Source: Candidatus Krumholzibacteriia bacterium (lineage in GTDB: Bacteria; Krumholzibacteriota; Krumholzibacteriia; LZORAL124-64-63). Taken from it: a stretch of 64,000 nucleotides of DNA. Position 1 is the first letter of the stretch; each line of letters begins with the position of its first letter. Of the stretch, positions 1 through 64,000 are shown one piece after another. The translations under genes were made by a program, and so were the position numbers. The stretch is taken from positions 2,084 through 66,083 of the forward strand of contig JANTGJ010000001.1 in assembly GCA_024762975.1 (NCBI GenBank), given 5' to 3'. The notes under the pieces were generated by a model. It was not told the origin of the DNA. It did no database searches and worked only from the letters and a program-made list of their open reading frames with translations.

Positions 1-815
1 TCAATCATCGCGAGCCGACGGACAACGAGCTGTTCAATATCTGGGAAGGCGCCGATGATCTGGGCAGCAAGCCGCTGTTCGCCACGAGCCGCGAAGTGCG
101 CAACGCGCAGGGCGATGTGCAGTACGTCGAATGGTCGAATCCCTACGTTCAGGAAGAGCGCGTGACGGACTACGAGTTGGGCTTCTCGTGGCAGCGCCCG
201 AATCTGTTCTTCGCGCTGGGCGGCTACCGCATGGAGTTCGAGGACGAGATCGTGGCCTACGGTGGCGTGAACGACGACGGCAGCAGCATCCGCGGCAATG
301 CCGAGCAGACGCTGCACCAGGGCCTGGAGATGGAGCTGCGTGCGCGCATCGCCCGGGAGCACACGCTGTCGCTGGCGGCCTCGCGCTCCTGGGATGAATT
401 CGATACCTTTATCCAGTACCTGGACACGGACTGGGACGGCACCGCGGATACCGAAGTGGACAACTCCGGCAATCCGATTTCGCTGTTCCCCGAATACCTG
501 ATATCCGGTAACTGGGACGCCCAGTGGACGCCACAACTGCGTTCGCGCGTGCGAGTTCACAGCACGGGCAAGCAATACCTGGATAACACCGGCGACGACG
601 CCCGCACCATCGATGCGTGGGCGACGATCGATCTGTCGCTGTGGTGGGACCTGTCTGGACTGGGAATTGCAGGTTCAGCGTCCCCGACTGTTTTCGTGCA
701 TCTGAGAAATTTGAGTGACACGGAGTACGAAACTTGGGGATACTACTATGGAGAGAACTGGTACACCACCGGCCCCGGCCGGAACTTTGCCACGGGAGTG
801 AGCGCTAACTTCTGA
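1..815 (+). CDS. TonB-dependent receptor / outer-membrane beta-barrel, C-terminal part (5' end lies outside the window)
   Basis: The reading frame is open from the window edge to the stop at 813-815. C-terminal motifs 'HLRNLSDTEYETWGYYYG' and a terminal '...GVSANF' with an aromatic last residue are typical of TonB-dependent receptor barrels. Gly/Tyr/Asp-rich beta-strand composition. Confidence 0.6.
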   Translation, partial: NHREPTDNELFNIWEGADDLGSKPLFATSREVRNAQGDVQYVEWSNPYVQEERVTDYELGFSWQRPNLFFALGGYRMEFEDEIVAYGGVNDDGSSIRGNAEQTLHQGLEMELRARIAREHTLSLAASRSWDEFDTFIQYLDTDWDGTADTEVDNSGNPISLFPEYLISGNWDAQWTPQLRSRVRVHSTGKQYLDNTGDDARTIDAWATIDLSLWWDLSGLGIAGSASPTVFVHLRNLSDTEYETWGYYYGENWYTTGPGRNFATGVSANF

Positions 816-1540
816 TGTCTGACTACGATCCCGAACAGGGCGGGGCCTCCTGCCCGATTTTCCCGAAACAGGGCCCGCGGGCCGTTGTACTCTGCAACGG
901 CCCGCCGCCCCCCGATTCGCTGCTGGAGTACTGGCTGACAGGCGCCGACCTGTTCATCTGCACCGATGCGGCGGGGCACCCGTACGACCATCTGCCGCGC
1001 ATCCCCGAGATCGTCATCGGCGACTTCGATTCGCTGGCCGGACGCATCCTCAATGGACGCGACGGCCCGCGCTTTCTGCAGGTCGACGACCAGTACACCT
1101 CCGATAGCGAGAAGGCCCTGCTCTTCTTGGCCGAGCGAGGTATTGGCGAAGTGGTCCTGATGGGCGCGACCGGTTGGCGCGAGGACCATACCTTCTACAA
1201 CTTCCAGTTGCTCGAGCGTTTCGCCGATCAGGTGAACATCTGCGTCGCGGGGCACGATTCGGACATCATCCGGCTCGGGTCGCAGAGCCAGGTCTCGTGG
1301 GAGTTGACGCCGGGCACTCGTTTTTCTCTGCTGCCGCTCAGCGGTGAAGTCTCCGGAGTGACGCTCGAAGGCGCGATGTATCCGCTGCTGGGCGAGACGT
1401 TGAGTCTGCAGGGACCCGCGGCGATCAGCAACCGGGTGACCATGTCGCCGCTGTTGATCTCCGTCGGCGAGGGTTCGCTGCTGGTGATGGTCGACCGCGA
1501 GTTGGGTCCCGAGGTCATGGATGAAATGCCCGGCCGGTAG
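815..1540 (+). CDS. thiamine pyrophosphokinase
   Basis: ATG overlaps the upstream stop (TGATG). Motifs 'VVLCNGPPP', 'LFICTDAAG' and 'IGDFDSL' match the TPK catalytic N-domain, and a C-terminal thiamine-binding-like domain follows. Confidence 0.6.
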   Translation: MSDYDPEQGGASCPIFPKQGPRAVVLCNGPPPPDSLLEYWLTGADLFICTDAAGHPYDHLPRIPEIVIGDFDSLAGRILNGRDGPRFLQVDDQYTSDSEKALLFLAERGIGEVVLMGATGWREDHTFYNFQLLERFADQVNICVAGHDSDIIRLGSQSQVSWELTPGTRFSLLPLSGEVSGVTLEGAMYPLLGETLSLQGPAAISNRVTMSPLLISVGEGSLLVMVDRELGPEVMDEMPGR

Positions 1541-1571
1541 TTTCTCGCATCGTTTCTGAACGGAGTCCTGC

Positions 1572-2942
1572 GTGATTTCCCTGGCCGGCGCTGCCTACGC
1601 GCTGTTCCTGCTCTACGCCGTGGCCCGCCTGTTCCGGAAGTCCGCTTCCGGCGCGGCCGACTATATCGTGGCCGGCCGCCGCCTGACGTTGCCGGCATTC
1701 ACCGCCTCGCTGGTGACGACCTGGTATGGCGGAATCCTGGGCGTGGGCGAGTACACCTGGCAGCACGGGATCAGCAATTGGCTGGTCTTCGGCGTTCCCT
1801 ACTATCTCTTCGCCGGGATCTTCGCCGTATTCATCGCCGGGCGCGCCCGACGCTCCGAGGTCCTCACCGTTCCCGACCTGTTGCACCGCCGCTACGGCCG
1901 CACCGCGGCACTGATCGGCGCCGTGGTTCTGTTCGTGATGACCGCGCCGGCCGCCTACGTGCTGATGTTGGGCGTGCTGCTGAAATTTGCGACCGGTTGG
2001 CCACTGTGGGCAGGCGTGGCGATCGGCACCACGCTGTCGGTGGGCTACGTGTTCCGGGGCGGATTGCGCGCCGTGGTCGCCACCGACATCGTGCAGTTTT
2101 TTCTGATGTTCCTGGGTTTCCTGATTCTGGTACCGGTCTGTGTGGTCCAATTCGGCGGCTGGGAGTTCCTGCGGGCCGAGTTGCCGGCCACGCACTTGGC
2201 CTGGGACGGCGGGCTGGGTTGGCAGGCGATCGCCGTGTGGTACTTCATCGCGCTTTCGACGCTGGTCGAACCGGCTTTCTATCAGCGCTGTTATGCCGCG
2301 CAATCCGAAAAGGTGGCCCAGCGGGGGATCGCCGCCGCGATCGGCCTGTGGATCTTCTTCGACTTCCTGACGACCACGGCGGGCCTGTATGCGCGTGTGC
2401 TGCTCCCGGATCTGGCGGATCCGGTGCAGGCCTTTCCTGCGCTGGCGGCCCACGTGTTGCCTTCGTTCTGGCAGGGAGTGTTCACGGTGGGATTGCTGGC
2501 CACGATCATGTCCACGGTCGATAGCTATGCCTTCATCGGAGCGGTGACCCTGGGACGCGATGTGATCGGGCGCTGGCGTGGGGGAACGCGGATGGATGCG
2601 GCGTCCGATGAATCGTTGCCGCTGATCCGCTGGGCGTTGCTGGCTACTGCCGTACTGGCCGCGGCGATGGCCCTGGCCGCCGGTTCGGTGATCACCCTGT
2701 GGAAGACACTGGGCAGTCTGGGCACGCCGGTGCTGCTGTTGCCGTTGGCGCTTGCGCATACGAAACGCAGTCTGCCGGAACGGACGGTCGTCGTTTCGAT
2801 GGTTGCAGCCTGCGTCACGTCGGGTACCTGGATGGTCCTGGGTCACGGCGAACCGTGGTGGGGGATCGAGGCGATCTTTCCGGGGCTAGGGGTCTCGCTG
2901 GTCGTGGTCGGCTCCGCATTCGTGGTCAGAACCCGGGAGTGA
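1572..2942 (+). CDS. sodium:solute symporter (SSF) family transporter
   Basis: GTG start with GGAG 6 nt upstream. Multi-TM protein with 'DYIVAGRRL' and 'TTWYGGILGVGE' motifs characteristic of SSF/PutP/PanF-type transporters. Confidence 0.6.
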   Translation: MISLAGAAYALFLLYAVARLFRKSASGAADYIVAGRRLTLPAFTASLVTTWYGGILGVGEYTWQHGISNWLVFGVPYYLFAGIFAVFIAGRARRSEVLTVPDLLHRRYGRTAALIGAVVLFVMTAPAAYVLMLGVLLKFATGWPLWAGVAIGTTLSVGYVFRGGLRAVVATDIVQFFLMFLGFLILVPVCVVQFGGWEFLRAELPATHLAWDGGLGWQAIAVWYFIALSTLVEPAFYQRCYAAQSEKVAQRGIAAAIGLWIFFDFLTTTAGLYARVLLPDLADPVQAFPALAAHVLPSFWQGVFTVGLLATIMSTVDSYAFIGAVTLGRDVIGRWRGGTRMDAASDESLPLIRWALLATAVLAAAMALAAGSVITLWKTLGSLGTPVLLLPLALAHTKRSLPERTVVVSMVAACVTSGTWMVLGHGEPWWGIEAIFPGLGVSLVVVGSAFVVRTRE

Positions 2943-2958
2943 CAGCTTCGACTGCAGG

Positions 2959-4641
2959 CTAGCTGTTTCCGACCTGGAGGGCGCCCAGTCGGCGCCGCGC
3001 TCCCAGATGCCCCGGATCCAACTCCAGCGTTCGCCGGAAACTGGCCGCGGCGGCCGAGGTCTTCCCCTCGCGCAACTGCACCAATCCCAGATTGTACCAG
3101 GCCCCGGCGTAGTCCGCCTGTTGCTCGATCGCCGTCTCGAAATGCGCGTGCGCACCGCGCAGGTCGCCCATGCGGGCCAGTGCGATCCCCAGATTGTTGT
3201 GTGCCTCGGGAAACTCGGGCTGCCGTTTCACCGCTGCGCGATAGTGGACGGCGGCTTCGGCGGTGCGATCGAGCTTGAACAGCACATTCGCCAGATTGAA
3301 ATGATGCACCGCGTCCTGCCGCAGTTCGACCGCGCGCCGCAGGTGGGGCAGCGCCTCGACGGAGCGGCCCGCGTCGTCGAGCATCACGCCCAGGTTCAGG
3401 TGTGCGAGGTAGTTCTCTTCATTCACCTCCAGCGCATGGCGGAAGAGGGTACCGCTGTCGCGCCAGACGGCGGTCTGCCGGTGGGCCAGCGCGGCGCCGG
3501 CCAGGACTGCGGCCACCGCCAGCGTGACAACCGGCCAGCGCAGCCACGTCCGCTGTTGTACGGCCTCGTTCAGCAGCCAGGCCAGCGCCACGAACAGCCC
3601 GATCGAGGGCAGGTAGAAGTAACGGTCGCTCATCAGTTGCATACCGCCCTGCACCAGGCCGACCACCGGCAGCAGCATCACCAGATACCACAACCAGCCC
3701 ATCCACACCATCGGGAGGCGATCGCGCAGGCGCCAGGCCGCGCCCGTCACACTGATCAGCAGCAATGCCCAGGCGGCGATGCGTGCCCACTCGAAATGCA
3801 GGCCCTCGGGTGGATAGAAGACCGACAAGCCGACGGGATAGAACATCTTGCCCAGATACAGCGCGTAGAAGGCGATGGCCTGTCCGATGCGCTCGAACAG
3901 CGGGATCGGGTCGGGAGCGCCGATGTCGCGCGCCTGCACCAGCAGGAACGTCACAATCGACATCGCCGCGGCCAGCAGCAGGAACGGAATCTTCTCCAGC
4001 AGCAGGCGCAGCAGCGGGCGGCGCTCACCGGGACCACTGCAGTCGATCAGCAGCAGCAGCACCGGCAACGTGACCACCATGGGCTTGGCCATCAGGGCCA
4101 GCGCGAAGCAGATCAGTGTTCCGATATAGCGCCGCGCCGTCAGGGGTCCGCCGCGGCCCAGGTAGACGCGAAGCGCGGCCATGAAGAAGAAGCCGCTCAG
4201 TACGTCCTTGCGCTCGGCGACCCAGGCGACCGATTCGACGTGCAGAGGGTGGATCGCGAATAGCGCAGCAACCAACGCCGCACGCCAGACCACGCCCGTC
4301 CATCCCCGCAGGAGGACGTAGAGCAGGAAGACCGTGGCCAGATGGAGCAGCAGGTTGGTCAGGTGGTACCCGCGCGGATCCAGACCATGGATCTGCTCGT
4401 CGGCCAGGAAGCTGAGCCAGGTCACCGGCATCCAGAGATTCGCCTCGCGATTGGTGAACGCCCAGCCAATACCGCCCGCAGAGAGGCCCTGCTCGAGCGC
4501 CGCGTTGTCGGCGACGTAGACATTGTCATCCAGGTTCGTGAAGCCGAACTGCAGCGTCTGCGTGAAGACGCCCGCCCCGAGCGCGATCAACAGCAGGGGC
4601 ACCAGCAGCAGGAGAATGGGCGGGAGCTTCGGCTGGGACAT
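2959..4641 (-). CDS. membrane protein with N-terminal PMT/TMTC-like (GT39-like, DUF1736-type) multi-TM domain and C-terminal TPR repeats
   Basis: ATG at 4641. Hydrophobic N-terminal region with loops typical of TMTC-like putative glycosyltransferases. C-terminal part has 34-aa TPR repeats ('AHNNLGIALARMGDLRGAHAHFETAIE', 'AGAWYNLGLVQLREGK'). Confidence 0.55.
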   Translation of the reverse strand: MSQPKLPPILLLLVPLLLIALGAGVFTQTLQFGFTNLDDNVYVADNAALEQGLSAGGIGWAFTNREANLWMPVTWLSFLADEQIHGLDPRGYHLTNLLLHLATVFLLYVLLRGWTGVVWRAALVAALFAIHPLHVESVAWVAERKDVLSGFFFMAALRVYLGRGGPLTARRYIGTLICFALALMAKPMVVTLPVLLLLIDCSGPGERRPLLRLLLEKIPFLLLAAAMSIVTFLLVQARDIGAPDPIPLFERIGQAIAFYALYLGKMFYPVGLSVFYPPEGLHFEWARIAAWALLLISVTGAAWRLRDRLPMVWMGWLWYLVMLLPVVGLVQGGMQLMSDRYFYLPSIGLFVALAWLLNEAVQQRTWLRWPVVTLAVAAVLAGAALAHRQTAVWRDSGTLFRHALEVNEENYLAHLNLGVMLDDAGRSVEALPHLRRAVELRQDAVHHFNLANVLFKLDRTAEAAVHYRAAVKRQPEFPEAHNNLGIALARMGDLRGAHAHFETAIEQQADYAGAWYNLGLVQLREGKTSAAAASFRRTLELDPGHLGARRRLGALQVGNS

Positions 4642-4657
4642 GTCTCTCCGGTCCGGG

Positions 4658-6067
4658 ATGTGGGCTTTCGCCTGTCTTTTCAGCGGCTCAGAGAATATAC
4701 TGGAAACGACCGGTCACCAATCGATTTCGAAGGCGGGGATTCAGCTCTTGGGCCACCTGGGACACATCAAGAACGAGTACCGATCGTTGGCGAAGCGCCT
4801 CGAGGCGGGACCTGTCGCGCTGCCCGAACCGGCCGATCCGCACGCGTGGGAGGGGTGGAAGGAGATCCTCGAGATCCTCTACACCCCCGAGGACGCGGAA
4901 TTGCTTTCGCGTCTTCCGGTGATGCCCAGTTCGCTGCGCAAAATCGCCGAGCGTGTGAAGATCGACGAGGCAGATCTGGCTCCGCGCCTGGACGACTTAT
5001 GCGATCGCGGACTGGTGCTGGACCTGGTGCATCCGAAGACCGGGAAGAAGAAATTCCTGTTGGCGCCACCGGTCGTCGGCTTCTTCGAATTTTCGCTGAT
5101 GCGTGCGCACGATCACATCCCCAAGAAACGGATGGCCGAGGCTCTCGAGGCCTATACCCATCATGACCGTGTCTTCGCCGAAGAGGTTTTTTCGGGCAGC
5201 ACGGTCATCGGTCGAGCGCTGGTGTACGAGAACAGCCTCGGCGAGGATCCGACCGAGACACCCGAAGTACTCGACTGGGAACGTGCCACGGCCGTGATCG
5301 GAAGCGCCCGCGAGATTGCCGTTTCACTGTGCTATTGCCGTCACAAGGCCGAGCATCTGGGTACGGCATGCGAGGCACCGCAGGACAATTGCCTGTCGTT
5401 GAACGGGGGCGCCGAGTTCGTCCTGCGCCACGGTTTCGGCCGCCGTATCGACAAGGCCGAAGCGATGCAGATCCTGGAGGACTCGCGGCAGCGCGGCCTG
5501 GTGCAGATCGCCGACAACGTGAAAAATCAGCCCGCCTATATCTGCAATTGCTGTTCGTGCTGTTGCGCCCAGCTGCAGGCGATCAACCAGTATGATCTGC
5601 GCGCGGTCAATCCCAGCGGTTTCGTCCCCGTTGTGGACCACGGAATGTGCAACGGCTGTGGCCAGTGTTCGCGCTCCTGCCCGGTCGATGCCATCGAATT
5701 GACCAAGGTCGGCGATACGGGCAAGGCGCGTCTGGATCTGCGCCCGGTGGTCGATCCCGAACGGTGTATCGGTTGTGGAGTTTGTACCGGAGCCTGCAGC
5801 CAGTCGGGCCTGAAGATGGTGCCTGGCGAGAAGAAGCCGCACATCCCGCACAACGCCATCGAGCGCGCCCTGCGCCAGGTGATCGAGCATGACCGCCTGG
5901 CCCATTTCCTTTTCGACGAAGGCGCTTCGCGCGGCCACCGCTTCCTGAATCGGGTCTGCCAGGCGCTGAACGACTTGCCGCCGGTACAAAAACTGTTGGC
6001 GCGTGAACAGGTGCAGTCGCGTTTTGTTCGCGCGATGTTGGGACCGATTGACGATCCCGGAGTCTGA
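4658..6067 (+). CDS. iron-sulfur protein: 2x[4Fe-4S] ferredoxin-type domain preceded by an unusual Cys-dense 'YICNCCSCCCAQ' segment; N-terminal domain unknown
   Basis: Two ferredoxin motifs, 'CNGCGQCSRSCP' and 'CIGCGVCTGACS'. Upstream cysteine cluster 'CNCCSCCC' plus 'CYCRH' and 'CEAPQDNC'. The start is uncertain: ATG 4658 has no clear RBS and an in-frame TTG at 4748 is an alternative. The 4523 extension was rejected because it overlaps the divergent gene. Confidence 0.5.
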   Translation: MWAFACLFSGSENILETTGHQSISKAGIQLLGHLGHIKNEYRSLAKRLEAGPVALPEPADPHAWEGWKEILEILYTPEDAELLSRLPVMPSSLRKIAERVKIDEADLAPRLDDLCDRGLVLDLVHPKTGKKKFLLAPPVVGFFEFSLMRAHDHIPKKRMAEALEAYTHHDRVFAEEVFSGSTVIGRALVYENSLGEDPTETPEVLDWERATAVIGSAREIAVSLCYCRHKAEHLGTACEAPQDNCLSLNGGAEFVLRHGFGRRIDKAEAMQILEDSRQRGLVQIADNVKNQPAYICNCCSCCCAQLQAINQYDLRAVNPSGFVPVVDHGMCNGCGQCSRSCPVDAIELTKVGDTGKARLDLRPVVDPERCIGCGVCTGACSQSGLKMVPGEKKPHIPHNAIERALRQVIEHDRLAHFLFDEGASRGHRFLNRVCQALNDLPPVQKLLAREQVQSRFVRAMLGPIDDPGV

Positions 6068-6171
6068 ACCTTCTGTCCCGCTTCCGTATTGCCGGTGGCA
6101 TGTTCACTGTTGAAAGTGTAGTCTCGGCGGGGTTCTCGCCTGTTCATCTCGCATTTTCGGAGGTTTGCCAC

Positions 6172-6747
6172 ATGAAGAGTCTTGTTACGATCGTGGCCGC
6201 GCTGGTCTGTCTGGCCTGCGTCGGCACAGCATGGGCCGGCGACCAGCACACCTACTTCAACCTCGGCCTTGCCTGGGCAGATCCGGACTATGGCGATGAG
6301 GTTAATACCCTGTTCGACGCGATTGCGGATCAGCCTCAGGTGGACCACATTACGGTGGGCGTCGATCTCGGTTTGTATTTCGCCATGGGACAGTCGGCAA
6401 TGTTCGGCCCGGCGCTGACCGGAATCGGTGATCGCTACGAACTCAACGGTGATGCGATGCAGGTCAACCAGTACCTGATCGGCGGCAGTTATCGCTACTA
6501 CATGTCCGGTGAGCGAGGCAAGGGCGTTTTCCTGCGCGGCGATGCCGGCGGGGCCCGCATGGTCCTGGATATCGATGGGCTGGACACTGTGACCAGTGAC
6601 TGGGGCTTCGGCTTCCTGGTCGGTGGCGGCATATCGTTCCAGATCGGTGGCGGTACCTGGTTCTCGATCAACGCCGATTACACGCAGAAGACCATCGAGG
6701 ATGAGACCGTGGGCGGTGTGACCGTGGGCGGTGCTTTCCTGTTCTGA
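6172..6747 (+). CDS. outer-membrane beta-barrel protein (OmpA-like porin / opacity-type barrel)
   Basis: GGAGG RBS 9 nt upstream of ATG. Signal peptide 'MKSLVTIVAALVCLACVGTAWA'. Alternating amphipathic strands, Gly-rich, terminal '...GGAFLF'. Confidence 0.5.
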   Translation: MKSLVTIVAALVCLACVGTAWAGDQHTYFNLGLAWADPDYGDEVNTLFDAIADQPQVDHITVGVDLGLYFAMGQSAMFGPALTGIGDRYELNGDAMQVNQYLIGGSYRYYMSGERGKGVFLRGDAGGARMVLDIDGLDTVTSDWGFGFLVGGGISFQIGGGTWFSINADYTQKTIEDETVGGVTVGGAFLF

Positions 6748-6914
6748 TCCTGATGCATGGGTGCGTCAGTAGGGCGCGGGGGCCCGGGGCTTCGCGCCCA
6801 TATCTGTAAGTTGTGCCGCCGACCTCCAGTATCCGCTCCGTCGGGCCGGTAGCCGGACAAGACTCCGGAACAGGCGCTGACCCAACACCTCCCGGCGAGA
6901 CTGCATTCCATATG

Positions 6915-6945
6915 AAACCGGCCGCCCCGAAAGGCGGCCGGTTCT
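6915..6945. terminator. bidirectional rho-independent terminator between the convergent OMP gene and serC
   Basis: Perfect hairpin CCGGCCGCC-ccgaaa-GGCGGCCGG. It is followed by TTCTGCTC on the + strand and by TTTCATAT on the - strand. Confidence 0.55.
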
Positions 6946-6969
6946 GCTCGTTGAGCGTGCGTTGTTCGA

Positions 6970-8055
6970 CTAGCCGTTGGCCTTCGCAAACGCCGCCATG
7001 AAGTCAGCCAGCGCCTGGGCGCCGGCAACCGGCATGGCGTTGTACACTGAAGCACGACAACCCCCAACGCTGCGATGTCCCTTCAATCCACTCATGCCCT
7101 CAGCCAGTGCCTCGGCCACGAATTTCTTCTCCAGGTCCTCGTTCGGCAGACGGAACACGATGTTCATCTTCGAACGGCAATTCTCGTTCACGGGACAACT
7201 GTAGAAGTCGGCATCGTCGCGCATTGCTCCGTAGATCAGGTTGGCGCGATCGTCGGCCATCTTTTCGGCTGCTTCCAGGCCGCCCTGGGCCTCGAGCCAT
7301 TTCAGTGTCTTACCGATCATGTAGATCGGGAACACCGGCGGCGTGTTGTACATCGAGTCCTTCGGAGCGTGCGTCGCATAGCTCAGGTACGCCGGCAGAT
7401 CCTGGCGGCTGCGCTCGAGCAGGTCCTCTCGGATGATCACGATCGCGGCACCGGCCGGCCCGGCATTCTTCTGTGCTCCGGCATAGATCAGGCCGAACTT
7501 CGAGATGTCGACACGGCGGCTGACGAAGTCGCTGCTCATGTCGCAGACCAGGGGCACGTCGCCCGTGTCCGGGAACTCCGGCCACTGGACACCGCCGATG
7601 GTTTCGTTGCTGGTCATGTGGAAATAGGCCGCGTCCTCGCTGACCTGGAGGTCGGCGATGTTCGGCAGGTTCATGAATTTTTCATCGCTGCCGTCGTAGG
7701 CCAGGTTCACGAACCCGATCTTCTGGGCATCGGCGTAGGCTTTCTTCGACCAGGCACCAGTCAGCGTCAGGTCGCACTTGCCGCCCGGGCCCATCAGGTT
7801 CATCGGCACCATGGCGAACTGCAGCGTCGCGCCACCGCCCAGGAAAAGGACCTTGTAGTTGTCGGGCAGGTTGTACAGGCGGCGCACGACATCCATGGCC
7901 TCCATGTGGACCTCGTCGTAGTGCTTGCCACGGTGGCTCATCTCGATCAGGGACATCCCGGCACCCTGGTAGTCGACGAACTCGGCCGCGGCCTCTTCGA
8001 TCGCGGGCAGGGGCAGTGTGCAGGGACCGGCACTGAAGTTGAAGATGCGGCTCAT
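6970..8055 (-). CDS. serC: phosphoserine aminotransferase
   Basis: Full-length match to SerC: 'FNFSAGPCTLP', 'MSHRGKHYD', the PLP-lysine region 'IYAGAQKNAGPAG', and a C-terminal 'GGCRASVYNAMP'. Confidence 0.9.
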   Translation of the reverse strand: MSRIFNFSAGPCTLPLPAIEEAAAEFVDYQGAGMSLIEMSHRGKHYDEVHMEAMDVVRRLYNLPDNYKVLFLGGGATLQFAMVPMNLMGPGGKCDLTLTGAWSKKAYADAQKIGFVNLAYDGSDEKFMNLPNIADLQVSEDAAYFHMTSNETIGGVQWPEFPDTGDVPLVCDMSSDFVSRRVDISKFGLIYAGAQKNAGPAGAAIVIIREDLLERSRQDLPAYLSYATHAPKDSMYNTPPVFPIYMIGKTLKWLEAQGGLEAAEKMADDRANLIYGAMRDDADFYSCPVNENCRSKMNIVFRLPNEDLEKKFVAEALAEGMSGLKGHRSVGGCRASVYNAMPVAGAQALADFMAAFAKANG

Positions 8056-8937
8056 TTACTTACCTCCCACGAAATTTTCGATGTGTGCGACAACTTCGTC
8101 GCCGATGCGCAACAGGTTCTCGACGGACGAGGCGCCCAGATGCGGGGCCATCAGCGTGTTCGGGGCGCTCAGGATCGGGTAGTCCTCGCTCGGCGGATCG
8201 CTGTCCCACACGTCGGTGGCGTAGCAGGCGATCTTGCCGCTTTCGAGAGCGGCTTTCATGGCGGCAGCGTCGACGGTCAGGCCACGGCCGGTGTTGATGA
8301 CGACGGCGCCGTCCTTCATCCTGGCGATCATGTCGGCATTCAGCAGGTCGATCGTCTCGGGAGTTTTGGGAAGGTGCATCGACAGGTAGTCGACTTGCGG
8401 CATCAGTTCCTCCAGCGATCCGACCATCTCGGCCTTGTCCGACTCGGAGACGTACTTGTCGTAGGCCTTGACCGTCATGCCGAAGGCCGCGGCGCGGGTG
8501 GCCACAGCCTGCGCGATGTTGCCGATGCCGACCAGACCCAGGACCTTGCCGTTCAACTCGGTGCGCTTGAGTTGCTTCTTCGCCCACTCGCCGGCGGCCA
8601 TGGTGGTGTGCGCCTTGACGATGTGATTCGGCACGGCCAGCATCATGGCGAACGCCAGTTCGGCCACGGCGATACTGGGGCTCTTGGGCGTGTTGTGGAC
8701 GACGATGCCCTTCTCCTTGCAGTAGGGCTTGTCGATATTGTCGGTGCCTACGCCACCGCGGATGATCATTTTCAGGTTCTTGGCCTCGTCGATGTACTCG
8801 CGTGTGGCTTTGGTCTTGGACCGGATCAGCACCACGTCGGCCTCGGGCAGACGCGCCTTGTCGTCGGTCACTTCGCCGAACTTCGCCAGCTTCTCGGGCA
8901 GCGAAGGATCAAAGGCGTCGGAAATCAGGATCAGCAT
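8056..8937 (-). CDS. serA: D-3-phosphoglycerate dehydrogenase (short-form 2-hydroxyacid dehydrogenase)
   Basis: NAD-binding 'GLVGIGNIAQAVA' and the catalytic region of D-isomer 2-hydroxyacid dehydrogenases. Start placed at ATG 8937, which sits 5 nt after an AAGGAGG. The ORF-track start at 8952 is a TTG inside that RBS. Confidence 0.8.
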   Translation of the reverse strand: MLILISDAFDPSLPEKLAKFGEVTDDKARLPEADVVLIRSKTKATREYIDEAKNLKMIIRGGVGTDNIDKPYCKEKGIVVHNTPKSPSIAVAELAFAMMLAVPNHIVKAHTTMAAGEWAKKQLKRTELNGKVLGLVGIGNIAQAVATRAAAFGMTVKAYDKYVSESDKAEMVGSLEELMPQVDYLSMHLPKTPETIDLLNADMIARMKDGAVVINTGRGLTVDAAAMKAALESGKIACYATDVWDSDPPSEDYPILSAPNTLMAPHLGASSVENLLRIGDEVVAHIENFVGGK

Positions 8938-8969
8938 ATCAGCCTCCTTCAAGGTCTGTGGTGTTCAGG

Positions 8970-10220
8970 TCAGTCTTTCAGGCTGCGGACGAGCAGTCCA
9001 CTGCGCAGTTTCGGTTCGAACCAGGTCGACTTCGGGGGCATGACCTCATTCGCATCCGCGACGGCCATGATCTGGTCGACGCCGGCCGGTGCGAAGGCGA
9101 AGGCCACCTTCATGTCGGTATTGCAGCGACGCTCCAGCTCGCCGGAGCCGCGGCTGCCGCCCACGAAATCGATGCGCTTGTCGCTGCGCGGATCGCCGAT
9201 GCCCAGCACGGGCTCGAGCAGCTGGCTCTGCAGGATCGCCGCATCCAGGCTGTTGACGGGATCGTCGGCCGGATAGCTGCCCGTCCGGGCCTTGATGCGG
9301 TACCACTTGCCGTCCAGGAACATGCCGAACTGCTGGTGGCTGGCAGGTTCCGGTGTGTCTCCCTCCGGAACTTCCGTCATTTCGAAGATTTCGCCGACCC
9401 GGGTCAGGAATTCCTCGCTGCTCAGGCCGTTCAGATCTCGAACGACCCGGTGGTATCCCATCAATTTGAGTTCGTCGTCGCTGAACAGGACAGCCAGGAA
9501 ATGGTTGTAGGCCTCGTTGCCGGTGTGATTCGGGTTCTTGGCCCGCAGGATGTCGCGTACGCGATGCGCTGAAGCGGTGCGGTGGTGTCCATCGGCGACG
9601 TAGATCGCATCGATGCCTGCGAAAACCCGCTGCAGGTCGGCGATGTCCTGCTCGCCGTCGACGACCCAGACCGCGTGACCGATGCCATCGTCGGCTACAA
9701 ATTCGGTGTGGGGCGCCTTGCCGTCGATGAAGCGGTTGATCAGCGTGCGGACTTCGTCGTGGGCGCGGTAGGTGAACAGCACCGGGCCGGCGTTGACGCC
9801 CAGGACTTCCATGTGCGCGGCCCGATCGTCTTCCTTGTCGCGACGCGTGAACTCGTGCTTCTTGATCGTGCCGTCGACGTATTCCTGGACCGCGCAGCCG
9901 ACGGCCAGGCCGAACTGGACATGATCACCCATGGTCAGGCGATAGACATAGAAAGCCGGCTTTGCATCCTGCACCAGGACGCCGTCGTTCATCAACTGCT
10001 GCAGATTCGCCGCGCTTTTCGCGTAGACCTTCGGGGCGTCCTGGGCTTCTTCGGCGGGCAGGTCGATCTCGGCTTTCACCACATGCAGGAAGCTGTGCGG
10101 ATTCGAGCCAGCCATTTCCCTGGCTTCTTCGGAGCTCAAAACATCGTAAGGCGGGCTGGCGACCCTGCTGGCCTGGTCGGCGGTCGGCCGGTACGCGGGG
10201 AAGGGACGGATATCGGCCAT
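8970..10220 (-). CDS. DUF1015 family protein
   Basis: ATG at 10220 preceded by AAGGAGG. The N-terminus 'MADIRPFPAYRPT...ASPPYDVLSSEEAR' matches the conserved DUF1015 start. The gene is adjacent to serA and serC on the same strand. Confidence 0.55.
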   Translation of the reverse strand: MADIRPFPAYRPTADQASRVASPPYDVLSSEEAREMAGSNPHSFLHVVKAEIDLPAEEAQDAPKVYAKSAANLQQLMNDGVLVQDAKPAFYVYRLTMGDHVQFGLAVGCAVQEYVDGTIKKHEFTRRDKEDDRAAHMEVLGVNAGPVLFTYRAHDEVRTLINRFIDGKAPHTEFVADDGIGHAVWVVDGEQDIADLQRVFAGIDAIYVADGHHRTASAHRVRDILRAKNPNHTGNEAYNHFLAVLFSDDELKLMGYHRVVRDLNGLSSEEFLTRVGEIFEMTEVPEGDTPEPASHQQFGMFLDGKWYRIKARTGSYPADDPVNSLDAAILQSQLLEPVLGIGDPRSDKRIDFVGGSRGSGELERRCNTDMKVAFAFAPAGVDQIMAVADANEVMPPKSTWFEPKLRSGLLVRSLKD

Positions 10221-10631
10221 GACAGGGCCTCCTTCGATCGGCAAAAGTAGACGTGATCGGACCCGAAACCACCCTGAGGGGAGTTTCAGGCGACGGACCG
10301 GGGTTGTCCGTCAAATCTCATACAGGGATCGTCAAAACCCAAGGGCAATCGGTGGGAGAAGGGGGAAATCGCCGGTCGTACCTCCCGCGACATCCGGCGC
10401 CGGGGCGGATGTCGCTGGCGTTTTCGCGGCCCGGGTACTATCCTGTTGTCAGCAAGATCGGGTGCCAGCCCGACATCGGCGAACAACAGGGCCGCGCGGA
10501 GAACCTCTTTCCGACCATCCCGGCCACGCCGCTTCTCAATTTTTCTTCCCCATCACTGTTGTTTGGGTCGGATGAAAAGACCCTGGCGTACAGGTGTGTC
10601 CCGTGCGCTTGTGGTGGAGACTACGTATTTC

Positions 10632-11966
10632 ATGAATCAACAAAACAATCCCCGGCGAAATCGCCGACCGAACTCCCAGAATTCGATTCCGCGAAACGGT
10701 TTTGACAGCTTCCGTCTGGACAAGATGATCCGTCGCAGCATCGATGCGGCGAAGTTCGATCAACCACGGCCGATCCAGGCCGAGACCATCCCGGCGGCCC
10801 TCGAGGGACGCGACGTGATGGGCCTGGCCCAGACCGGCACCGGCAAGACGGCCGCTTTTGCATTGCCGATCCTGCACCATGTGCTGACGACCCGGGTTCG
10901 CCACGAAGCGCCGCGCGCGCTGATCCTGGCGCCGACGCGCGAATTGGCGACCCAGATCGCCGAGGAGTTCCGGCTCCTCGGGAAGTACACCCGCGCCCAG
11001 GTGGTGACCATCTTTGGCGGCGTTTCGCAGTTCCATCAGGTCAACGCGCTGAAGCGCCGGCCCGAGATCATCGTCGGCTGCCCCGGCCGCGTGCTGGATC
11101 TGATCCAGCAGCACATCCTGGGACTGGACGAGGTCGAGACGCTGGTCCTGGACGAGGCCGATCACATGTTCGATATGGGCTTTCTGCCCGATATCCGCAG
11201 GATCATGGCCGAACTGCCGGCCGACCGGCAGAACCTGCTCTTCTCGGCGACCATGCCCAAAGAGGTGCGTCGTCTGGCCGACGAAATCCTGCACCGGCCG
11301 CACGTGGCGGAACTGGCCGACTCGGCACCGGCGGCAACGATTGATCATGAGTTGGTCCTGGTCTCCGAGCGCCGCAAGCGCGAGCTGCTCGAGCATGTGC
11401 TGAACGGCGATAGCTGGCATTCGGCTATCGTGTTTACGCGCACCAAGCATCGGGCCAAGCGTCTGGCGCAGCAACTGTCCAAGCTCGGGCACCGCGCCGT
11501 TGGTTTGCAGGGTAATCTTTCGCAGGGGCAGCGTGACCGGGCCATGAAGGGATTTCGGACGCGGAAGTTCGATATCCTGGTCGCGACCGATATCGTCGCG
11601 CGCGGTATCGACGTCAGCAATGTCTCGCATGTCATCAATTACGATGTACCGAACACGCCCGAGGCGTATACTCATCGCATCGGCCGCACCGGGCGTAGCG
11701 AATGCGAAGGCCAGGCCTGCACTTTCGTCACGGGTGCCGACTATTCGTGGCTGAAGGCCACCGAACGCATGATCGGTGGGCCGATCCAGCGCAGAGAGGT
11801 TCCGGGTTTCGAGGCCGACCCCGAGGTCAGCGCCACACCGGCGAATCGTTCGCGTCGTCCCCGTCGCGGCGGCCGGTCGGCGGGCGGTTCCCCGTCGCGG
11901 GCGGACTCGCCGAATCGGAATCATACGGCCGCCCATCCCCAGCGCCGCAGGAGGAGAACCCGCTGA
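10632..11966 (+). CDS. DEAD-box ATP-dependent RNA helicase (RhlE-like) with Arg-rich C-terminal tail
   Basis: Q-motif 'FDQPRPIQAETIP', Walker A 'AQTGTGKTAAF', 'DEAD' box, 'SAT', and 'HRIGRTGR'. The Arg-rich tail is '...AAHPQRRRRRTR'. The 10446 extension was rejected because it has no homology and would overlap the divergent promoter region. Confidence 0.9.
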   Translation: MNQQNNPRRNRRPNSQNSIPRNGFDSFRLDKMIRRSIDAAKFDQPRPIQAETIPAALEGRDVMGLAQTGTGKTAAFALPILHHVLTTRVRHEAPRALILAPTRELATQIAEEFRLLGKYTRAQVVTIFGGVSQFHQVNALKRRPEIIVGCPGRVLDLIQQHILGLDEVETLVLDEADHMFDMGFLPDIRRIMAELPADRQNLLFSATMPKEVRRLADEILHRPHVAELADSAPAATIDHELVLVSERRKRELLEHVLNGDSWHSAIVFTRTKHRAKRLAQQLSKLGHRAVGLQGNLSQGQRDRAMKGFRTRKFDILVATDIVARGIDVSNVSHVINYDVPNTPEAYTHRIGRTGRSECEGQACTFVTGADYSWLKATERMIGGPIQRREVPGFEADPEVSATPANRSRRPRRGGRSAGGSPSRADSPNRNHTAAHPQRRRRRTR

Positions 11967-12952
11967 TGCAGGACTGGAAGCAGTCGCTCGCGCGATTCAA
12001 CTGTTCGAGCACAAGCAAGGCGGTGTGGCAGCTGATCAATACGGTCCTGCCCTTTCTTGCGATCATGGCGCTGATGACGGTGCTCGTGGTGCGCGACTGG
12101 CCGTACTGGATGGTCCTGGCGTTGGCGTTGCCGGCGACGGGGTTGCAGATCCGGATCTTCATCTTCTTCCACGACTGCTGTCACGGCTCGTATTTCGCTT
12201 CCCAGCGTGCGAATACGATCACGGGCTACCTGACCGGGATCCTCGCGCTGACACCCTTCGATTCCTGGCGGCACAGTCACAACGTGCACCACACGACTTC
12301 GGGCGACCTGGATCGTCGTGGCACCGGCGACGTCTGGACAATGACGGTCGACGAGTACCTGTCCGCCTCGCGCCGGAAGCGCCTGGGTTACCGGCTGGTG
12401 CGCAATCCGTTTTTCCTGCTGTTGGTGGTGCCCATCTGGTTCCTGATCGCCTATCGCATTCCCGGCAAGATCGGAGCCCGCAGCGTCTGGATCACCAACC
12501 TGGCGCTGGCCGCCATCATCACGGCGTTTTCGCTGACCGTGGGCTGGCAGACCTACCTGATGGTGCGGCTGCCGGTGGCGCTGCTCGCCTGGAGCGCGGG
12601 CGTATGGCTATTCTACGTGCAGCATCAGTACGAGGGATCCTACTGGGCGCGCAGCGATTCGCGAACGGTGGAGGATGCGGCGCTGAAGGGCAGTTCGTAT
12701 TACAAGCTGCCGAAGGTGCTGCAATGGATGACCGGCAACATCGGGTTGCACCACATCCATCATCTGCGGCCACGGATCCCCAACTACCACCTGCAGGCCT
12801 GCCAGGATGCGGTGCCGGTACTTCAGAAGGTTCCGCCGCTGACGTTGCGCAAGAGTCTCAAATCGCTGCGGCTGAATCTGTGGGACGAGAGTGCGTCCCG
12901 GATGGTGGGGTTCCATGCCTTGCGCGGACGCAAGAGGGAGCCGTCGATCTGA
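11966..12952 (+). CDS. membrane fatty-acid desaturase (His-box di-iron family)
   Basis: The three His boxes 'HDCCH', 'HNVHH' and 'HHIHH' are all present. The ATG overlaps the helicase stop (TGATG), with AGGAGGA 10 nt upstream. Confidence 0.8.
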   Translation: MQDWKQSLARFNCSSTSKAVWQLINTVLPFLAIMALMTVLVVRDWPYWMVLALALPATGLQIRIFIFFHDCCHGSYFASQRANTITGYLTGILALTPFDSWRHSHNVHHTTSGDLDRRGTGDVWTMTVDEYLSASRRKRLGYRLVRNPFFLLLVVPIWFLIAYRIPGKIGARSVWITNLALAAIITAFSLTVGWQTYLMVRLPVALLAWSAGVWLFYVQHQYEGSYWARSDSRTVEDAALKGSSYYKLPKVLQWMTGNIGLHHIHHLRPRIPNYHLQACQDAVPVLQKVPPLTLRKSLKSLRLNLWDESASRMVGFHALRGRKREPSI

Positions 12953-13031
12953 CCGCGCCGCCGGTACCTTGAAGTATCCGACTCGCCCCGGGTACTGTCA
13001 TCCTACGGCATCACCGTATGAGGACGCTTCG

Positions 13032-14054
13032 ATGAAAACCCGTCTTCGACAGCTCGATGGACTGCGAGCAGTGGCTTTCCTGCTCGTGTTCATCCACCAC
13101 ACGCTGGATGTCAAGATGCTGTGGATTGGCGTCGACCTGTTTTTCGTGCTCAGCGGGATGCTGATCACCGGAATCCTGCTCGGCCGCCGCGAGCAGCCGT
13201 TCTACTTCCGCGATTTCTACTACCGCCGTCTGTTGCGCATCTTCCCGCCGTACCTGCTGACCCTGGTGCTCGTGCCCCTGGTGCTGAACTTCCAGTGGGA
13301 CGGGAAATGGCCGTGGTACTACGCCTACCTGTCGAATTTCCTGTCCGCCCGCGCAGCCGATGTGCATGTGGCGATGGATCCGATGTGGTCGCTGGCCATC
13401 GAAGAGCAGTTCTATCTCGTGTGGCCGTTGGTGGTGTTGTTGCTGGGGGCCGGAAGACTGCGCCGTCTCTGCTGGGTACTGATCCTGGTCGCACCGATCG
13501 TGCGCATCCTGCTTTCCTGGCAATCGGGCCATTGGCAACCGGCCTATTTCGTTACTTTCGCCCGCATGGATCTGTTGGCCGCCGGTTCGCTGCTTGCGGT
13601 CGAAAGCCGGTTGCGACCGGAAGCGTTCCGACGTTTCAGTGATCGCGGGTTGTGGCTGTCGATCGGCGCCAGCGCGGTGTTTCTCGCATTCGCGATTCTC
13701 GTGCCGGAGTTTCGGCGTACGAGCGCAGGCTGGCTCTTCGGCGGACCCGGGTACTCGTTGTTGGTCGTCATGATGGTCGGCGCGATCGCCTACTTCATGG
13801 TGCCTCGCGAGAACATTCTGTATCGGCTGCTCAGTCTGCCGCCGCTGGTGTACCTGGGTACGATCAGCTATTCGCTGTACCTGACCCACAAGATCATCAA
13901 CGAGGTACTGTATCGGCAGGGATTATCCCGGTTGCAGATTGCGGTGGCAGGTCTGGCTGCGGTCGTTCTCTGGTCGACTTTGAGCTGGTATCTGATGGAA
14001 AAACCGCTGCAGAGGTTCAAGGGGCGCTATCGCAAGAAGCTGAAAGCTGGCTAG
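13032..14054 (+). CDS. acyltransferase family 3 (OafA/YrhL-like) membrane protein
   Basis: About 10 TM helices. The N-terminus 'LDGLRAVAFLLVFIHH' and 'WSLAIEEQFY' match the Acyl_transf_3 signature. Confidence 0.7.
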   Translation: MKTRLRQLDGLRAVAFLLVFIHHTLDVKMLWIGVDLFFVLSGMLITGILLGRREQPFYFRDFYYRRLLRIFPPYLLTLVLVPLVLNFQWDGKWPWYYAYLSNFLSARAADVHVAMDPMWSLAIEEQFYLVWPLVVLLLGAGRLRRLCWVLILVAPIVRILLSWQSGHWQPAYFVTFARMDLLAAGSLLAVESRLRPEAFRRFSDRGLWLSIGASAVFLAFAILVPEFRRTSAGWLFGGPGYSLLVVMMVGAIAYFMVPRENILYRLLSLPPLVYLGTISYSLYLTHKIINEVLYRQGLSRLQIAVAGLAAVVLWSTLSWYLMEKPLQRFKGRYRKKLKAG

Positions 14055-15439
14055 TCTTCGACGACCGGCCGGTCCTTGATCTTCCGTTGCTCCTCGGTGA
14101 AGATCCGCCGCAACGTATCCAGGTCGCGATCCCGCTCTTCCGGACTTTCGGCGTTCTTCAGCGTCGACATCGAACGGCCCAGCACCTTCTTGATGAACTG
14201 CTGCAGGCTACTGTCCACGGCGGCGGCCACCTCGTCCGACTGCTTTTTGCGCACGTAGCCGACCTGTTTGTCTTTCAGCTCTTCCAGATAGGATTTGAAC
14301 TCGGCCACCGTGGGGCGAAGGTCCATCTCGTCCAGCCAGGTCTCGAACTCGCGCATCTCCTCGGCGATGATCTTCTCGGCGTATGGCACCTGCTTCTGAC
14401 GCGCGGCCTTGTTGCCCTGGATGATCTCGTCCAGGTCATCGAGGCCGAAGCTGTAGGCGCCGCTGATCCCGGCCACGTCCGGGTGGATGTCGCGCGGCAC
14501 GGCAATGTCCAGCAGGAAGAGCGGCTCGCCGCCGCGTTGCTGGACCGCCTTCTGCACCATTTCCGGCAGGATCACCGGCTCCAGGGAGCCCGTCGTACTC
14601 AGGACGACATCGGCCTCGGCGAGGGCTTCACCCAGCTCTTCCCAGGGCCGGTGCGAAACATGGCCGCATGGGTCGCTCTGCGGGCTCACGACCTCCAGAT
14701 CGGGGTCGTCGGCCGACTTGCGAGCCAACGCCGCCACGCGCTCGCCGTGCAGTTCGGCCGCCAGCTCCGCAGCTCTTGCCGGGCTACGATTGACGACCGT
14801 CAGATGCCCGATGTCATGCTGCAGGAAATGCTTCGCGGCCAACGCGCCGGTCTCGCCGGCCCCCACCAGCAGAGCTCGGTGCTGGCACAGGCGCGAGAAG
14901 AACTTGCGGGCCAGTTCGACCGCCCCGTAGGCCACGCTCACGGCTCCGCTGGTAATGCGAGTCTCGGTGCGAACCCGCTTGCCGGTGCGGAAGGCGCCCT
15001 GGAAAGCACGTAACAGCACCGGTCCCAGTTCGCTGTGCTTGCGGGCCAGGCGGTAGGCATCCTTCAACTGCTGCGAAATCTGCGGTTCGCCCAGCATCAT
15101 GCTTTCCAGCGCGGAGGCAACCCGAAACAGGTGGTTCACGGCGGGCATGCCGTCCTGCGCGACCGCATGCAGTCCGGCGAAGAGTTCGGCCTCGGCACCG
15201 ATTTCGGTCAGGGCGCGCCGAAGGCTCTGGTCGGGATCACCGCCGGGCCGCATTTCCAGATAGATCTCGGTGCGGTTGCAGGTCGAGACCGGAAGAGCCG
15301 AGACACAGGATTCTTCGGCCTCGAGCGCCTTCATCAGCGCGACGGCCTTTTCGGGGTCCAGGTGAGCCCGTTCGCGAATCTCCGTCGGCGCATGGTGATG
15401 GTTGATGCTGCGCACGTGCAGGCTGGATCGATCGCTCAT
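14051..15439 (-). CDS. hemA: glutamyl-tRNA reductase
   Basis: N-terminal 'SINHHHAP...TCNRTEIY', NADP-binding 'LLVGAGETG', and a C-terminal dimerization helix. The start was chosen at the internal ATG (MSDRSS...). The stop overlaps the stop of the convergent acyltransferase gene. Confidence 0.85.
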   Translation of the reverse strand: MSDRSSLHVRSINHHHAPTEIRERAHLDPEKAVALMKALEAEESCVSALPVSTCNRTEIYLEMRPGGDPDQSLRRALTEIGAEAELFAGLHAVAQDGMPAVNHLFRVASALESMMLGEPQISQQLKDAYRLARKHSELGPVLLRAFQGAFRTGKRVRTETRITSGAVSVAYGAVELARKFFSRLCQHRALLVGAGETGALAAKHFLQHDIGHLTVVNRSPARAAELAAELHGERVAALARKSADDPDLEVVSPQSDPCGHVSHRPWEELGEALAEADVVLSTTGSLEPVILPEMVQKAVQQRGGEPLFLLDIAVPRDIHPDVAGISGAYSFGLDDLDEIIQGNKAARQKQVPYAEKIIAEEMREFETWLDEMDLRPTVAEFKSYLEELKDKQVGYVRKKQSDEVAAAVDSSLQQFIKKVLGRSMSTLKNAESPEERDRDLDTLRRIFTEEQRKIKDRPVVED

Positions 15440-16356
15440 GTCAGCGTCCTCCTGCCTACGGTCAACACCGGGAAGAGGGCGGCTGCCGGCGCCGCCATCC
15501 CGTGGGACGAATAGAATTTGTGAAAACTCGGGAAGAAGTGCTGCACCACGCCGAGCGTGAGCAGGATCATGGCAAAGGCGAACACCGCCAGGATGTTCAT
15601 CTTCTTGCCGCGCCAACCGAGGAATCGGTTGCCGACAAGACCCACCGCATAGCCCAGGAAGATGACCCATGAGACCATGATCTTCGGATCCCAGGGGCTG
15701 AGTTGGGCTGCCATGTCGGGCTCCAGGCGCCCTCGCAGGTCATACATCCACAGATGGCCGAGGCAGAGCGAGAGGAACATCAGCGGAACGCCCATTTTGA
15801 CCGCGCCGATACTCATGCGTTCCAGTGTTTCCAGAGCCGGCAGGCGGCGAAAGAGCAGGCCGAACTGTCGGTTCATCAGTTGCCTCGTCTGCACCAGGTA
15901 CAGGATGGCATAGATGAAGCTGAGACTGAGCGCCGTGTAGGACAACAGCACGAGTACGGCGTGACCGGCGAAACCGGGATCGCGCAGAAGCGGGCTGGCA
16001 TCCGGTGCGGTGGTGCGAAAACTGGAGGCGATGAACTCCAGCAGAAAGGCCATGCCCGTTACCACGAAGCCGGTGCCCTTGGCCTTCATGCGCAATTCGA
16101 TGACCAGGTAGGTGGCCAACAGGGAAACCGCGAGCAGCGAGGCGAACTCGAGGGGCGCGCCCATGGGCAGGCGGTGTAGCGCAAAACTCTGCACCACGAC
16201 CGAGAGCACGTGTACCAGCACCGTTACGATGCCCAGGCGGGTGGACCAGCGCCGTGGGGCCGGATGATCCACCTGGAAGAGCCACAGGTAGGCTCCCCAG
16301 ACCACCAGATACATCAGGGGCAGCAGGACCTTGAACAGCGAAAGCAGGACGACCAT
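15436..16356 (-). CDS. cytochrome c assembly protein family (CcsA/HemX-like) membrane protein
   Basis: Eight-TM protein with a Trp-rich 'LSPWDPKIMVSWVIFLGYAVG' region. It sits immediately upstream of hemA with an ATGA overlap, as HemX does in Bacillus-type heme operons. Confidence 0.55.
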   Translation of the reverse strand: MVVLLSLFKVLLPLMYLVVWGAYLWLFQVDHPAPRRWSTRLGIVTVLVHVLSVVVQSFALHRLPMGAPLEFASLLAVSLLATYLVIELRMKAKGTGFVVTGMAFLLEFIASSFRTTAPDASPLLRDPGFAGHAVLVLLSYTALSLSFIYAILYLVQTRQLMNRQFGLLFRRLPALETLERMSIGAVKMGVPLMFLSLCLGHLWMYDLRGRLEPDMAAQLSPWDPKIMVSWVIFLGYAVGLVGNRFLGWRGKKMNILAVFAFAMILLTLGVVQHFFPSFHKFYSSHGMAAPAAALFPVLTVGRRTLT

Positions 16357-17840
16357 TACATCGCCTCCGGGGATGCCGCGCGCCGGGGCGCGTCTGCCAG
16401 ATAGTCCAGAACCCGATCCGCGACCGATTCGGCCTCCTTCACACAGGAGTTGACCGAGATGCCACGATACGAACTGCCGGTCAGGAACAGGCCCGGAGAT
16501 GCGGCCAGTCCGGCTTCAATTTCCTTCATGCGGGCCAGATGGCCGGGCAGGTACTGGGCGATCGCACGTTCGTGGCGGATCACACGGGCCATCTCGGGTG
16601 CTCCCTTGATTCCCATCAGGGAGCGGATCTCGGCCAGGATCAGTGTGACAAGGCCTTCGTCATCCAGGTCCATCACTCCGGGATTGCCGGCGCCGCCGGC
16701 CATGCAGCGCAGCAGAACCTTGCCCTCGGGTGTGCGCCCCGGGAAGATGCTGCTGGTCCACAGGGCGCCCAGCAGATCGCGGTTCTCGCTGCCCGGCACG
16801 AGCAGGCCGAAGCCGTCCAGATCGTGAATCACGGCGGTGCGGTCGAAACCCAAGGCGATCACGGCCATCGGCGCAAAGGGTATCAGCGACAGATGTCGGG
16901 CCACCTCACTGGAGACGCGCTCGAGGTGACCGGCGGCCGCGTGGGCGGGCGCGGCGTCGATCACGGCATCGAACGGTCCATGACCCGGGTCGGCCTCGAC
17001 GTACCAGCCGCCGTCCCGCGCGGTGATCCTGCTCACATCGGCGCCGCCGATCAGAGTCACCCTTTCGTCGGAACGCAACGTGTCGGCCAGGCCGCGAATC
17101 AGCTGATTCATACCACCTTCGAAGGAGTGCAACGTGCCGGACGGTCCGGCATCGGTTTTCGAGCGACCGGATTTTTTCTTCTCGCGGGCCAGCTTGATCA
17201 TGGCCTTGAACAGTCCGCCGTACTGCTGCTCCAGTTCGACCATGCGCGGAAAAGCCGCAGCCAGACTGAGCTGTTCGGCCTCGCCGCCGAAGATTCCCTT
17301 GACCATCGGGTCGAGCATGATGCGCGTGAACTCCGAGCCCAGCCGGCGCCGGCCGAACTCGGCGATCGTCTCGTCGGTTCCAACGTTCTCGGCCGCCTGC
17401 CCGAGGTTCTTGCGCGGCGGCACGAAGAACTCGCCGGCCATCCGGAATTTTGCCGAGGTCTTCAGCAGATCGGATTTCACGAACGCGCCGGGCGAGGTCG
17501 GAATCTCGCGCAGAGAACCATCGACCAGCAGGAAGCGGCGGCGCGCGGCATCAGCGCTGCGTTGAAGGGCATTCGTCAATCCCACCCGCTCGATGAGGCG
17601 CAGGGTGGCCGGCTCGTTGTCCAGGAAACCGTTCGGGCCCCATTCCATTTGCCAGTCGTTGTGGCGCAGTGTCCGCAGGTTGCCACCCGGCTCGGATTCC
17701 TTCTCGAATACGGTGACATGGACATTCGATCGGCGCCGTTCCGCTTCGTCCAGCAGGTCCAGGGCGGTTGCCAGCCCGGCGATTCCGCCCCCCACGATGC
17801 CCAGGCGCCATGGGTTCGTCGAAACTTCCTTCTCAGGCAT
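16356..17840 (-). CDS. hemY: protoporphyrinogen/coproporphyrinogen oxidase, FAD-dependent (HemY/PgoX family)
   Basis: FAD-binding 'LGIVGGGIAGLATA' N-terminus and PPOX-family length and architecture. The gene sits inside the heme operon. Confidence 0.8.
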   Translation of the reverse strand: MPEKEVSTNPWRLGIVGGGIAGLATALDLLDEAERRRSNVHVTVFEKESEPGGNLRTLRHNDWQMEWGPNGFLDNEPATLRLIERVGLTNALQRSADAARRRFLLVDGSLREIPTSPGAFVKSDLLKTSAKFRMAGEFFVPPRKNLGQAAENVGTDETIAEFGRRRLGSEFTRIMLDPMVKGIFGGEAEQLSLAAAFPRMVELEQQYGGLFKAMIKLAREKKKSGRSKTDAGPSGTLHSFEGGMNQLIRGLADTLRSDERVTLIGGADVSRITARDGGWYVEADPGHGPFDAVIDAAPAHAAAGHLERVSSEVARHLSLIPFAPMAVIALGFDRTAVIHDLDGFGLLVPGSENRDLLGALWTSSIFPGRTPEGKVLLRCMAGGAGNPGVMDLDDEGLVTLILAEIRSLMGIKGAPEMARVIRHERAIAQYLPGHLARMKEIEAGLAASPGLFLTGSSYRGISVNSCVKEAESVADRVLDYLADAPRRAASPEAM

Positions 17841-18936
17841 CGGTCCTCACCTCCTGTCCGGAATGCTGCGCATAGGCTTGGTGCAGAAGATGATCGGCCA
17901 GCGAATCCAGCCAGCCCGGATTCAGATTCAGCGCCGCGCCGCGGGCGTAGTCCGTGATTCCGAAAGTGGCGATCTCCTCTTTCAACTCGATGTCCAGTTC
18001 GTGCAGCGTCTCGACATGCTCACAGGTGAAACTGATCGGCTGTACGAAGACCCGGCGCACGCCGACTTGCGACAGCTGACGGATGTCCTCGGTGATTTCG
18101 GGGCCGAGCCACTTGATCGGACCGACCTTCGACTGGAATGTCAGCCGCGGTTCCGATCCGGAACCGAGTGAGTTCAGGAAGTGCTGTCCCTCGCGATCAG
18201 GGAGCCTTGCCGATACCTGATCCTGCGCCGCCTGCACGCTGGCGGTGACCTGTTCAAGGTAGGGGTCGCCTTGTCGGATGAACTTCTCCGGCAGTGAATG
18301 GGCCACAAAGAGCAGGGCACACTCGTGAGGGTCGACGCCGACGGTCGCCCAACGGCGGATCGTTGCCGCCACGGGTTCGGCCAGCGCATCGACGTAGCCC
18401 GGCAGCAGATGCCAATCGTGCACGTCATGCACCACGGCTCCGGGAGCCAGCTTTTCGATGCTGTCGCGGACGAACTTCAGCGTGCTGCCGGTGGTGGCAC
18501 AGGCGTACTGCGGGTAGGCTGGGATGACGAGGAACTGCTCGGCTCCCGCCTTGAGCAACCGCTGCACGCACTCCTGGGGGAAAGGGCGCCAGTAGCGCAT
18601 CGCAACGCCTTGGACCACGTCCAGGCCACGGTCGGTCATACGTCGTGCCGTCTCGGCTGCCTGCTGGACGGTGGTCTCCAACTGCGGCGTGGAAGAATCC
18701 TCGCTGATCATCGCGTAACGTTCGCGTACGAAGGGCGCTCGGCGTTTCGCGATCCATCGTGAAAGCAGCGGAGTCAGCAGCCGTGGAACCGGCAGGATGC
18801 AGGGATCACGGAACAGGTTGCGCAGGAACGGTTCGACTGCCTCGGGGCCGTCGGGCCCACCCATTCCGCAAAGGATCAGGCCGGTCTTGCGGGCCGGATC
18901 CAGCAGGGGTTGAGAAAGAAATCCGTTCTTGTCCAT
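17833..18936 (-). CDS. hemH: ferrochelatase
   Basis: 'LILCGMGGPDGPEAVEPFLRNLF' N-terminus, 'AHSLPEKF...QGDPY' and 'PISFTCEHVETL...ELD', all hallmark ferrochelatase motifs. Confidence 0.85.
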   Translation of the reverse strand: MDKNGFLSQPLLDPARKTGLILCGMGGPDGPEAVEPFLRNLFRDPCILPVPRLLTPLLSRWIAKRRAPFVRERYAMISEDSSTPQLETTVQQAAETARRMTDRGLDVVQGVAMRYWRPFPQECVQRLLKAGAEQFLVIPAYPQYACATTGSTLKFVRDSIEKLAPGAVVHDVHDWHLLPGYVDALAEPVAATIRRWATVGVDPHECALLFVAHSLPEKFIRQGDPYLEQVTASVQAAQDQVSARLPDREGQHFLNSLGSGSEPRLTFQSKVGPIKWLGPEITEDIRQLSQVGVRRVFVQPISFTCEHVETLHELDIELKEEIATFGITDYARGAALNLNPGWLDSLADHLLHQAYAQHSGQEVRTDA

Positions 18937-18939
18937 CGG

Positions 18940-20319
18940 TTACACCGTTTTGCTGAAGATGGGCTTGTCCGTGGGGTCGCCCAGGTAGGCGTCCAGGATC
19001 ATCGCCACGTTGCGTACGAAGTACCGGCCCTTGTCGGTAATGCGCAGACCGAAGTCGTCGCGCGTGACCAGGCCGTCCTGGATCAACGGTGGCAGGGCTT
19101 TCAGGCTGTCGGCGAAGAGTTCGTCCGCCGGCTTGCCGTAGGCCGCCCGCGTCAGTTCCCAGGGAAGCTCCAGATTGCACATGATGTTCAGGATGGCCCG
19201 TCGTCGCAGCTTGTCATCGGAGCTCAACCGGTGACCCTTGACGATGGGCAGGTCACCCGCGTCCACTTTCTGCGACCAGCCGTCGTAGGTCGCGTCGTTC
19301 TGGACGAAGCGATCGCAGACATCACCGATGCCACTCATGCCGAAGGCCAGCATGTGAGGCGCCGGCCGGGTCGCGTACCCCATGAAGTTCCGGTGCAGGG
19401 CACGTTTCTCGAGCGCGACGGAAAGTTCGTCGTCCTTGCGGGCAAAGTGGTCGATGCCGATCCAGGTGTAGTCGCGCTCCTGGAAACTGTCCACCGTCAG
19501 GCGGAAGAGCTGGAACTTGTCGTAGCCCTTGGCCATGATCGTCGTGTCGATCACTTCCTGATTCGGTCGTACCCAGGGAACGTGCGCGTACGAGAAGCAG
19601 GCCACACGGTCGGGGGCCAGGTCGATCACGCCATGGAGCGTCTCGCGAAAGCTTTCGGCCGTCTGGCCCGGCAGGCCATAGACCAGATCGAGGTTCACAC
19701 CCGGGAAACCGGCGTCGCGGCAGGCCTGGTAGATGGCCAGCGTCTTTTCACGCGACTGCATGCGCCCAATGTTCTCCTGTACGCTCTTCTCGAAGTCCTG
19801 CACGCCCAGGCTGATGCGATTGAAGCCCGACTCGCGCAGGAAGCCGACCTGGTCGGCGCTCGCGATGCGCGGGTCGACCTCGAGCGAGACTTCGGCATCG
19901 GGTGCGATGTCGAATGCGTTGCCGAACATGTTCAGGACACGTTCGATTTCGTCGTTCTTCAGGTAGTTTGGCGTGCCGCCGCCCCAGTGCAACTGCACGA
20001 CGCGGCGGCCGGTGCCGATCAGCCCGGTGACCCGCTCCACCTCCTGCTCGAGGCGGTCGAGGTAGCGCCCCACCTCTCCCTGTTCGCGTGTGACCAGCAT
20101 ATTGCAACCGCAGTAGTGGCAGGCCTTGGCGCAGAAGGGCACGTGCAGGTAGATGGCCAGTTCATCGTCTGGGCGGCCGGACAGCTCAGTCAGGGCCTCG
20201 CGGTACTCGGTCTCGCCGAATTTCTGCTTCCAGGCCGGCACCGTCGGGTAGCTCGTGTAACGAGGCCCGGCCGTGTTGTATTTCTCGACAAACTCGGCGC
20301 TGATCTCAGGGCGGGTCAT
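18940..20319 (-). CDS. hemN: oxygen-independent coproporphyrinogen III oxidase (radical SAM, bona fide HemN length)
   Basis: 'YNTAGPRYTSYPT' N-terminal motif and radical-SAM 'CAKACHYCGC'. The roughly 459-aa length includes the HemN C-terminal domain. The start is ATG 20319, in an ATGA overlap with hemE. Confidence 0.85.
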   Translation of the reverse strand: MTRPEISAEFVEKYNTAGPRYTSYPTVPAWKQKFGETEYREALTELSGRPDDELAIYLHVPFCAKACHYCGCNMLVTREQGEVGRYLDRLEQEVERVTGLIGTGRRVVQLHWGGGTPNYLKNDEIERVLNMFGNAFDIAPDAEVSLEVDPRIASADQVGFLRESGFNRISLGVQDFEKSVQENIGRMQSREKTLAIYQACRDAGFPGVNLDLVYGLPGQTAESFRETLHGVIDLAPDRVACFSYAHVPWVRPNQEVIDTTIMAKGYDKFQLFRLTVDSFQERDYTWIGIDHFARKDDELSVALEKRALHRNFMGYATRPAPHMLAFGMSGIGDVCDRFVQNDATYDGWSQKVDAGDLPIVKGHRLSSDDKLRRRAILNIMCNLELPWELTRAAYGKPADELFADSLKALPPLIQDGLVTRDDFGLRITDKGRYFVRNVAMILDAYLGDPTDKPIFSKTV

Positions 20320-21356
20320 GGGGTCTCCCTGCGATATCCCTGAACGGTCTCGACCAGCGCCTCGACGTTCGGAATCGGGGTCTGCGGCGTGATGCCGTGC
20401 CCCAGGTTGAAAACGTGTCCCCGGGCCTTGCTGCCGGTCTCGCAGATTTCCAGGGCCCGGCGCCGGATTTGATCCTGCGAACCGTACAGGGCCATCGGGT
20501 CCAGGTTGCCCTGCACGGCGTAGCCCTTCATCTGCGGCAGGAACTGCGCCATGTCCATCGTCCAGTCCATGCCCAGGCATTCGACGTCCAGGGTCGTGAC
20601 GAGATCCAGGTACGGCGCGCTCCCCTTCAGGAAGTAGATCCGCGGCACGCCCAGATCCCTCAGTCCGTCCATGATGCGCTTTACGCAGGGCAGGACGACC
20701 TTCGCGTAGTCGGCCGGATGCAGGATGCCGCCCCAGGTATCGAAGAGTTGCACCGCGTCGACGCCCGCCTCGACCTGCATGCGCAGGTAGGCCAGCGTCT
20801 GGTCCGTCAGCTTGTTCATCAGGCGGTCCAGCAACTCGGGCCGGCTGTAGAGCAGGGTCTTCAGGAAACGGTAGTCCTTCGAACCGCCGCCCTCGATGAG
20901 GTAGGTGGCCAGGGTGAAGGGCGAACCGGCGAAGCCGATCAGGGGTGTCTTGTCGCCCAGGCCTACCTTCATCAGCCGGATCGCTTCGGCAACGAAATGG
21001 GTACCGTCGGCCGCCTCGTAGGTACTGAGCGCGTCGATGTCGCTTTCGCTGCGGATCGGGCTTTCGAGCTTGGGGCCGCCCTGGGCGAAGCTGAAGCGCG
21101 CTCCCATCGGGGCCAGCGGCGTCAGAATGTCGCTGAACATGATCGCCGCGTCGAAACCAAAGCGGCGGATCGGCTGCAGCGTCACTTCACAGGCGGCCTG
21201 GGGCGTGCGGCACAACTCGTTGAACGTGTATTCCTCGCGCACCTTCATGTATTCGGGCAGGTAGCGTCCCGCCTGGCGCATGATCCAGATCGGGGTGCGG
21301 TCGCACGGCTCGCCACGGAGGTTCTTCAGAAAAATGCTTTCCTTGATATCAGCCAT
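20316..21356 (-). CDS. hemE: uroporphyrinogen decarboxylase
   Basis: 'PIWIMRQAGRYLPEY' and 'FDAAIMFSDIL' are canonical UroD motifs. Confidence 0.9.
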   Translation of the reverse strand: MADIKESIFLKNLRGEPCDRTPIWIMRQAGRYLPEYMKVREEYTFNELCRTPQAACEVTLQPIRRFGFDAAIMFSDILTPLAPMGARFSFAQGGPKLESPIRSESDIDALSTYEAADGTHFVAEAIRLMKVGLGDKTPLIGFAGSPFTLATYLIEGGGSKDYRFLKTLLYSRPELLDRLMNKLTDQTLAYLRMQVEAGVDAVQLFDTWGGILHPADYAKVVLPCVKRIMDGLRDLGVPRIYFLKGSAPYLDLVTTLDVECLGMDWTMDMAQFLPQMKGYAVQGNLDPMALYGSQDQIRRRALEICETGSKARGHVFNLGHGITPQTPIPNVEALVETVQGYRRETP

Positions 21357-21358
21357 AC

Positions 21359-22636
21359 TCAGCTCCAGCTCTTCCAGGTTGTGGCCACCGCTTCGATGGT
21401 CGTTTCGATGTCCCGGTCGGTGTGTGCAGCGCTGATGAAGCCGACTTCCCAGCCCGAGGGGGCGAGGTAGACGCCGCGCTCGATCAGGTCGCGGTGCAGG
21501 CGGCCATAGATCTCCATTTTCGAGCCGTCGACGGCCTCGACGGCGCGCGGGGCTTCGTCCTGGAACACGGTCCAGAAGAGTGACCCCTGGCGAACGACCG
21601 AAGCTGCGATGCCCTGATCGGCCGCGGCCTTCATCAGGCCCGCTTCCAGCTTTGCGCCCTTGCGCTCGAGCTCCTCGTAAAAACCGGGCTGTCCCGTCTT
21701 TTCCAGCGTGGCCAGACCCGCGGCCATGGCCACCGGGTTGCCGCTCAGCGTGCCGGCCTGGTAGACCGGGCCCAACGGCGAGATGTTGGCCATGATCCTG
21801 TTCGAAGCGGCGTAGGCGCCGACGGGAAATCCACCGCCGATGATCTTGCCGTAGGTGCCCATATCCGGCGTGATCCCCAGCACGGGGGCGGCGCCGCCTG
21901 CGCCGACACGAAAGCCGGTGATGACCTCGTCGAAAATCAGCAGGGCACCGTGCTTGGCCGTAAGATCGCGGCAGGCGCGCAGGAATTCCTCGCGCTGGAT
22001 CAGCAGTCCGGCGTTGGCCGGGAAGGGCTCGATGATCAGGGCGGCCAGTTGGTCGCCATGTTCGGCGAAGAAGGCCTCCAGCTTTTCCACGTCGTCCAGC
22101 GGCAGCACGGCCGTGCTCTCGGTGAAACCGGCCGGCACGCCGGCCGAGTCGGGTGTCGAGAAGGTGGCCAGACCACTGCCTGCGGCGACGAGCAGGTGAT
22201 CGGCGTGGCCGTGGTAGCAGCCGGTGAATTTCAGGATCAGGTCGCGGCCGGTGGCGCCTCGTGCCAGACGGATCGCACTCATCACGGCCTCGGTGCCGCT
22301 GCTGACGAAACGTACCTGTTCGAAGTGCGGCATGCGGGCCAGGAAGGCCTCGGCCAGTAGCACCTCACGGCGGCTGGGAGCACCGAAGCTGGCGCCCTCG
22401 TTCATCGCCTCGAGCGCGGCCGCGAGCACGTCCGGATCGGCGTGCCCGAGGATCAACGGGCCCCAGCTGAGGCACCAATCGATGTAGTTCTTGCCGTCTT
22501 CGTCGGTGAAGTGGCTGCCGGCCGCCTTCCGGAAGAACAGCGGATCACCAGGTACGGACTTGAACGAACGGACCGGGGAGTTCACTCCTCCCGGAAGGAC
22601 CTTCTGGGCGCGTTCCCACCACTGACGGTTACTCAT
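21359..22636 (-). CDS. hemL: glutamate-1-semialdehyde 2,1-aminomutase
   Basis: 'VLPGGVNSPVRSF', 'DWCLSWGPLILGH', 'LIFDEVITGFRV' and the PLP-lysine region 'TYGKIIGGGFPVGAY'. The start was chosen at the internal ATG (MSNRQWW), in an ATGA overlap with hemB. The upstream extension was rejected as low-complexity and Arg/Gly-rich. Confidence 0.9.
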   Translation of the reverse strand: MSNRQWWERAQKVLPGGVNSPVRSFKSVPGDPLFFRKAAGSHFTDEDGKNYIDWCLSWGPLILGHADPDVLAAALEAMNEGASFGAPSRREVLLAEAFLARMPHFEQVRFVSSGTEAVMSAIRLARGATGRDLILKFTGCYHGHADHLLVAAGSGLATFSTPDSAGVPAGFTESTAVLPLDDVEKLEAFFAEHGDQLAALIIEPFPANAGLLIQREEFLRACRDLTAKHGALLIFDEVITGFRVGAGGAAPVLGITPDMGTYGKIIGGGFPVGAYAASNRIMANISPLGPVYQAGTLSGNPVAMAAGLATLEKTGQPGFYEELERKGAKLEAGLMKAAADQGIAASVVRQGSLFWTVFQDEAPRAVEAVDGSKMEIYGRLHRDLIERGVYLAPSGWEVGFISAAHTDRDIETTIEAVATTWKSWS

Positions 22637-23610
22637 CGCTGGATCCACCCTTCCTTCAGGGCGTCCCGGCCGTGGTAGGTGATGATCTGGTCGCAGCCGG
22701 CGCGGCGGAAAGCCATCAGGTTCTCCCGGACAATCGCGCCCTCGTCGACCAGGCCGGCCTTCGCCGCGGCCTTCACCAGCGAGTACTCGCCCGAGACGTT
22801 GTAGCAGACGACCGGCGTGAGCACTTCTTCGCGCACGCGGCGGATGATGTCCAGGTAGGCCAACGCCGGCTTGACCATGACCATGTCCGCGCCCTCCTGC
22901 AGGTCCAACAGGGTTTCCAGCACAGCCTCGCGCCCGTTGCGCGGATCCATCTGATACGTCTTGCGGTCGCCCTGGGGCGCCGAATCGCAGGCGTCGCGGA
23001 AGGGGCCGTAATAGGCACTGGCGTACTTGGCGCTGTAGGCCAGGATCGCCGTGTTCACGAAGCCGTTCGAATCCAGCAATTCCCGGATCGCGCCGACGCG
23101 GCCATCCATCATGTCGCTGGGGCTGACGATATCGACGCCGGCCTCGGCGTGCGAAAGGGCCATCTTTGCCAGCTGCTCGACGCTGGGATCGTTGACCACG
23201 GTGCCGTCCTCGAGGAAACCGCAGTGGCCATGCGAAGTGTAGGCGCACAGGCAGACATCGGTGATCGAGATGATATCCGAGCCGAAGGCCTTCTTCATCG
23301 CGCGCAGCGACTGCTGTACGACGCCGTTGTCGTCCAGCGCCGCATCCCCGTGCTCGCTCTTGTCGTGAGGGATGCCGAACAGCAGATGCGACTTCAAGCC
23401 CAGCTCCAGATCGCCCTCGATCTCCTGGACCAGTTCGTCGGGCGAGACATGGAAGACGCCCGGCATCGAACCGATTTCCTCCTTGATGCCCTTGCCCTCG
23501 ACGACGAAGTGGGGCGTGATCAGGTGGCGGGCCGACACGTCGGTCTCGGCCATCATTTCGCGCAATACCGGGGTGGCGCGCAGGCGGCGCGGGCGATCCA
23601 ACAGGTTCAT
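22633..23610 (-). CDS. hemB: porphobilinogen synthase (delta-aminolevulinate dehydratase)
   Basis: 'RPRRLR', active-site lysine region 'VMVKPALAYLDI', and 'CLCAYTSHGHCG'. Confidence 0.9.
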   Translation of the reverse strand: MNLLDRPRRLRATPVLREMMAETDVSARHLITPHFVVEGKGIKEEIGSMPGVFHVSPDELVQEIEGDLELGLKSHLLFGIPHDKSEHGDAALDDNGVVQQSLRAMKKAFGSDIISITDVCLCAYTSHGHCGFLEDGTVVNDPSVEQLAKMALSHAEAGVDIVSPSDMMDGRVGAIRELLDSNGFVNTAILAYSAKYASAYYGPFRDACDSAPQGDRKTYQMDPRNGREAVLETLLDLQEGADMVMVKPALAYLDIIRRVREEVLTPVVCYNVSGEYSLVKAAAKAGLVDEGAIVRENLMAFRRAGCDQIITYHGRDALKEGWIQR

Positions 23611-24341
23611 GATTCCATCTCCGTGGGTTCCGAAGTTTCAGGTTCCGGAAGGGGGTCCAGGCCGGCGGCCCGGACCATCGCGTTCAGATCAGGGGTGACG
23701 GCGGTCCGGGTCTCGAATCCGGCCTCGCGTGCGACAATGGCCGTCGTTTCGCCGATGGCGACACAGGTGGGCCGGTCCGGCCATGCGGCGCAGAAAGCGC
23801 GCACGGTCGATGGGCTGCAAAAGAAGGGCAGGTCGCCCTCCCGCAACCGTTGCGTGGGGAGTTCGTCGGCTGGAATGGGCAACGTGCGGTAGAGCGGCAG
23901 TTCGGTCACCTCGAAGCCCTTGTCTTCAAGACTTTTGCGCGGATCAGCCATGCGCCGCTCGGGACCGGGCAACAGGACCCTTGCCGGGGAGGCAACCTGA
24001 GTTGCGAAACGCTCGGCCAGCTCGCTGCCGTCCCGGCACTCGACGTCCAGGAGATCCTTCCATCCGAATTCGGCCAGGGCGGCGCGGGTCCCGCGGCCGA
24101 GGGTGCCGATCAACACCTCCCCGGGCTCGAGTCCGGCGACCGCAAAGGCGCGAACACCCTGCGGAGAGGTGAACAGCATCCAGTCGAAATCCTCGGGATT
24201 CGGCAGCGCGTCGTGCGCGATCGCTTCGAAACGCAGCAGCGGCAGCTCCAGGACGGAGCGGCCCGCAGCGGTGAGCTGTTCAGCCCATGCCCGATTGCTC
24301 TCCTGCTGACGTGTCAGGACGATGCGCGGAGCTGGGGTCAT
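23607..24341 (-). CDS. hemD: uroporphyrinogen-III synthase
   Basis: HEM4-family size and composition ('RIVLTRQQESN', 'MLFTSPQGVRAF'). It lies between hemC and hemB with ATGA overlaps on both sides. Confidence 0.65.
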   Translation of the reverse strand: MTPAPRIVLTRQQESNRAWAEQLTAAGRSVLELPLLRFEAIAHDALPNPEDFDWMLFTSPQGVRAFAVAGLEPGEVLIGTLGRGTRAALAEFGWKDLLDVECRDGSELAERFATQVASPARVLLPGPERRMADPRKSLEDKGFEVTELPLYRTLPIPADELPTQRLREGDLPFFCSPSTVRAFCAAWPDRPTCVAIGETTAIVAREAGFETRTAVTPDLNAMVRAAGLDPLPEPETSEPTEMES

Positions 24342-25291
24342 CCCGCCTCGCTCCGGTGTTCCTGGATCCGGGTCCAGGCCGATTCGGCCACGGCTTCGGG
24401 CGAGTCGCCGTTCAGGCTCAGACGTAGGGCGTTGCTGCCCTCGGCATCGTCGGCCAGCAGCAGCTCCAGCCGGAAAATCTCGTCCGCGGCGCAAACGTTC
24501 ACACCGAAGGGCAGCTGACAGCCGCCGTCCAAACGATTCAGCAACATGCGTTCGGCGGCGACGCAGGCACCATCATCCGGGCAGTGCAACGACTGCAGCG
24601 CCTGCACCAGCTCGGTTTCCTCGCGACATTGGATCCCCAGCATTCCCTGCGCGGGGGCGGGCACGAAGGCCTCCACAGCCAGCGGCAGTACGACCAGATC
24701 GCTCAGGTCCAGTTCCAGCCGTACGACGCCGGCGCGAGCCAGCAGGATCGCATCGTAGCGGCCTTCGCGCAGCTTGCTGACGCGGGTCGGCACGTTGCCG
24801 CGCAGGTCGAGGATCTCGATGTCGGGTCGGATCAGTTTGACCTGCGCCTGACGGCGCGCTGCGCTGGTGCCCAGCTTCGCGCCCTGCTTCACCGGCAGGA
24901 CCTCTCCCCGTTCACGAGCGGCCTCGTCTACACACCCGGGTCGGATCAGCAGCGCTTCGCGCGGATCCTCGCGGCCGATCATCGCCGTGAGCGTCAGTCC
25001 TGCGGGTTGGTCGGTGGTCAAGTCCTTCAGCGAGTGTACCGCGAAGTCCACGCGGCCTTCGAGTTGTGCGTCTTCGAGTTCCTTGGTGAAGAACCCCTTG
25101 CCCTCGAGCTTGGAGAACGGGACATCGTCGATCCGGTCACCGCGGGTCTTGATGATCGTGATTTCCGTGGAAATGCCCTGCTGCTGGAGCAGGCTCTGCA
25201 CAGTATGAGCCTGCCACAGCGCAAGATCGCTGCCGCGGGTGCCGATACGCAGGATCCGGGGCTCGGATCCGGTCGAGGAAGGGTGGTTCAA
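24338..25291 (-). CDS. hemC: hydroxymethylbilane synthase (porphobilinogen deaminase)
   Basis: 'LRIGTRGSDLALWQA', 'VHSLKDL' and the cofactor-binding Cys region. TTG start at 25291 with AGGAGG 6-7 nt upstream. There is no in-frame ATG before the conserved RIGTRGS. Confidence 0.85.
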   Translation of the reverse strand: MNHPSSTGSEPRILRIGTRGSDLALWQAHTVQSLLQQQGISTEITIIKTRGDRIDDVPFSKLEGKGFFTKELEDAQLEGRVDFAVHSLKDLTTDQPAGLTLTAMIGREDPREALLIRPGCVDEAARERGEVLPVKQGAKLGTSAARRQAQVKLIRPDIEILDLRGNVPTRVSKLREGRYDAILLARAGVVRLELDLSDLVVLPLAVEAFVPAPAQGMLGIQCREETELVQALQSLHCPDDGACVAAERMLLNRLDGGCQLPFGVNVCAADEIFRLELLLADDAEGSNALRLSLNGDSPEAVAESAWTRIQEHRSEAG

Positions 25292-25440
25292 ATCGGACCT
25301 CCTGATTATCCAAGAAAGTTAGACGGTAGACTACTTTTCCACAAAGTGATTGTTGTCACGGGGTTGTCACCATTTGTGATCAAATATTTACGTGATTCGG
25401 AGGTAACTAACTATTTCACATATGAATAATGGGACAAGGA
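25292..25440. promoter_or_regulatory. AT-rich divergent control region between the hem operon and the DUF4097 gene, containing operator-like repeats
   Basis: Local GC drops sharply. 'GTGAT-TGTTGTCAC-GGGGTTGTCAC-CATTTGTGATCAAATA-TTTACGTGATTCGG' carries two direct TTGTCAC repeats, three GTGAT copies and a TGATCA palindrome. Confidence 0.35.
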
Positions 25441-25602
25441 CTGGTGATCGTTGAATATCAATATCCTGAGACGAAGTCACAGGAACGGTAAATGTGCTCT
25501 TCCGGTTGCCAATGGGGTGCCACGAAACCTTTCAGGCCGCCGGTGCGTCTACCCTCCACAACTTCTGTCGCCCCATTCATTCGTTCTTCCGGGAGGGTAT
25601 CC

Positions 25603-26670
25603 ATGTTCAGAGGCAATCGAATTGATCCCGTGTCCTTGAGACGGGTCCTGGTGCTGCTCACTCTGGCGCTGTCCTTGCTGACCGTCGCCGCCGCAACCGC
25701 TGGTGACCTGGATCCCACATTCCATATTGATGCGAAGAATCTGGCCATCAACAACCTGGTCGGGGAAGTCACCGTCACCGGTACTGCCGGTGACGAGTTT
25801 GTTGTCCAGGCCCGCGTGCGCGGCGATGACGCCGAGCCGGGTTTGATCGACTTTGTGTTGGACGAGGGTCGCAAGAGCTCGTTGAACGTGGTCTTTCCCG
25901 TCGACCAGACCCACAAGTTCGTCTATCCGGAACTGGGCAGGGGCTCGTCGACGACTTTCTCCTACCGCACGGACGAGAACGGTGACCACGATCGTTCGTG
26001 GTTGAAGAAGATCTTCTCGGGCATGAGCGGCGATCGCATCAAGGTCAGCGGCCGCGGCAGCGGCCTGGAGGTTTGGGTCGATCTGCACATCGAAGTACCG
26101 GCCGGCGCGGCGCTGACGGTCAAGAACGGCGTAGGCCGGGCATCGGCCGCGAACGTCGAGGGCGATCTTGTACTCGATACCAGCAGTGGGAGTGTGGAGG
26201 TCGAATCGATTCGCGGCAGTCTGCTGGTCGATACCGGCAGCGGTTCGGTCCAGGTGTCGGATGTGCGCGGCGATGTGCTGGTCGATACGGGCAGCGGCTC
26301 GGTGACGATCAACAGCGTGCGAGGCGAACTGAATATCGATACCGGCAGCGGTCGCGTGCAGGCCCGGCGCATCGAATCGGACTCGGCGAAGATCGATACG
26401 GGCAGCGGTTCCGTGGTGCTGGAGCTGGATCGTATCGGCAGCGGTGAGTTTGTCATCGATACGGGCAGCGGAAGTGTCCAACTGGTGCTGCCCAACGACG
26501 CTTCGGCACGCATCCAGGCCGATACCGGCAGCGGTGGTGTGAAGAACAAGGTCACCGACGCCCAGATCCGCCATCAGGAGCGCGACGAACTGGACATGAT
26601 CATTGGCAACGGCGATGCGCGTGTCATGATCGACACCGGCAGTGGTTCGGTGACGATTACCCGGCAATAA
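25603..26670 (+). CDS. secreted DUF4097-type (putative adhesin / beta-strand repeat) protein
   Basis: GGGAGGG RBS and signal peptide 'LVLLTLALSLLTVAAATA'. The C-terminal half is about 8 tandem copies of an approximately 20-aa unit, '(L/I)DTGSGSV-x-(V/L)-x-x-(V/I)RG'. Confidence 0.6.
   Translation: MFRGNRIDPVSLRRVLVLLTLALSLLTVAAATAGDLDPTFHIDAKNLAINNLVGEVTVTGTAGDEFVVQARVRGDDAEPGLIDFVLDEGRKSSLNVVFPVDQTHKFVYPELGRGSSTTFSYRTDENGDHDRSWLKKIFSGMSGDRIKVSGRGSGLEVWVDLHIEVPAGAALTVKNGVGRASAANVEGDLVLDTSSGSVEVESIRGSLLVDTGSGSVQVSDVRGDVLVDTGSGSVTINSVRGELNIDTGSGRVQARRIESDSAKIDTGSGSVVLELDRIGSGEFVIDTGSGSVQLVLPNDASARIQADTGSGGVKNKVTDAQIRHQERDELDMIIGNGDARVMIDTGSGSVTITRQ
26164..26664 (+). repeat. in-frame tandem repeats of roughly 57-63 bp encoding DTGSGSV units
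   Basis: 'GATAC(C/G)GGCAGCGG' recurs at approximately 26231, 26284, 26337, 26394, 26456, 26521 and 26629. Confidence 0.7.
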
Positions 26671-26680
26671 TGGAACGAGG

Positions 26681-27094
26681 TCAGCCTTCGGCGCCTGCGG
26701 CGCGCTTGCGATCGAGCAGGTCGCGCAGGTGCCGGAGCAGGGCCTCGGGCCCGTAGGGCTTGGCCAGAAATGCGGTCCACGGATCTTCAGCCTGGTCGCG
26801 AGGGAGTCCGTTCGGGGCGAAACCTGATGTGTAGAGGATGGGCATACCCGGGCGCAGCATCCGCACGCGCCGACCGAAACGAAGCCCGCTCAATCGGGGC
26901 AACATCACATCGACGAACGCAAGATCGAAGGCATCGGGGGATCGGTGGAAGGTGTGCCAGGCATCCATGCCGTCGCGGACCGCAGTGACCCGATAGCCGG
27001 AACGGGTCAGGATCCGAACCGTGAGTTCGAGGATCGATTCTTCGTCTTCGACGACAAGGATCCGCTCGGTACCGGTCAATGTGCTCACGTGCAC
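26681..27094 (-). CDS. stand-alone response-regulator receiver domain (CheY-like)
   Basis: 'ILVVEDEESILEL', the phospho-acceptor 'FDLAFVDVMLP', and 'LYTSGF...AFLAKPY'. GTG start. No output domain. Confidence 0.7.
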   Translation of the reverse strand: MHVSTLTGTERILVVEDEESILELTVRILTRSGYRVTAVRDGMDAWHTFHRSPDAFDLAFVDVMLPRLSGLRFGRRVRMLRPGMPILYTSGFAPNGLPRDQAEDPWTAFLAKPYGPEALLRHLRDLLDRKRAAGAEG

Positions 27095-27515
27095 ACAGGC
27101 CCGGTCAGAGCGAGAAACCCGAAATTCGATGGTCTGTGCATGCTGCAGTTTCCCAACCGGCGATCACTGGCTCGAAACGGCGCCCGCCCGGATATTCAGG
27201 GTCCCCCGGGAGCCGATTCTGCGACAGCGCGCCTTGCTGTGGCCATCTGGACGAGATTTCAATCGAGCTAACAAATCAACGTAACAACAGCTTACGGAGA
27301 TTGAGTCATGGAATCAACACAATTCTAGAGAAAAAACCAGTCCCGCGAAAAACCGCCGCGATTGCACCAATTCAGAAGGAGTCTCGATCGACTTGCCGGC
27401 GGCTGTCCGGGCCTGAACCGGTACGAGGATGATACGGACACGAATGAAAACATCTGCTACGATTCGACCGAAACGCCTCGTTCAGTTTTCATTCTGCAAT
27501 GAACAAGGAGTCGCC

Positions 27516-28964
27516 ATGAAGGTTCGAATGAGCGATCGCCGTGCCGCCTTCGTTGTCCTGGTCGTTGCCGTAGCCCTTTTCTTTTTCGGTTCGGATCTGG
27601 CGAGAGCCGAGCCCACGGCGGAGGGCCATTGGGAGGGCGCGATCGAGCTTCCCGGCCAGGCACTCGGGGTGATCATCGACCTGGCCCAGGAAGAGGGGCG
27701 GTGGAGCGGAACGATCGATATTCCGTTGCAGGGCGCGGAGGATCTGCTGCTGACCGCGATTTCGGTGCAGGGCGATAGCGTCAGCTTCGCCATCGAAGGA
27801 ATCCCGGGTGAACCGACTTTCCGCGGCGTGCTGGCCGAGATCGACGGCAGCGAAACAATTGCGGGCAAGTTCTCGCAGGGCATGGCGACTCTCGATTTCG
27901 AACTCGGGCGCGAAAAGACCGCAGCCCTGGTCCGTCCGCAGGAACCGCAGCCCCCGTTTCCGTATACCGTCGAGGAAGTCAGCTACGAGGATGGAGAGAT
28001 CCACTTCGGCGCTACGCTGACCCTCCCGTCCGGCGAAGGTCCCTTTCCCGCCGCGCTGCTGCTGACCGGCAGCGGTCCGCAGAACCGCGACGAGGAACTG
28101 ATGGGGCACAAGCCATTCCTGGTGCTCGCCGACTACCTGACCCGTGCGGGCATCGCAGTGTTGCGTGCCGACGACCGCGGCGTCGGCGGTACAACCGGCC
28201 AGCACTCCACTTGTACGATCTCCGACTTCGCCAACGACGCGCTGGCGGGTGTGCGCTATCTCGCGAAGCGCCCCGAGATCGACGCCCAACGCATCGGTCT
28301 GATCGGCCACAGTGAAGGTGGTATCACCGGCCCGCTGGCGGCTTCCCGGTCCGAGGACGCGGTGGCATTCGTCGTGATGCTGGCCGGAACGGGGGTGCCG
28401 ATGGACGAGGTGTCGATCCTGCAATCCGAGCTGATGGGGCGGGCCAGGGGACGGAGCGAGGAGAGGCTCGCAGCCGAAAGCGCCCAGTTGCGGAAGGTGA
28501 TGGATCTGGTACAAGCCGGAGCGGGGAGCGACGAATTGCGAGAGCCGGTCACCGCGCTGGTCGATATCCAGTTGGCGGATGCGCCGCTCGGAGATGATCC
28601 GGAAGCCTCGAAGAACATGCTCATTCGCAGATCCCTGCAGCAGATGACGGGGCCCTGGTACCGGCACGCCGTGAACTACGATCCACGCGAGGTGCTGCGC
28701 GAACTGCACTGCCCGATCCTGGCGATCAACGGCGAACTCGACCTGCAGGTCGATGCGGACCAGAACCTGGCCGAAATCGGGCGTGTACTGGGCGAGGCCG
28801 GCAATCCGGACTACGAGGTGCACCGGTTGCCCGGATTGAATCACCTGTTCCAGACGGCGACGACCGGGTCGGTTACCGAGTATGCACAGATCGAGGAAAC
28901 GATGTCGCCGACCGTACTGAAACTGGTCGGCGACTGGATCAACGAGCGTTTCGGCAACAAGTGA
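27516..28964 (+). CDS. secreted alpha/beta-hydrolase (S9/dienelactone-hydrolase-like serine hydrolase) with N-terminal beta-sandwich domain
   Basis: AAGGAG RBS, a signal peptide, and the nucleophile elbow 'GLIGHSEGG' (GxSxG). A C-terminal Asp/His region 'NGELDLQVD...LPGLNHLF' follows. Confidence 0.65.
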   Translation: MKVRMSDRRAAFVVLVVAVALFFFGSDLARAEPTAEGHWEGAIELPGQALGVIIDLAQEEGRWSGTIDIPLQGAEDLLLTAISVQGDSVSFAIEGIPGEPTFRGVLAEIDGSETIAGKFSQGMATLDFELGREKTAALVRPQEPQPPFPYTVEEVSYEDGEIHFGATLTLPSGEGPFPAALLLTGSGPQNRDEELMGHKPFLVLADYLTRAGIAVLRADDRGVGGTTGQHSTCTISDFANDALAGVRYLAKRPEIDAQRIGLIGHSEGGITGPLAASRSEDAVAFVVMLAGTGVPMDEVSILQSELMGRARGRSEERLAAESAQLRKVMDLVQAGAGSDELREPVTALVDIQLADAPLGDDPEASKNMLIRRSLQQMTGPWYRHAVNYDPREVLRELHCPILAINGELDLQVDADQNLAEIGRVLGEAGNPDYEVHRLPGLNHLFQTATTGSVTEYAQIEETMSPTVLKLVGDWINERFGNK

Positions 28965-28965
28965 C

Positions 28966-30384
28966 CTAGTCCAGGTCCGGTGCCGACTTGTCGTGCGGCA
29001 ACGAGCCGCGCGCAGACCGAAAATAGGCGAACGGAGTTTCGAAGAGAAAGTTCGAGACCCGTGACGTGTAGATGTCCGCATGTCGCTCGACGTAGTCGGC
29101 CAGGTAGCTCTTGTCGTTGCCGGCGCGCATCAGCGAGCCCCAGTTGGCATTGCCGGTGCGGGCCGAGGCCCGGGCCAGCGGTGCGATCTTCTCGTCCAGA
29201 GCCGCGAATTCGGTGCGCAGCTCTTCCAGGCGCGGCTTCAATTCGTCTTTGTCCTGCCCCCGCTGCAGTCGCAGCCGCATCTGGGCAATGCGTCTTTCCA
29301 GGACGTTCTTCTGTTCCATCAACTCTTCCAGCAGTTGCTCCTGCTCGCCGAAAGCATAGGCCGCCTTCAGGTCGCTTTCCAGTTCGCGGACCACCAGGGC
29401 CGTGCGCCAGCGCATCGTACTTTTTGTGGCATGCACGTCGCCGAAGAAGTGATCGCCGACATAGAGGATACGGTCCCCCTCGAGGCCCAGGGTTTTCTCG
29501 ACCAGCGCCGCGTTGCCGCCGAAGTAGACTTTGCCCTTCTCCAGTTTTCCCTCGACCGGTTTGAGCATTCCCTCGTCGTTGACGACTTCCAGGGCGGGGC
29601 TGCGACTGGTGAAGAAGTCCGGCTTGCGCGAGGAGACAATGACCAGATCGAAGAGGTCACGCCAGGTCGTACCCTCGGGCAGGAAGGGGTCGATGGCGTG
29701 CGCCATCAGCAGCCGCGTGTAGGGCCAGTCGCTGTTGGTGATCAGCATCAGCTTCTTGCCGGATTGCTTCTGGTCCAGCAGGGCCTCGGCGGTTTGCGGG
29801 TCGCGGTCCACGGCGCGATCCAGGTCGGCCAGGATCTCGGCCTTCAGCAGGCCCTCGGCGTGGGCGCCGTCAATCGCGCGGCGGACCCTCCAGTACAACT
29901 CTTCGTAGTCGGCGACCATCGGCAGCTGGTCGGTGTCGAAGAGCTCCACCAGTTCGGCGAAGAGGCAGGCCTCACTCAGCGAGAAGAGCGTGCTGAGGAA
30001 GATGAAACGGTCCTCGCGGTGGTCCACCACGATCCGCGAGTAGAGGCGCCGCTGGTCTTCGTAGTTCATCGAGCCGGTGCCGTGGAAGGCGGTCTTGACG
30101 AAGCCGAAGCGGTTCACCTTCAGCAGATTGCCGGTCTCCAGATCGACGATCAGGCCCTGGATCATCAGGTGCGGCGTGAACTCCAGCTTCTCGACCGGCC
30201 ACCCCTCGCGCAGCATGCGATCGCGTGCGTGATTGAAGGCCGTCGTTTCCCATTCGCGCACATGGTACTGCACCAGCGTGTAGTCCATGTCGTAGCCGAT
30301 GGCGCCCAGCGAACGCAGGTTCAGGGTGCGATTGCAGAAGATGCCGCGTTGGGGCGCGCCTTTGGGAAACAGGAAGTCGGACAT
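28966..30384 (-). CDS. HAD-IG family 5'-nucleotidase (cN-II-like)
   Basis: HAD motif I 'GYDMDYTLVQY' at the N-terminus, an approximately 470-aa length, and 'YVGDHFFGD' motif IV typical of PF05761. Start at the internal ATG (MSDFLFPK). Confidence 0.7.
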   Translation of the reverse strand: MSDFLFPKGAPQRGIFCNRTLNLRSLGAIGYDMDYTLVQYHVREWETTAFNHARDRMLREGWPVEKLEFTPHLMIQGLIVDLETGNLLKVNRFGFVKTAFHGTGSMNYEDQRRLYSRIVVDHREDRFIFLSTLFSLSEACLFAELVELFDTDQLPMVADYEELYWRVRRAIDGAHAEGLLKAEILADLDRAVDRDPQTAEALLDQKQSGKKLMLITNSDWPYTRLLMAHAIDPFLPEGTTWRDLFDLVIVSSRKPDFFTSRSPALEVVNDEGMLKPVEGKLEKGKVYFGGNAALVEKTLGLEGDRILYVGDHFFGDVHATKSTMRWRTALVVRELESDLKAAYAFGEQEQLLEELMEQKNVLERRIAQMRLRLQRGQDKDELKPRLEELRTEFAALDEKIAPLARASARTGNANWGSLMRAGNDKSYLADYVERHADIYTSRVSNFLFETPFAYFRSARGSLPHDKSAPDLD

Positions 30385-31093
30385 GGTATGGGATGCTCCC
30401 TCATTGCTTGGTTCACATTGTGAAAACTGATCAGTACCTTGCTTTGGTCTTGGGAGGTGTCGCCGTTGTGGTGTTACCACCCCCATAGGGAAGTTGTACG
30501 GCAGTGTCCGCGAATCGGATACTTCAGATTCGATGACCTGGGTAAGATAGTCGAAAACGTCGAGTCCATGTACCAGCCAAGTCAGCGAGGTGCCGCCCCA
30601 CGAACCGATGGGACACCCTTATTTTTCTAAGAATCCGCCGATTCTATCACAGCACCACCGCAACCGAATGATCATTTTTCCTGCAGCAGACGCATTGCGT
30701 GTTGAGCGATAGGGAATTTTGTGCCAGTACCTCCTCACTACGAACTGATTCCCGTCCAGAAACTCTTACTACGTGTAGGTTATGGAAAACGAGGTAAAGC
30801 TTACCGCGTGCTGTAGAACCGTTTTTCGTCCAAGAAAACACCGATCGTGGAGGTAACTCCCAGTTGTGTAATAACATGCGGAATTGGCGCCCAATCGTCT
30901 ACCTCTACATCGACCACAAACACGCAGAAGAACGGCTTCAACTACCCGGAACTCGCCTTTCACCAGGCCGATTCACGCTGCTACCGAGCGGGTACTCGGC
31001 GACTATCCGGAGCTGAACTCGTTGGAGCTCGAGGAAGTGAAATCGGCCGGCAATCGATTGCTGGCCGAAGACGGAGTATCCAAAAAGAACTGG

Positions 31094-31382
31094 CTATATG
31101 CCGTCGACCAGTATGCCGGCGTCCACCAGATCGGCGCAGAAGACGACCTGGCCGCCGTGCCGCACCTTCTCGTAACGCGCGTCCAGAACCAGGTACGGCG
31201 CGCGGTCGAGCGGCCGGGTGCGCCAGGACTTGAGCTGCTCGGCGATCTTCAGAACGCTCGAACGGTATTGCTCCGAGGCAGTTGGAGCGTTCCCGCTTCA
31301 TAGCTTCGTTCATCAGGACGGACAGGGCCTTAGCCATGCCGTCCAGGCCGTTTGCGATCAGAATTTTCACAAAAGACATCAC
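31094..31382 (-). pseudogene. IS256-family (mutator-type) transposase remnant, internally deleted and 3'-truncated
   Basis: The minus-strand translation 'ALSVLMNEAMKRERSNCLGAIPFERSEDR' matches the IS256 N-terminal signature (…ERSE-LGA-PYERSEDR…). It then jumps in the +1 frame to 'LKSWRTRPLDRAPYLVLDARYEKVRHGGQVV', matching '(E)WQNRPL…YLvlDa-YiKVR'. About 90 aa in between are missing. A stop follows, and no C-terminal DDE or 'TTN-IE' region was found. Confidence 0.55.
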
Positions 31383-31562
31383 ACTCCCGTGGCCCGTGGC
31401 CGCGAGCTGGAAGTCGTGGTCTTCGGCGGTTGACCTTAACGAAACCAGAACACATCCATAACCTGGTCTTCACGGAGGTAGGGTACCGTATCTGCGTCAG
31501 TGTCCTGTCCGACCCGCCCGGGTGCGCCCCGTGACGCCCGGCCACCCTGTGGAAAGCGATAC

Positions 31563-34316
31563 ATGCGCATGAGGATCCAAGGTCTGATCCGGACGGCCCT
31601 GCTGGTCGCGTTCGTGATCGTGTCCGGCAATGCCCTGGCCGGCGGAATGACGGGGCTGGTGGTGGACACGGAGACGGGCGATGAGCTGATCGGCGTGGAC
31701 GTGGTCCTGATCGGCACCGGCCTGCGGACTTCCACCGACATCGAGGGCCAGTTCGTCTTTGAGGACCTGGAGCCCGGCACCTACGAGCTACGCATCACCT
31801 ACCTGGGCTACAACGCCCGCGTCATCGGTGACATCACGATCGAGGCTGCGGCGGATGAGCCCTTCGTGCGCGCCCAGCTGGAGAGCTTCAAGGCCCACGA
31901 CGGCGGCGAACTGGTGGTCAGCGGCACGCGCATCATGAGCACCGAGACGGCACTTTTGGCGGAACGCAAGCAGTCCGTGACCATCGGCGACGGCATCAGC
32001 GCCGCGCAGATTTCCCAGTCTCCGGATGGCACTGGCGGGGAAGCCCTCAAGCGCGTCACCGGCCTGACGGTGACCGACGGTAAGTACGTCATCGTGCGCG
32101 GCATGCCCGATCGCTACAACGTGACCCACCTCGACGGCATCTCCGTCACGGGCACCGACGTGACCCGGGACCGCAAGAGCTTCAGCTTTGACATGATCCC
32201 CGCCAACCTGTTGGCCAACCTGCAGGTGGTCAAGAGCGTCACGCCGGAGATGCCCGGCGATGTGACCGGAGGTCTGGTCACCGTCAACACCCTGGAATTT
32301 CCGGAGCACGCCACCACCTCGGTCAGCGTCTCGGCGGGCCACGTGGCCGGCAGTACAGGTGAGGAGTTCCAGCAGGACGCGCTGCTGGGCGATGGCGACT
32401 GGAAGGCCAAGGACGACGGCAGTCGCGCCCTGCCCGACGTCGAGGGCAAGAACGACTTGGCCCGCGGCCTGCCCAACCGCTGGGTCACCGGCACCCGCTC
32501 GGCAGACCCCAAGACCAGCTTCAGCGCGTCGCACGGCAACAAGTTGCACTTCCTGGGCATGGACCTGGGGTACGTGGGGGCACTGAACTATCGCAACAAG
32601 TTCGACGTGACGGACAAGAAGGAGCTGCGCCAGGGCTTCGAGGACATCCTGCTGGAGGGCAAGAAGAGCCAGCGCAAGATTCTCTGGGGCGGCCTGGGCA
32701 ACGTATTCCTGCGCTTGAACAAGGACCACAAGCTGGGCGTGCGCAACATCTACACGCGTAGCGCCGAGAGCGAGGTTCACGATGCCGCCGGCTACGACTC
32801 GGACACGGAGTTCGTGCGCACCAACATCCGCTGGCAGGAACGCTACCAGCTGAGCCATCAGCTCACGGGGACCCACATCCTGGACCGGGTGGTGCGCGGC
32901 CTGGACTTCGACTGGATGGTCTACTACGCGGAGGCCGAGGCTCTGGAGCCAGACAACCGCTTCGTGGAGTACAACATCGACAATCTCGAGGGCCAGCCGC
33001 CCACGATGAGCTTCAACCGGCGCAGTTGGACCATCCTGGAGGACAAGCGGCGCGGCCACGGCTTGAACCTGACCTACAGCTTCGCTGAGTTCGACTTCGA
33101 GGAGGAGTACGCCGTCCAGATGAAGGCGGGCTTTGCGTCGGACAAGTTCGAGCGCACCTACAACATCGACAATTGGTACTCGGACACCACCTTCAGCGCC
33201 GCCAGCCGGGCCCTGCGCCAGCTGCCCATCGATGAGATTTTCGCGCCCGATAACTACAACGAGGTGGACGACGACCGCCGCGGCTCCGGGCTGAACTTCA
33301 AGCAGGAACTGGCCATGAGCGGCGACTACGACGCACGCCAGGACCTGGAGGCGTGGTACGCCATGGCCGTGGTGCCCTTCACCGTCTTCCACGAGGATCT
33401 GACACTGGTGGGCGGCGTGCGCGTGGAGGACAGCGACCAGCAGGTGCTGGCGGTCTACGTGCCGGAGAATGCGGCGTACGTGGATTCGTCGCTGGTGCAG
33501 AAGAAGGACACCCTGCCTTCGGTGAACCTGACTTGGAACTACGACGTGAACCTGAACCTGCGCCTGGCCTACTTCCAGAGCGTGAACCGTCCCGAGTTCC
33601 GCGAGATGGCGCCGGTCACCCGCCGCAACTACGCCACCCTGCAGAACGAGCGCGGCAATCCCGATCTGACGCGGGCATTCATTCGCAACTACGACGTGCG
33701 CCTGGAATTCTACCCGCGTGCGGGTGAGCTGATCTCCGCCAGCTACTTCCGCAAGAAGATGACCGATCCTATCGAGGAGAGCCTGACGCCCACTGCAGAA
33801 GGGCCGCTCCTGTCGTGGACCAACTCGCCTTCGGCCCGGAATCACGGCTTCGAGATCGAGGTGCGGCGCAAGCTGGACTTCCTGCACCTGCTGCGGAATT
33901 TTCAGGCACAGATCAACTACACGCGGGTCTATTCCGAGGTGGAGTTCTACGACCAGTACGATGGCGTCTACTCCACGCGGCCGTTGCAGGGGCAGGCGCC
34001 CTGGGTGATCAACGCGGGGCTCATGTTCCAGCACGAGCCACTGGGGCTGACCTTCAATCTGCTCTATTTCAACAAGGGCCAGAGCCTGCACAGCGTCGGC
34101 GACAACCGTGACTACGACGTCTACCAGGAGCCGCAGGATCTCTTCGATTTCGTGGTGGTCAAGAAGTTCGGCCGCCACCTCAAGGCGAAGCTGGCGGTGA
34201 AGAACCTCTTCGACACCGAATCGACCTATTCAAGCGGCCACGAGACCGAATCCTACACCTACAGCTCCATCTACGACGGGCGCGAGGTCAGCCTTTCCGC
34301 GAGCGCGAAATTTTAA
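31563..34316 (+). CDS. TonB-dependent receptor with N-terminal carboxypeptidase-regulatory-like domain (SusC/RagA-like)
   Basis: Signal peptide, then 'GLVVDTETGDELIGVDVVLIGTGLRTSTDIEGQFVFEDLEPGTYELRITYLGYN' (a CarbopepD_reg-like domain). A plug domain follows ('DGKYVIVRGMPDRYN'), then a long beta-barrel ending in a C-terminal 'F'. Confidence 0.8.
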   Translation: MRMRIQGLIRTALLVAFVIVSGNALAGGMTGLVVDTETGDELIGVDVVLIGTGLRTSTDIEGQFVFEDLEPGTYELRITYLGYNARVIGDITIEAAADEPFVRAQLESFKAHDGGELVVSGTRIMSTETALLAERKQSVTIGDGISAAQISQSPDGTGGEALKRVTGLTVTDGKYVIVRGMPDRYNVTHLDGISVTGTDVTRDRKSFSFDMIPANLLANLQVVKSVTPEMPGDVTGGLVTVNTLEFPEHATTSVSVSAGHVAGSTGEEFQQDALLGDGDWKAKDDGSRALPDVEGKNDLARGLPNRWVTGTRSADPKTSFSASHGNKLHFLGMDLGYVGALNYRNKFDVTDKKELRQGFEDILLEGKKSQRKILWGGLGNVFLRLNKDHKLGVRNIYTRSAESEVHDAAGYDSDTEFVRTNIRWQERYQLSHQLTGTHILDRVVRGLDFDWMVYYAEAEALEPDNRFVEYNIDNLEGQPPTMSFNRRSWTILEDKRRGHGLNLTYSFAEFDFEEEYAVQMKAGFASDKFERTYNIDNWYSDTTFSAASRALRQLPIDEIFAPDNYNEVDDDRRGSGLNFKQELAMSGDYDARQDLEAWYAMAVVPFTVFHEDLTLVGGVRVEDSDQQVLAVYVPENAAYVDSSLVQKKDTLPSVNLTWNYDVNLNLRLAYFQSVNRPEFREMAPVTRRNYATLQNERGNPDLTRAFIRNYDVRLEFYPRAGELISASYFRKKMTDPIEESLTPTAEGPLLSWTNSPSARNHGFEIEVRRKLDFLHLLRNFQAQINYTRVYSEVEFYDQYDGVYSTRPLQGQAPWVINAGLMFQHEPLGLTFNLLYFNKGQSLHSVGDNRDYDVYQEPQDLFDFVVVKKFGRHLKAKLAVKNLFDTESTYSSGHETESYTYSSIYDGREVSLSASAKF

Positions 34317-34723
34317 ATTTACCCGATTCGAATGGGCCTATAACAGGCGACTAACATCGCTCGTCTATCCTGCTCGTGTTCTCGCTGGAGTTCCAGGAGG
34401 ACCGAACACGGGCGACCGAAATTTGAATCATTCTTTCGTCGGACCGCCCCTCGGTAGACCGCTCATCCGGCTGAACAACAACCAAGGTTGGGTTTCGAAA
34501 TGATGGTCTTGGCTGGACCGGATCTTCGAGGGCCGGATTCCCCGGCGCCCGGCCGCCCTTGACCGTGACAACCACCTGAGCCCGTTCGCTGGTAGTCCAC
34601 ATTTGACACTGTTCAGCTTGGACGAGGAATCGCACATCACGAGCCATCGATGATCCTGGGGCGGCGTCATTCCGCCGTCGTCGCCCCCATCGACGCCTTC
34701 AGCTTCTTGAGGAGTGAGATCCA

Positions 34724-36433
34724 ATGAAGAAAATGTTCCTGGCCATCATGGCCGTCTCCCTGTTCCTGGCCGGCACCGCCGTGGCTTGGGTTGGAGATGC
34801 CGACCTGGGTATCCAGGGTAGCACCCCCGAGGATATCAAGTCCCAGTACATCACCGGATTCCGCACCCTGAGCGCGGACACCCTGTACCACCTGCACGGT
34901 ATCGTCTACGTTGACGCCGGCGCCACCCTGAACATTCCCGCCGGTACCACCGTGTACGGCCACGAGTTCGGCACCCTGGTCGTCAAGCCCAGCGGCACCA
35001 TCAACGCTACCGGCACCGCCGGCAACCCCATCGTGTTCACCTCCTCCTACGAGCCCGGCATGCGTCTGCCCGGCGACTGGGGCGGCATTGTGATCCTGGG
35101 CAACGCCCGCGTGAACAAGGCCAACCCCAACATCGAGGGTGGCATCATCGAAGACTCCCTCTTCGGTGGCGACGATGACGAGGATAGCTCCGGTATCTTC
35201 CGCTACGTCCGTATCGAGTTTCCGGGCTACCGCTTCGCTGACGGCAACGAGATCAACGGTCTGACCATGGGCGGCGTCGGTCGCGGCACCGAGCTGCACC
35301 ACGTGCAGGTCAGCTACAGCTGGGACGACTCCTACGAGTGGTTCGGCGGCAACGTTGATGCCAAGTATCTGGTGGCCTTCGGCGGCACCGATGACGAATT
35401 CGACACCGACTTCGGCTACCGCGGCCGCAAGCAGTTCCTCTTCGGCCTGCGCGACCCGGACTTCTGGGACACTGACGCCTCCAACGGCTTCGAGTCCGAC
35501 AACGACGATCCCGCCAGCCTGGACGAGCCTCGCACCGCTCCCATCGTGACCAATGCCACCTTGGCCGGCCCCGAGCGCACCGACGCCCTGGCCGCTGCCG
35601 ACATGGCCAGCGCCAACGGCCGCCGCTTCCAGGACGTGGCCCGTCCCCGTCGCCACACCCGCCTGAGCGTCTTCAACTCCGTGCTGTACGGCTACCAGAA
35701 GGGCATGGCTGTCCGCAACACCCTGACCCAGGATGAGGCTGAGGCCGGCATCCTGCGCTGGCACAACATCAGCATGGCGAACGAGGAGCCCAGCGGCTGC
35801 GGCTCTCCCTACGAGAACGCCATCCACGACTGCGGTGACTGGGCCGACGTGGCGGTCTGGTTCTCCACCCCGGCCTTCAACAACTGGGGTAGCGACGCCC
35901 GCCTGCCGAGCAGCCTGGGCCTGACCAACATGAGTGACCTCAACAACCCCAACCCCGTGCCGGCCTCCGGCAGCGAGCTGATCGGAAGCGCCGACTTCAG
36001 CGACAGCTACCTGGCCGACAACGCGGACTTCTTCGATGTCGTCGACTACCGTGGCGCCTTCGATCCTGCCCTGCCCATGAACCAGCAATGGACCGCCTAC
36101 TGGACCAACTTCGACCCCCAGAACACCCTCTACGATGGTGTCTCCGCGGTGAACGACGTGGTGCCTGGTGCCGTGGCCCAGCTGAACGCCTACCCCAACC
36201 CCTTCAACCCCGCGACGACCATCAAGTTCAGCGCTCCGGTCAACGGTGCCGTGAAGCTGACGGTCTTCACCGCCCGCGGTCTGAAGGTCGCCACCCTGTT
36301 CGAGGGTCAGGTCGAGTTCGGCCGTTCCTACAGCGTGGATTTCAACGGTGAGGGCCTGGCCAGCGGCACCTACTTCTGCCGTATCGAGGGCCACGGCTTC
36401 ACCAGCACGCAGAAGATGCAGCTCGTCAAGTAG
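34724..36433 (+). CDS. secreted protein with T9SS-type C-terminal sorting domain (FlgD-Ig-like CTD); function of the body unknown
   Basis: GGAG RBS and a signal peptide. The roughly 80-aa C-terminus 'AYPNPFNPATTIKFSAPVNGAVKLTVFTARGLKVATLFEGQVEFGRSYSVDFNGEGLASGTYFCRIE' matches the Por/T9SS type-A CTD. The body is Asp/Gly-rich ('SYSWDDSYEWFGG', 'FDTDFGYRG'). Confidence 0.65.
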   Translation: MKKMFLAIMAVSLFLAGTAVAWVGDADLGIQGSTPEDIKSQYITGFRTLSADTLYHLHGIVYVDAGATLNIPAGTTVYGHEFGTLVVKPSGTINATGTAGNPIVFTSSYEPGMRLPGDWGGIVILGNARVNKANPNIEGGIIEDSLFGGDDDEDSSGIFRYVRIEFPGYRFADGNEINGLTMGGVGRGTELHHVQVSYSWDDSYEWFGGNVDAKYLVAFGGTDDEFDTDFGYRGRKQFLFGLRDPDFWDTDASNGFESDNDDPASLDEPRTAPIVTNATLAGPERTDALAAADMASANGRRFQDVARPRRHTRLSVFNSVLYGYQKGMAVRNTLTQDEAEAGILRWHNISMANEEPSGCGSPYENAIHDCGDWADVAVWFSTPAFNNWGSDARLPSSLGLTNMSDLNNPNPVPASGSELIGSADFSDSYLADNADFFDVVDYRGAFDPALPMNQQWTAYWTNFDPQNTLYDGVSAVNDVVPGAVAQLNAYPNPFNPATTIKFSAPVNGAVKLTVFTARGLKVATLFEGQVEFGRSYSVDFNGEGLASGTYFCRIEGHGFTSTQKMQLVK

Positions 36434-36506
36434 GACAGCCTTTGCCGGGCAACCGCAAGACAACAGGATCTGCATCCTGAAGGACAACAGAACGCTGCAT
36501 CACACA

Positions 36507-36545
36507 GGCCCGGCCCCGCACGGGGGCCGGGCCTTCTTCAACTTC
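36507..36545 (+). terminator. rho-independent terminator downstream of the T9SS-CTD gene
   Basis: GGCCCGGCCCC-gcacg-GGGGCCGGGCC, an 11-bp perfect stem, followed by TTCTTCAACTTC. Confidence 0.6.
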
Positions 36546-36841
36546 TCTCCGGCCCCCTGGGACTTCCCGATTGAAGCTCTTCCCGCAAAAATCCATTTCG
36601 AACCTCGATTCCGATTCTTGTTCCGGGGACTGGGGTCGGCCGCCAATCGGCCATCGGGCAAGCCGGGGAGGCCCGGTAAAAAATCCCGACCAGGAGGAAC
36701 GAAATCCTTCTCCGCCTCAAATTCCCTCACCGTTGCTGCGCTGAAACTAACCTCTTCTTTACGAAGCCCACGCATCGCTCTAACCCGCCTCGTGTAATTT
36801 CGTCAACGATCAAACATCCCGAGTCCGCCGAGGAGGTCCCC

Positions 36842-37597
36842 ATGTCGCGGATTGTGTTCCTAGCCGTTCTGGTCGGCGCCGTTTTCTGTTCGGCCGATCT
36901 GATCGCCCAGACCGAAGAGACAACCCAGGAAGTCGATATGCGTATCGACACCGCCGCCGGAACGCAGCAGCAGCTGAACGACTGGTCCACCGAGCGGGAG
37001 CAGGTGGAGGCGCGGTACCGCACCGCCAAGCTGAACATCTCCCAACTGAAGGATCGCCTGGGCGTGGCCGAGAGCCGTGCCGATCTGCTCCGCTCCCAGG
37101 TGGAGGAACTGGAGCGGCGCTTGGGCGAGGCCGGCCGCCTCAAGGCCACCATCAACGACACCATGCAGGTGGTCCTGAGCCGCTTGGAGAAGGCCGTGGA
37201 GGCGGATCAGCCCTTCCTGGTGTCCGAGCGCCGCCAACGCCTAGACGACCTGCGCACCCTGCTGGTCGATGACGAGGTCATCGAGGCCGAGAAGCTGCGC
37301 CGCCTCCTGGAGGCCCTGCTGGTGGAGGCCAAGTACGGCGAGACGGTCGAGGTGACCCAGGAGAGCATTGACCTGAACGGGCAGGAGGTATTCGTGGATC
37401 TGCTGCGCGTGGGTCGCATGAGCCTCTTCTTCATGACGCCCGACAAGACTCTGGCCGGTTCCTACGATCCGGCCCGGCAGAAGTATGTGGAACTCACCAG
37501 TGACAATTACCGCCGGATCGACAAGGCCATGGAGATGGCCTCGAACATGCGTCCCGTGGAACTCCTCAGCCTGCCCCTCGGAAGGATCGAACGATGA
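36842..37597 (+). CDS. DUF3450 family periplasmic protein (TtpB-like first gene of TonB2-type systems)
   Basis: GAGGAGG RBS, a signal peptide, then a coiled-coil-rich region ('LRSQVEELERRLGEAGRLKA') and a C-terminal 'DLNGQEVFVDLLRVGRMSLFFMTPD' segment typical of DUF3450. The stop overlaps the next gene (ATGA). Confidence 0.6.
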   Translation: MSRIVFLAVLVGAVFCSADLIAQTEETTQEVDMRIDTAAGTQQQLNDWSTEREQVEARYRTAKLNISQLKDRLGVAESRADLLRSQVEELERRLGEAGRLKATINDTMQVVLSRLEKAVEADQPFLVSERRQRLDDLRTLLVDDEVIEAEKLRRLLEALLVEAKYGETVEVTQESIDLNGQEVFVDLLRVGRMSLFFMTPDKTLAGSYDPARQKYVELTSDNYRRIDKAMEMASNMRPVELLSLPLGRIER

Positions 37598-39018
37598 AGC
37601 GCCTGATCCTGACGGCGGCGATGGCCCTGCTGGTCCTTGGTGCTGGGGAAAGCCCGGCCGAGGACCTCCGCTCCGCCTACAAGAAGGCCCATGCCGCCCG
37701 CGAGGCGGAGGAGCTGAAGGCCTTGGAGATCGAGGCGCGCATCCTCAATGATCGCGACGCCCTGACGGCCGAGATGGAGCGCCTCGAGGCGGAGATGTCC
37801 GCCCTGGAGACCCGTCTGAGCAATACCGAGAAGTACATCGAGATCACCGAGGGCCGCCGCGCCGACCTGCAGGATAAGTGGGAGGGCAGCGAGCTGGACT
37901 TCCAGGAGATCAGCGGCAACGTCCGCATGGCCGCCCGCGACCTGGAGTCCATGCTGACCCAGTCCCAGCTGACGGCCTTCGATCCCGAGCGCGTGGACCT
38001 GGCCGGCCGCCTGCTGGACAGCGGTTACTTCCCCGACATCGACGACATCAGCGCCATGGCCGGCGTCATCCTGGGCGAGATCAAACAGTCCGGGCAGGTG
38101 GCCATCCGCGACGCGGAGATCATCAACCGCAGCGGCGAGAAGGAGACGGTGCCCGTGCTGGTGCTGGGCCGCTTTACCGCCGCTTACGACGCCCCCGGGG
38201 AGAACGGATTCCTGGATTATTCGACGGACGGACGCAGGTTCGTGGCCCTTTCCAAGCTGCCCACCGGCGGCCTGGGCAAGGACCTCGACGCCTACCTTGC
38301 TGGCCAGACCGATCAGGTGCCCGTGGATTTGTCGCTCGGCAATGCACTACGGCAGATCGTCTATAAAACGGATCTGATGGAGCAGATCCGGGCCGGCGGT
38401 CCGCTCGTCTACCCCATCGCCCTGCTGGCGGTGGTGGCCCTGCTGATCATCCTCTACAAGCTCATCGACCTGAGCATGGTCGGCCAGGGTACCGAGAAGT
38501 TCATGGACCGCATCCAGGATCACGTCTTCCGCGGTGAGTGGAACCGCGTGGAGGCGGTATTGGAGAAGGAGAACGGCCGCTCACCCATCACCAAGGTAAT
38601 CCGCGAGGGCATGAAGGTCCGTGACGAGGATCGCGAAACCCAGGAGAGCGTGCTGCAGGAGGCCATCCTGGCGCAGCTGCCCCGGGTGGAGCGCGGCCTG
38701 TCCATCCTGGCGGTGCTGGGCGCCGTGGCCCCGCTGCTGGGCCTGCTGGGCACAGTGACGGGCATGATCGAGACTTTCCGCGTCATCACCCTGTACGGCA
38801 CGGGCGATCCGAAGCTCATGTCCGGCGGCATCTCCGAGGCCCTGGTGACGACGGAGCTGGGGCTGGCCGTGGCTATCCCCATCATGCTGATGCACACGCT
38901 GTTGAACCGGCGCAGCGATAGCATCGTCGGCAAGATGGAGGAGAAGGCCGTGCAGCTGACCAACATCCTGCAGATCCATCGGCGGGATCCCCTGAAGGTC
39001 ATGGAGGCGAGGGGTTAG
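37594..39018 (+). CDS. TtpC-like large MotA/TolQ/ExbB family proton-channel protein with long periplasmic N-terminal domain
   Basis: About 300 aa of coiled-coil periplasmic domain, then a 3-TM ExbB-like C-terminus ('LGLLGTVTGMIETF', 'GISEALVTTELGLAVAIP'). Confidence 0.65.
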   Translation: MKRLILTAAMALLVLGAGESPAEDLRSAYKKAHAAREAEELKALEIEARILNDRDALTAEMERLEAEMSALETRLSNTEKYIEITEGRRADLQDKWEGSELDFQEISGNVRMAARDLESMLTQSQLTAFDPERVDLAGRLLDSGYFPDIDDISAMAGVILGEIKQSGQVAIRDAEIINRSGEKETVPVLVLGRFTAAYDAPGENGFLDYSTDGRRFVALSKLPTGGLGKDLDAYLAGQTDQVPVDLSLGNALRQIVYKTDLMEQIRAGGPLVYPIALLAVVALLIILYKLIDLSMVGQGTEKFMDRIQDHVFRGEWNRVEAVLEKENGRSPITKVIREGMKVRDEDRETQESVLQEAILAQLPRVERGLSILAVLGAVAPLLGLLGTVTGMIETFRVITLYGTGDPKLMSGGISEALVTTELGLAVAIPIMLMHTLLNRRSDSIVGKMEEKAVQLTNILQIHRRDPLKVMEARG

Positions 39019-39022
39019 AGCC

Positions 39023-39658
39023 ATGTTAGATCATGCAATGAACAGTCTTCTGGACGCGGTCGAGTATCTGCAGCAGGGCGGCTGGGTGATGATCCCCCTG
39101 GCGATCACCTCAGTCATCATGTGGATGATGATTCTCGAGCGGATCCTGGTCTACGCCCGCTTCGGCCGCAGTGAGCTCGATTCCTCCACGGTCCTGGCCA
39201 TCGCGCGCAACGAGAACAAGGGCGTGCGCCGGCAGGGGCTGCGAGGTGAGCTTCTGCGCCGCTTCATGATCGCCCGCTTTGGCGATCCAGAGGTGGACCG
39301 GCACGTCCTGCGCCAGCAACAGGAGGTGATGCGCCGCCATCTGCGGCAGCGCCTGGCGATGATCGCGGTGCTGGCCTCGGTGGCTCCCCTGCTGGGCCTG
39401 CTGGGCACCGTATTGGGCATGATCGAGAGCTTCGAGGTCATCTCCATCTTCGGCACCGGCAACGCCAAGGCTCTGGCCGGCGGCATCTCCATGGCCATGG
39501 TGACGACCCAGGCGGGCCTGGTGATCGCGGTGCCTGGCCTGTTCATCAGTGGCTGGCTGATGCGCAAGGCCCGCACCCTGGAACATAGTCTGGACGAGTT
39601 CGTGCAACAGATCGATCGCCCCCTGCGGGGCCTGGAAAAGGGGATGGCAGCCTCATGA
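39023..39658 (+). CDS. exbB: MotA/TolQ/ExbB proton channel protein
   Basis: 'LGLLGTVLGMIESF' and 'GISMAMVTTQAGLVIAVP' are ExbB/TolQ hallmarks. Confidence 0.8.
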   Translation: MLDHAMNSLLDAVEYLQQGGWVMIPLAITSVIMWMMILERILVYARFGRSELDSSTVLAIARNENKGVRRQGLRGELLRRFMIARFGDPEVDRHVLRQQQEVMRRHLRQRLAMIAVLASVAPLLGLLGTVLGMIESFEVISIFGTGNAKALAGGISMAMVTTQAGLVIAVPGLFISGWLMRKARTLEHSLDEFVQQIDRPLRGLEKGMAAS

Positions 39659-40074
39659 TCAACGTACGCAGAACCATTCGCGGCAGCGGCGACAACGTCG
39701 ACATCAATATGGGGCCCCTGATCGACATGGTGTTTCTGCTACTCATATTTTTCGTGGTGACGACCAGCTTCGTGAAGGAGACGGGCATCGACGTCTCGCG
39801 CAGCAACGCCGCCAGCGCCGAACCCAAGGTGAGCGCCAACATCATGGTCGGCGTCAACGAGCAGGGCGAAGTCTACTTCGAGGGCAAGCAGATCGACGTG
39901 CGCAGTGTGCGCGGCTTGGTCGAGCGCGCCCTCGCCGACGACCCCACGAGTGGCGTCATCGTCGTGGCCGATAAGGCCAGCGAGACGGGCTCCGTGGTCA
40001 AGGTCATGGATCAGGCCCGTCTGGCGGGTGCCGCCGAGGTGAGCCTCGCGGCCCAGAAGGCGACGGCGGAATGA
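39655..40074 (+). CDS. exbD: ExbD/TolR biopolymer transport protein
   Basis: 'INMGPLIDMVFLLLIFFVVT' TM segment and the ExbD periplasmic domain. ATGA overlaps on both sides. Confidence 0.8.
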   Translation: MINVRRTIRGSGDNVDINMGPLIDMVFLLLIFFVVTTSFVKETGIDVSRSNAASAEPKVSANIMVGVNEQGEVYFEGKQIDVRSVRGLVERALADDPTSGVIVVADKASETGSVVKVMDQARLAGAAEVSLAAQKATAE

Positions 40075-40703
40075 GCACCTTGGTCCTCAAGCGCGCGGCC
40101 GGCGGTAGCCTGGTGGTGGGCGGAGCGCTGCTCGCCAACCTGAGCCTGCTGATCTTGCTGGGCATCCTGACGAACCAGCACCACGCGCCGCCGTTGGTGC
40201 CCGACGCCGTGGGCGTCAGCCTGGTCAACCTGGCTCCGCCCGAACCGCCCCCGGTGGAGGATGTGCGTGAGACGCCCCCGCCCCCGCCGCAGCAGAAGCC
40301 CGATTTCGCCCCCGACCTGGTCCAGCCCAGCCTGGGCGACCTGGGCGGCGGCGGTCTCAGCATCGATCTGGGCATCGACCACGTCGAGACCGGCAACGAC
40401 ACCCAGGACTTCATCTTCGACTCGATCGATCTGGATCAGCCTCCGCGTGTCCTCGTGCAGATTCCGCCTGACTACCCCTTCAAGGCCCGCGAGCAGGGCA
40501 TCGAGGGCTACGTGGCGGTCAAGCTGCTGGTGCGTGAGGACGGCAGCGTGGGCAGTATCAACATCCTGAAGGCCAAACCGGCGGGCCTGTTCGAGGATGC
40601 CGTCCGGCGTGCCATTCCCGGCTGGCAGTTCCAGCCCGGCAAAATGGCGGGCGAATCGGTGACCTCCTGGATCGTCACGACGATCCGTTTCGACCTCAAC
40701 TAG
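40071..40703 (+). CDS. tonB: TonB family energy transducer
   Basis: N-terminal TM, a Pro-rich spacer 'APPEPPPVEDVRETPPPPPQQKP', and a C-terminal TonB domain ('YPFKAREQGIEGYVAVKLLVREDGSVGSINILKAKP'). Confidence 0.8.
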   Translation: MSTLVLKRAAGGSLVVGGALLANLSLLILLGILTNQHHAPPLVPDAVGVSLVNLAPPEPPPVEDVRETPPPPPQQKPDFAPDLVQPSLGDLGGGGLSIDLGIDHVETGNDTQDFIFDSIDLDQPPRVLVQIPPDYPFKAREQGIEGYVAVKLLVREDGSVGSINILKAKPAGLFEDAVRRAIPGWQFQPGKMAGESVTSWIVTTIRFDLN

Positions 40704-40729
40704 CCAGCAATCCGATCGGAGATCGCATC

Positions 40730-41980
40730 ATGAGCCTGAAGACCCTCATGCTTCTCGTCCTGGCTGTCCTGACCCTGGCGCCCCTGCCGGCGGGCGCCGT
40801 GGGCAGCGACAACAGTCGTTCCACCACCCTGCCCGAGATCGGCGTCGGCTCGATCCGCATGGACCCCTACGCCCTGGACCTGGTGCCCCGCCGCCTGCGC
40901 AAGCCCGTCTTCCGCGCCACCGTCCTGGTCAAGCGCGGCGAGGACGAAGCCGCCGTTCGAATCCTCTCTGAGCAGCTGGAGAACGAGCCGGACCTGGACC
41001 ACTACCTGCTGCGCTACCACTTGGGCCGCAGCCTGGCCCGCCTCGAGCGCCACGCCGAGGCCGCCGAGCAGTACCGCGCCGCCGTCACCCTGAACCCGGA
41101 ACTGGACCGGGCCTGGATCGGCTTGGGCGACAGCGCCTACAAGATCAAGGACTACGCCACCGCCGCCGAGGGTTTCGAGCAGGGCTTCCACACATCGCCC
41201 GAGCGCCCGATCTCCGTGCTCTACAGCGCCGCCGCCGCGGCCCTGCAGGACGGCGACGGTGCCCACAGCCTGCAACTCTTCCTGGAGCTGGAGACGGGCA
41301 AGTGGGGCACTATGAAGCCCGAATGGTACCGGGGCCTGGCCGCCGCTGCGCTGAAGGCGGAGGACCCCGAAGCTGCGAAGCCGGGTCTGGAAAGGATGCT
41401 GAGCCGCTATCCCGATGACCCGGTTTCCTGGCACCTCTGGTACCAGTTCAACGTGGGCACCAAGGACTACCGCGAGGCGGCCATCGCCCTGACTGTCACG
41501 GGCTACCTGCGCGATCTGACGGAAAGGGAACACGATCAGCTGGGGGACCTGTTCAACATGCTGGGTACCCCCGCCCTCAGCCTGGACCAGTACCGCGGTG
41601 CCCTTGGTGAGCAGCCGGCTGCCCACGGCTACGAGAAGCTGGTCAGCGCCGCTCTGGCCGCCCACGACACCGACACCGCCCTCGCGACCATCGACGAGGC
41701 CCTCGCCTACGAGAAGACCGCCCGCCTGTACAGCCTGCAGGGGGACGTCTTCTACCGCTTGCGCGACTACGAATCCGCCCGGGAAGCCTTCGCCCGCGTC
41801 ATGGAGCTGGATCCGGAATACTCGCGCGCCTACCTGATGGTGGGTTACTGCAGCTTGGAGCTGGGGAATAAGGAGGAGGCCCTGGACAACCTGGGCCGCG
41901 TGAGCGATGACCCGCACCACGGGGACATTGCCCAGCTCCTGATCCAGCGGGCCATGCTGCTGGAGGAGAGCGGAAGCTGA
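40730..41980 (+). CDS. secreted TPR-repeat protein (TtpD-like terminal gene of the TonB2-type cluster)
   Basis: Signal peptide followed by multiple TPR-like repeats across the protein ('AEQYRAAVTLNPELDRAWIGLGDSAYKIKDYATAAEGF'). Confidence 0.6.
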   Translation: MSLKTLMLLVLAVLTLAPLPAGAVGSDNSRSTTLPEIGVGSIRMDPYALDLVPRRLRKPVFRATVLVKRGEDEAAVRILSEQLENEPDLDHYLLRYHLGRSLARLERHAEAAEQYRAAVTLNPELDRAWIGLGDSAYKIKDYATAAEGFEQGFHTSPERPISVLYSAAAAALQDGDGAHSLQLFLELETGKWGTMKPEWYRGLAAAALKAEDPEAAKPGLERMLSRYPDDPVSWHLWYQFNVGTKDYREAAIALTVTGYLRDLTEREHDQLGDLFNMLGTPALSLDQYRGALGEQPAAHGYEKLVSAALAAHDTDTALATIDEALAYEKTARLYSLQGDVFYRLRDYESAREAFARVMELDPEYSRAYLMVGYCSLELGNKEEALDNLGRVSDDPHHGDIAQLLIQRAMLLEESGS

Positions 41981-42031
41981 TCCATTCCAGGAAAACAGGA
42001 TCGTTCTATCCCGTTATTTGCGCGTCACGCG

Positions 42032-42488
42032 TTAGACGAACCCGAGGCGGTCATCTGGGGCGCCTCCATGGCTTTCAAAATGGAGAAATCCCTCATGTTG
42101 AAGACGCCGTTCCGCCCCTTCGCCCTCTTGCTCTTCAAGGAACGCTAGCAAATCAAGACAGGCAAAATCGCCATCGAGATGCACCCGGATCCTGGCAAAA
42201 GGGAAGGATCTGCTGACTTCTGGTAGCAACCGTTTCAGTACGCCAATGGCCTCCAGTTTTGTCGGAGCACTGCCCGGGTGGAGCACTGCGGCGACCAGGT
42301 GCTGTTCCGGTTCATCATGGATCAGGGTCTACAACTGGGGCCAGCCGCACTCTACGCTGTCCGATGACAAGACGCCGATGGAATTGTACGAAGAAAATAG
42401 CGGCATGACGAAGCACGGGGAGTCTACCCTGAATACGCCGCTGACCTGTCCGAAGGATGGGGTCCATCTCATAGCGGCACAATCATAG
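42032..42488. mobile_element. short insertion-sequence remnants (two transposase fragments on opposite strands)
   Basis: The + strand 'WIRVYNWGQPHSTLSDDKTPMELYEE' resembles the C-terminal end of an integrase-core (IS3/IS481-type) transposase ('…YN-eRpHsaLgy-tP-e…'). The - strand 'ARIRVHLDGDFACLDLLAFLEEQ' resembles the 'vRvRaDSGFa…' DDE segment of IS4/IS1380-type transposases. Neither is a full-length ORF. Confidence 0.3.
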
Positions 42489-42498
42489 CGGCACAATC
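42471..42498 (+). repeat. perfect tandem duplication of a 14-bp unit (ATAGCGGCACAATC x2)
   Basis: Read directly from the sequence. The two copies are adjacent and sit just upstream of the second T9SS-CTD gene. Confidence 0.7.
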
Positions 42499-42580
42499 TT
42501 GAATGCGCACACCTCAATGTGGTATCCTGAAGGCACAGCCCGGCGGGAGACGGGATCGTTTCGATCAAAGGGGGAAATCC

Positions 42581-44101
42581 ATGTTTCGAATCTTTGTGTT
42601 CGCGGGGATCATCGTCTGCCTGCTGGCGGCCGGTGCCCATGCCGGTCTCGCCAAGTTTCAACTGCCAGCATTCAGTCCAACCCAAGTGATGAACGCTCCA
42701 GCCGTGTCCGTCGGACCGGACGGTTGGACGATGGTCGCCTACAGCACCCACGATGTGGTGCTGATGAATTTCATCGAAGTGCAGGCCATTTTGACCCGTG
42801 AGCCGGGCTGGCCGGCCGTTCTGCCGGATCCGGTAACGTTGGGCCCGGGCTACGCGCCGTACATCTGCTGGACCCGCGAAGGCTGGATCTGTGCTTTCTC
42901 CAGCGCTGGCATGCTGCGGATCGCCGAATCGGATGTGAATGGCGTGTGGGATACCGACGGCGTTGAACTCATCCCCATCGGCGGCGGGATCCTGAAAATG
43001 GATCTGTGGGGTGCCGCATCGGATGCCGCCGGACCGGACGCCTTCCTGGTGATCGAACGATACCTGGACCCGCCGGATGGTGGCTTCGAGACGCTGTACA
43101 TGTCCCGTACCACCGCCGGCTGGAGCGAGCCCGAGCTGATCGTTCCCGAATCCTCGCGGCTGCCGTATCCGCAGGTGACCTACACCTGGGGTCCTGCCGG
43201 CCCGATGCCGCAGATCTATTATCTGGACTGGATCGAGGACCAGACCGAATTGATGACGACCTATCTCGATCCGATGAGCGGCTGGTCCACGCCCGCCGCG
43301 GTACCGGGCGATGGCGTTTCCTCGCCCACGGAATTCACCGGCGACTTCGAGGTGATTCGCCATGGGACGGGTCAAACGGAGATCCTCGGCCTGGGGCCGA
43401 TGCCGACCTGTCCCTGCCGCGACATGCTGTTCCAGGAGTACGATAACGGCTGGCAGCCGACGGTTGTCGTGACCGCTCCGGTCGATCGGTACAACACGGC
43501 CTTCCTGCCGAATCTGGTGTGCGACGACCTGGGAAAAAGCTATGCGTTCTGGGTTCAGGAAGGCGCGGACCCTGCACTGGTACCGCACTCGCGGACCTTG
43601 CAGTACCGCATCCGCAGCGGTGGCGAGTGGGAGAACTGGGACACGCTCTTCGACGACCAGAGGCAGTACGCACCGGGCGTGGTCAGCGATATCGATGTTT
43701 CCCCGATCGGGGAACCGGTCATGGCCTGGACCCGCACCGATACGCTGGAGGGCGTGCCGCAGCCCGAACGGATCTGGATCGCGCAGATCAGTGGTCCTGC
43801 AACCGTGCCCGACGAGCGTACGCACGAAGCCGCATCCCTGGCAGCCTGGCCGAATCCCTTCAATCCGCGCGTGAGCCTGACGGTCGAGCCCTCGGTGGCG
43901 GGTCCGGTCCGGTTGGATATCCATGACGCGAAAGGCCGGCGAGTACGAAACCTGCTGGATGTCGCCGCCTTGTCAGAAGTTCAGACCGTGAGCTGGGACG
44001 GCACCGATGCGGCCGGGCGGGAACTGCCCAGCGGCATCTACTTCGCCCGGGCAGTCACGGCGCAGGGGGCGGTGGTCAAGAAACTGGTGCTGGCACGCTG
44101 A
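42581..44101 (+). CDS. secreted hypothetical protein with T9SS-type C-terminal sorting domain
   Basis: RBS AAAGGGGGA and signal peptide 'IFVFAGIIVCLLAAGAHAG'. The C-terminus 'AAWPNPFNPRVSLTVEPSVAGPVRLDIHDAKGRRVRNLL…LPSGIYFARAVTAQGAVVKKLVLAR' is the same CTD class as the protein at 34724-36433. Confidence 0.6.
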   Translation: MFRIFVFAGIIVCLLAAGAHAGLAKFQLPAFSPTQVMNAPAVSVGPDGWTMVAYSTHDVVLMNFIEVQAILTREPGWPAVLPDPVTLGPGYAPYICWTREGWICAFSSAGMLRIAESDVNGVWDTDGVELIPIGGGILKMDLWGAASDAAGPDAFLVIERYLDPPDGGFETLYMSRTTAGWSEPELIVPESSRLPYPQVTYTWGPAGPMPQIYYLDWIEDQTELMTTYLDPMSGWSTPAAVPGDGVSSPTEFTGDFEVIRHGTGQTEILGLGPMPTCPCRDMLFQEYDNGWQPTVVVTAPVDRYNTAFLPNLVCDDLGKSYAFWVQEGADPALVPHSRTLQYRIRSGGEWENWDTLFDDQRQYAPGVVSDIDVSPIGEPVMAWTRTDTLEGVPQPERIWIAQISGPATVPDERTHEAASLAAWPNPFNPRVSLTVEPSVAGPVRLDIHDAKGRRVRNLLDVAALSEVQTVSWDGTDAAGRELPSGIYFARAVTAQGAVVKKLVLAR

Positions 44102-44117
44102 CTTTCCGAACCTTCCT

Positions 44118-44160
44118 GCGAGACCCGTCGCTCCGGCGGGTCTCGTGATATTCCCTGCTG
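44118..44160 (+). terminator. putative rho-independent terminator
   Basis: CGAGACCCG-tcgctccgg-CGGGTCTCG hairpin followed by TGATATTCCCTGCTGTTTCGG. Confidence 0.4.
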
Positions 44161-44226
44161 TTTCGGATCCGGGACCTGGATTACCTTGGGCGCGATGGAT
44201 GTCCTGCAGCCCGGTCCGGAGACTCG

Positions 44227-47200
44227 ATGACGCAACCCGCAACAAACCCTGCCATCCCCGATATCACCGTACGCGGTGCCCATGCCCACAATCTGCAGGG
44301 CGTGGACGTCCAGATCCCACATCACCGACTGGTCGTGGTGACGGGAGTATCGGGCAGCGGAAAATCATCGCTCGCGTTCGACACGATCTGTCGCGAAGGG
44401 CAGCGGCGCTATCTCGAATCGTTTTCCAGCCGGGCCCGTCAGTTGCTGGGAAAGCTCGGGCAGTGCGAGGCCGAGAGCCTGGATCACCTCGGTGCGGCGA
44501 TCGCCTTGGATCAGAAGACCTCGGTTCGAAATCCTCGTTCCACCGTGGGTACGATCAGTGAGCTGAATGCTCATCTGCGGCTGTTGCTCGCGCGCCGGGG
44601 CGAAACGGCGACCGGTGATCATTTGTCGCGCGGCGAACTCTCGTTCAATGGACGTGGTGCCTGCGAGGCCTGCCGGGGTCTGGGCGTGCAAGATGCGATC
44701 GACCCCTCGAAACTGATTGCCGATGACCGAAAATCGCTACGCGAAGGCGCTCTGGTCATCACCACCGACAGCGGCTACGTGATGTACTCGCAAGTAACGA
44801 TGGACGTGCTGAACCAGGTTTGTCAGGCCCACGATTTCCACGTCGACATCCCCTGGCGTGAGATGACCGACGAGCAGAAGCACATCGTGCTGTACGGCAG
44901 TGATCGTATCGAGATTCCCTTCGGCAAGCATCCGCTCGAATCGCGCATGAAATGGAGCGGGATCACGGCGCGGCCACGCCAGATGGGGCACTATGGCGGG
45001 ATTGTTCCGGTCATGGAGGGCATCCTGCGGCGCGACAGGAACCGGAATATCCTGCGATTCGCGCGCACCGGGCCCTGCGAGGCCTGCGGCGGGACGCGAC
45101 TGAATGAGCGGGCGCGGTCCGTGCGCTGGGCCGGCCGGAATCTGGCCGAGATCTCGGCGCTTGCGATCGGGGAGCTGGACGCCTTTTTCCGGGGCCTCGT
45201 TGCCACCCACGTCGCGGACGAAGCCTTCCGCGCCATTGCGAAAGAGATTCTGCGGCGCACCGAGTTGCTGATCGACCTGGGCCTGGAGTACTTGACGCTG
45301 GACCGTGACGCGCCTTCGCTTTCGGGCGGTGAGGCGCAGCGAATTCGGCTGGCCGTGATCGCCGGTTCGCGACTGCGGGGCATCACCTACGTGCTGGACG
45401 AGCCGTCGATCGGGCTGCATCCGCGCGACCAGGCGCGACTGCTGGGCGTGCTGCGGCGACTGGTGGATCAGGGCAACTCGGTCCTCGTTGTCGAGCACGA
45501 CGAGGCCACGATGCGCGCGGCGGATTGGATCGTGGACATCGGGCCGGGCGCGGGGGCCGAGGGTGGCCGGGTGTTGTACTCGGGACCGCCCGAAGGGCTG
45601 ACCACATCCGGCGCGGAGAGTTCGCCGACACGCGCACTGTTGCAGGGAACCCTCGAATTTCCCGTGCCTTCGCCGCGACGTGCGACCGGAACGTTCACCG
45701 TTCGGGATGCGAAGCTGCACAACCTGCGCGGACTGGATGTCGAGTTCCGGCTCGAGTCCTTCCACGTCATCAGCGGAGTGTCCGGCGCGGGCAAGAGTTC
45801 GTTGCTGACCGAGCTGTGCACTCAGGTCGAACGCGCGCGCGAAGCCGGCGACCCCGCCGTTCGCAAACTGATCACCATCGACCAGGCGCCGATCGGCCGT
45901 ACGCCGCGCTCGAACGCGGCGACCTATACCGGGCTTTTCGACCCGCTGCGCACGCTCTACGCCAGCCAGCCGCGTGCGAAAGAGTTGGGCCTGGGCAAGG
46001 GCGATTTTTCGTTCAACAACCGGGGCGGCCGTTGTGTCGAGTGCGAGGGCGCGGGGGTGCAGCGGCTGGGCATGCACTTCCTGGGCGACGTCGAAATTCC
46101 GTGTTCGGCCTGCAGGGGGCGGCGCTTCGGTCCGAGGATTCTGGAAGTGAAGTACCGCGATCGGGACATCGCCGAGGTCCTGGATCTGTCGATTGCTGAA
46201 GCGGCGGAGTTCCTGTCCGACCAGAAGAAGCTCGCGCGCACCCTGGATGTGCTGGTCGAACTGGGATTGGGCTACCTCAGCCTGGGCCAGCCTTCGACGA
46301 CGCTCTCGGGCGGCGAGGCGCAGCGCGTGAAACTGGCCTCGGAGTTGGCCCGACCGCAGGTGGCCGGTACGTGGTATGTGCTGGACGAGCCGACCACCGG
46401 ATTGCATGGAGCGGACACGGCCGTGCTCCTGGGCGCGCTGGACCGACTGGTAGCTGCCGGCGGAACGGTCGTAGTCAGCGAGCACGACTCCGCTTTCCTG
46501 CGATTCGCGGATCGTGTGATCGATCTGGGACCCGATAGCGGGGCGAACGGCGGCGCCGTAGTCTTTGCCGGCACCCCCGCCGATCTGATGAAGTGCTCCT
46601 CCTCACTGACCGGCCGGGCACTGGCCGCAGAGGAGGTCGGCCCACCTCCGAGCCGCGACCCGGTCGAGGTGGTTTCGCCCAGTCAGCCCATCGAGTTGCT
46701 GGGCGTTCGGACCCACAACCTGCAGGACATCGATGTTTCGATTCCCGTCGGCCGGATCACGGTCATCACCGGGGTCTCGGGCAGCGGCAAATCCTCGTTG
46801 GCGATGGCCACGTTGGCGGCCGAGGGCCGGGCCCGGTACGCGGAGAACTTCTCGACCTGGGTGCGTCAGCAGTTGACCGGGTCGGCGCGCGCGGATCTGT
46901 CTTCCTCGCGCGGCCTGCTGCCTGCGGTCGCCGTCAGCCAATCCAGTGGACCGTCGAATCCGCGCTCGACGGTGGCGACCATGGCCGAGATTCATCCCCT
47001 GTTGCGGCTGCTCTACTCGCGGCTGGGTGAAGGCTTCGCCGGGGCCGAGCGTCCTACGGCGGGATTCTTCTCGTTCAATGAATTGCGCGGTGCCTGCCCA
47101 ACGTGTCGCGGCCTGGGTACGATCACGGCCTGTGATCCCCGGAAGCTGGTCACCGATCCGAGTCTGTCGCTGCTCAACGGCGCTTTGGACGGCCACAAGA

Positions 47201-49020
47201 CCGGCCGATTCTACGGCGAACGCGATGGGCAGTACGTGGCCACGTTGCGGCAGGTGGGCCAAGAGCGCGGCCTCGACTTCGAGGTGCCGTGGAGTGAGTT
47301 GAACGACGAGTCACGCCACGTCGCGATGTATGGCACAGGCGATCGCACCTATGACGTCGTCTGGCGTTTCAGGCGCGGCAAGAGCGAGGGCGAGCACGAG
47401 TTCCATGGCGCCTGGCCCGGTTTCTGTGGTCTGGTCGATGAAGAGTACGATCGCAAGCATGCCGATCGCCGCGGCCGCGAAATGCTGGGCGTGATGAGCG
47501 AGTCGGCCTGCTCCGCCTGCGCAGGCCGTCGTCTCGGACCGGAGGCCCTGCAGGTGAAAGTCGCCGGGCAATCCATCGCTGACGTGTGCGCGCTGGAGAT
47601 CGGGGCGGCGCACAGATTCTTCGACGATCCGGCCGGTCCGCTGGCGACCGTTCCGCACCTGCGCGACGAGGTGCTGCGCAAGCTGGATACACTGCGCCGG
47701 GTCGGACTGGGATACTTGTCCCTGGACCGTGCCACGGCCACGCTGTCGGGCGGGGAGAATCGCCGCCTGCGGTTGGCACGACAGATCGGATCGCGGCTGC
47801 GCGATCTGGTGATCGTGCTGGATGAACCGACGCTGGGTCTGCACCCGCGCGATACGGAATTGTTGTGGGGAGTACTCGAGGAGCTGCGCGACCAGGGCAA
47901 CACGCTGGTGTTGGTCGAGCACGATCCCGAGGTGATCCGTCGAGCCGATCATGTGATCGATCTGGGACCGGGCGCCGGGCGGCTGGGCGGACGCATCGTG
48001 GCCACCGGTACGCCGGCCGAGATCGAGGCGAATGAAGACTCGGTGACAGGACATTGGCTGGGCGAGTCGATCACACCACACCCCGGCACTGCCGGCACCG
48101 GCCATGAGAAACTGGCCGTGCGCGGCGCCTGCGTGAACAACCTGCGTGACCTCGACGCCGAGTTCCTGGTGGGTGGTTTGAACGCGGTCGTCGGCGTATC
48201 GGGCAGCGGAAAATCGAGTCTGGTTTTTGGTGCTCTGGGCGCCACGGCCGAAGCGGGCCGGCCGACCGGCTGTCGCCAGGTGGAAGGCCTGGATCGCTTC
48301 GATGAGGTCGTTGCGATTCAGCCGGGGCCGTCGCTCGCGGGCGGCGCCGGGAACCCGGCCACGGCTTCAGGGATCGTCGCGCCCGTGCGCAAACTGCTGG
48401 CCACGACCCGGGAGGCGCAGCAGGCCGGATTCGCCGTCCGCCACTTCGGCACCGCCAGCAAAGGAGGCCGGTGCGAGAATTGCGCAGGTTCCGGGCGCAT
48501 CGAAGTGGCCCTGGATTTCCTGAGCGATGTCCACTCGGCCTGTCCCCAGTGCGGCGGCGAAGGTTTTCGCGACGAAGTGCTGGCCTGCCGTTGGAGAGGT
48601 TCCAACATCGCCGATATCCTGCGAATGACGATCGGTGAGGCGCTCGAGTTTTTCGACGACCAGAAGAAGATCACGGCCGGTCTGCAACCGCTGGCCGACG
48701 TGGGCCTCGACTACCTGACCCTGGGTCAGCCGACCCGCACTCTCTCGGGCGGGGAACGCCAGCGGCTGAATCTGGCCTGCCGCCTGCTGCCGGGACGGCG
48801 TTCCGGCGGCGGTGACCTGCTGCTGTGCGATGAGCCGACCGCCGGGTTGCACATGGCGGACATCGAGCATTTGGGCAAGTTGATGTGCCGCCTGGCCGCC
48901 GCGGGCCATACCTTGATCTTCACGGAGCACAATGCCCAGCTGATCGCGATGGCCGACCGCGTGATCGAACTGGGACCGGGCGCTGGCCAGGCCGGCGGGC
49001 GGGTGATTCACACGGTGTAG
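44227..49020 (+). CDS. tandem-fused UvrA-like ABC ATPase (two class-II-type UvrA units, four nucleotide-binding domains, in one 1597-aa polypeptide)
   Basis: There are four Walker A sites, one of them 'GVSGAGKSS' and the others 'GVSGSGKSS', and four ABC signatures: LSGGEAQRIRLA, LSGGEAQRVKLA, LSGGENRRLRLA and LSGGERQRLNLA. Each half carries paired Zn-module cysteines (CEACRGLGV and CEACGGTRL, then CVECEGAGV and CSACRGRRF, then CPTCRGLGT and CSACAGRRL, then CENCAGSGR and CPQCGGEGF). Each half is about 800 aa, so it probably lacks the UvrB-binding insertion of canonical UvrA. Confidence 0.8.
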   Translation: MTQPATNPAIPDITVRGAHAHNLQGVDVQIPHHRLVVVTGVSGSGKSSLAFDTICREGQRRYLESFSSRARQLLGKLGQCEAESLDHLGAAIALDQKTSVRNPRSTVGTISELNAHLRLLLARRGETATGDHLSRGELSFNGRGACEACRGLGVQDAIDPSKLIADDRKSLREGALVITTDSGYVMYSQVTMDVLNQVCQAHDFHVDIPWREMTDEQKHIVLYGSDRIEIPFGKHPLESRMKWSGITARPRQMGHYGGIVPVMEGILRRDRNRNILRFARTGPCEACGGTRLNERARSVRWAGRNLAEISALAIGELDAFFRGLVATHVADEAFRAIAKEILRRTELLIDLGLEYLTLDRDAPSLSGGEAQRIRLAVIAGSRLRGITYVLDEPSIGLHPRDQARLLGVLRRLVDQGNSVLVVEHDEATMRAADWIVDIGPGAGAEGGRVLYSGPPEGLTTSGAESSPTRALLQGTLEFPVPSPRRATGTFTVRDAKLHNLRGLDVEFRLESFHVISGVSGAGKSSLLTELCTQVERAREAGDPAVRKLITIDQAPIGRTPRSNAATYTGLFDPLRTLYASQPRAKELGLGKGDFSFNNRGGRCVECEGAGVQRLGMHFLGDVEIPCSACRGRRFGPRILEVKYRDRDIAEVLDLSIAEAAEFLSDQKKLARTLDVLVELGLGYLSLGQPSTTLSGGEAQRVKLASELARPQVAGTWYVLDEPTTGLHGADTAVLLGALDRLVAAGGTVVVSEHDSAFLRFADRVIDLGPDSGANGGAVVFAGTPADLMKCSSSLTGRALAAEEVGPPPSRDPVEVVSPSQPIELLGVRTHNLQDIDVSIPVGRITVITGVSGSGKSSLAMATLAAEGRARYAENFSTWVRQQLTGSARADLSSSRGLLPAVAVSQSSGPSNPRSTVATMAEIHPLLRLLYSRLGEGFAGAERPTAGFFSFNELRGACPTCRGLGTITACDPRKLVTDPSLSLLNGALDGHKTGRFYGERDGQYVATLRQVGQERGLDFEVPWSELNDESRHVAMYGTGDRTYDVVWRFRRGKSEGEHEFHGAWPGFCGLVDEEYDRKHADRRGREMLGVMSESACSACAGRRLGPEALQVKVAGQSIADVCALEIGAAHRFFDDPAGPLATVPHLRDEVLRKLDTLRRVGLGYLSLDRATATLSGGENRRLRLARQIGSRLRDLVIVLDEPTLGLHPRDTELLWGVLEELRDQGNTLVLVEHDPEVIRRADHVIDLGPGAGRLGGRIVATGTPAEIEANEDSVTGHWLGESITPHPGTAGTGHEKLAVRGACVNNLRDLDAEFLVGGLNAVVGVSGSGKSSLVFGALGATAEAGRPTGCRQVEGLDRFDEVVAIQPGPSLAGGAGNPATASGIVAPVRKLLATTREAQQAGFAVRHFGTASKGGRCENCAGSGRIEVALDFLSDVHSACPQCGGEGFRDEVLACRWRGSNIADILRMTIGEALEFFDDQKKITAGLQPLADVGLDYLTLGQPTRTLSGGERQRLNLACRLLPGRRSGGGDLLLCDEPTAGLHMADIEHLGKLMCRLAAAGHTLIFTEHNAQLIAMADRVIELGPGAGQAGGRVIHTV

Positions 49021-49040
49021 GGGGAACGGGTGCCGGGCCG

Positions 49041-49409
49041 TTAGGCCTCGGCCGGCACCGGAGTCGGCTTCCCGTTCCTGTCGATGTTCACGTATTTGAC
49101 CTCGGCCCGGGTCACGGAGACCCGCTCGCCTCCGCTGCGGCGCCGGGCCTCGACGTCGACCCGAACCCGGATCGAGGTCCGGCCCACCTCGATGACTTCT
49201 GCATAGAAGCTGACCAGGTCGCCCACGTGGACGGGTTCCTCGAAAACGATCCGATCCATCGCCACGGTCACCACGCGTTGACAACCCCGTTCGATGGCGG
49301 CCACGGCGCCGGCCTGATCGATGTGGCTGAGGATCACACCGCCGAAGATGGTGCCGTGGTGATTCGTATCGCGGGGCATCATCAGTACCCGGATGGCGGC
49401 GTCGCGCAT
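49041..49409 (-). CDS. acyl-CoA thioesterase, hotdog fold (YciA-like)
   Basis: 'MPRDTNHHGTIFGGVILSHID' matches the YciA/BFIT-type hotdog N-terminus. Start at the internal ATG. Confidence 0.65.
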   Translation of the reverse strand: MRDAAIRVLMMPRDTNHHGTIFGGVILSHIDQAGAVAAIERGCQRVVTVAMDRIVFEEPVHVGDLVSFYAEVIEVGRTSIRVRVDVEARRRSGGERVSVTRAEVKYVNIDRNGKPTPVPAEA

Positions 49410-49516
49410 GTTCGGCTCCCGTTCAGAGGATCGATTCGGTTCCCCAAGGATCCAGCATAGTACAACGGCCCCCGCCGAGGCGAGGGCCGTTGTCGACAAT
49501 CACGGTAGTACGAGGA

Positions 49517-51541
49517 CTAATTCGCCTTCGCACTCCGCGCCCAGTTGACAATCACCAGACACAGGATCGTCAGGAAGGCGATGGCCAGGCCTTCGCCCAG
49601 CATACCTTCGAACTGGTGCTCGTTCAGCAGGTGCAGCTTGGCCATGGTCTCGTTGCCGAAACCCACGCCCAGGCCGGCGTTGATGACGCCGAAGAGCGCG
49701 CCACCGGCAATCAGACCCGATGCGATCAGCGTGCCCTTCTGGTGACGGGCCTTGATCAGCGCTTCGGAGCCGCCATGCTGGACGAACCACGCCAGCACGC
49801 CACCGAGCAGGACGGGCGCGTTGATCTCCATCGGCAGGTACATGCCCAGCGCGAAAGCCAGAGCCGGCACGCCGATGATGCGCAGCACGATCGCGAAGAT
49901 CACGCCGAGGGCGAACAGGTACCACTGCAACGGTTGCTCGGTGGTACCGAAGATGCCCACCAGGATCTCCTTCATCGCCGACGCCTGCGGAGCCGGAATC
50001 TGCGGGCTGCCGAAGCCCTCGCCGGCCTGCGATAGCAGCCACATGGCCAGGCCGCAGAAGACGGCGGCAACAGCGGTGCCGACAAACTTCAGCGCCAACT
50101 GCTTCGAAGGAGTAGCACCCAGCCAGTGACCGATCTTCAGATCGCTGGCCAATGCACCGGAGGCGGCCAGCGCGGTGCAGACCACGCCGCCGACCATCAT
50201 CGTCACGAACATGCCGGGGCCGCCCATCAGGCCCATCTTCTTCATCACCAGACCGGTGATGATCAGCGTCAACATGGTCATGCCCGAAACCGGGTTGGTG
50301 CCGACGATGGCGATCGCGCGCGCGCTCACCGGGGCGAACAGGAAGGCGATCACGATGACCAGCACGGTGCCGGCCAGCGCGAAGCCGAAGGCGTGTTCGA
50401 TGCCCAGACCGAACGTGAAAAAGACGATCGCCGTAACCGCGAAGATGGCCAGGCCGATCCAGGTGACGGACGTGGGAAGGGAACGGTCGGTGCGCGGCAA
50501 CTCGGTCTTGGCCCGCAGGTCCTGATGGCCCATTCCCTTCAGGTTGGCCACGATCGATCGGACCATCGAGGGTACCGATTGCAGGATCCCCAGCATCCCT
50601 GCGCCGGCGATGCCGCCGACGCCGATGATTCGCACGTAGTACTTGAACACCTCGTTCATGTTCATGTCGCCGATGGGGATGGTTCCGGGGGCGAGGACTC
50701 CCGGCACATGCTGGCCGATGGCATGGAAGGCCGGGACCAGCAGCCACGAGCTCATGAAGGATCCGGCGCAGATGATCGCCGCGTACTTCACACCGATGAT
50801 GTAGCCCACGCCGACGATGGCCGCGTTGTTCAGCAATGCGAGCTTCAGGAACTGCCCTTCCATGAACTTGCCGATCCAGACCACCTTGAAGGTGATCAGC
50901 TCACCCATGGCATGCAGCGTCAGCACCAATCCGTCGTACAGTGCGCCGATGCCGGCGGCGATGGCCAGGATCTTGGCCTGTCCGCCGGCGCGTTCGCCGG
51001 ACAACACGATCTCGGTCGTGGCCGTGCCTTCGGGCCAGGGAAATTTGCCGTGCATTTCGACCATGAAGTGATGACGCAGCGGGATCAGGAACAGGATTCC
51101 CAGACAACCGCCCAGGAACGAGACCAGGATGACCTGCCATACCGACGGCTGCGCAACACCGCTGCCGGGTTCGGCGGCCAGCATGTACAGCGCCGGGATG
51201 GTGAATACCGCGCCGGAAACGACGTGCGAGGAGTTCGCGCCCACGGACTGGACGATGACGTTCTCCAGCAGGGTGCTCTTGCGGGGCCGAAGCTGCGAGT
51301 AGCCGATGCCCAGGATCGCAATCGGAATCGCGGCCTCGATTCCCTGGCCCAGCTTGAGAGCCACGTAGGCGGCGGACATGGCGAAGACGGCGCAGAGAAT
51401 CAGGCCCAGACTGATCGAGCGCGACGTGACTTCGGCGACGTCGTCGCCCGGTACGACCGGGATGTACCGTTCGCCATCCTTCAGCTCACGCCGGGCGTTT
51501 TCCGGCAGACCGACCACGGTCGGTTGGGGGTCGTGCTCCAT
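49517..51541 (-). CDS. OPT-family oligopeptide transporter
   Basis: About 16 predicted TM helices, an approximately 670-aa length, and Gly-rich TMs with the OPT signature arrangement ('NMNEVFKYYVRIIGVGGIAGAG'). Start at the internal ATG (MEHDPQ). Confidence 0.6.
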   Translation of the reverse strand: MEHDPQPTVVGLPENARRELKDGERYIPVVPGDDVAEVTSRSISLGLILCAVFAMSAAYVALKLGQGIEAAIPIAILGIGYSQLRPRKSTLLENVIVQSVGANSSHVVSGAVFTIPALYMLAAEPGSGVAQPSVWQVILVSFLGGCLGILFLIPLRHHFMVEMHGKFPWPEGTATTEIVLSGERAGGQAKILAIAAGIGALYDGLVLTLHAMGELITFKVVWIGKFMEGQFLKLALLNNAAIVGVGYIIGVKYAAIICAGSFMSSWLLVPAFHAIGQHVPGVLAPGTIPIGDMNMNEVFKYYVRIIGVGGIAGAGMLGILQSVPSMVRSIVANLKGMGHQDLRAKTELPRTDRSLPTSVTWIGLAIFAVTAIVFFTFGLGIEHAFGFALAGTVLVIVIAFLFAPVSARAIAIVGTNPVSGMTMLTLIITGLVMKKMGLMGGPGMFVTMMVGGVVCTALAASGALASDLKIGHWLGATPSKQLALKFVGTAVAAVFCGLAMWLLSQAGEGFGSPQIPAPQASAMKEILVGIFGTTEQPLQWYLFALGVIFAIVLRIIGVPALAFALGMYLPMEINAPVLLGGVLAWFVQHGGSEALIKARHQKGTLIASGLIAGGALFGVINAGLGVGFGNETMAKLHLLNEHQFEGMLGEGLAIAFLTILCLVIVNWARSAKAN

Positions 51542-51754
51542 GAAGTACCTCTCTTGGCGGGGTGATGCCGGATCTCGGACGCACAACAGCATGCGCCCCG
51601 GAAACGGGGGGTACGAGCGAGGAAATACTAGAGGCTGCCGTGAAGGCGGTCCAGCGGTTTCGGCTGTTCGATCGGCCCGGAATCCTGTATACTGAATCGT
51701 CCCCATCCAACCCGTGTGCCGGCCGGCGACCCCGTGCGCACAGGAAGAAGCGTG

Positions 51755-52381
51755 ATGATGCGTAGCTTTCTGATGTGTGCCCTGTTCTTCGTTTGCCTGA
51801 TCACCGCCCAAAACGCCGTGGCGCAGTTCCGGACGGTAGACCCTCCTTCCTGCATCGTGACTACCCGTGCGACTGAGCCGGTTTCACTCATCATGTGTCC
51901 GGACGCGGACGGTACCCGCCTTGACCGGGCACAGGTTTTTGGCGGCGGTACGGTGGACGCCATGATCGTGATCCAGTTGCTCGATGAGGAAGGGATCGCG
52001 ACGCCGTACATCCCGCGGTTGGATCTGTGGCTCGGTGGTCCGGGGCTCGATCTGTGCGACGCGACAAATCTACCCGACTACGAACCCGGTGTCTCCGGGA
52101 TCACGGCTTTTTACTGGCCCTTGCGCGGGGGGGGCTGTATGCCCGAGCCCGGTCTGCGGGTCTATTATAACGGCGACCCCCTGGGCGACGGTGTGGTCCC
52201 TCACATCCGCGTAAATAGCCCCGATATGAATGCGGACGGTATCGTCAATCTGGCCGACGTGTGGCGCTTCGCCGCTGCTTTCGCTGGCTACGACTACGCC
52301 GCTGATTTCGTCTGGGACGGAGTCTTGAACCTGGCCGATGTCGGCGAGTTCGCAAAACATCTCGGGCACTCCTGTCCTTGA
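51755..52381 (+). CDS. small secreted protein with C-terminal dockerin-like double Ca-binding repeat
   Basis: AGGAAG RBS and signal peptide 'MMRSFLMCALFFVCLITAQNAVA'. The C-terminus has 'DMNADGIVNLADVWRFAAAF' and 'DFVWDGVLNLADVGEFAKHL', matching the dockerin type-I pair pattern (D-x-N-x-DG-x-VN-x-xD). Confidence 0.5.
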   Translation: MMRSFLMCALFFVCLITAQNAVAQFRTVDPPSCIVTTRATEPVSLIMCPDADGTRLDRAQVFGGGTVDAMIVIQLLDEEGIATPYIPRLDLWLGGPGLDLCDATNLPDYEPGVSGITAFYWPLRGGGCMPEPGLRVYYNGDPLGDGVVPHIRVNSPDMNADGIVNLADVWRFAAAFAGYDYAADFVWDGVLNLADVGEFAKHLGHSCP

Positions 52382-52476
52382 TCCGGAATTCGAATTCACT
52401 TGCGGCGGCGCCCGGCTTGGATCATCCTCCGCCGAGTTGTAACCAGCCCCCGACTTCCGCTCAGGAGGAAGATTCC

Positions 52477-53241
52477 GTGAATATACTGACAGTCACGACC
52501 CGCACACTGGTCGCCCTGGCCCTCATCGCGATGGCCCTGCCGGTCGCAGCCATGGATGTCGATGAATTGATCGCCAAGAACGTCGAAGCCCAGGGCGGCA
52601 AGGACAAGATCAAGGGTATCGAGACCCTTACCATCGAAGGTAACTTCATGACGCAAGGCATGGAGATCCCGTTCACGATGAAGCAGAAGCGTCCTGACAA
52701 GATGAAGATCGAGGCCTCATTCATGGGCATGACCATGATCCAGTGCTTTGCCGACGGTGCCGGTTGGTCGATCAATCCGATGATGGGTTCGACCGACCCG
52801 CAGCCGATGGCCGAAGTCGAGTCCAAGAGCTTCGCGATCCAGGCCAACATCGACGGCCCGCTGCTCGGCTACCAGGAAAAGGGTTGGACGGCGACCTACG
52901 AAGGTGAGGAAGACGTTGAAGAGACACCTGCCTACAAGCTGACCCTCGATACCCACGACGGGATCGTGATCGACTTCTTCATCGACAAGGAATATTTCCT
53001 GACGATCAAGCAGGCCACGCGCATCACCATCGATACGAACGAGGTCGAATCCGAGACCTATCTGAGCGATTTCCAGGAGGTGGAGGGGATTGTCATGCCC
53101 TTCGCCGTAGAGACTCGAATGGGCGGCGTAGTCGCCAACACTGTGATGATGACCTCGGTGAAGCTGAACCAGGAAGTCGACGACGCCGAATTCGAGATGC
53201 CCGAGCCGACCCCGGCTCCGGCGCCTACCGCCGGAGAGTAG
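52477..53241 (+). CDS. LolA-like outer-membrane lipoprotein-sorting family protein (periplasmic)
   Basis: GTG start 5 nt after AGGAGGA and signal peptide 'LVALALIAMALPVAA'. 'FTMKQKRPDKMKIEASFMGMTM' resembles the LolA_like family core. Acidic Pro-rich tail. Confidence 0.45.
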   Translation: MNILTVTTRTLVALALIAMALPVAAMDVDELIAKNVEAQGGKDKIKGIETLTIEGNFMTQGMEIPFTMKQKRPDKMKIEASFMGMTMIQCFADGAGWSINPMMGSTDPQPMAEVESKSFAIQANIDGPLLGYQEKGWTATYEGEEDVEETPAYKLTLDTHDGIVIDFFIDKEYFLTIKQATRITIDTNEVESETYLSDFQEVEGIVMPFAVETRMGGVVANTVMMTSVKLNQEVDDAEFEMPEPTPAPAPTAGE

Positions 53242-53273
53242 TGGAACCTGCCGAAAAAACAGTTACCATGCAA

Positions 53274-53307
53274 GGCGTCGCGACACGGTTCGCGGCGCCT
53301 TTTCGCG
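53274..53307 (+). terminator. rho-independent terminator
   Basis: GGCGTCGCG-acacggtt-CGCGGCGCC, a 9-bp stem with one G·U pair, followed by TTTTCGCG. Confidence 0.5.
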
Positions 53308-53347
53308 ATAGCGAACCCATGCGCGGGGTACGACGGGAACCACGGCA

Positions 53348-55816
53348 ATGAACGAACTGATCCAGGAACAGGACTGGCCCGAGGACTGGCGCGAAGCGGC
53401 GGAGAAACACCGCTGCCTGCACTGCGAGAACGATCTGGGCCCCTTCTGGCAGCGCGCCGAGGGCCCGTTCTGCTGCCGCGGCTGCCGCGGCGTCTACCAC
53501 ATGATCCACGAGGCCGACCTGGCCCGGTACTACGACCTGAAGTCCGGTGCCCACGCCCCGGCCGCTCACCTACGCCCCGACAGCCACGACTGGCTGGACC
53601 GGATGCTGGCCGAGACGCCACCCGATGCCCGCGGCATCCTGAATCTCTCCCTGGATATCCAGGGCGTGCACTGCGCGGCCTGCGTATGGCTGATCGAGGA
53701 GCTCTTCAATCGCTTGCCGGGCGCGATCCAGTTGCGCATCAATCCCACCCTGGGCACGGTCGAGCTGACCTGGGACCCGGCCGCCGGCGATCTGAAATTC
53801 TTTCTCGGTGAGGTCGAGAAATTCGGCTATCGCCTCGGACCCTCACGCAAACGGAGTCGTGGCAAATCGCGCGGGCTGCTGATGCGCATGGCCGTTTCGA
53901 TCTCGATGGCCATGAACGTGATGATGTTCAGCCTCAGCTACTACTTCGGCCTCGCGCCGGTGGACGGGCGGTTGTACCAGTTCATGGGCTGGCTCAGTCT
54001 GGCTCTGGCCACGGTCTCACTGATTGCCGGTGGCGGCGTTTTTTTCCAGGCGGCCATCGCGGGACTGCGGCGGCGGATTGCCCATCTGGATCTGCCCATT
54101 TCGTTGGGAATGATTCTGGCCTATCTGGGCTCGGTCTATGGTTTTCTGACCGGTGGGCCGGAGGCGGCCTATTTCGACAGTCTGACCATTTTTATCGCAC
54201 TGATGCTGGTGGGACGTTGGGCTCAGGAGCACATCCTCGAGCGCAATCGCAACGCCCTGCTGGATTCGGCCGGTGCGGAGAACCTGACGACGAAACGATT
54301 GGATCAGGACGGAACGGTTGCCCCCGTAGCGGCGACCGACATTCTGCAGGGGGACGAATTGTGGATCGCGCCCGGCGATCTGTTGCCGGTGGACGGAATC
54401 CTGATGCGCCGTTCCACCGAAGTTTCGCTGGACTGGATCAGTGGCGAATCCGACCAGGTCGCTTTCCAGCCCGGTGAGGTGATTCCGGCCGGCGCCTTCA
54501 ACGCCTCGGAGCACGGTTTTTCGGCCACGGCCAGCCAGGATTTCGCCGATTCCCGTTTGCAGGATCTGTTGCGCTCGACGGTGACGGCGGACGAGGATTT
54601 CCGTCCCCGTTGGTGGCACCGGATCAGCAGTTGGTATGTATCGTTGGTTCTGATCTCGGCGACCGCTGGATTTTTGGGATGGTACCGCATCGATCATTTT
54701 ACCGCGTTGGAAGTGGCGATATCCATTCTGGTCGTGACCTGCCCCTGCGCCCTGGGGCTGGCCACGCCCCTGGCCGAGGAGCTGATTCACTTCGCGCTGC
54801 GGCGATCGGGTGTCTTTCTGCGCAAACAGACCTTTCTGGAAAAGGCGCTGGACGTGCGCAAGATCCTGCTGGACAAGACCGGCACCCTGACGCTGGGGCA
54901 ATTGGCCCTGCATCCGGACTCAGCCTCCGTTTTGAGTGGCCTGCCCCCGGTCGAACGCGGGGTACTGCAACACATGTCCGCCCGCTCGAACCATCCGGCC
55001 AGTCTCTGCCTGTTTGCGGCGATGCGCCGGGATGACCGCCCGGCGGAGGCAATTCGGTCCGCCGCGGGAGAAAATCTGCGGGAAATTCCAGGGGCAGGTC
55101 TCGAATTCGAGTATGAGGGCGCACGGTGGCGGTTGGGGAAACCCGATTTTGCCGAAATGCGCGAAAACGCGCCGGGTGGGCCCGATGACGAGGTTGTGAC
55201 AACCTTGCCGAGCACGGGATCTACTGTTTTTAGTCGCAATGGTGAGGTTTTAGCTTGTTTCGTCCTGAGCGAGGAATTCAAATCCGATGCCGCGTCCGAG
55301 ATCGAATTCTTGAAATCAGAGGGTTTTTCTCTATTTTTGCTCAGCGGTGACAGCCAGGAAAAGGTCGCTGCGGCCGCCGCCGCGCTGGGCGTGGCTCCCG
55401 AGCGGGCTTTCGGGGGGCTGACCCCCGAGCAGAAGGCGCAGCGCGTCCGGGATCTGGATGAGCGAGATACCCTGATGGTCGGGGACGGGTTGAATGACAG
55501 CCCGAGCTTCGAGGCCGCACTCTGTGCCGCCACTCCGGCGGTCGACCGCCCGGTTCTGCCGGGAAAGGCGGACTTTTACTTCCTGGGCGACGGTATCGCG
55601 GCGATTCGCCGTTCGTTGTTGGCCGCCCGCCAGTTGCGTCGGGTGGTACGCTTCAATTTGATGGTGGCCGTGGGGTACAATGTCCTCGCCGTAGGACTGT
55701 GTCTGGGCGCGTTGGTCACCCCGGTGGTTGCAGCCATCCTGATGCCGATCAGTTCGGTTGCGGTCGTCTCGCTTACCGCAGTAAGGCTTTCGGGAAGGAG
55801 GCTGACATGGATGTGA
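53348..55816 (+). CDS. ccoI: copper-translocating P1B-type ATPase of the cbb3-oxidase assembly type (CcoI/FixI)
   Basis: 'CPC' in the TM segment ('VVTCPCALGLA'), 'DKTGTLT' phosphorylation site, 'GDGLND' hinge, and an N-terminal Cys-rich metal-binding region 'HCENDLGPFW…FCCRGCRGVY'. It lies directly upstream of ccoS and ccoNO. Confidence 0.8.
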   Translation: MNELIQEQDWPEDWREAAEKHRCLHCENDLGPFWQRAEGPFCCRGCRGVYHMIHEADLARYYDLKSGAHAPAAHLRPDSHDWLDRMLAETPPDARGILNLSLDIQGVHCAACVWLIEELFNRLPGAIQLRINPTLGTVELTWDPAAGDLKFFLGEVEKFGYRLGPSRKRSRGKSRGLLMRMAVSISMAMNVMMFSLSYYFGLAPVDGRLYQFMGWLSLALATVSLIAGGGVFFQAAIAGLRRRIAHLDLPISLGMILAYLGSVYGFLTGGPEAAYFDSLTIFIALMLVGRWAQEHILERNRNALLDSAGAENLTTKRLDQDGTVAPVAATDILQGDELWIAPGDLLPVDGILMRRSTEVSLDWISGESDQVAFQPGEVIPAGAFNASEHGFSATASQDFADSRLQDLLRSTVTADEDFRPRWWHRISSWYVSLVLISATAGFLGWYRIDHFTALEVAISILVVTCPCALGLATPLAEELIHFALRRSGVFLRKQTFLEKALDVRKILLDKTGTLTLGQLALHPDSASVLSGLPPVERGVLQHMSARSNHPASLCLFAAMRRDDRPAEAIRSAAGENLREIPGAGLEFEYEGARWRLGKPDFAEMRENAPGGPDDEVVTTLPSTGSTVFSRNGEVLACFVLSEEFKSDAASEIEFLKSEGFSLFLLSGDSQEKVAAAAAALGVAPERAFGGLTPEQKAQRVRDLDERDTLMVGDGLNDSPSFEAALCAATPAVDRPVLPGKADFYFLGDGIAAIRRSLLAARQLRRVVRFNLMVAVGYNVLAVGLCLGALVTPVVAAILMPISSVAVVSLTAVRLSGRRLTWM

Positions 55817-56058
55817 TCGTGGCCCTGGTGTTCATCAGCCTGACTCTGGTCGCTGCCGGACTTGTTTTTTTCTTCACACGCCTGTTCGATGGAGATTTCG
55901 AGCATGGCGATCGTCTTTCGCTGTTGCCCTTGGCCGATGACGACGGCATGAAGAAAAATCCGAGTAAATCCGAGGGTGACAAATTGGATGAAATGGGTTG
56001 TAATCCGGAATCAAAATCGGATGTGAACGGGAATGTGGATTCAGAAACAGGGGGCTGA
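55807..56058 (+). CDS. ccoS: cbb3-type cytochrome oxidase maturation protein CcoS/FixS, with an extended acidic tail
   Basis: Single TM 'MDVIVALVFISLTLVAAGLVFFF' followed by 'RLFDGDFEHGD', which matches the CcoS '…SGQFDD…' pattern. Overlaps the ccoI stop. Confidence 0.55.
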   Translation: MDVIVALVFISLTLVAAGLVFFFTRLFDGDFEHGDRLSLLPLADDDGMKKNPSKSEGDKLDEMGCNPESKSDVNGNVDSETGG

Positions 56059-56136
56059 CGGCCTCCGTGCGACCAGGATCGAACCCGGGTACAGCGGGTT
56101 CGCGGGATCGAACAATGAAGGAGGCGGGTGCTCCCC

Positions 56137-58572
56137 ATGGAAGCCACTAACACGCAAATGAAGACCGTGGTCTTCGATGACGCGATCGTTCGAGCGTTTT
56201 CGATCGTCACCGTTGTATGGGGAATTGTCGCTTTCCTGGCTGGTGCCTGGATTGCCGCGGCGCTGTCTTTCTGGCAGGTGAACCTCGATCTCGAGTGGCT
56301 CAGTTTCGGGCGTTTGCGGCCGCTGCACACCAACGCCGCGATTTTCGCATTTGTCGGCAATGGAATGTTTGCCGGCATCTACTACTCCACCCAGCGATTG
56401 CTCAAGGTCCGGATGGCTAACGATTTCCTGAGCTGGGCCAACTTCTGGGGCTGGCAGCTGGTCATCGTGCTGGCGGCCGTCACCTACCCGCTCGGGCTGA
56501 CCCAAAGCAAGGAGTACGCGGAGCTGATCTGGCCCATCGACCTGTTGGTCGTAGTCGTCTGGGTTGTTTTCGCCATCAACTTCTTCTGGACGCTGGCCAA
56601 GCGGAATGAAAAAAATCTGTACGTCGCGATCTGGTTCTATATCTCGACCATCGTGACCATTGCGGTGCTGTACATCGTCAACAATCTGCAGATTCCGACC
56701 AGCCTGACGCACAGCTATCCGATCTTCGGCGGAGTTCAGGACGCCCTCGTGCAGTGGTGGTACGGACACAACGCCGTGGCCTTCTTCCTGACCACGCCGC
56801 CGCTGGGCCTGATGTACTACTTCATGGTCAAGGCGGCCGAGCGTCCGGTGTATTCGTATCGGCTGTCGGTGGTTCACTTCTGGTCTCTGATTTTCCTGTA
56901 TATCTGGGCCGGGCCGCACCATCTGCTGTACACGGCCCTGCCCGACTGGGCGCAGACTCTGGGCATGATCTTTTCGGTGATGCTGTGGGCTCCGAGCTGG
57001 GGCGGTATGCTGAACGGGTTGCTGACGCTGCGCGGCGCCTGGGACAAGTTGCGCACCGATCCGGTCATCAAGTTCTTCGTTGTCGCCGTCACCTTCTACG
57101 GCATGAGCACGTTCGAGGGACCGTTGCTGTCCATCAAGAGTGTTTCCGCGCTGGGCCATTACACCGATTGGATCATTGGCCACGTTCACGGCGGCGCGCT
57201 GGGCTGGAACGGCTTCATGACCTTCGGTATCCTGTACTGGATGTGGCCGAGGTTGTACGGAACCAAATTGTGGTCCAAACGGCTGGCCGAGTGGCACTTC
57301 TGGTTCGCGACGATCGGAATCCTGATGTACATCGTTTCGATGTGGGTCAGCGGTGTCAGCCAGGGTCTGTTCTGGCGCGCCATGGACGCCGAGGGTTACC
57401 TGATGTACCCCGACTTCATCGAGGGACTGACCAATAGTCGTGCCATGTACGCGACGCGTCTGGCCGGCGGAGTATTGTATCTGGCCAGCGCCTTCCTGCT
57501 GGTCTGGAACCTGATCATGACCGCCAAGCAGGGAAGTCCCGCCACGGTCAGTATCCAGGTTCCGGCGAAGCGTGCCGAGGGTGACAAGGAAAGCGCCTGG
57601 AAGTTGCTGACCAGCGCTCCGATGCTGTTCATCGGAGGAATCCTGGTATTGGCGATCTGGTTCGGCGCCTCGGGCGGACTGCTCAGTCCGGTACTGTTGG
57701 CGGTGTTGATCGTCGTTTTCGTGGCTGGAATTATTTCGTACGGCCTGCACCAGCGAAAATGGGGCGAGTGGTACGGGCTGGTCGAGCGCCACGCACTGGT
57801 GTTCACGATCCTGGCCCTGGTTGCCATCCTGATCGGCGGTGCGGTCGAGATCATCCCTACGATCATCGTCAGCGAGAAAGTGCCGATGAACATCACGGCC
57901 GAGATGATCGAGGCCGACCCCGAGTTGGCGGAGACCGCGAAATGGCTGCAGAAGCCTTACACTCCGCTGGAACTGGCCGGGCGGGACGTCTACGTTTCCG
58001 AAGGGTGCTATACCTGTCATAGCCAGATGATTCGTCCCTTCCGGCACGAGGTACTGCGCTACGGCGACTACTCCCGGCTCGAAGAATCCTTGCTGGATTT
58101 CCCCTTCCAGTGGGGCTCGAAACGCACCGGGCTGGATCTGGCGCGCGTGGGGGGCAAGTACGACCACTTGTGGCACTACCTTCACCTGATGGATCCGCGC
58201 TCGACTTCGCCGGCATCGAATATGCCGACCTACACGCACTTCAAGACCAAGACCCTGGATGCGGCGGTCTATGTCGGACGCATGCGCGTGCTGGCCAAGC
58301 TCGGCGTACCGTACACCGACGAGGACTTCGCCCGCGCCGAGGCCCGGTTCGCGCAGCAGGGACAGGAGATTTCCGACTACCTGAGCGAAAAGGGTGTCGA
58401 AGTGGCGCCGAATTCGGAACTCGTCGCCGTGATCGCCTATCTGCAGCAGTTGGGAAAAACCAACGAACTGCCGCAGCCGGCGACGCCCGTCGAGGCGCCG
58501 GCTCCGGAGGCGGCTCCGGCCGAGGGTGAAGCCACAACCGCGGCGCTGGAAACAGCGCCGGCCGGGGAGTAG
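56137..58572 (+). CDS. ccoNO: cbb3-type cytochrome c oxidase subunit I fused to subunit II (CcoNO fusion)
   Basis: The heme-copper oxidase subunit I core has conserved His ligands ('WAGPHHL', 'HYTDWIIGHVHGGALGW'). A C-terminal mono-heme cytochrome c domain follows ('CYTCHSQMIRPF…MPTY'). GAAGGAGG RBS. ATG 56137 is preferred over GTG 56128. Confidence 0.85.
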   Translation: MEATNTQMKTVVFDDAIVRAFSIVTVVWGIVAFLAGAWIAAALSFWQVNLDLEWLSFGRLRPLHTNAAIFAFVGNGMFAGIYYSTQRLLKVRMANDFLSWANFWGWQLVIVLAAVTYPLGLTQSKEYAELIWPIDLLVVVVWVVFAINFFWTLAKRNEKNLYVAIWFYISTIVTIAVLYIVNNLQIPTSLTHSYPIFGGVQDALVQWWYGHNAVAFFLTTPPLGLMYYFMVKAAERPVYSYRLSVVHFWSLIFLYIWAGPHHLLYTALPDWAQTLGMIFSVMLWAPSWGGMLNGLLTLRGAWDKLRTDPVIKFFVVAVTFYGMSTFEGPLLSIKSVSALGHYTDWIIGHVHGGALGWNGFMTFGILYWMWPRLYGTKLWSKRLAEWHFWFATIGILMYIVSMWVSGVSQGLFWRAMDAEGYLMYPDFIEGLTNSRAMYATRLAGGVLYLASAFLLVWNLIMTAKQGSPATVSIQVPAKRAEGDKESAWKLLTSAPMLFIGGILVLAIWFGASGGLLSPVLLAVLIVVFVAGIISYGLHQRKWGEWYGLVERHALVFTILALVAILIGGAVEIIPTIIVSEKVPMNITAEMIEADPELAETAKWLQKPYTPLELAGRDVYVSEGCYTCHSQMIRPFRHEVLRYGDYSRLEESLLDFPFQWGSKRTGLDLARVGGKYDHLWHYLHLMDPRSTSPASNMPTYTHFKTKTLDAAVYVGRMRVLAKLGVPYTDEDFARAEARFAQQGQEISDYLSEKGVEVAPNSELVAVIAYLQQLGKTNELPQPATPVEAPAPEAAPAEGEATTAALETAPAGE

Positions 58573-58575
58573 CCA

Positions 58576-58836
58576 GTGTACCAGGAATTCTACTCCAAGA
58601 GCGACCTGTTGGTCTGGCCCGTGTTGGCGCTGCTCATCTTCGTGATGATCTTCGTCGGCGTGCTGGCCTATGTGTTCCTCGGATTGCGCGATCAGAAGAA
58701 GATCGACGAAATGGCGTCGCTGCCTTTCGTGTCCGAACAGGAAACCGACACGCGAATTGATCCGGACAATCACGGCCGCAACGAGCCTGTGGTGACCGAC
58801 CCGGCCCATGAGTTGCAAGATGGGAGGACCCGTTAA
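58576..58836 (+). CDS. ccoQ: CcoQ-like small membrane subunit of cbb3 oxidase
   Basis: GTG start. Single TM 'LLVWPVLALLIFVMIFVGVLAYVF', and its position between ccoNO and ccoP is conserved. Confidence 0.45.
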   Translation: MYQEFYSKSDLLVWPVLALLIFVMIFVGVLAYVFLGLRDQKKIDEMASLPFVSEQETDTRIDPDNHGRNEPVVTDPAHELQDGRTR

Positions 58837-59433
58837 ATGAGCGAGCATCAGGAACCGACGCGCGACAACCGCGAAGAATACCGGCAGGACACGATCCTGA
58901 CCCATGAGTTCGATGGGATTCAGGAATTCGACAATCGTTTGCCCAACTGGTGGTTGTGGATCATGTGGGGCTCGATGGTCTTCGCATTGCTCTACTGGCT
59001 GGTATTCCACACCCTGGAGTTGCGGGATCTGCCCCGGGCAGACTTCGAGACCTCCATGCAGGTGGCCCAGGAGGCCGAACTGGCCCGCATGGCCGCCGCC
59101 GGCATGAACGACGAAACGCTCTGGGCCATGAGTCAGATGGACACGAAGGTGGCCGAAGGCCGCGAGATCTTCAGCAAACACTGCGTGGCCTGCCACCTCG
59201 ATCAGGGGCAGGGCATGGTCGGACCGAACCTGACCGACAATGTGTGGATCCATGGCTGCAAGCCGATGGACCTGCTGAACACGGTTTATGAAGGCGTCGC
59301 TGCCAAGGGGATGCCCGCCTGGTTGAATCAGTTGGGTCCGACCCGGGCGCAATCCGCCGTGGCCTATGTGCTGACCTTGCGGAATACGAACGTGCCGGGC
59401 AAGGCACCCGAAGGCGAGCCCTGCGTTGAGTAA
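58837..59433 (+). CDS. ccoP: cbb3-type cytochrome c oxidase subunit III (CcoP), mono-heme form
   Basis: GGGAGG RBS. An N-terminal FixP_N-like segment ('THEFDGIQEFDNRLPNWW') and TM are followed by a single 'CVACH' heme-binding motif and 'GMPAW'. Confidence 0.75.
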   Translation: MSEHQEPTRDNREEYRQDTILTHEFDGIQEFDNRLPNWWLWIMWGSMVFALLYWLVFHTLELRDLPRADFETSMQVAQEAELARMAAAGMNDETLWAMSQMDTKVAEGREIFSKHCVACHLDQGQGMVGPNLTDNVWIHGCKPMDLLNTVYEGVAAKGMPAWLNQLGPTRAQSAVAYVLTLRNTNVPGKAPEGEPCVE

Positions 59434-60811
59434 GCCCGCACAGAGGCGGCCGGATCTCAATACGGTCTATACGATCAACGACGACGGCTCGCGAAATTTC
59501 CTGCAGGTCGCCGATGTCCGCGGACGCTGGCAGCGCATCAAGAAGACGGGCTATTGGCTTTTGAACCTGGTTTTCGTGGCGTTGCCCCTGATCCAGGTCG
59601 GGGGCCACCCGGCGGTGCACATCGATATTCCGAGGCGGACGGCACATCTGTTCGGCGGCACCTTTACGAACCAGGACTTCCACCTGGTGTTCTTCCTGCT
59701 GATCGGCATGGGGCTGGGTCTTTTCGTGCTGACGTCCCTGGCGGGGCGCGTGTGGTGCGGATTTCTCTGTCCCCAGACGGTCTTCATGGAGGGCGTATTC
59801 CGCCCCATCGAACGTTTCATCGAGGGGGATCGCTTCCAGCGAGCGAAGCGCAAGAAGCAAGGCGGCGCCGGCAATACCGGCCGCAAGCTGGCCAAGCACA
59901 CGGTGTTCCTGCTTCTGGCGTGGGCCATATCGATCTGGTTCATGGCCTACTTCATTCCGGTCCGCGAACTGCTGGGGTTGCTGCCCCATTTCCCGGGTCA
60001 CACGACGGCCCTGTTGTGGAGCTTGTTCTGGACCGGCATGCTGTACTTCGACTACAGCTGGTTCCGCGAGCAGACCTGCCTGATCATCTGTCCCTACGGT
60101 CGATTGCAGGCCACACTCGTGGACTATGACACCGTCATCATCGGCTATGACAAGAAGCGCGGCGAACCGCGGGGCAAGGGCGTCGAGAGCGGTGGGGACT
60201 GCATCGACTGCCGACGCTGTGTCGACGTGTGTCCGACCGGCATCGACATCCGCAACGGATTGCAGATGGAATGCATCGGTTGCACGAACTGTGTCGATGC
60301 CTGCGACGAGATCATGGACAAGATCAAGAAACCGCGGGGGCTGGTGCGTTTCGACTCCAGCCGCGGTTTCGAGACCGGAGTCAGCCACTTCTTCCGGGGC
60401 CGGTTCTGGATCTATGCGGTCGCGTTCGCGGCCCTGGCCACGTTGTTCGTTGTCCGCGTCGGATCCCGCGACTCCTTCCATGTGACGGTGATGCGCCCGC
60501 GGGGAATTCCCTTCACCATGGAAGAAGGGCGGATCCGTAATCTGTATACCTTCCATCTGCAGAACAAGACCGACGACGAGAAGGTGTACCTGATCGCTCC
60601 CGCCGCCGAAGTCTTCGCCGATGTCGAGGGTGTCGAATACATCATTCCGCAGCCTCGTGTCGCTCTGGCGCCGCTGTCCGATCAGCAGGTCACGCTGTTC
60701 GCGTCGATGCCGCGCGAGGGCTATGTCTCGGGCCGGGATTTCATCTTTACCGTCACGGATTCGGCGACCAGTGTCGTGAAAAACGTGAAGGTGCGTTTCA
60801 GGGGACCATGA
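59426..60811 (+). CDS. ccoG: cytochrome c oxidase accessory protein CcoG/FixG (4Fe-4S ferredoxin-type)
   Basis: TM helices plus 'CIDCRRCVDVCP' and 'CIGCTNCVDACD' ferredoxin motifs and a C-terminal FixG_C-like beta domain. TTG start overlapping the ccoP stop. Confidence 0.8.
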   Translation: MSKPAQRRPDLNTVYTINDDGSRNFLQVADVRGRWQRIKKTGYWLLNLVFVALPLIQVGGHPAVHIDIPRRTAHLFGGTFTNQDFHLVFFLLIGMGLGLFVLTSLAGRVWCGFLCPQTVFMEGVFRPIERFIEGDRFQRAKRKKQGGAGNTGRKLAKHTVFLLLAWAISIWFMAYFIPVRELLGLLPHFPGHTTALLWSLFWTGMLYFDYSWFREQTCLIICPYGRLQATLVDYDTVIIGYDKKRGEPRGKGVESGGDCIDCRRCVDVCPTGIDIRNGLQMECIGCTNCVDACDEIMDKIKKPRGLVRFDSSRGFETGVSHFFRGRFWIYAVAFAALATLFVVRVGSRDSFHVTVMRPRGIPFTMEEGRIRNLYTFHLQNKTDDEKVYLIAPAAEVFADVEGVEYIIPQPRVALAPLSDQQVTLFASMPREGYVSGRDFIFTVTDSATSVVKNVKVRFRGP

Positions 60812-60814
60812 TTC

Positions 60815-61030
60815 ATGGGAAAATGGTTATATGACCGGCCTTGGATCTGGATCGTCCTGCTGTTGACGGTCCTGGTCTTCTCGGGCTTGGCCGTTGTGGT
60901 CATCGCCGAGAGGAACCGACCGGTGATTGTGAAAGAAAAGCGACACTCCTCCCGGGTGGAGGCGATGTCGGAATGGGGTAACCCGAGCTGGGCGGCCGAG
61001 CCGCCGATGCGAAAGGGGCGAGTCGTTTGA
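60815..61030 (+). CDS. small membrane protein (possibly a truncated FixH/CcoH-like anchor)
   Basis: Single TM 'RPWIWIVLLLTVLVFSGLAVVVIA' right after ccoG. It is too short for a full FixH. Positional inference only. Confidence 0.3.
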   Translation: MGKWLYDRPWIWIVLLLTVLVFSGLAVVVIAERNRPVIVKEKRHSSRVEAMSEWGNPSWAAEPPMRKGRVV

Positions 61031-61740
61031 CTCAGGAGAACAGGAAAGATCCGAACACGACGGATCCGGGGCCGAACCGCAGGGACTCCGGCGGCCATTT
61101 CGTTTTTCCCCGCTGGACCAACCTGCTGCGTGAGCTTTCCGCATTGCTTGCCGTCGGGGGACTCGTCTACGCGGTCCTGCTGGTCACGTGGGGCCTCTCG
61201 CCGCAGAATTCGGCCATAGGCTACGCGCCCGAGCAGCCGGTACCCTACAGCCACGAGCTGCACGTCGGTCGTATGGGCATGGATTGTCGCTATTGCCACA
61301 CCGGTGTCGAGACCGGAGCGAAAGCCAATGTGCCGCCGACGGCGACCTGCATGAACTGCCACGCCACGGTCAAGACCGAGAGCGAGAAGTTGGCGCCCAT
61401 CCGCAAGAGTTATGAGACGGGTGAACCCATGGAGTGGGAGAAGGTCCACGATCTGCCGGATTTCGTGTACTTCAACCACGCCGGTCACATCCAATCCGGT
61501 GTCGGCTGTATCAGCTGTCACGGCCGGGTCGACCGCATGGAGGTTGTCCGCCAGGAAGCTCCCCTGAACATGAGCTGGTGCCTCGATTGTCATCGGGATC
61601 CCGATCCGAATCTGCGTCCCGTCGAGTTCGTCACGGACATGGAATGGAAGCCCGAGGGGGATCCGCGCGAGCTGGGCGCAAAGTTGCGCGAGCAGCACGG
61701 TATCAACCCGTCGACCGATTGCGTGACCTGTCACAGGTAG
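61027..61740 (+). CDS. actA: alternative complex III pentaheme cytochrome c subunit ActA
   Basis: Five CxxCH motifs (CRYCH, CMNCH, CISCH, CLDCH, CVTCH) after an N-terminal TM anchor. Immediately followed by a TAT-signal ActB-like gene. TTG start. Confidence 0.75.
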   Translation: MTQENRKDPNTTDPGPNRRDSGGHFVFPRWTNLLRELSALLAVGGLVYAVLLVTWGLSPQNSAIGYAPEQPVPYSHELHVGRMGMDCRYCHTGVETGAKANVPPTATCMNCHATVKTESEKLAPIRKSYETGEPMEWEKVHDLPDFVYFNHAGHIQSGVGCISCHGRVDRMEVVRQEAPLNMSWCLDCHRDPDPNLRPVEFVTDMEWKPEGDPRELGAKLREQHGINPSTDCVTCHR

Positions 61741-61761
61741 ATAGGACTGGTAGGAAAGGAA

Positions 61762-64000
61762 ATGTCCGAGATGAGCAACTTCAACGGTCCGGGCCACTGG
61801 CGCTCGTTGCAGCAGCTGGCCGACACCGACGAGTTCCGTGCCTCCGTGGAGAACGAATTCCCCGCCGGCATCGAGGTCGAGCAGGATGGCGTCAGCCGTC
61901 GCCGCTTCCTCCAGATCATGTCCGCTTCGATGGCCATGGCCACGCTGGCGGGTTGCCGTTGGCCGGAAGAGAAAATCGTTCCCTTCGTCAAGCGTCCCGC
62001 CGGGATGGACCCGGGTACGCCGATGCAATTCGCCACGACGATGGAGCGCGGTCCCAATACGTTGTCCGTACTAGCCACCAGCTACGATGGCCGGCCGATC
62101 AAGATCGACGGCAATCCCGACGTGGATCTCAGCCGGGGCGCGACCGATGTCTTTGCCCAGGCCAGTGTTTTGGATGTCTACGACCCGGATCGCAGTCAAA
62201 AGGTGATCCGCCGCGAGAACGGCACCGATACCGACAGCAGTTGGGCTGATTTCGCCGCTTTCCTCGGGGGCGGAGGTGCGGGAGTGACTTCGCAGGTCGC
62301 GGTCCTGACCGAGGCGACCTCGTCACCGTCGGTGATGGGGCTCCTGGGCAAGGCTCGGGCCGCCGGGGTGAAAATCTACCTGCACGAACCGGTCTGTCGT
62401 CGCAACGAGATCGCGGGTGTCGCGATGGCCTTTGGCCAGCCGGCCAAGCCGCAACTGGACCTCTCGCAGGCCCAGGTCATCGTCGATTTCGACGCGAACG
62501 TGCTGCAGGACCATGCCTCGGCGCTGCGCAACAACAAGCAGTTCGCCGCCGGGCGCGATGCAGAGTCCGGAAAGATGAACCGGCTGTACAGTTTCGAGCC
62601 ATCGTTCAGTACCACCGGCGGCATGGCCGATCACCGTTTCCCGACCGCCGCGGCCGATATCGCACCGACGGTGTGGGCACTGGCCGCACAGCTCTTCCTG
62701 GTCGAGGGACTGCCGCTGCCGTCGAATGCGGGCATCAAATACGGTGACCTGACGAAGTGGAAGGAACACGCCGCACGCATCCCGCATCTGGATGCCGTGG
62801 CGCGCGACCTGATCGCGCATCGCGGTCACAGTCTGTTGGTCGCCGGACTGCGCCAGGATCCCGAGGTCCACGCCGCGCTGCACATCATGAACCGAGCCCT
62901 GGGCAACATCGGCAGGACGATCAGCTTCCTGCCGCTGGAGATGCCCGAGCTGAAATTCATCGAGGACCTGACGGCCGATCTGAACCGCGGTGGCATTCGC
63001 ACGGTGATGATTCTGGGTGGCAATCCGGTCTTCACCGCGCCCGCCGATCTGGACTTCGCGACGGCACTGCAGAAGGCTCCGGTTCGCATTCATCTGAGCA
63101 GCCATGACGATGAGACCAGCGCGATGTGCACCTGGCACCTGCCGCGCGCGCACTACCTGGAAAGCTGGGGCGATGCGACCGGCTGGGACGGCACGCGCCT
63201 GGCTGTGCAGCCGCTGATCGAGCCCTTGTACGATGGGCGAACGGTGACCGAAGTGCTTTCTCTGGCGTTCGAGGAAACTCCGCGCGCGGCTTTCACGATC
63301 GCGCGCGACACCTTTTTCGCGCAGGAAGGCGGCAAGGGCTCCGCGCCGGCGACCGATGCCGACGAGGACTTCGAGAAGAAGTGGCGCAAGTTCATCCACG
63401 ACGGACAGGTCCGGGACAGCGCGCCCGCTGCACGGACCCTGACGCTGGCCGGTCGGCCGATCCCCGAGCCGAAAATGGACGCGGGCCTGTCGGCACAGAA
63501 TCTGGAAATCATTTTTGCCCAGGATCCGTCGCTCTTCGATGGTCGCTACGCCAACAACGCGTGGCTGCAGGAGATGCCGGACTTCATGACCAAGCTGACC
63601 TGGGACAACGCCGCACTGATCGGCCCGGCTACGGCCGATGAGTTGGGGGTCAAGCACGGCGAGGTCGCGAGTCTGGACTACCAGGGCCGCCAGTTGGAGA
63701 TGGCTGTCTATGTCCTGCCGGGACAAGCGAAAAATTCGGTCGTGTTGCCGTTGGGCTATGGCCGCACCCGGGGCGGTCAGGTTGCCGAAGGCGCTGGCTT
63801 CAACACCTACGCATTGAGGACTTCGGACGCATTGCATCGCGGAGTCGGGCTGAAGCTGACCCACACGGGCCGGGTCTATCCGCTGTCGACGACCCAGGAT
63901 CACCACGCCATCGACGAAGCCGGTGCGCAGGAAATCCAGCGCCGTGTTCCGGGCCTGGTGCGCGAGGGCACGATCGAGCACTACAAGGAGAACGACCACT
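61762..64000 (+). CDS. actB: alternative complex III subunit ActB (molybdopterin-oxidoreductase-like plus Fe-S), 3' end outside the window
   Basis: AAAGGA RBS and twin-arginine signal 'SRRRFLQIMSASMAMATLAGC'. A long open frame runs to the window end with a complex-iron-sulfur-molybdoenzyme-like N-terminal domain. Confidence 0.7.
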   Translation, partial: MSEMSNFNGPGHWRSLQQLADTDEFRASVENEFPAGIEVEQDGVSRRRFLQIMSASMAMATLAGCRWPEEKIVPFVKRPAGMDPGTPMQFATTMERGPNTLSVLATSYDGRPIKIDGNPDVDLSRGATDVFAQASVLDVYDPDRSQKVIRRENGTDTDSSWADFAAFLGGGGAGVTSQVAVLTEATSSPSVMGLLGKARAAGVKIYLHEPVCRRNEIAGVAMAFGQPAKPQLDLSQAQVIVDFDANVLQDHASALRNNKQFAAGRDAESGKMNRLYSFEPSFSTTGGMADHRFPTAAADIAPTVWALAAQLFLVEGLPLPSNAGIKYGDLTKWKEHAARIPHLDAVARDLIAHRGHSLLVAGLRQDPEVHAALHIMNRALGNIGRTISFLPLEMPELKFIEDLTADLNRGGIRTVMILGGNPVFTAPADLDFATALQKAPVRIHLSSHDDETSAMCTWHLPRAHYLESWGDATGWDGTRLAVQPLIEPLYDGRTVTEVLSLAFEETPRAAFTIARDTFFAQEGGKGSAPATDADEDFEKKWRKFIHDGQVRDSAPAARTLTLAGRPIPEPKMDAGLSAQNLEIIFAQDPSLFDGRYANNAWLQEMPDFMTKLTWDNAALIGPATADELGVKHGEVASLDYQGRQLEMAVYVLPGQAKNSVVLPLGYGRTRGGQVAEGAGFNTYALRTSDALHRGVGLKLTHTGRVYPLSTTQDHHAIDEAGAQEIQRRVPGLVREGTIEHYKENDH

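Follow-up and report, generated by a model that had tools for sequence, protein, structure and literature searches.

Analysis of positions 44227 to 49020 revealed a 1597-aa protein in which two class-II-type UvrA units stand in tandem in one polypeptide. The best explanation of this architecture, to which we assign a probability of roughly 0.6, is a single-chain and asymmetric sensor of DNA distortion that would act independently of UvrB. Such II+II double UvrAs are already annotated and widespread, and the present gene is an ordinary member of the family. What is new here, at the level of sequence, is that the two halves are not equivalent: the C-half belongs to a lineage without the conserved GRTPRS arginines beside the second Q-loop. 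This asymmetry appears to be undescribed in the literature searched, in which neither an experiment on any II+II member nor an account of fused or duplicated UvrAs was found.

One reading frame with two UvrA units

The gene is a single unbroken ORF of 1597 codons with an ATG start, a TAG stop and no internal stops, and a protein identical to its product is present in the public collection (P0001). Its GC3 of 0.79 is typical for genes of the window, the 64-kb stretch of DNA that was analysed. A block CGGAGA upstream of the gene is kept in both relatives compared (n=2). Merging of two neighbouring uvrA-like genes by an assembly or sequencing error would account for the unusual length of the ORF, the sole point in favour of such an artefact, but the continuous ORF recurs with an equally placed linker in 119 or more independent clusters, and isolate genomes carry it too, among them those of Geothrix oryzisoli (GCA_022808865.1), Brumimicrobium aurantiacum (NZ_QURB01) and a member of the Bacteroidales (OY781043.1). 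Since the reading frame is conserved across independent assemblies, this vanishingly improbable explanation is already refuted; the frameshift or stop between two adjacent genes that would have undone the original prediction does not occur here, and the frame is kept uninterrupted in relatives.

UvrA HMMs matched four stretches of the protein (E=0) and each half aligns to UvrA, consistent with the two tandem units and four NBDs that had been read from the ORF. The motifs on which that reading was based, four Walker A/ABC-signature pairs and four sets of Zn-module cysteines, were all located. The Walker A consensus GVSG[SA]GKS occurs at aa 40-47, 517-524, 849-856 and 1323-1330, the ABC signature LSGGE at aa 365, 693, 1173 and 1506, and a DEP Walker B four times, while eight CxxC pairs make up four CxxC...CxxC Zn modules. 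Both units thus carry the features of the UvrA superfamily (TIGR00630/NF001503), namely two NBDs with Walker A, Walker B, signature and H-loop, an insertion domain (PF17755, found twice) and a C-terminal Zn finger (Cys quartets 603-629 and 1416-1442). The motif set is complete in each of the four NBDs and conserved across 119 sequences. The C-half is the more divergent of the two and ends ~25 aa earlier than UvrA units normally do. The linker between the units is unconserved in sequence among relatives and varies from 15 to 108 aa. The features of the gene are as follows:

44218..44221, +: Shine-Dalgarno-like GGAG, 5 nt 5' of the ATG (read from sequence)
44227..49020, +: double UvrA-like ABC ATPase, complete ORF of 1597 aa (ORF reading, motifs, UvrA profile matches)
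44227..46626, +: N-half UvrA unit, aa 1-800, with NBD-I, signature domain I and insertion domain, then NBD-II with Zn finger (UvrA profiles and alignments; aa 1-1200 model against 2VF7 and 7SH1)
44344..44367, +: Walker A of N-half NBD-I, GVSGSGKS, aa 40-47 (motif; G45/K46 invariant in 119 sequences)
44599..44643, +: N-half connector at the position of the UvrB-binding domain, 14 aa, aa 125-139 (alignment to class I UvrA)
44662..45087, +: N-half Zn module C146/C149/C284/C287, surrounding the insertion domain, Pfam UvrA_DNA-bind (Pfam, Cys motifs)
45775..45798, +: Walker A of N-half NBD-II, GVSGAGKS, aa 517-524 (motif)
45880..45912, +: N-half Q-loop II, intact DQAPIGRTPRS, aa 552-562 (alignment)
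46033..46113, +: N-half C-terminal Zn finger C603/C606/C626/C629 (Cys motifs)
46627..46689, +: Pro-rich inter-unit linker, aa ~801-821, ~20 aa, AEEVGPPPSRDPVEVVSPSQP (family alignment, pLDDT 61-73)
46690..49017, +: C-half UvrA unit, aa 822-1597, domain order as in the N-half (UvrA profiles, alignments)
46771..46794, +: Walker A of C-half NBD-I, aa 849-856 (motif)
47026..47070, +: C-half site of the absent UvrB-binding domain, 14 aa, aa 934-948 (alignment)
47095..47520, +: C-half Zn module C957/C960/C1095/C1098, surrounding the insertion domain (Pfam, Cys motifs)
48193..48216, +: Walker A of C-half NBD-II, aa 1323-1330 (motif)
48319..48351, +: degenerate C-half counterpart of Q-loop II/GRTPRS, IQPGPSLAGGA, both arginines gone (alignment)
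48472..48552, +: C-half C-terminal Zn finger C1416/C1419/C1439/C1442 (Cys motifs)

Class II organization of both halves

Class II UvrAs are defined by the lack of the UvrB-binding domain and of the first Zn module (PMC9328131, PMC3167621). Each half of the protein aligns to class I UvrA over residues ~23-139 and then ~279-950, passing over the UvrB-binding domain, and each aligns end to end and in one piece with D. radiodurans UvrA2 (2VF7). UvrA_inter (PF17760) had no Pfam match in the 1597-aa protein, in which UvrA_DNA-bind was found twice. Neither half therefore carries the UvrB-binding domain and Zn module 1 that mark class I between ATP-binding I and signature I, and both halves are of class II type. 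The suspected absence of the UvrB-binding domain from both halves is thus borne out by alignments that skip ~140 residues, by the missing UvrA_inter and by the 14-aa connectors, and the domain-boundary alignment against UvrA2 that had been proposed as a check left no intact domain in either half. The chain itself is not the single-unit homodimerizing class II chain of ~750-870 aa, as it holds two diverged units in 1597 aa; this tandem of class-II-type units in one polypeptide corresponds to a duplicated class II UvrA.

Profile scores point in the same direction. With a cut-off of 1147 for NF001503, the N-half alone scores 844 and the C-half alone 711, and the C-half alone (711.7) also falls below the TIGR00630 cut-off of 729.8, so that it takes the sum of the two units for the protein to clear the NCBIfam UvrA cut-offs. 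Because the threshold is passed only by this addition, the annotation "excinuclease ABC subunit UvrA", under which relatives appear in public records, is probably misleading for a double UvrA.

No insertion is present in either half of 116 of the 119 sequences, where the connector measures 10-29 aa. The other three (P0034, P0063 and P0091) have 149-150 aa at this site and keep a UvrB-binding domain in the N-half, as do a few more I+II representatives, which may indicate that a link to excision repair is ancestral in the double-UvrA family. A working excision-repair UvrA that passes DNA to UvrB via another surface would fit these retained domains, the supra-threshold score of the full protein and the name given in the records of relatives. 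We consider this quite improbable for the present protein, in which the score is that of two units added, the C-half fails both UvrA models, the N-half fails NF001503 and the only known UvrB-binding domain is missing from both halves; moreover, Ecm16, which lacks the domain, fails to complement a uvrA deletion (PMC9328131). The 64-kb window contains neither uvrB nor uvrC, as had been noted for the vicinity of the gene.

Proposed packing and non-equivalence of the two units

An AlphaFold2 model of aa 1-1200 (pLDDT 87.5, pTM 0.82) dips in confidence only at the linker. Its fold matches UvrA2, Ecm16 and UvrA chains, with TM scores, normalized to the target, of 0.86 against 2VF7 and 0.90 against 7SH1. 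The pTM of 0.82 for aa 1-1200 is only suggestive of a defined packing of the C-half NBD-I onto the N-half within one chain. Dimer-interface residues have been defined for C. thermocellum UvrA (R54, Y55, L81 and P83; PMC12796330), and their counterparts are kept in both halves. This conservation is as compatible with pairing between chains as within one, and a linker that ranges from short to long in the family would also allow an arrangement without fold-back, in which chains pair N:N and C:C or swap domains to assemble at least eight NBDs. The within-chain packing suggested by the model argues against such an assembly, and an obligate N:C pair would fit both the fixed order of the units, N before C, and the resemblance in branching between the N- and C-clades. 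In addition, the best 150 representatives include no stand-alone C-type unit; the one short match examined (P0265, 807 aa) is a double truncated by the contig end, its first base being base 1 of the contig. Assembly between chains is, on balance, unlikely.

The N-half and C-half are ~40% identical. A basic residue at either GRTPRS arginine position was found in 30/30 N-halves and in 18/18 stand-alone UvrAs, but in 0/30 C-halves. UvrA Q-loops are located beside the DNA backbone (PMC12796330). The N-half of the 1597-aa protein has itself diverged at class I DNA-binding and lesion-probing residues (equivalents of R720L, R726D, Y62R and F66L), which makes DNA probing in the canonical style uncertain. 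For Bst UvrA K680/R691, mutant data reportedly exist. R708/K718/R720/R726 were mapped by the distances between M. tuberculosis residues given in PMC3167621. The original prediction of a covalently fused dimer holds in that one chain contains two units, but not as two copies of one protein, since the halves are ~40% identical and belong to two old lineages. Together with the loss of the C-half arginines, this makes the protein resemble a hard-wired heterodimer.

A mechanism is proposed in which the two units fold back via their ATP-binding-I domains, like the subunits of a UvrA dimer, to form an intramolecular pseudo-dimer. This pseudo-dimer would clamp duplex DNA and probe it for distortion using ATP. 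The grip on DNA and the coupling of DNA to the ATPase would differ between the N- and C-units, because the C-unit is without the conserved arginines beside the distal Q-loop. As the UvrB-binding domain is absent, the double UvrA would act outside the UvrB-loading step, in the manner of the stand-alone class II proteins D. radiodurans UvrA2, Ecm16 and DrrC; the original expectation that it would not load UvrB canonically is reasonable. It would recognize distorted or ligand-bound DNA and then clear or mark it. Precedent is provided by the class II protein Ecm16, which works without UvrA/B/C/D and requires its own ATPase activity (PMC9328131).

A more far-reaching version, which we put forward tentatively and think rather doubtful, is that II+II doubles are obligately asymmetric DNA-surveillance motors, in which the N-unit alone grips DNA canonically and the C-unit, found only inside fusions among the sampled sequences, has been repurposed, for example for sensing of one strand or for a non-UvrB partner. 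If so, a UvrB-independent repair or DNA-clearing pathway would be common in Krumholzibacteriota, Acidobacteriota, Bacteroidota and Myxococcota.

Distribution, neighbourhood and known systems

The same continuous architecture recurs in no fewer than 119 clusters (90% identity) and no fewer than 51 representatives (50% identity), from several phyla and including isolates. Among the full-length relatives (n=118; 47-72% identity) every catalytic and Zn residue is invariant or at least 90% conserved, and conservation extends through the whole family at the four ATPase sites and the sixteen Zn cysteines. In a distance tree of UvrA halves (neighbour-joining, no support values), N-halves group with N-halves and C-halves with C-halves, in two distinct clades that branch in similar ways. 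This pattern points to a single old fusion behind the II+II doubles and to no recent duplication. At 50% identity, 51-53 of the 56 II+II representatives fall in the same N-type and C-type lineages, always in the identical N-to-C order; the N unit of the 1597-aa protein is nearest the N-clade and its C unit nearest the C-clade.

The genes around the double UvrA (a TonB system, a thioesterase, an OPT transporter and a cbb3 oxidase) are unrelated to it. Upstream lies a gene for a 532-aa protein with a FlgD_ig domain, whose stop is at 44099-44101; sigma-70 and terminator scans upstream of the double UvrA yielded nothing useful. The flanking features are:

44120..44144, +: hairpin GAGACCCG...CGGGTCTC past the stop of the upstream gene (read from sequence; no T-run; not called by the terminator scan)
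49029..49059, no strand assigned: terminator-like inverted repeat GGTGCCGG...CCGGCACC, lying where the uvrA-like and thioesterase genes converge (read from sequence)
49041..49499, -: 4HBT thioesterase gene, downstream and convergent (domain search)

The thioesterase named earlier as one neighbour is thus confirmed; the IS remnants that were said to adjoin the gene are not, as no transposase or integrase domain was detected in window ORFs of at least 70 aa or in the small ORFs on either side of it. Across three relatives' loci there is no conserved neighbourhood beyond partial synteny within Krumholzibacteria. A match to the anti-phage system MADS (mad3/mad8) was rejected: PADLOC mad3 scores 448 bits, but these HMMs were built from HHpred-versus-PDB alignments and the mad3 model cross-matches any UvrA. 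An eight-gene mad operon, with its mandatory mad6-8, was not recognized here: no modification- or defence-type domains were detected in neighbouring ORFs, and the two flanking ORFs, the only neighbours run against PADLOC, had no match.

Intercalator or drug tolerance had been suggested as a candidate role, and a dedicated self-resistance function of the DrrC/Ecm16 kind, encoded within a natural-product cluster, would suit the class-II-like layout of the protein; Ecm16, which binds drug-loaded DNA, confers ATP-dependent resistance without excision-repair proteins. The gene neighbourhood lends this role no support: no biosynthetic genes or cluster lie near the gene in the window or at the three relatives' loci, which also lack uvrB and uvrC. 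Given, in addition, that II+II doubles occur in varied chromosomal settings across Krumholzibacteriota, Acidobacteriota, Bacteroidota and Myxococcota, and that the halves are just 39-46% identical to sampled stand-alone class II units, we judge self-resistance very unlikely. The varied contexts instead suggest a general genome-maintenance paralogue.

UvrA is a dimer with four ATPase sites, and one side of a homodimer cannot be mutated alone, so the roles of proximal and distal sites are hard to separate. In a natural single-chain UvrA, each ATPase site, Zn module and DNA-contact surface can be altered singly, and the absence of the DNA-side arginines from one unit throughout the family suggests that an asymmetric form has already arisen in nature. 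The II+II doubles constitute a large, phylogenetically broad and under-explored family.

Among known systems, class II UvrAs (UvrA2 2VF7, Ecm16 7SH1 and DrrC) share with each half the two NBDs, the insertion domain and the C-terminal Zn finger, but are homodimeric chains, whereas here two unlike units share one chain. Stand-alone class II proteins (n=6) have five R and one K at the first GRTPRS position and R in 6/6 at the second, while the C-unit has neither, and the biosynthetic-cluster context of the Ecm16/DrrC type is not seen here. Duplicated class II UvrAs were reportedly named "class III" by Goosen and Moolenaar in 2008 and Timmins et al. in 2009; by that definition, the 1597-aa protein would be a class III UvrA. 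Class I UvrAs (B. stearothermophilus 2R6F, C. thermocellum 9GXK and M. tuberculosis 3ZQJ) are 40-46% identical to each half and have in common with it the ATPase motifs, Zn modules 2 and 3, the insertion domain and the ATP-binding-I interface residues; unlike the single-chain double UvrA, they form homodimers and possess the ~140-aa UvrB-binding domain and Zn module 1. The double-length model NF001885/PRK00635 (1809 positions), which we take to represent the chlamydial double-length UvrA, has a cut-off of 3054 bits, and the 1597-aa protein scores 987. Finally, the I+I doubles of Poribacteria, Gemmatimonadota and Planctomycetota (~1900-2000 aa) likewise have two units per polypeptide, but these units keep their UvrB-binding domains and are nearest canonical UvrAs. 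I+I and I+II doubles arose apart from the II+II proteins, and the halves of the Poribacteria double are sisters in the tree, which points to separate lineage-specific duplications.

Architecture and genomic setting of the double UvrA

Translation of the window revealed a double UvrA-like ABC ATPase encoded by one uninterrupted reading frame, whose GC3 (0.79) is like that of the other genes of the window (63% GC). Walker A motifs (residues 40–47, 517–524, 849–856 and 1323–1330), LSGGE signatures and DEP Walker B motifs each occur four times in the protein, eight CxxC pairs build four Zn modules, and NCBIfam UvrA models match in four stretches (E=0). The four-NBD architecture in the original prediction is therefore real and well past chance expectation.

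Features of the window
44227–49020, + strand: double uvrA-like gene, single ATG-start ORF, 1597 codons, no internal stops
5′ of the double uvrA ATG, + strand: GGAG motif, read from the sequence
after the stop codon of the gene upstream of double uvrA: hairpin, read from the sequence
upstream of double uvrA, + strand: 532-aa FlgD_ig protein
31500–41980, + strand, upstream of double uvrA: TonB-dependent receptor; Por_Secre_tail (T9SS-tailed) protein; DUF3450-ExbB (474 aa)-ExbB-ExbD-TonB-TPR operon
downstream of double uvrA, − strand: 4HBT thioesterase and OPT transporter
53348–63999, + strand: CcoI-like P-type ATPase, fused CcoN-CcoO cbb3 oxidase subunit (814 aa), CcoP, CcoG
within 53348–63999, + strand: multihaem cytochrome c7-like protein
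61762 to window end, + strand: ORF of >745 aa without a Pfam match
14051–25291, mostly − strand: heme biosynthesis genes
52378–53241 (+), 21855–22199 (+) and 10760–11638 (−): ORFs with gene-like GC3 (0.77–0.87) and no Pfam family

The heme genes encode glutamyl-tRNA reductase, a protoporphyrinogen-oxidase-like flavoprotein, ferrochelatase, a HemN-type radical SAM enzyme, ALA dehydratase and porphobilinogen deaminase; outside the neighbourhood of double uvrA, the window carries these genes together with housekeeping genes. The T9SS-type tails fit an FCB-group organism, and Candidatus Krumholzibacteria is the closest relative that has a name. As predicted, a thioesterase is a neighbour and neither uvrB nor uvrC lies within the 64-kb window. 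The proposed flanking IS remnants were not borne out, as neither a transposase nor an integrase was found in the window, and small ORFs adjoining double uvrA have no family matches. No conserved partner gene was found across the loci of three relatives. At locus L082, from a Krumholzibacteriia relative, double uvrA is followed 2.5 kb downstream by an AlkZ-like (HTH_42) gene (15299–16567), of a family with interstrand-crosslink glycosylases among its members; neither the window nor the other loci share this pairing. The PADLOC MADS models mad3 (PDLC04135; 448 bits) and mad8 (188 bits) also match the protein, but a MADS defence role was rejected: the neighbouring ORFs show no domain suggestive of defence, and models derived, like these, from PDB homologues will probably match any UvrA falsely.

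Class assignment, family spread and origin

Pfam detected two UvrA DNA-binding (insertion) domains and no UvrA_inter (UvrB-interaction) domain in the protein. Against the class I UvrAs of B. stearothermophilus (2R6F) and C. thermocellum (9GXK), the N-half aligned with chain residues ~23–139 and then ~285–952, and the C-half with 27–139 and then 279–911; against D. radiodurans UvrA2 (2VF7), each half aligned in one unbroken stretch. Both units thus lack the UvrB-binding domain, as originally proposed, and both fit the published definition of class II UvrAs, which have neither the first Zn finger nor the UvrB-binding domain (PMC9328131, PMC3167621). Curated UvrA cut-offs are reached only when the two units are summed, since the C-half alone falls below both equivalog model cut-offs and the N-half below one. 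A duplicated class II UvrA is reportedly 'class III' in the Goosen-Moolenaar classification.

Among 5.8 billion proteins searched, the identical sequence was recovered together with at least 119 clusters of 1550–1790 aa (~99% query coverage, 47–72% identity); those with a named source come from Krumholzibacteriota, Acidobacteriota (among them the isolate Geothrix oryzisoli), Aminicenantes, Myxococcales and Bacteroidota. In species-representative genomes, a scan detected this architecture in two MAGs, one from Krumholzibacteriia (64% identity) and one from Acidobacteriota, as well as in a complete Bacteroidales chromosome and in the isolate Brumimicrobium aurantiacum. This recurrence, in isolates too, rules out an assembly artefact or a frameshift joining two adjacent genes, and the protein is one unremarkable member of a family that is widespread and already annotated. 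Experimental work on this II+II family (two class II units) was not found in the searchable literature. In an alignment of 119 full-length sequences, conservation is complete or reaches at least 90% at each Walker A Gly-Lys, at each of the sixteen Zn cysteines and at the residues of the signature, Walker B and H-loop. The usual ~25-residue end of a UvrA unit (GTPxxxAxxxxSxTGxxL) is missing at window 48940–49020. It is also absent from the ~22 nearest relatives and present in the remaining family, so its loss is a clade trait rather than a truncation.

The halves share only 40% identity, and each is about equally near stand-alone UvrAs. In a neighbour-joining tree (783 columns, without support values), the N-halves all group in one clade and the C-halves all in a second, and the two clades branch in a similar way internally; this pattern rules out a recent duplication and indicates one probable old fusion, then inherited as a unit. 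The Pro-rich linker (17% Pro; median ~26 aa by the chosen bounds, range 15–108) is not conserved in sequence. Three proteins nested within the family (P0034, P0063 and P0091) carry a 149–150-aa insertion, matching Pfam UvrA_inter, in the N-half only; this domain could be ancestral and lost in the others, or regained.

When the C-half was scored against 1.84 billion representatives at 50% identity, nearly all of the best 150 matches were doubles, which an HMM-based unit split resolved into 56 II+II, 39 I+II, 30 I+I and 5 II+I proteins, plus fragments. The N-type and C-type lineages of the window protein are shared by 51–53 of the 56 II+II representatives. Most I+I and I+II doubles have units nearest canonical UvrAs, and the two halves of Poribacteria doubles are sisters in the neighbour-joining tree, without support values; these doubles therefore probably arose by separate duplications. 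Double UvrAs are thus a recurrent theme, and among the II+II families the window protein falls in the largest coherent one. The best 150 include no clear C-type unit that stands alone; the one short hit checked, P0265 (807 aa), proved to be a double truncated by the start of its contig (base 1). I+I doubles of ~1900–2000 aa from Poribacteria, Gemmatimonadota and Planctomycetota (P0147, P0152, P0157 and P0171; loci L007–L052, e.g. L010 and L009) keep the UvrB-binding-domain spacing and 11–12 CxxC motifs in both halves, and a few representatives reach 2166–2343 aa.

Asymmetry, structure and proposed function

The halves are asymmetric, which is new relative to the original interpretation. Stand-alone class I and II UvrAs have 268 alignment columns with conservation of 90% or more; N-halves retain 207 of these and C-halves 170. 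In C-halves the loss is clearest at the GRTPRS motif, after the Q-loop glutamine of NBD-II, where both arginines are gone; the first is presumably the counterpart of Bca UvrA R691, mutation of which reportedly weakens DNA binding. A basic residue at either arginine position occurs in 0/30 C-halves, 30/30 N-halves and 18/18 stand-alone proteins, and the window C-half reads IQPGPSLAGGA. In the C. thermocellum UvrA cryo-EM structure both Q-loops adjoin the DNA backbone, and DNA is proposed to position them and so activate ATP hydrolysis (PMC12796330). The ATP-binding-I residues R54, Y55, L81 and P83, which form the UvrA dimer interface (PMC12796330), are kept in both halves. The window N-half departs from the family consensus, with Leu and Asp at the Bst R720 and R726 equivalents and, at lesion-probing sites, Arg and Leu in place of Ct Y62 and F66, so canonical-style probing is not assured even for this half.

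A structure model of residues 1–1200, covering the N-half, the linker and the C-half NBD-I region to its Walker B, was built from a 68-sequence alignment (mean pLDDT 87.5, pTM 0.82), with lower confidence only at the N-terminus, one loop and the linker. For a construct of two lobes, so high a pTM suggests that the halves pack against each other in a defined way. Foldseek (TM 0.86 to 2VF7 and 0.90 to Ecm16, 7SH1, both normalised to target) confirms a UvrA2/Ecm16 fold for the model.

The evidence best supports reading the protein as an asymmetric UvrA pseudo-dimer in one chain, which would sense DNA distortion with four active ATPase sites and would be unable to load UvrB. The sequences establish its architecture, conservation and asymmetry, whereas the substrate, the packing within the chain and the independence from UvrB are inferred. 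It may serve as a general chromosomal maintenance paralogue and act in the manner of class II UvrAs; one of these, Ecm16, depends on its own ATPase activity but not on UvrA, B, C or D (PMC9328131).
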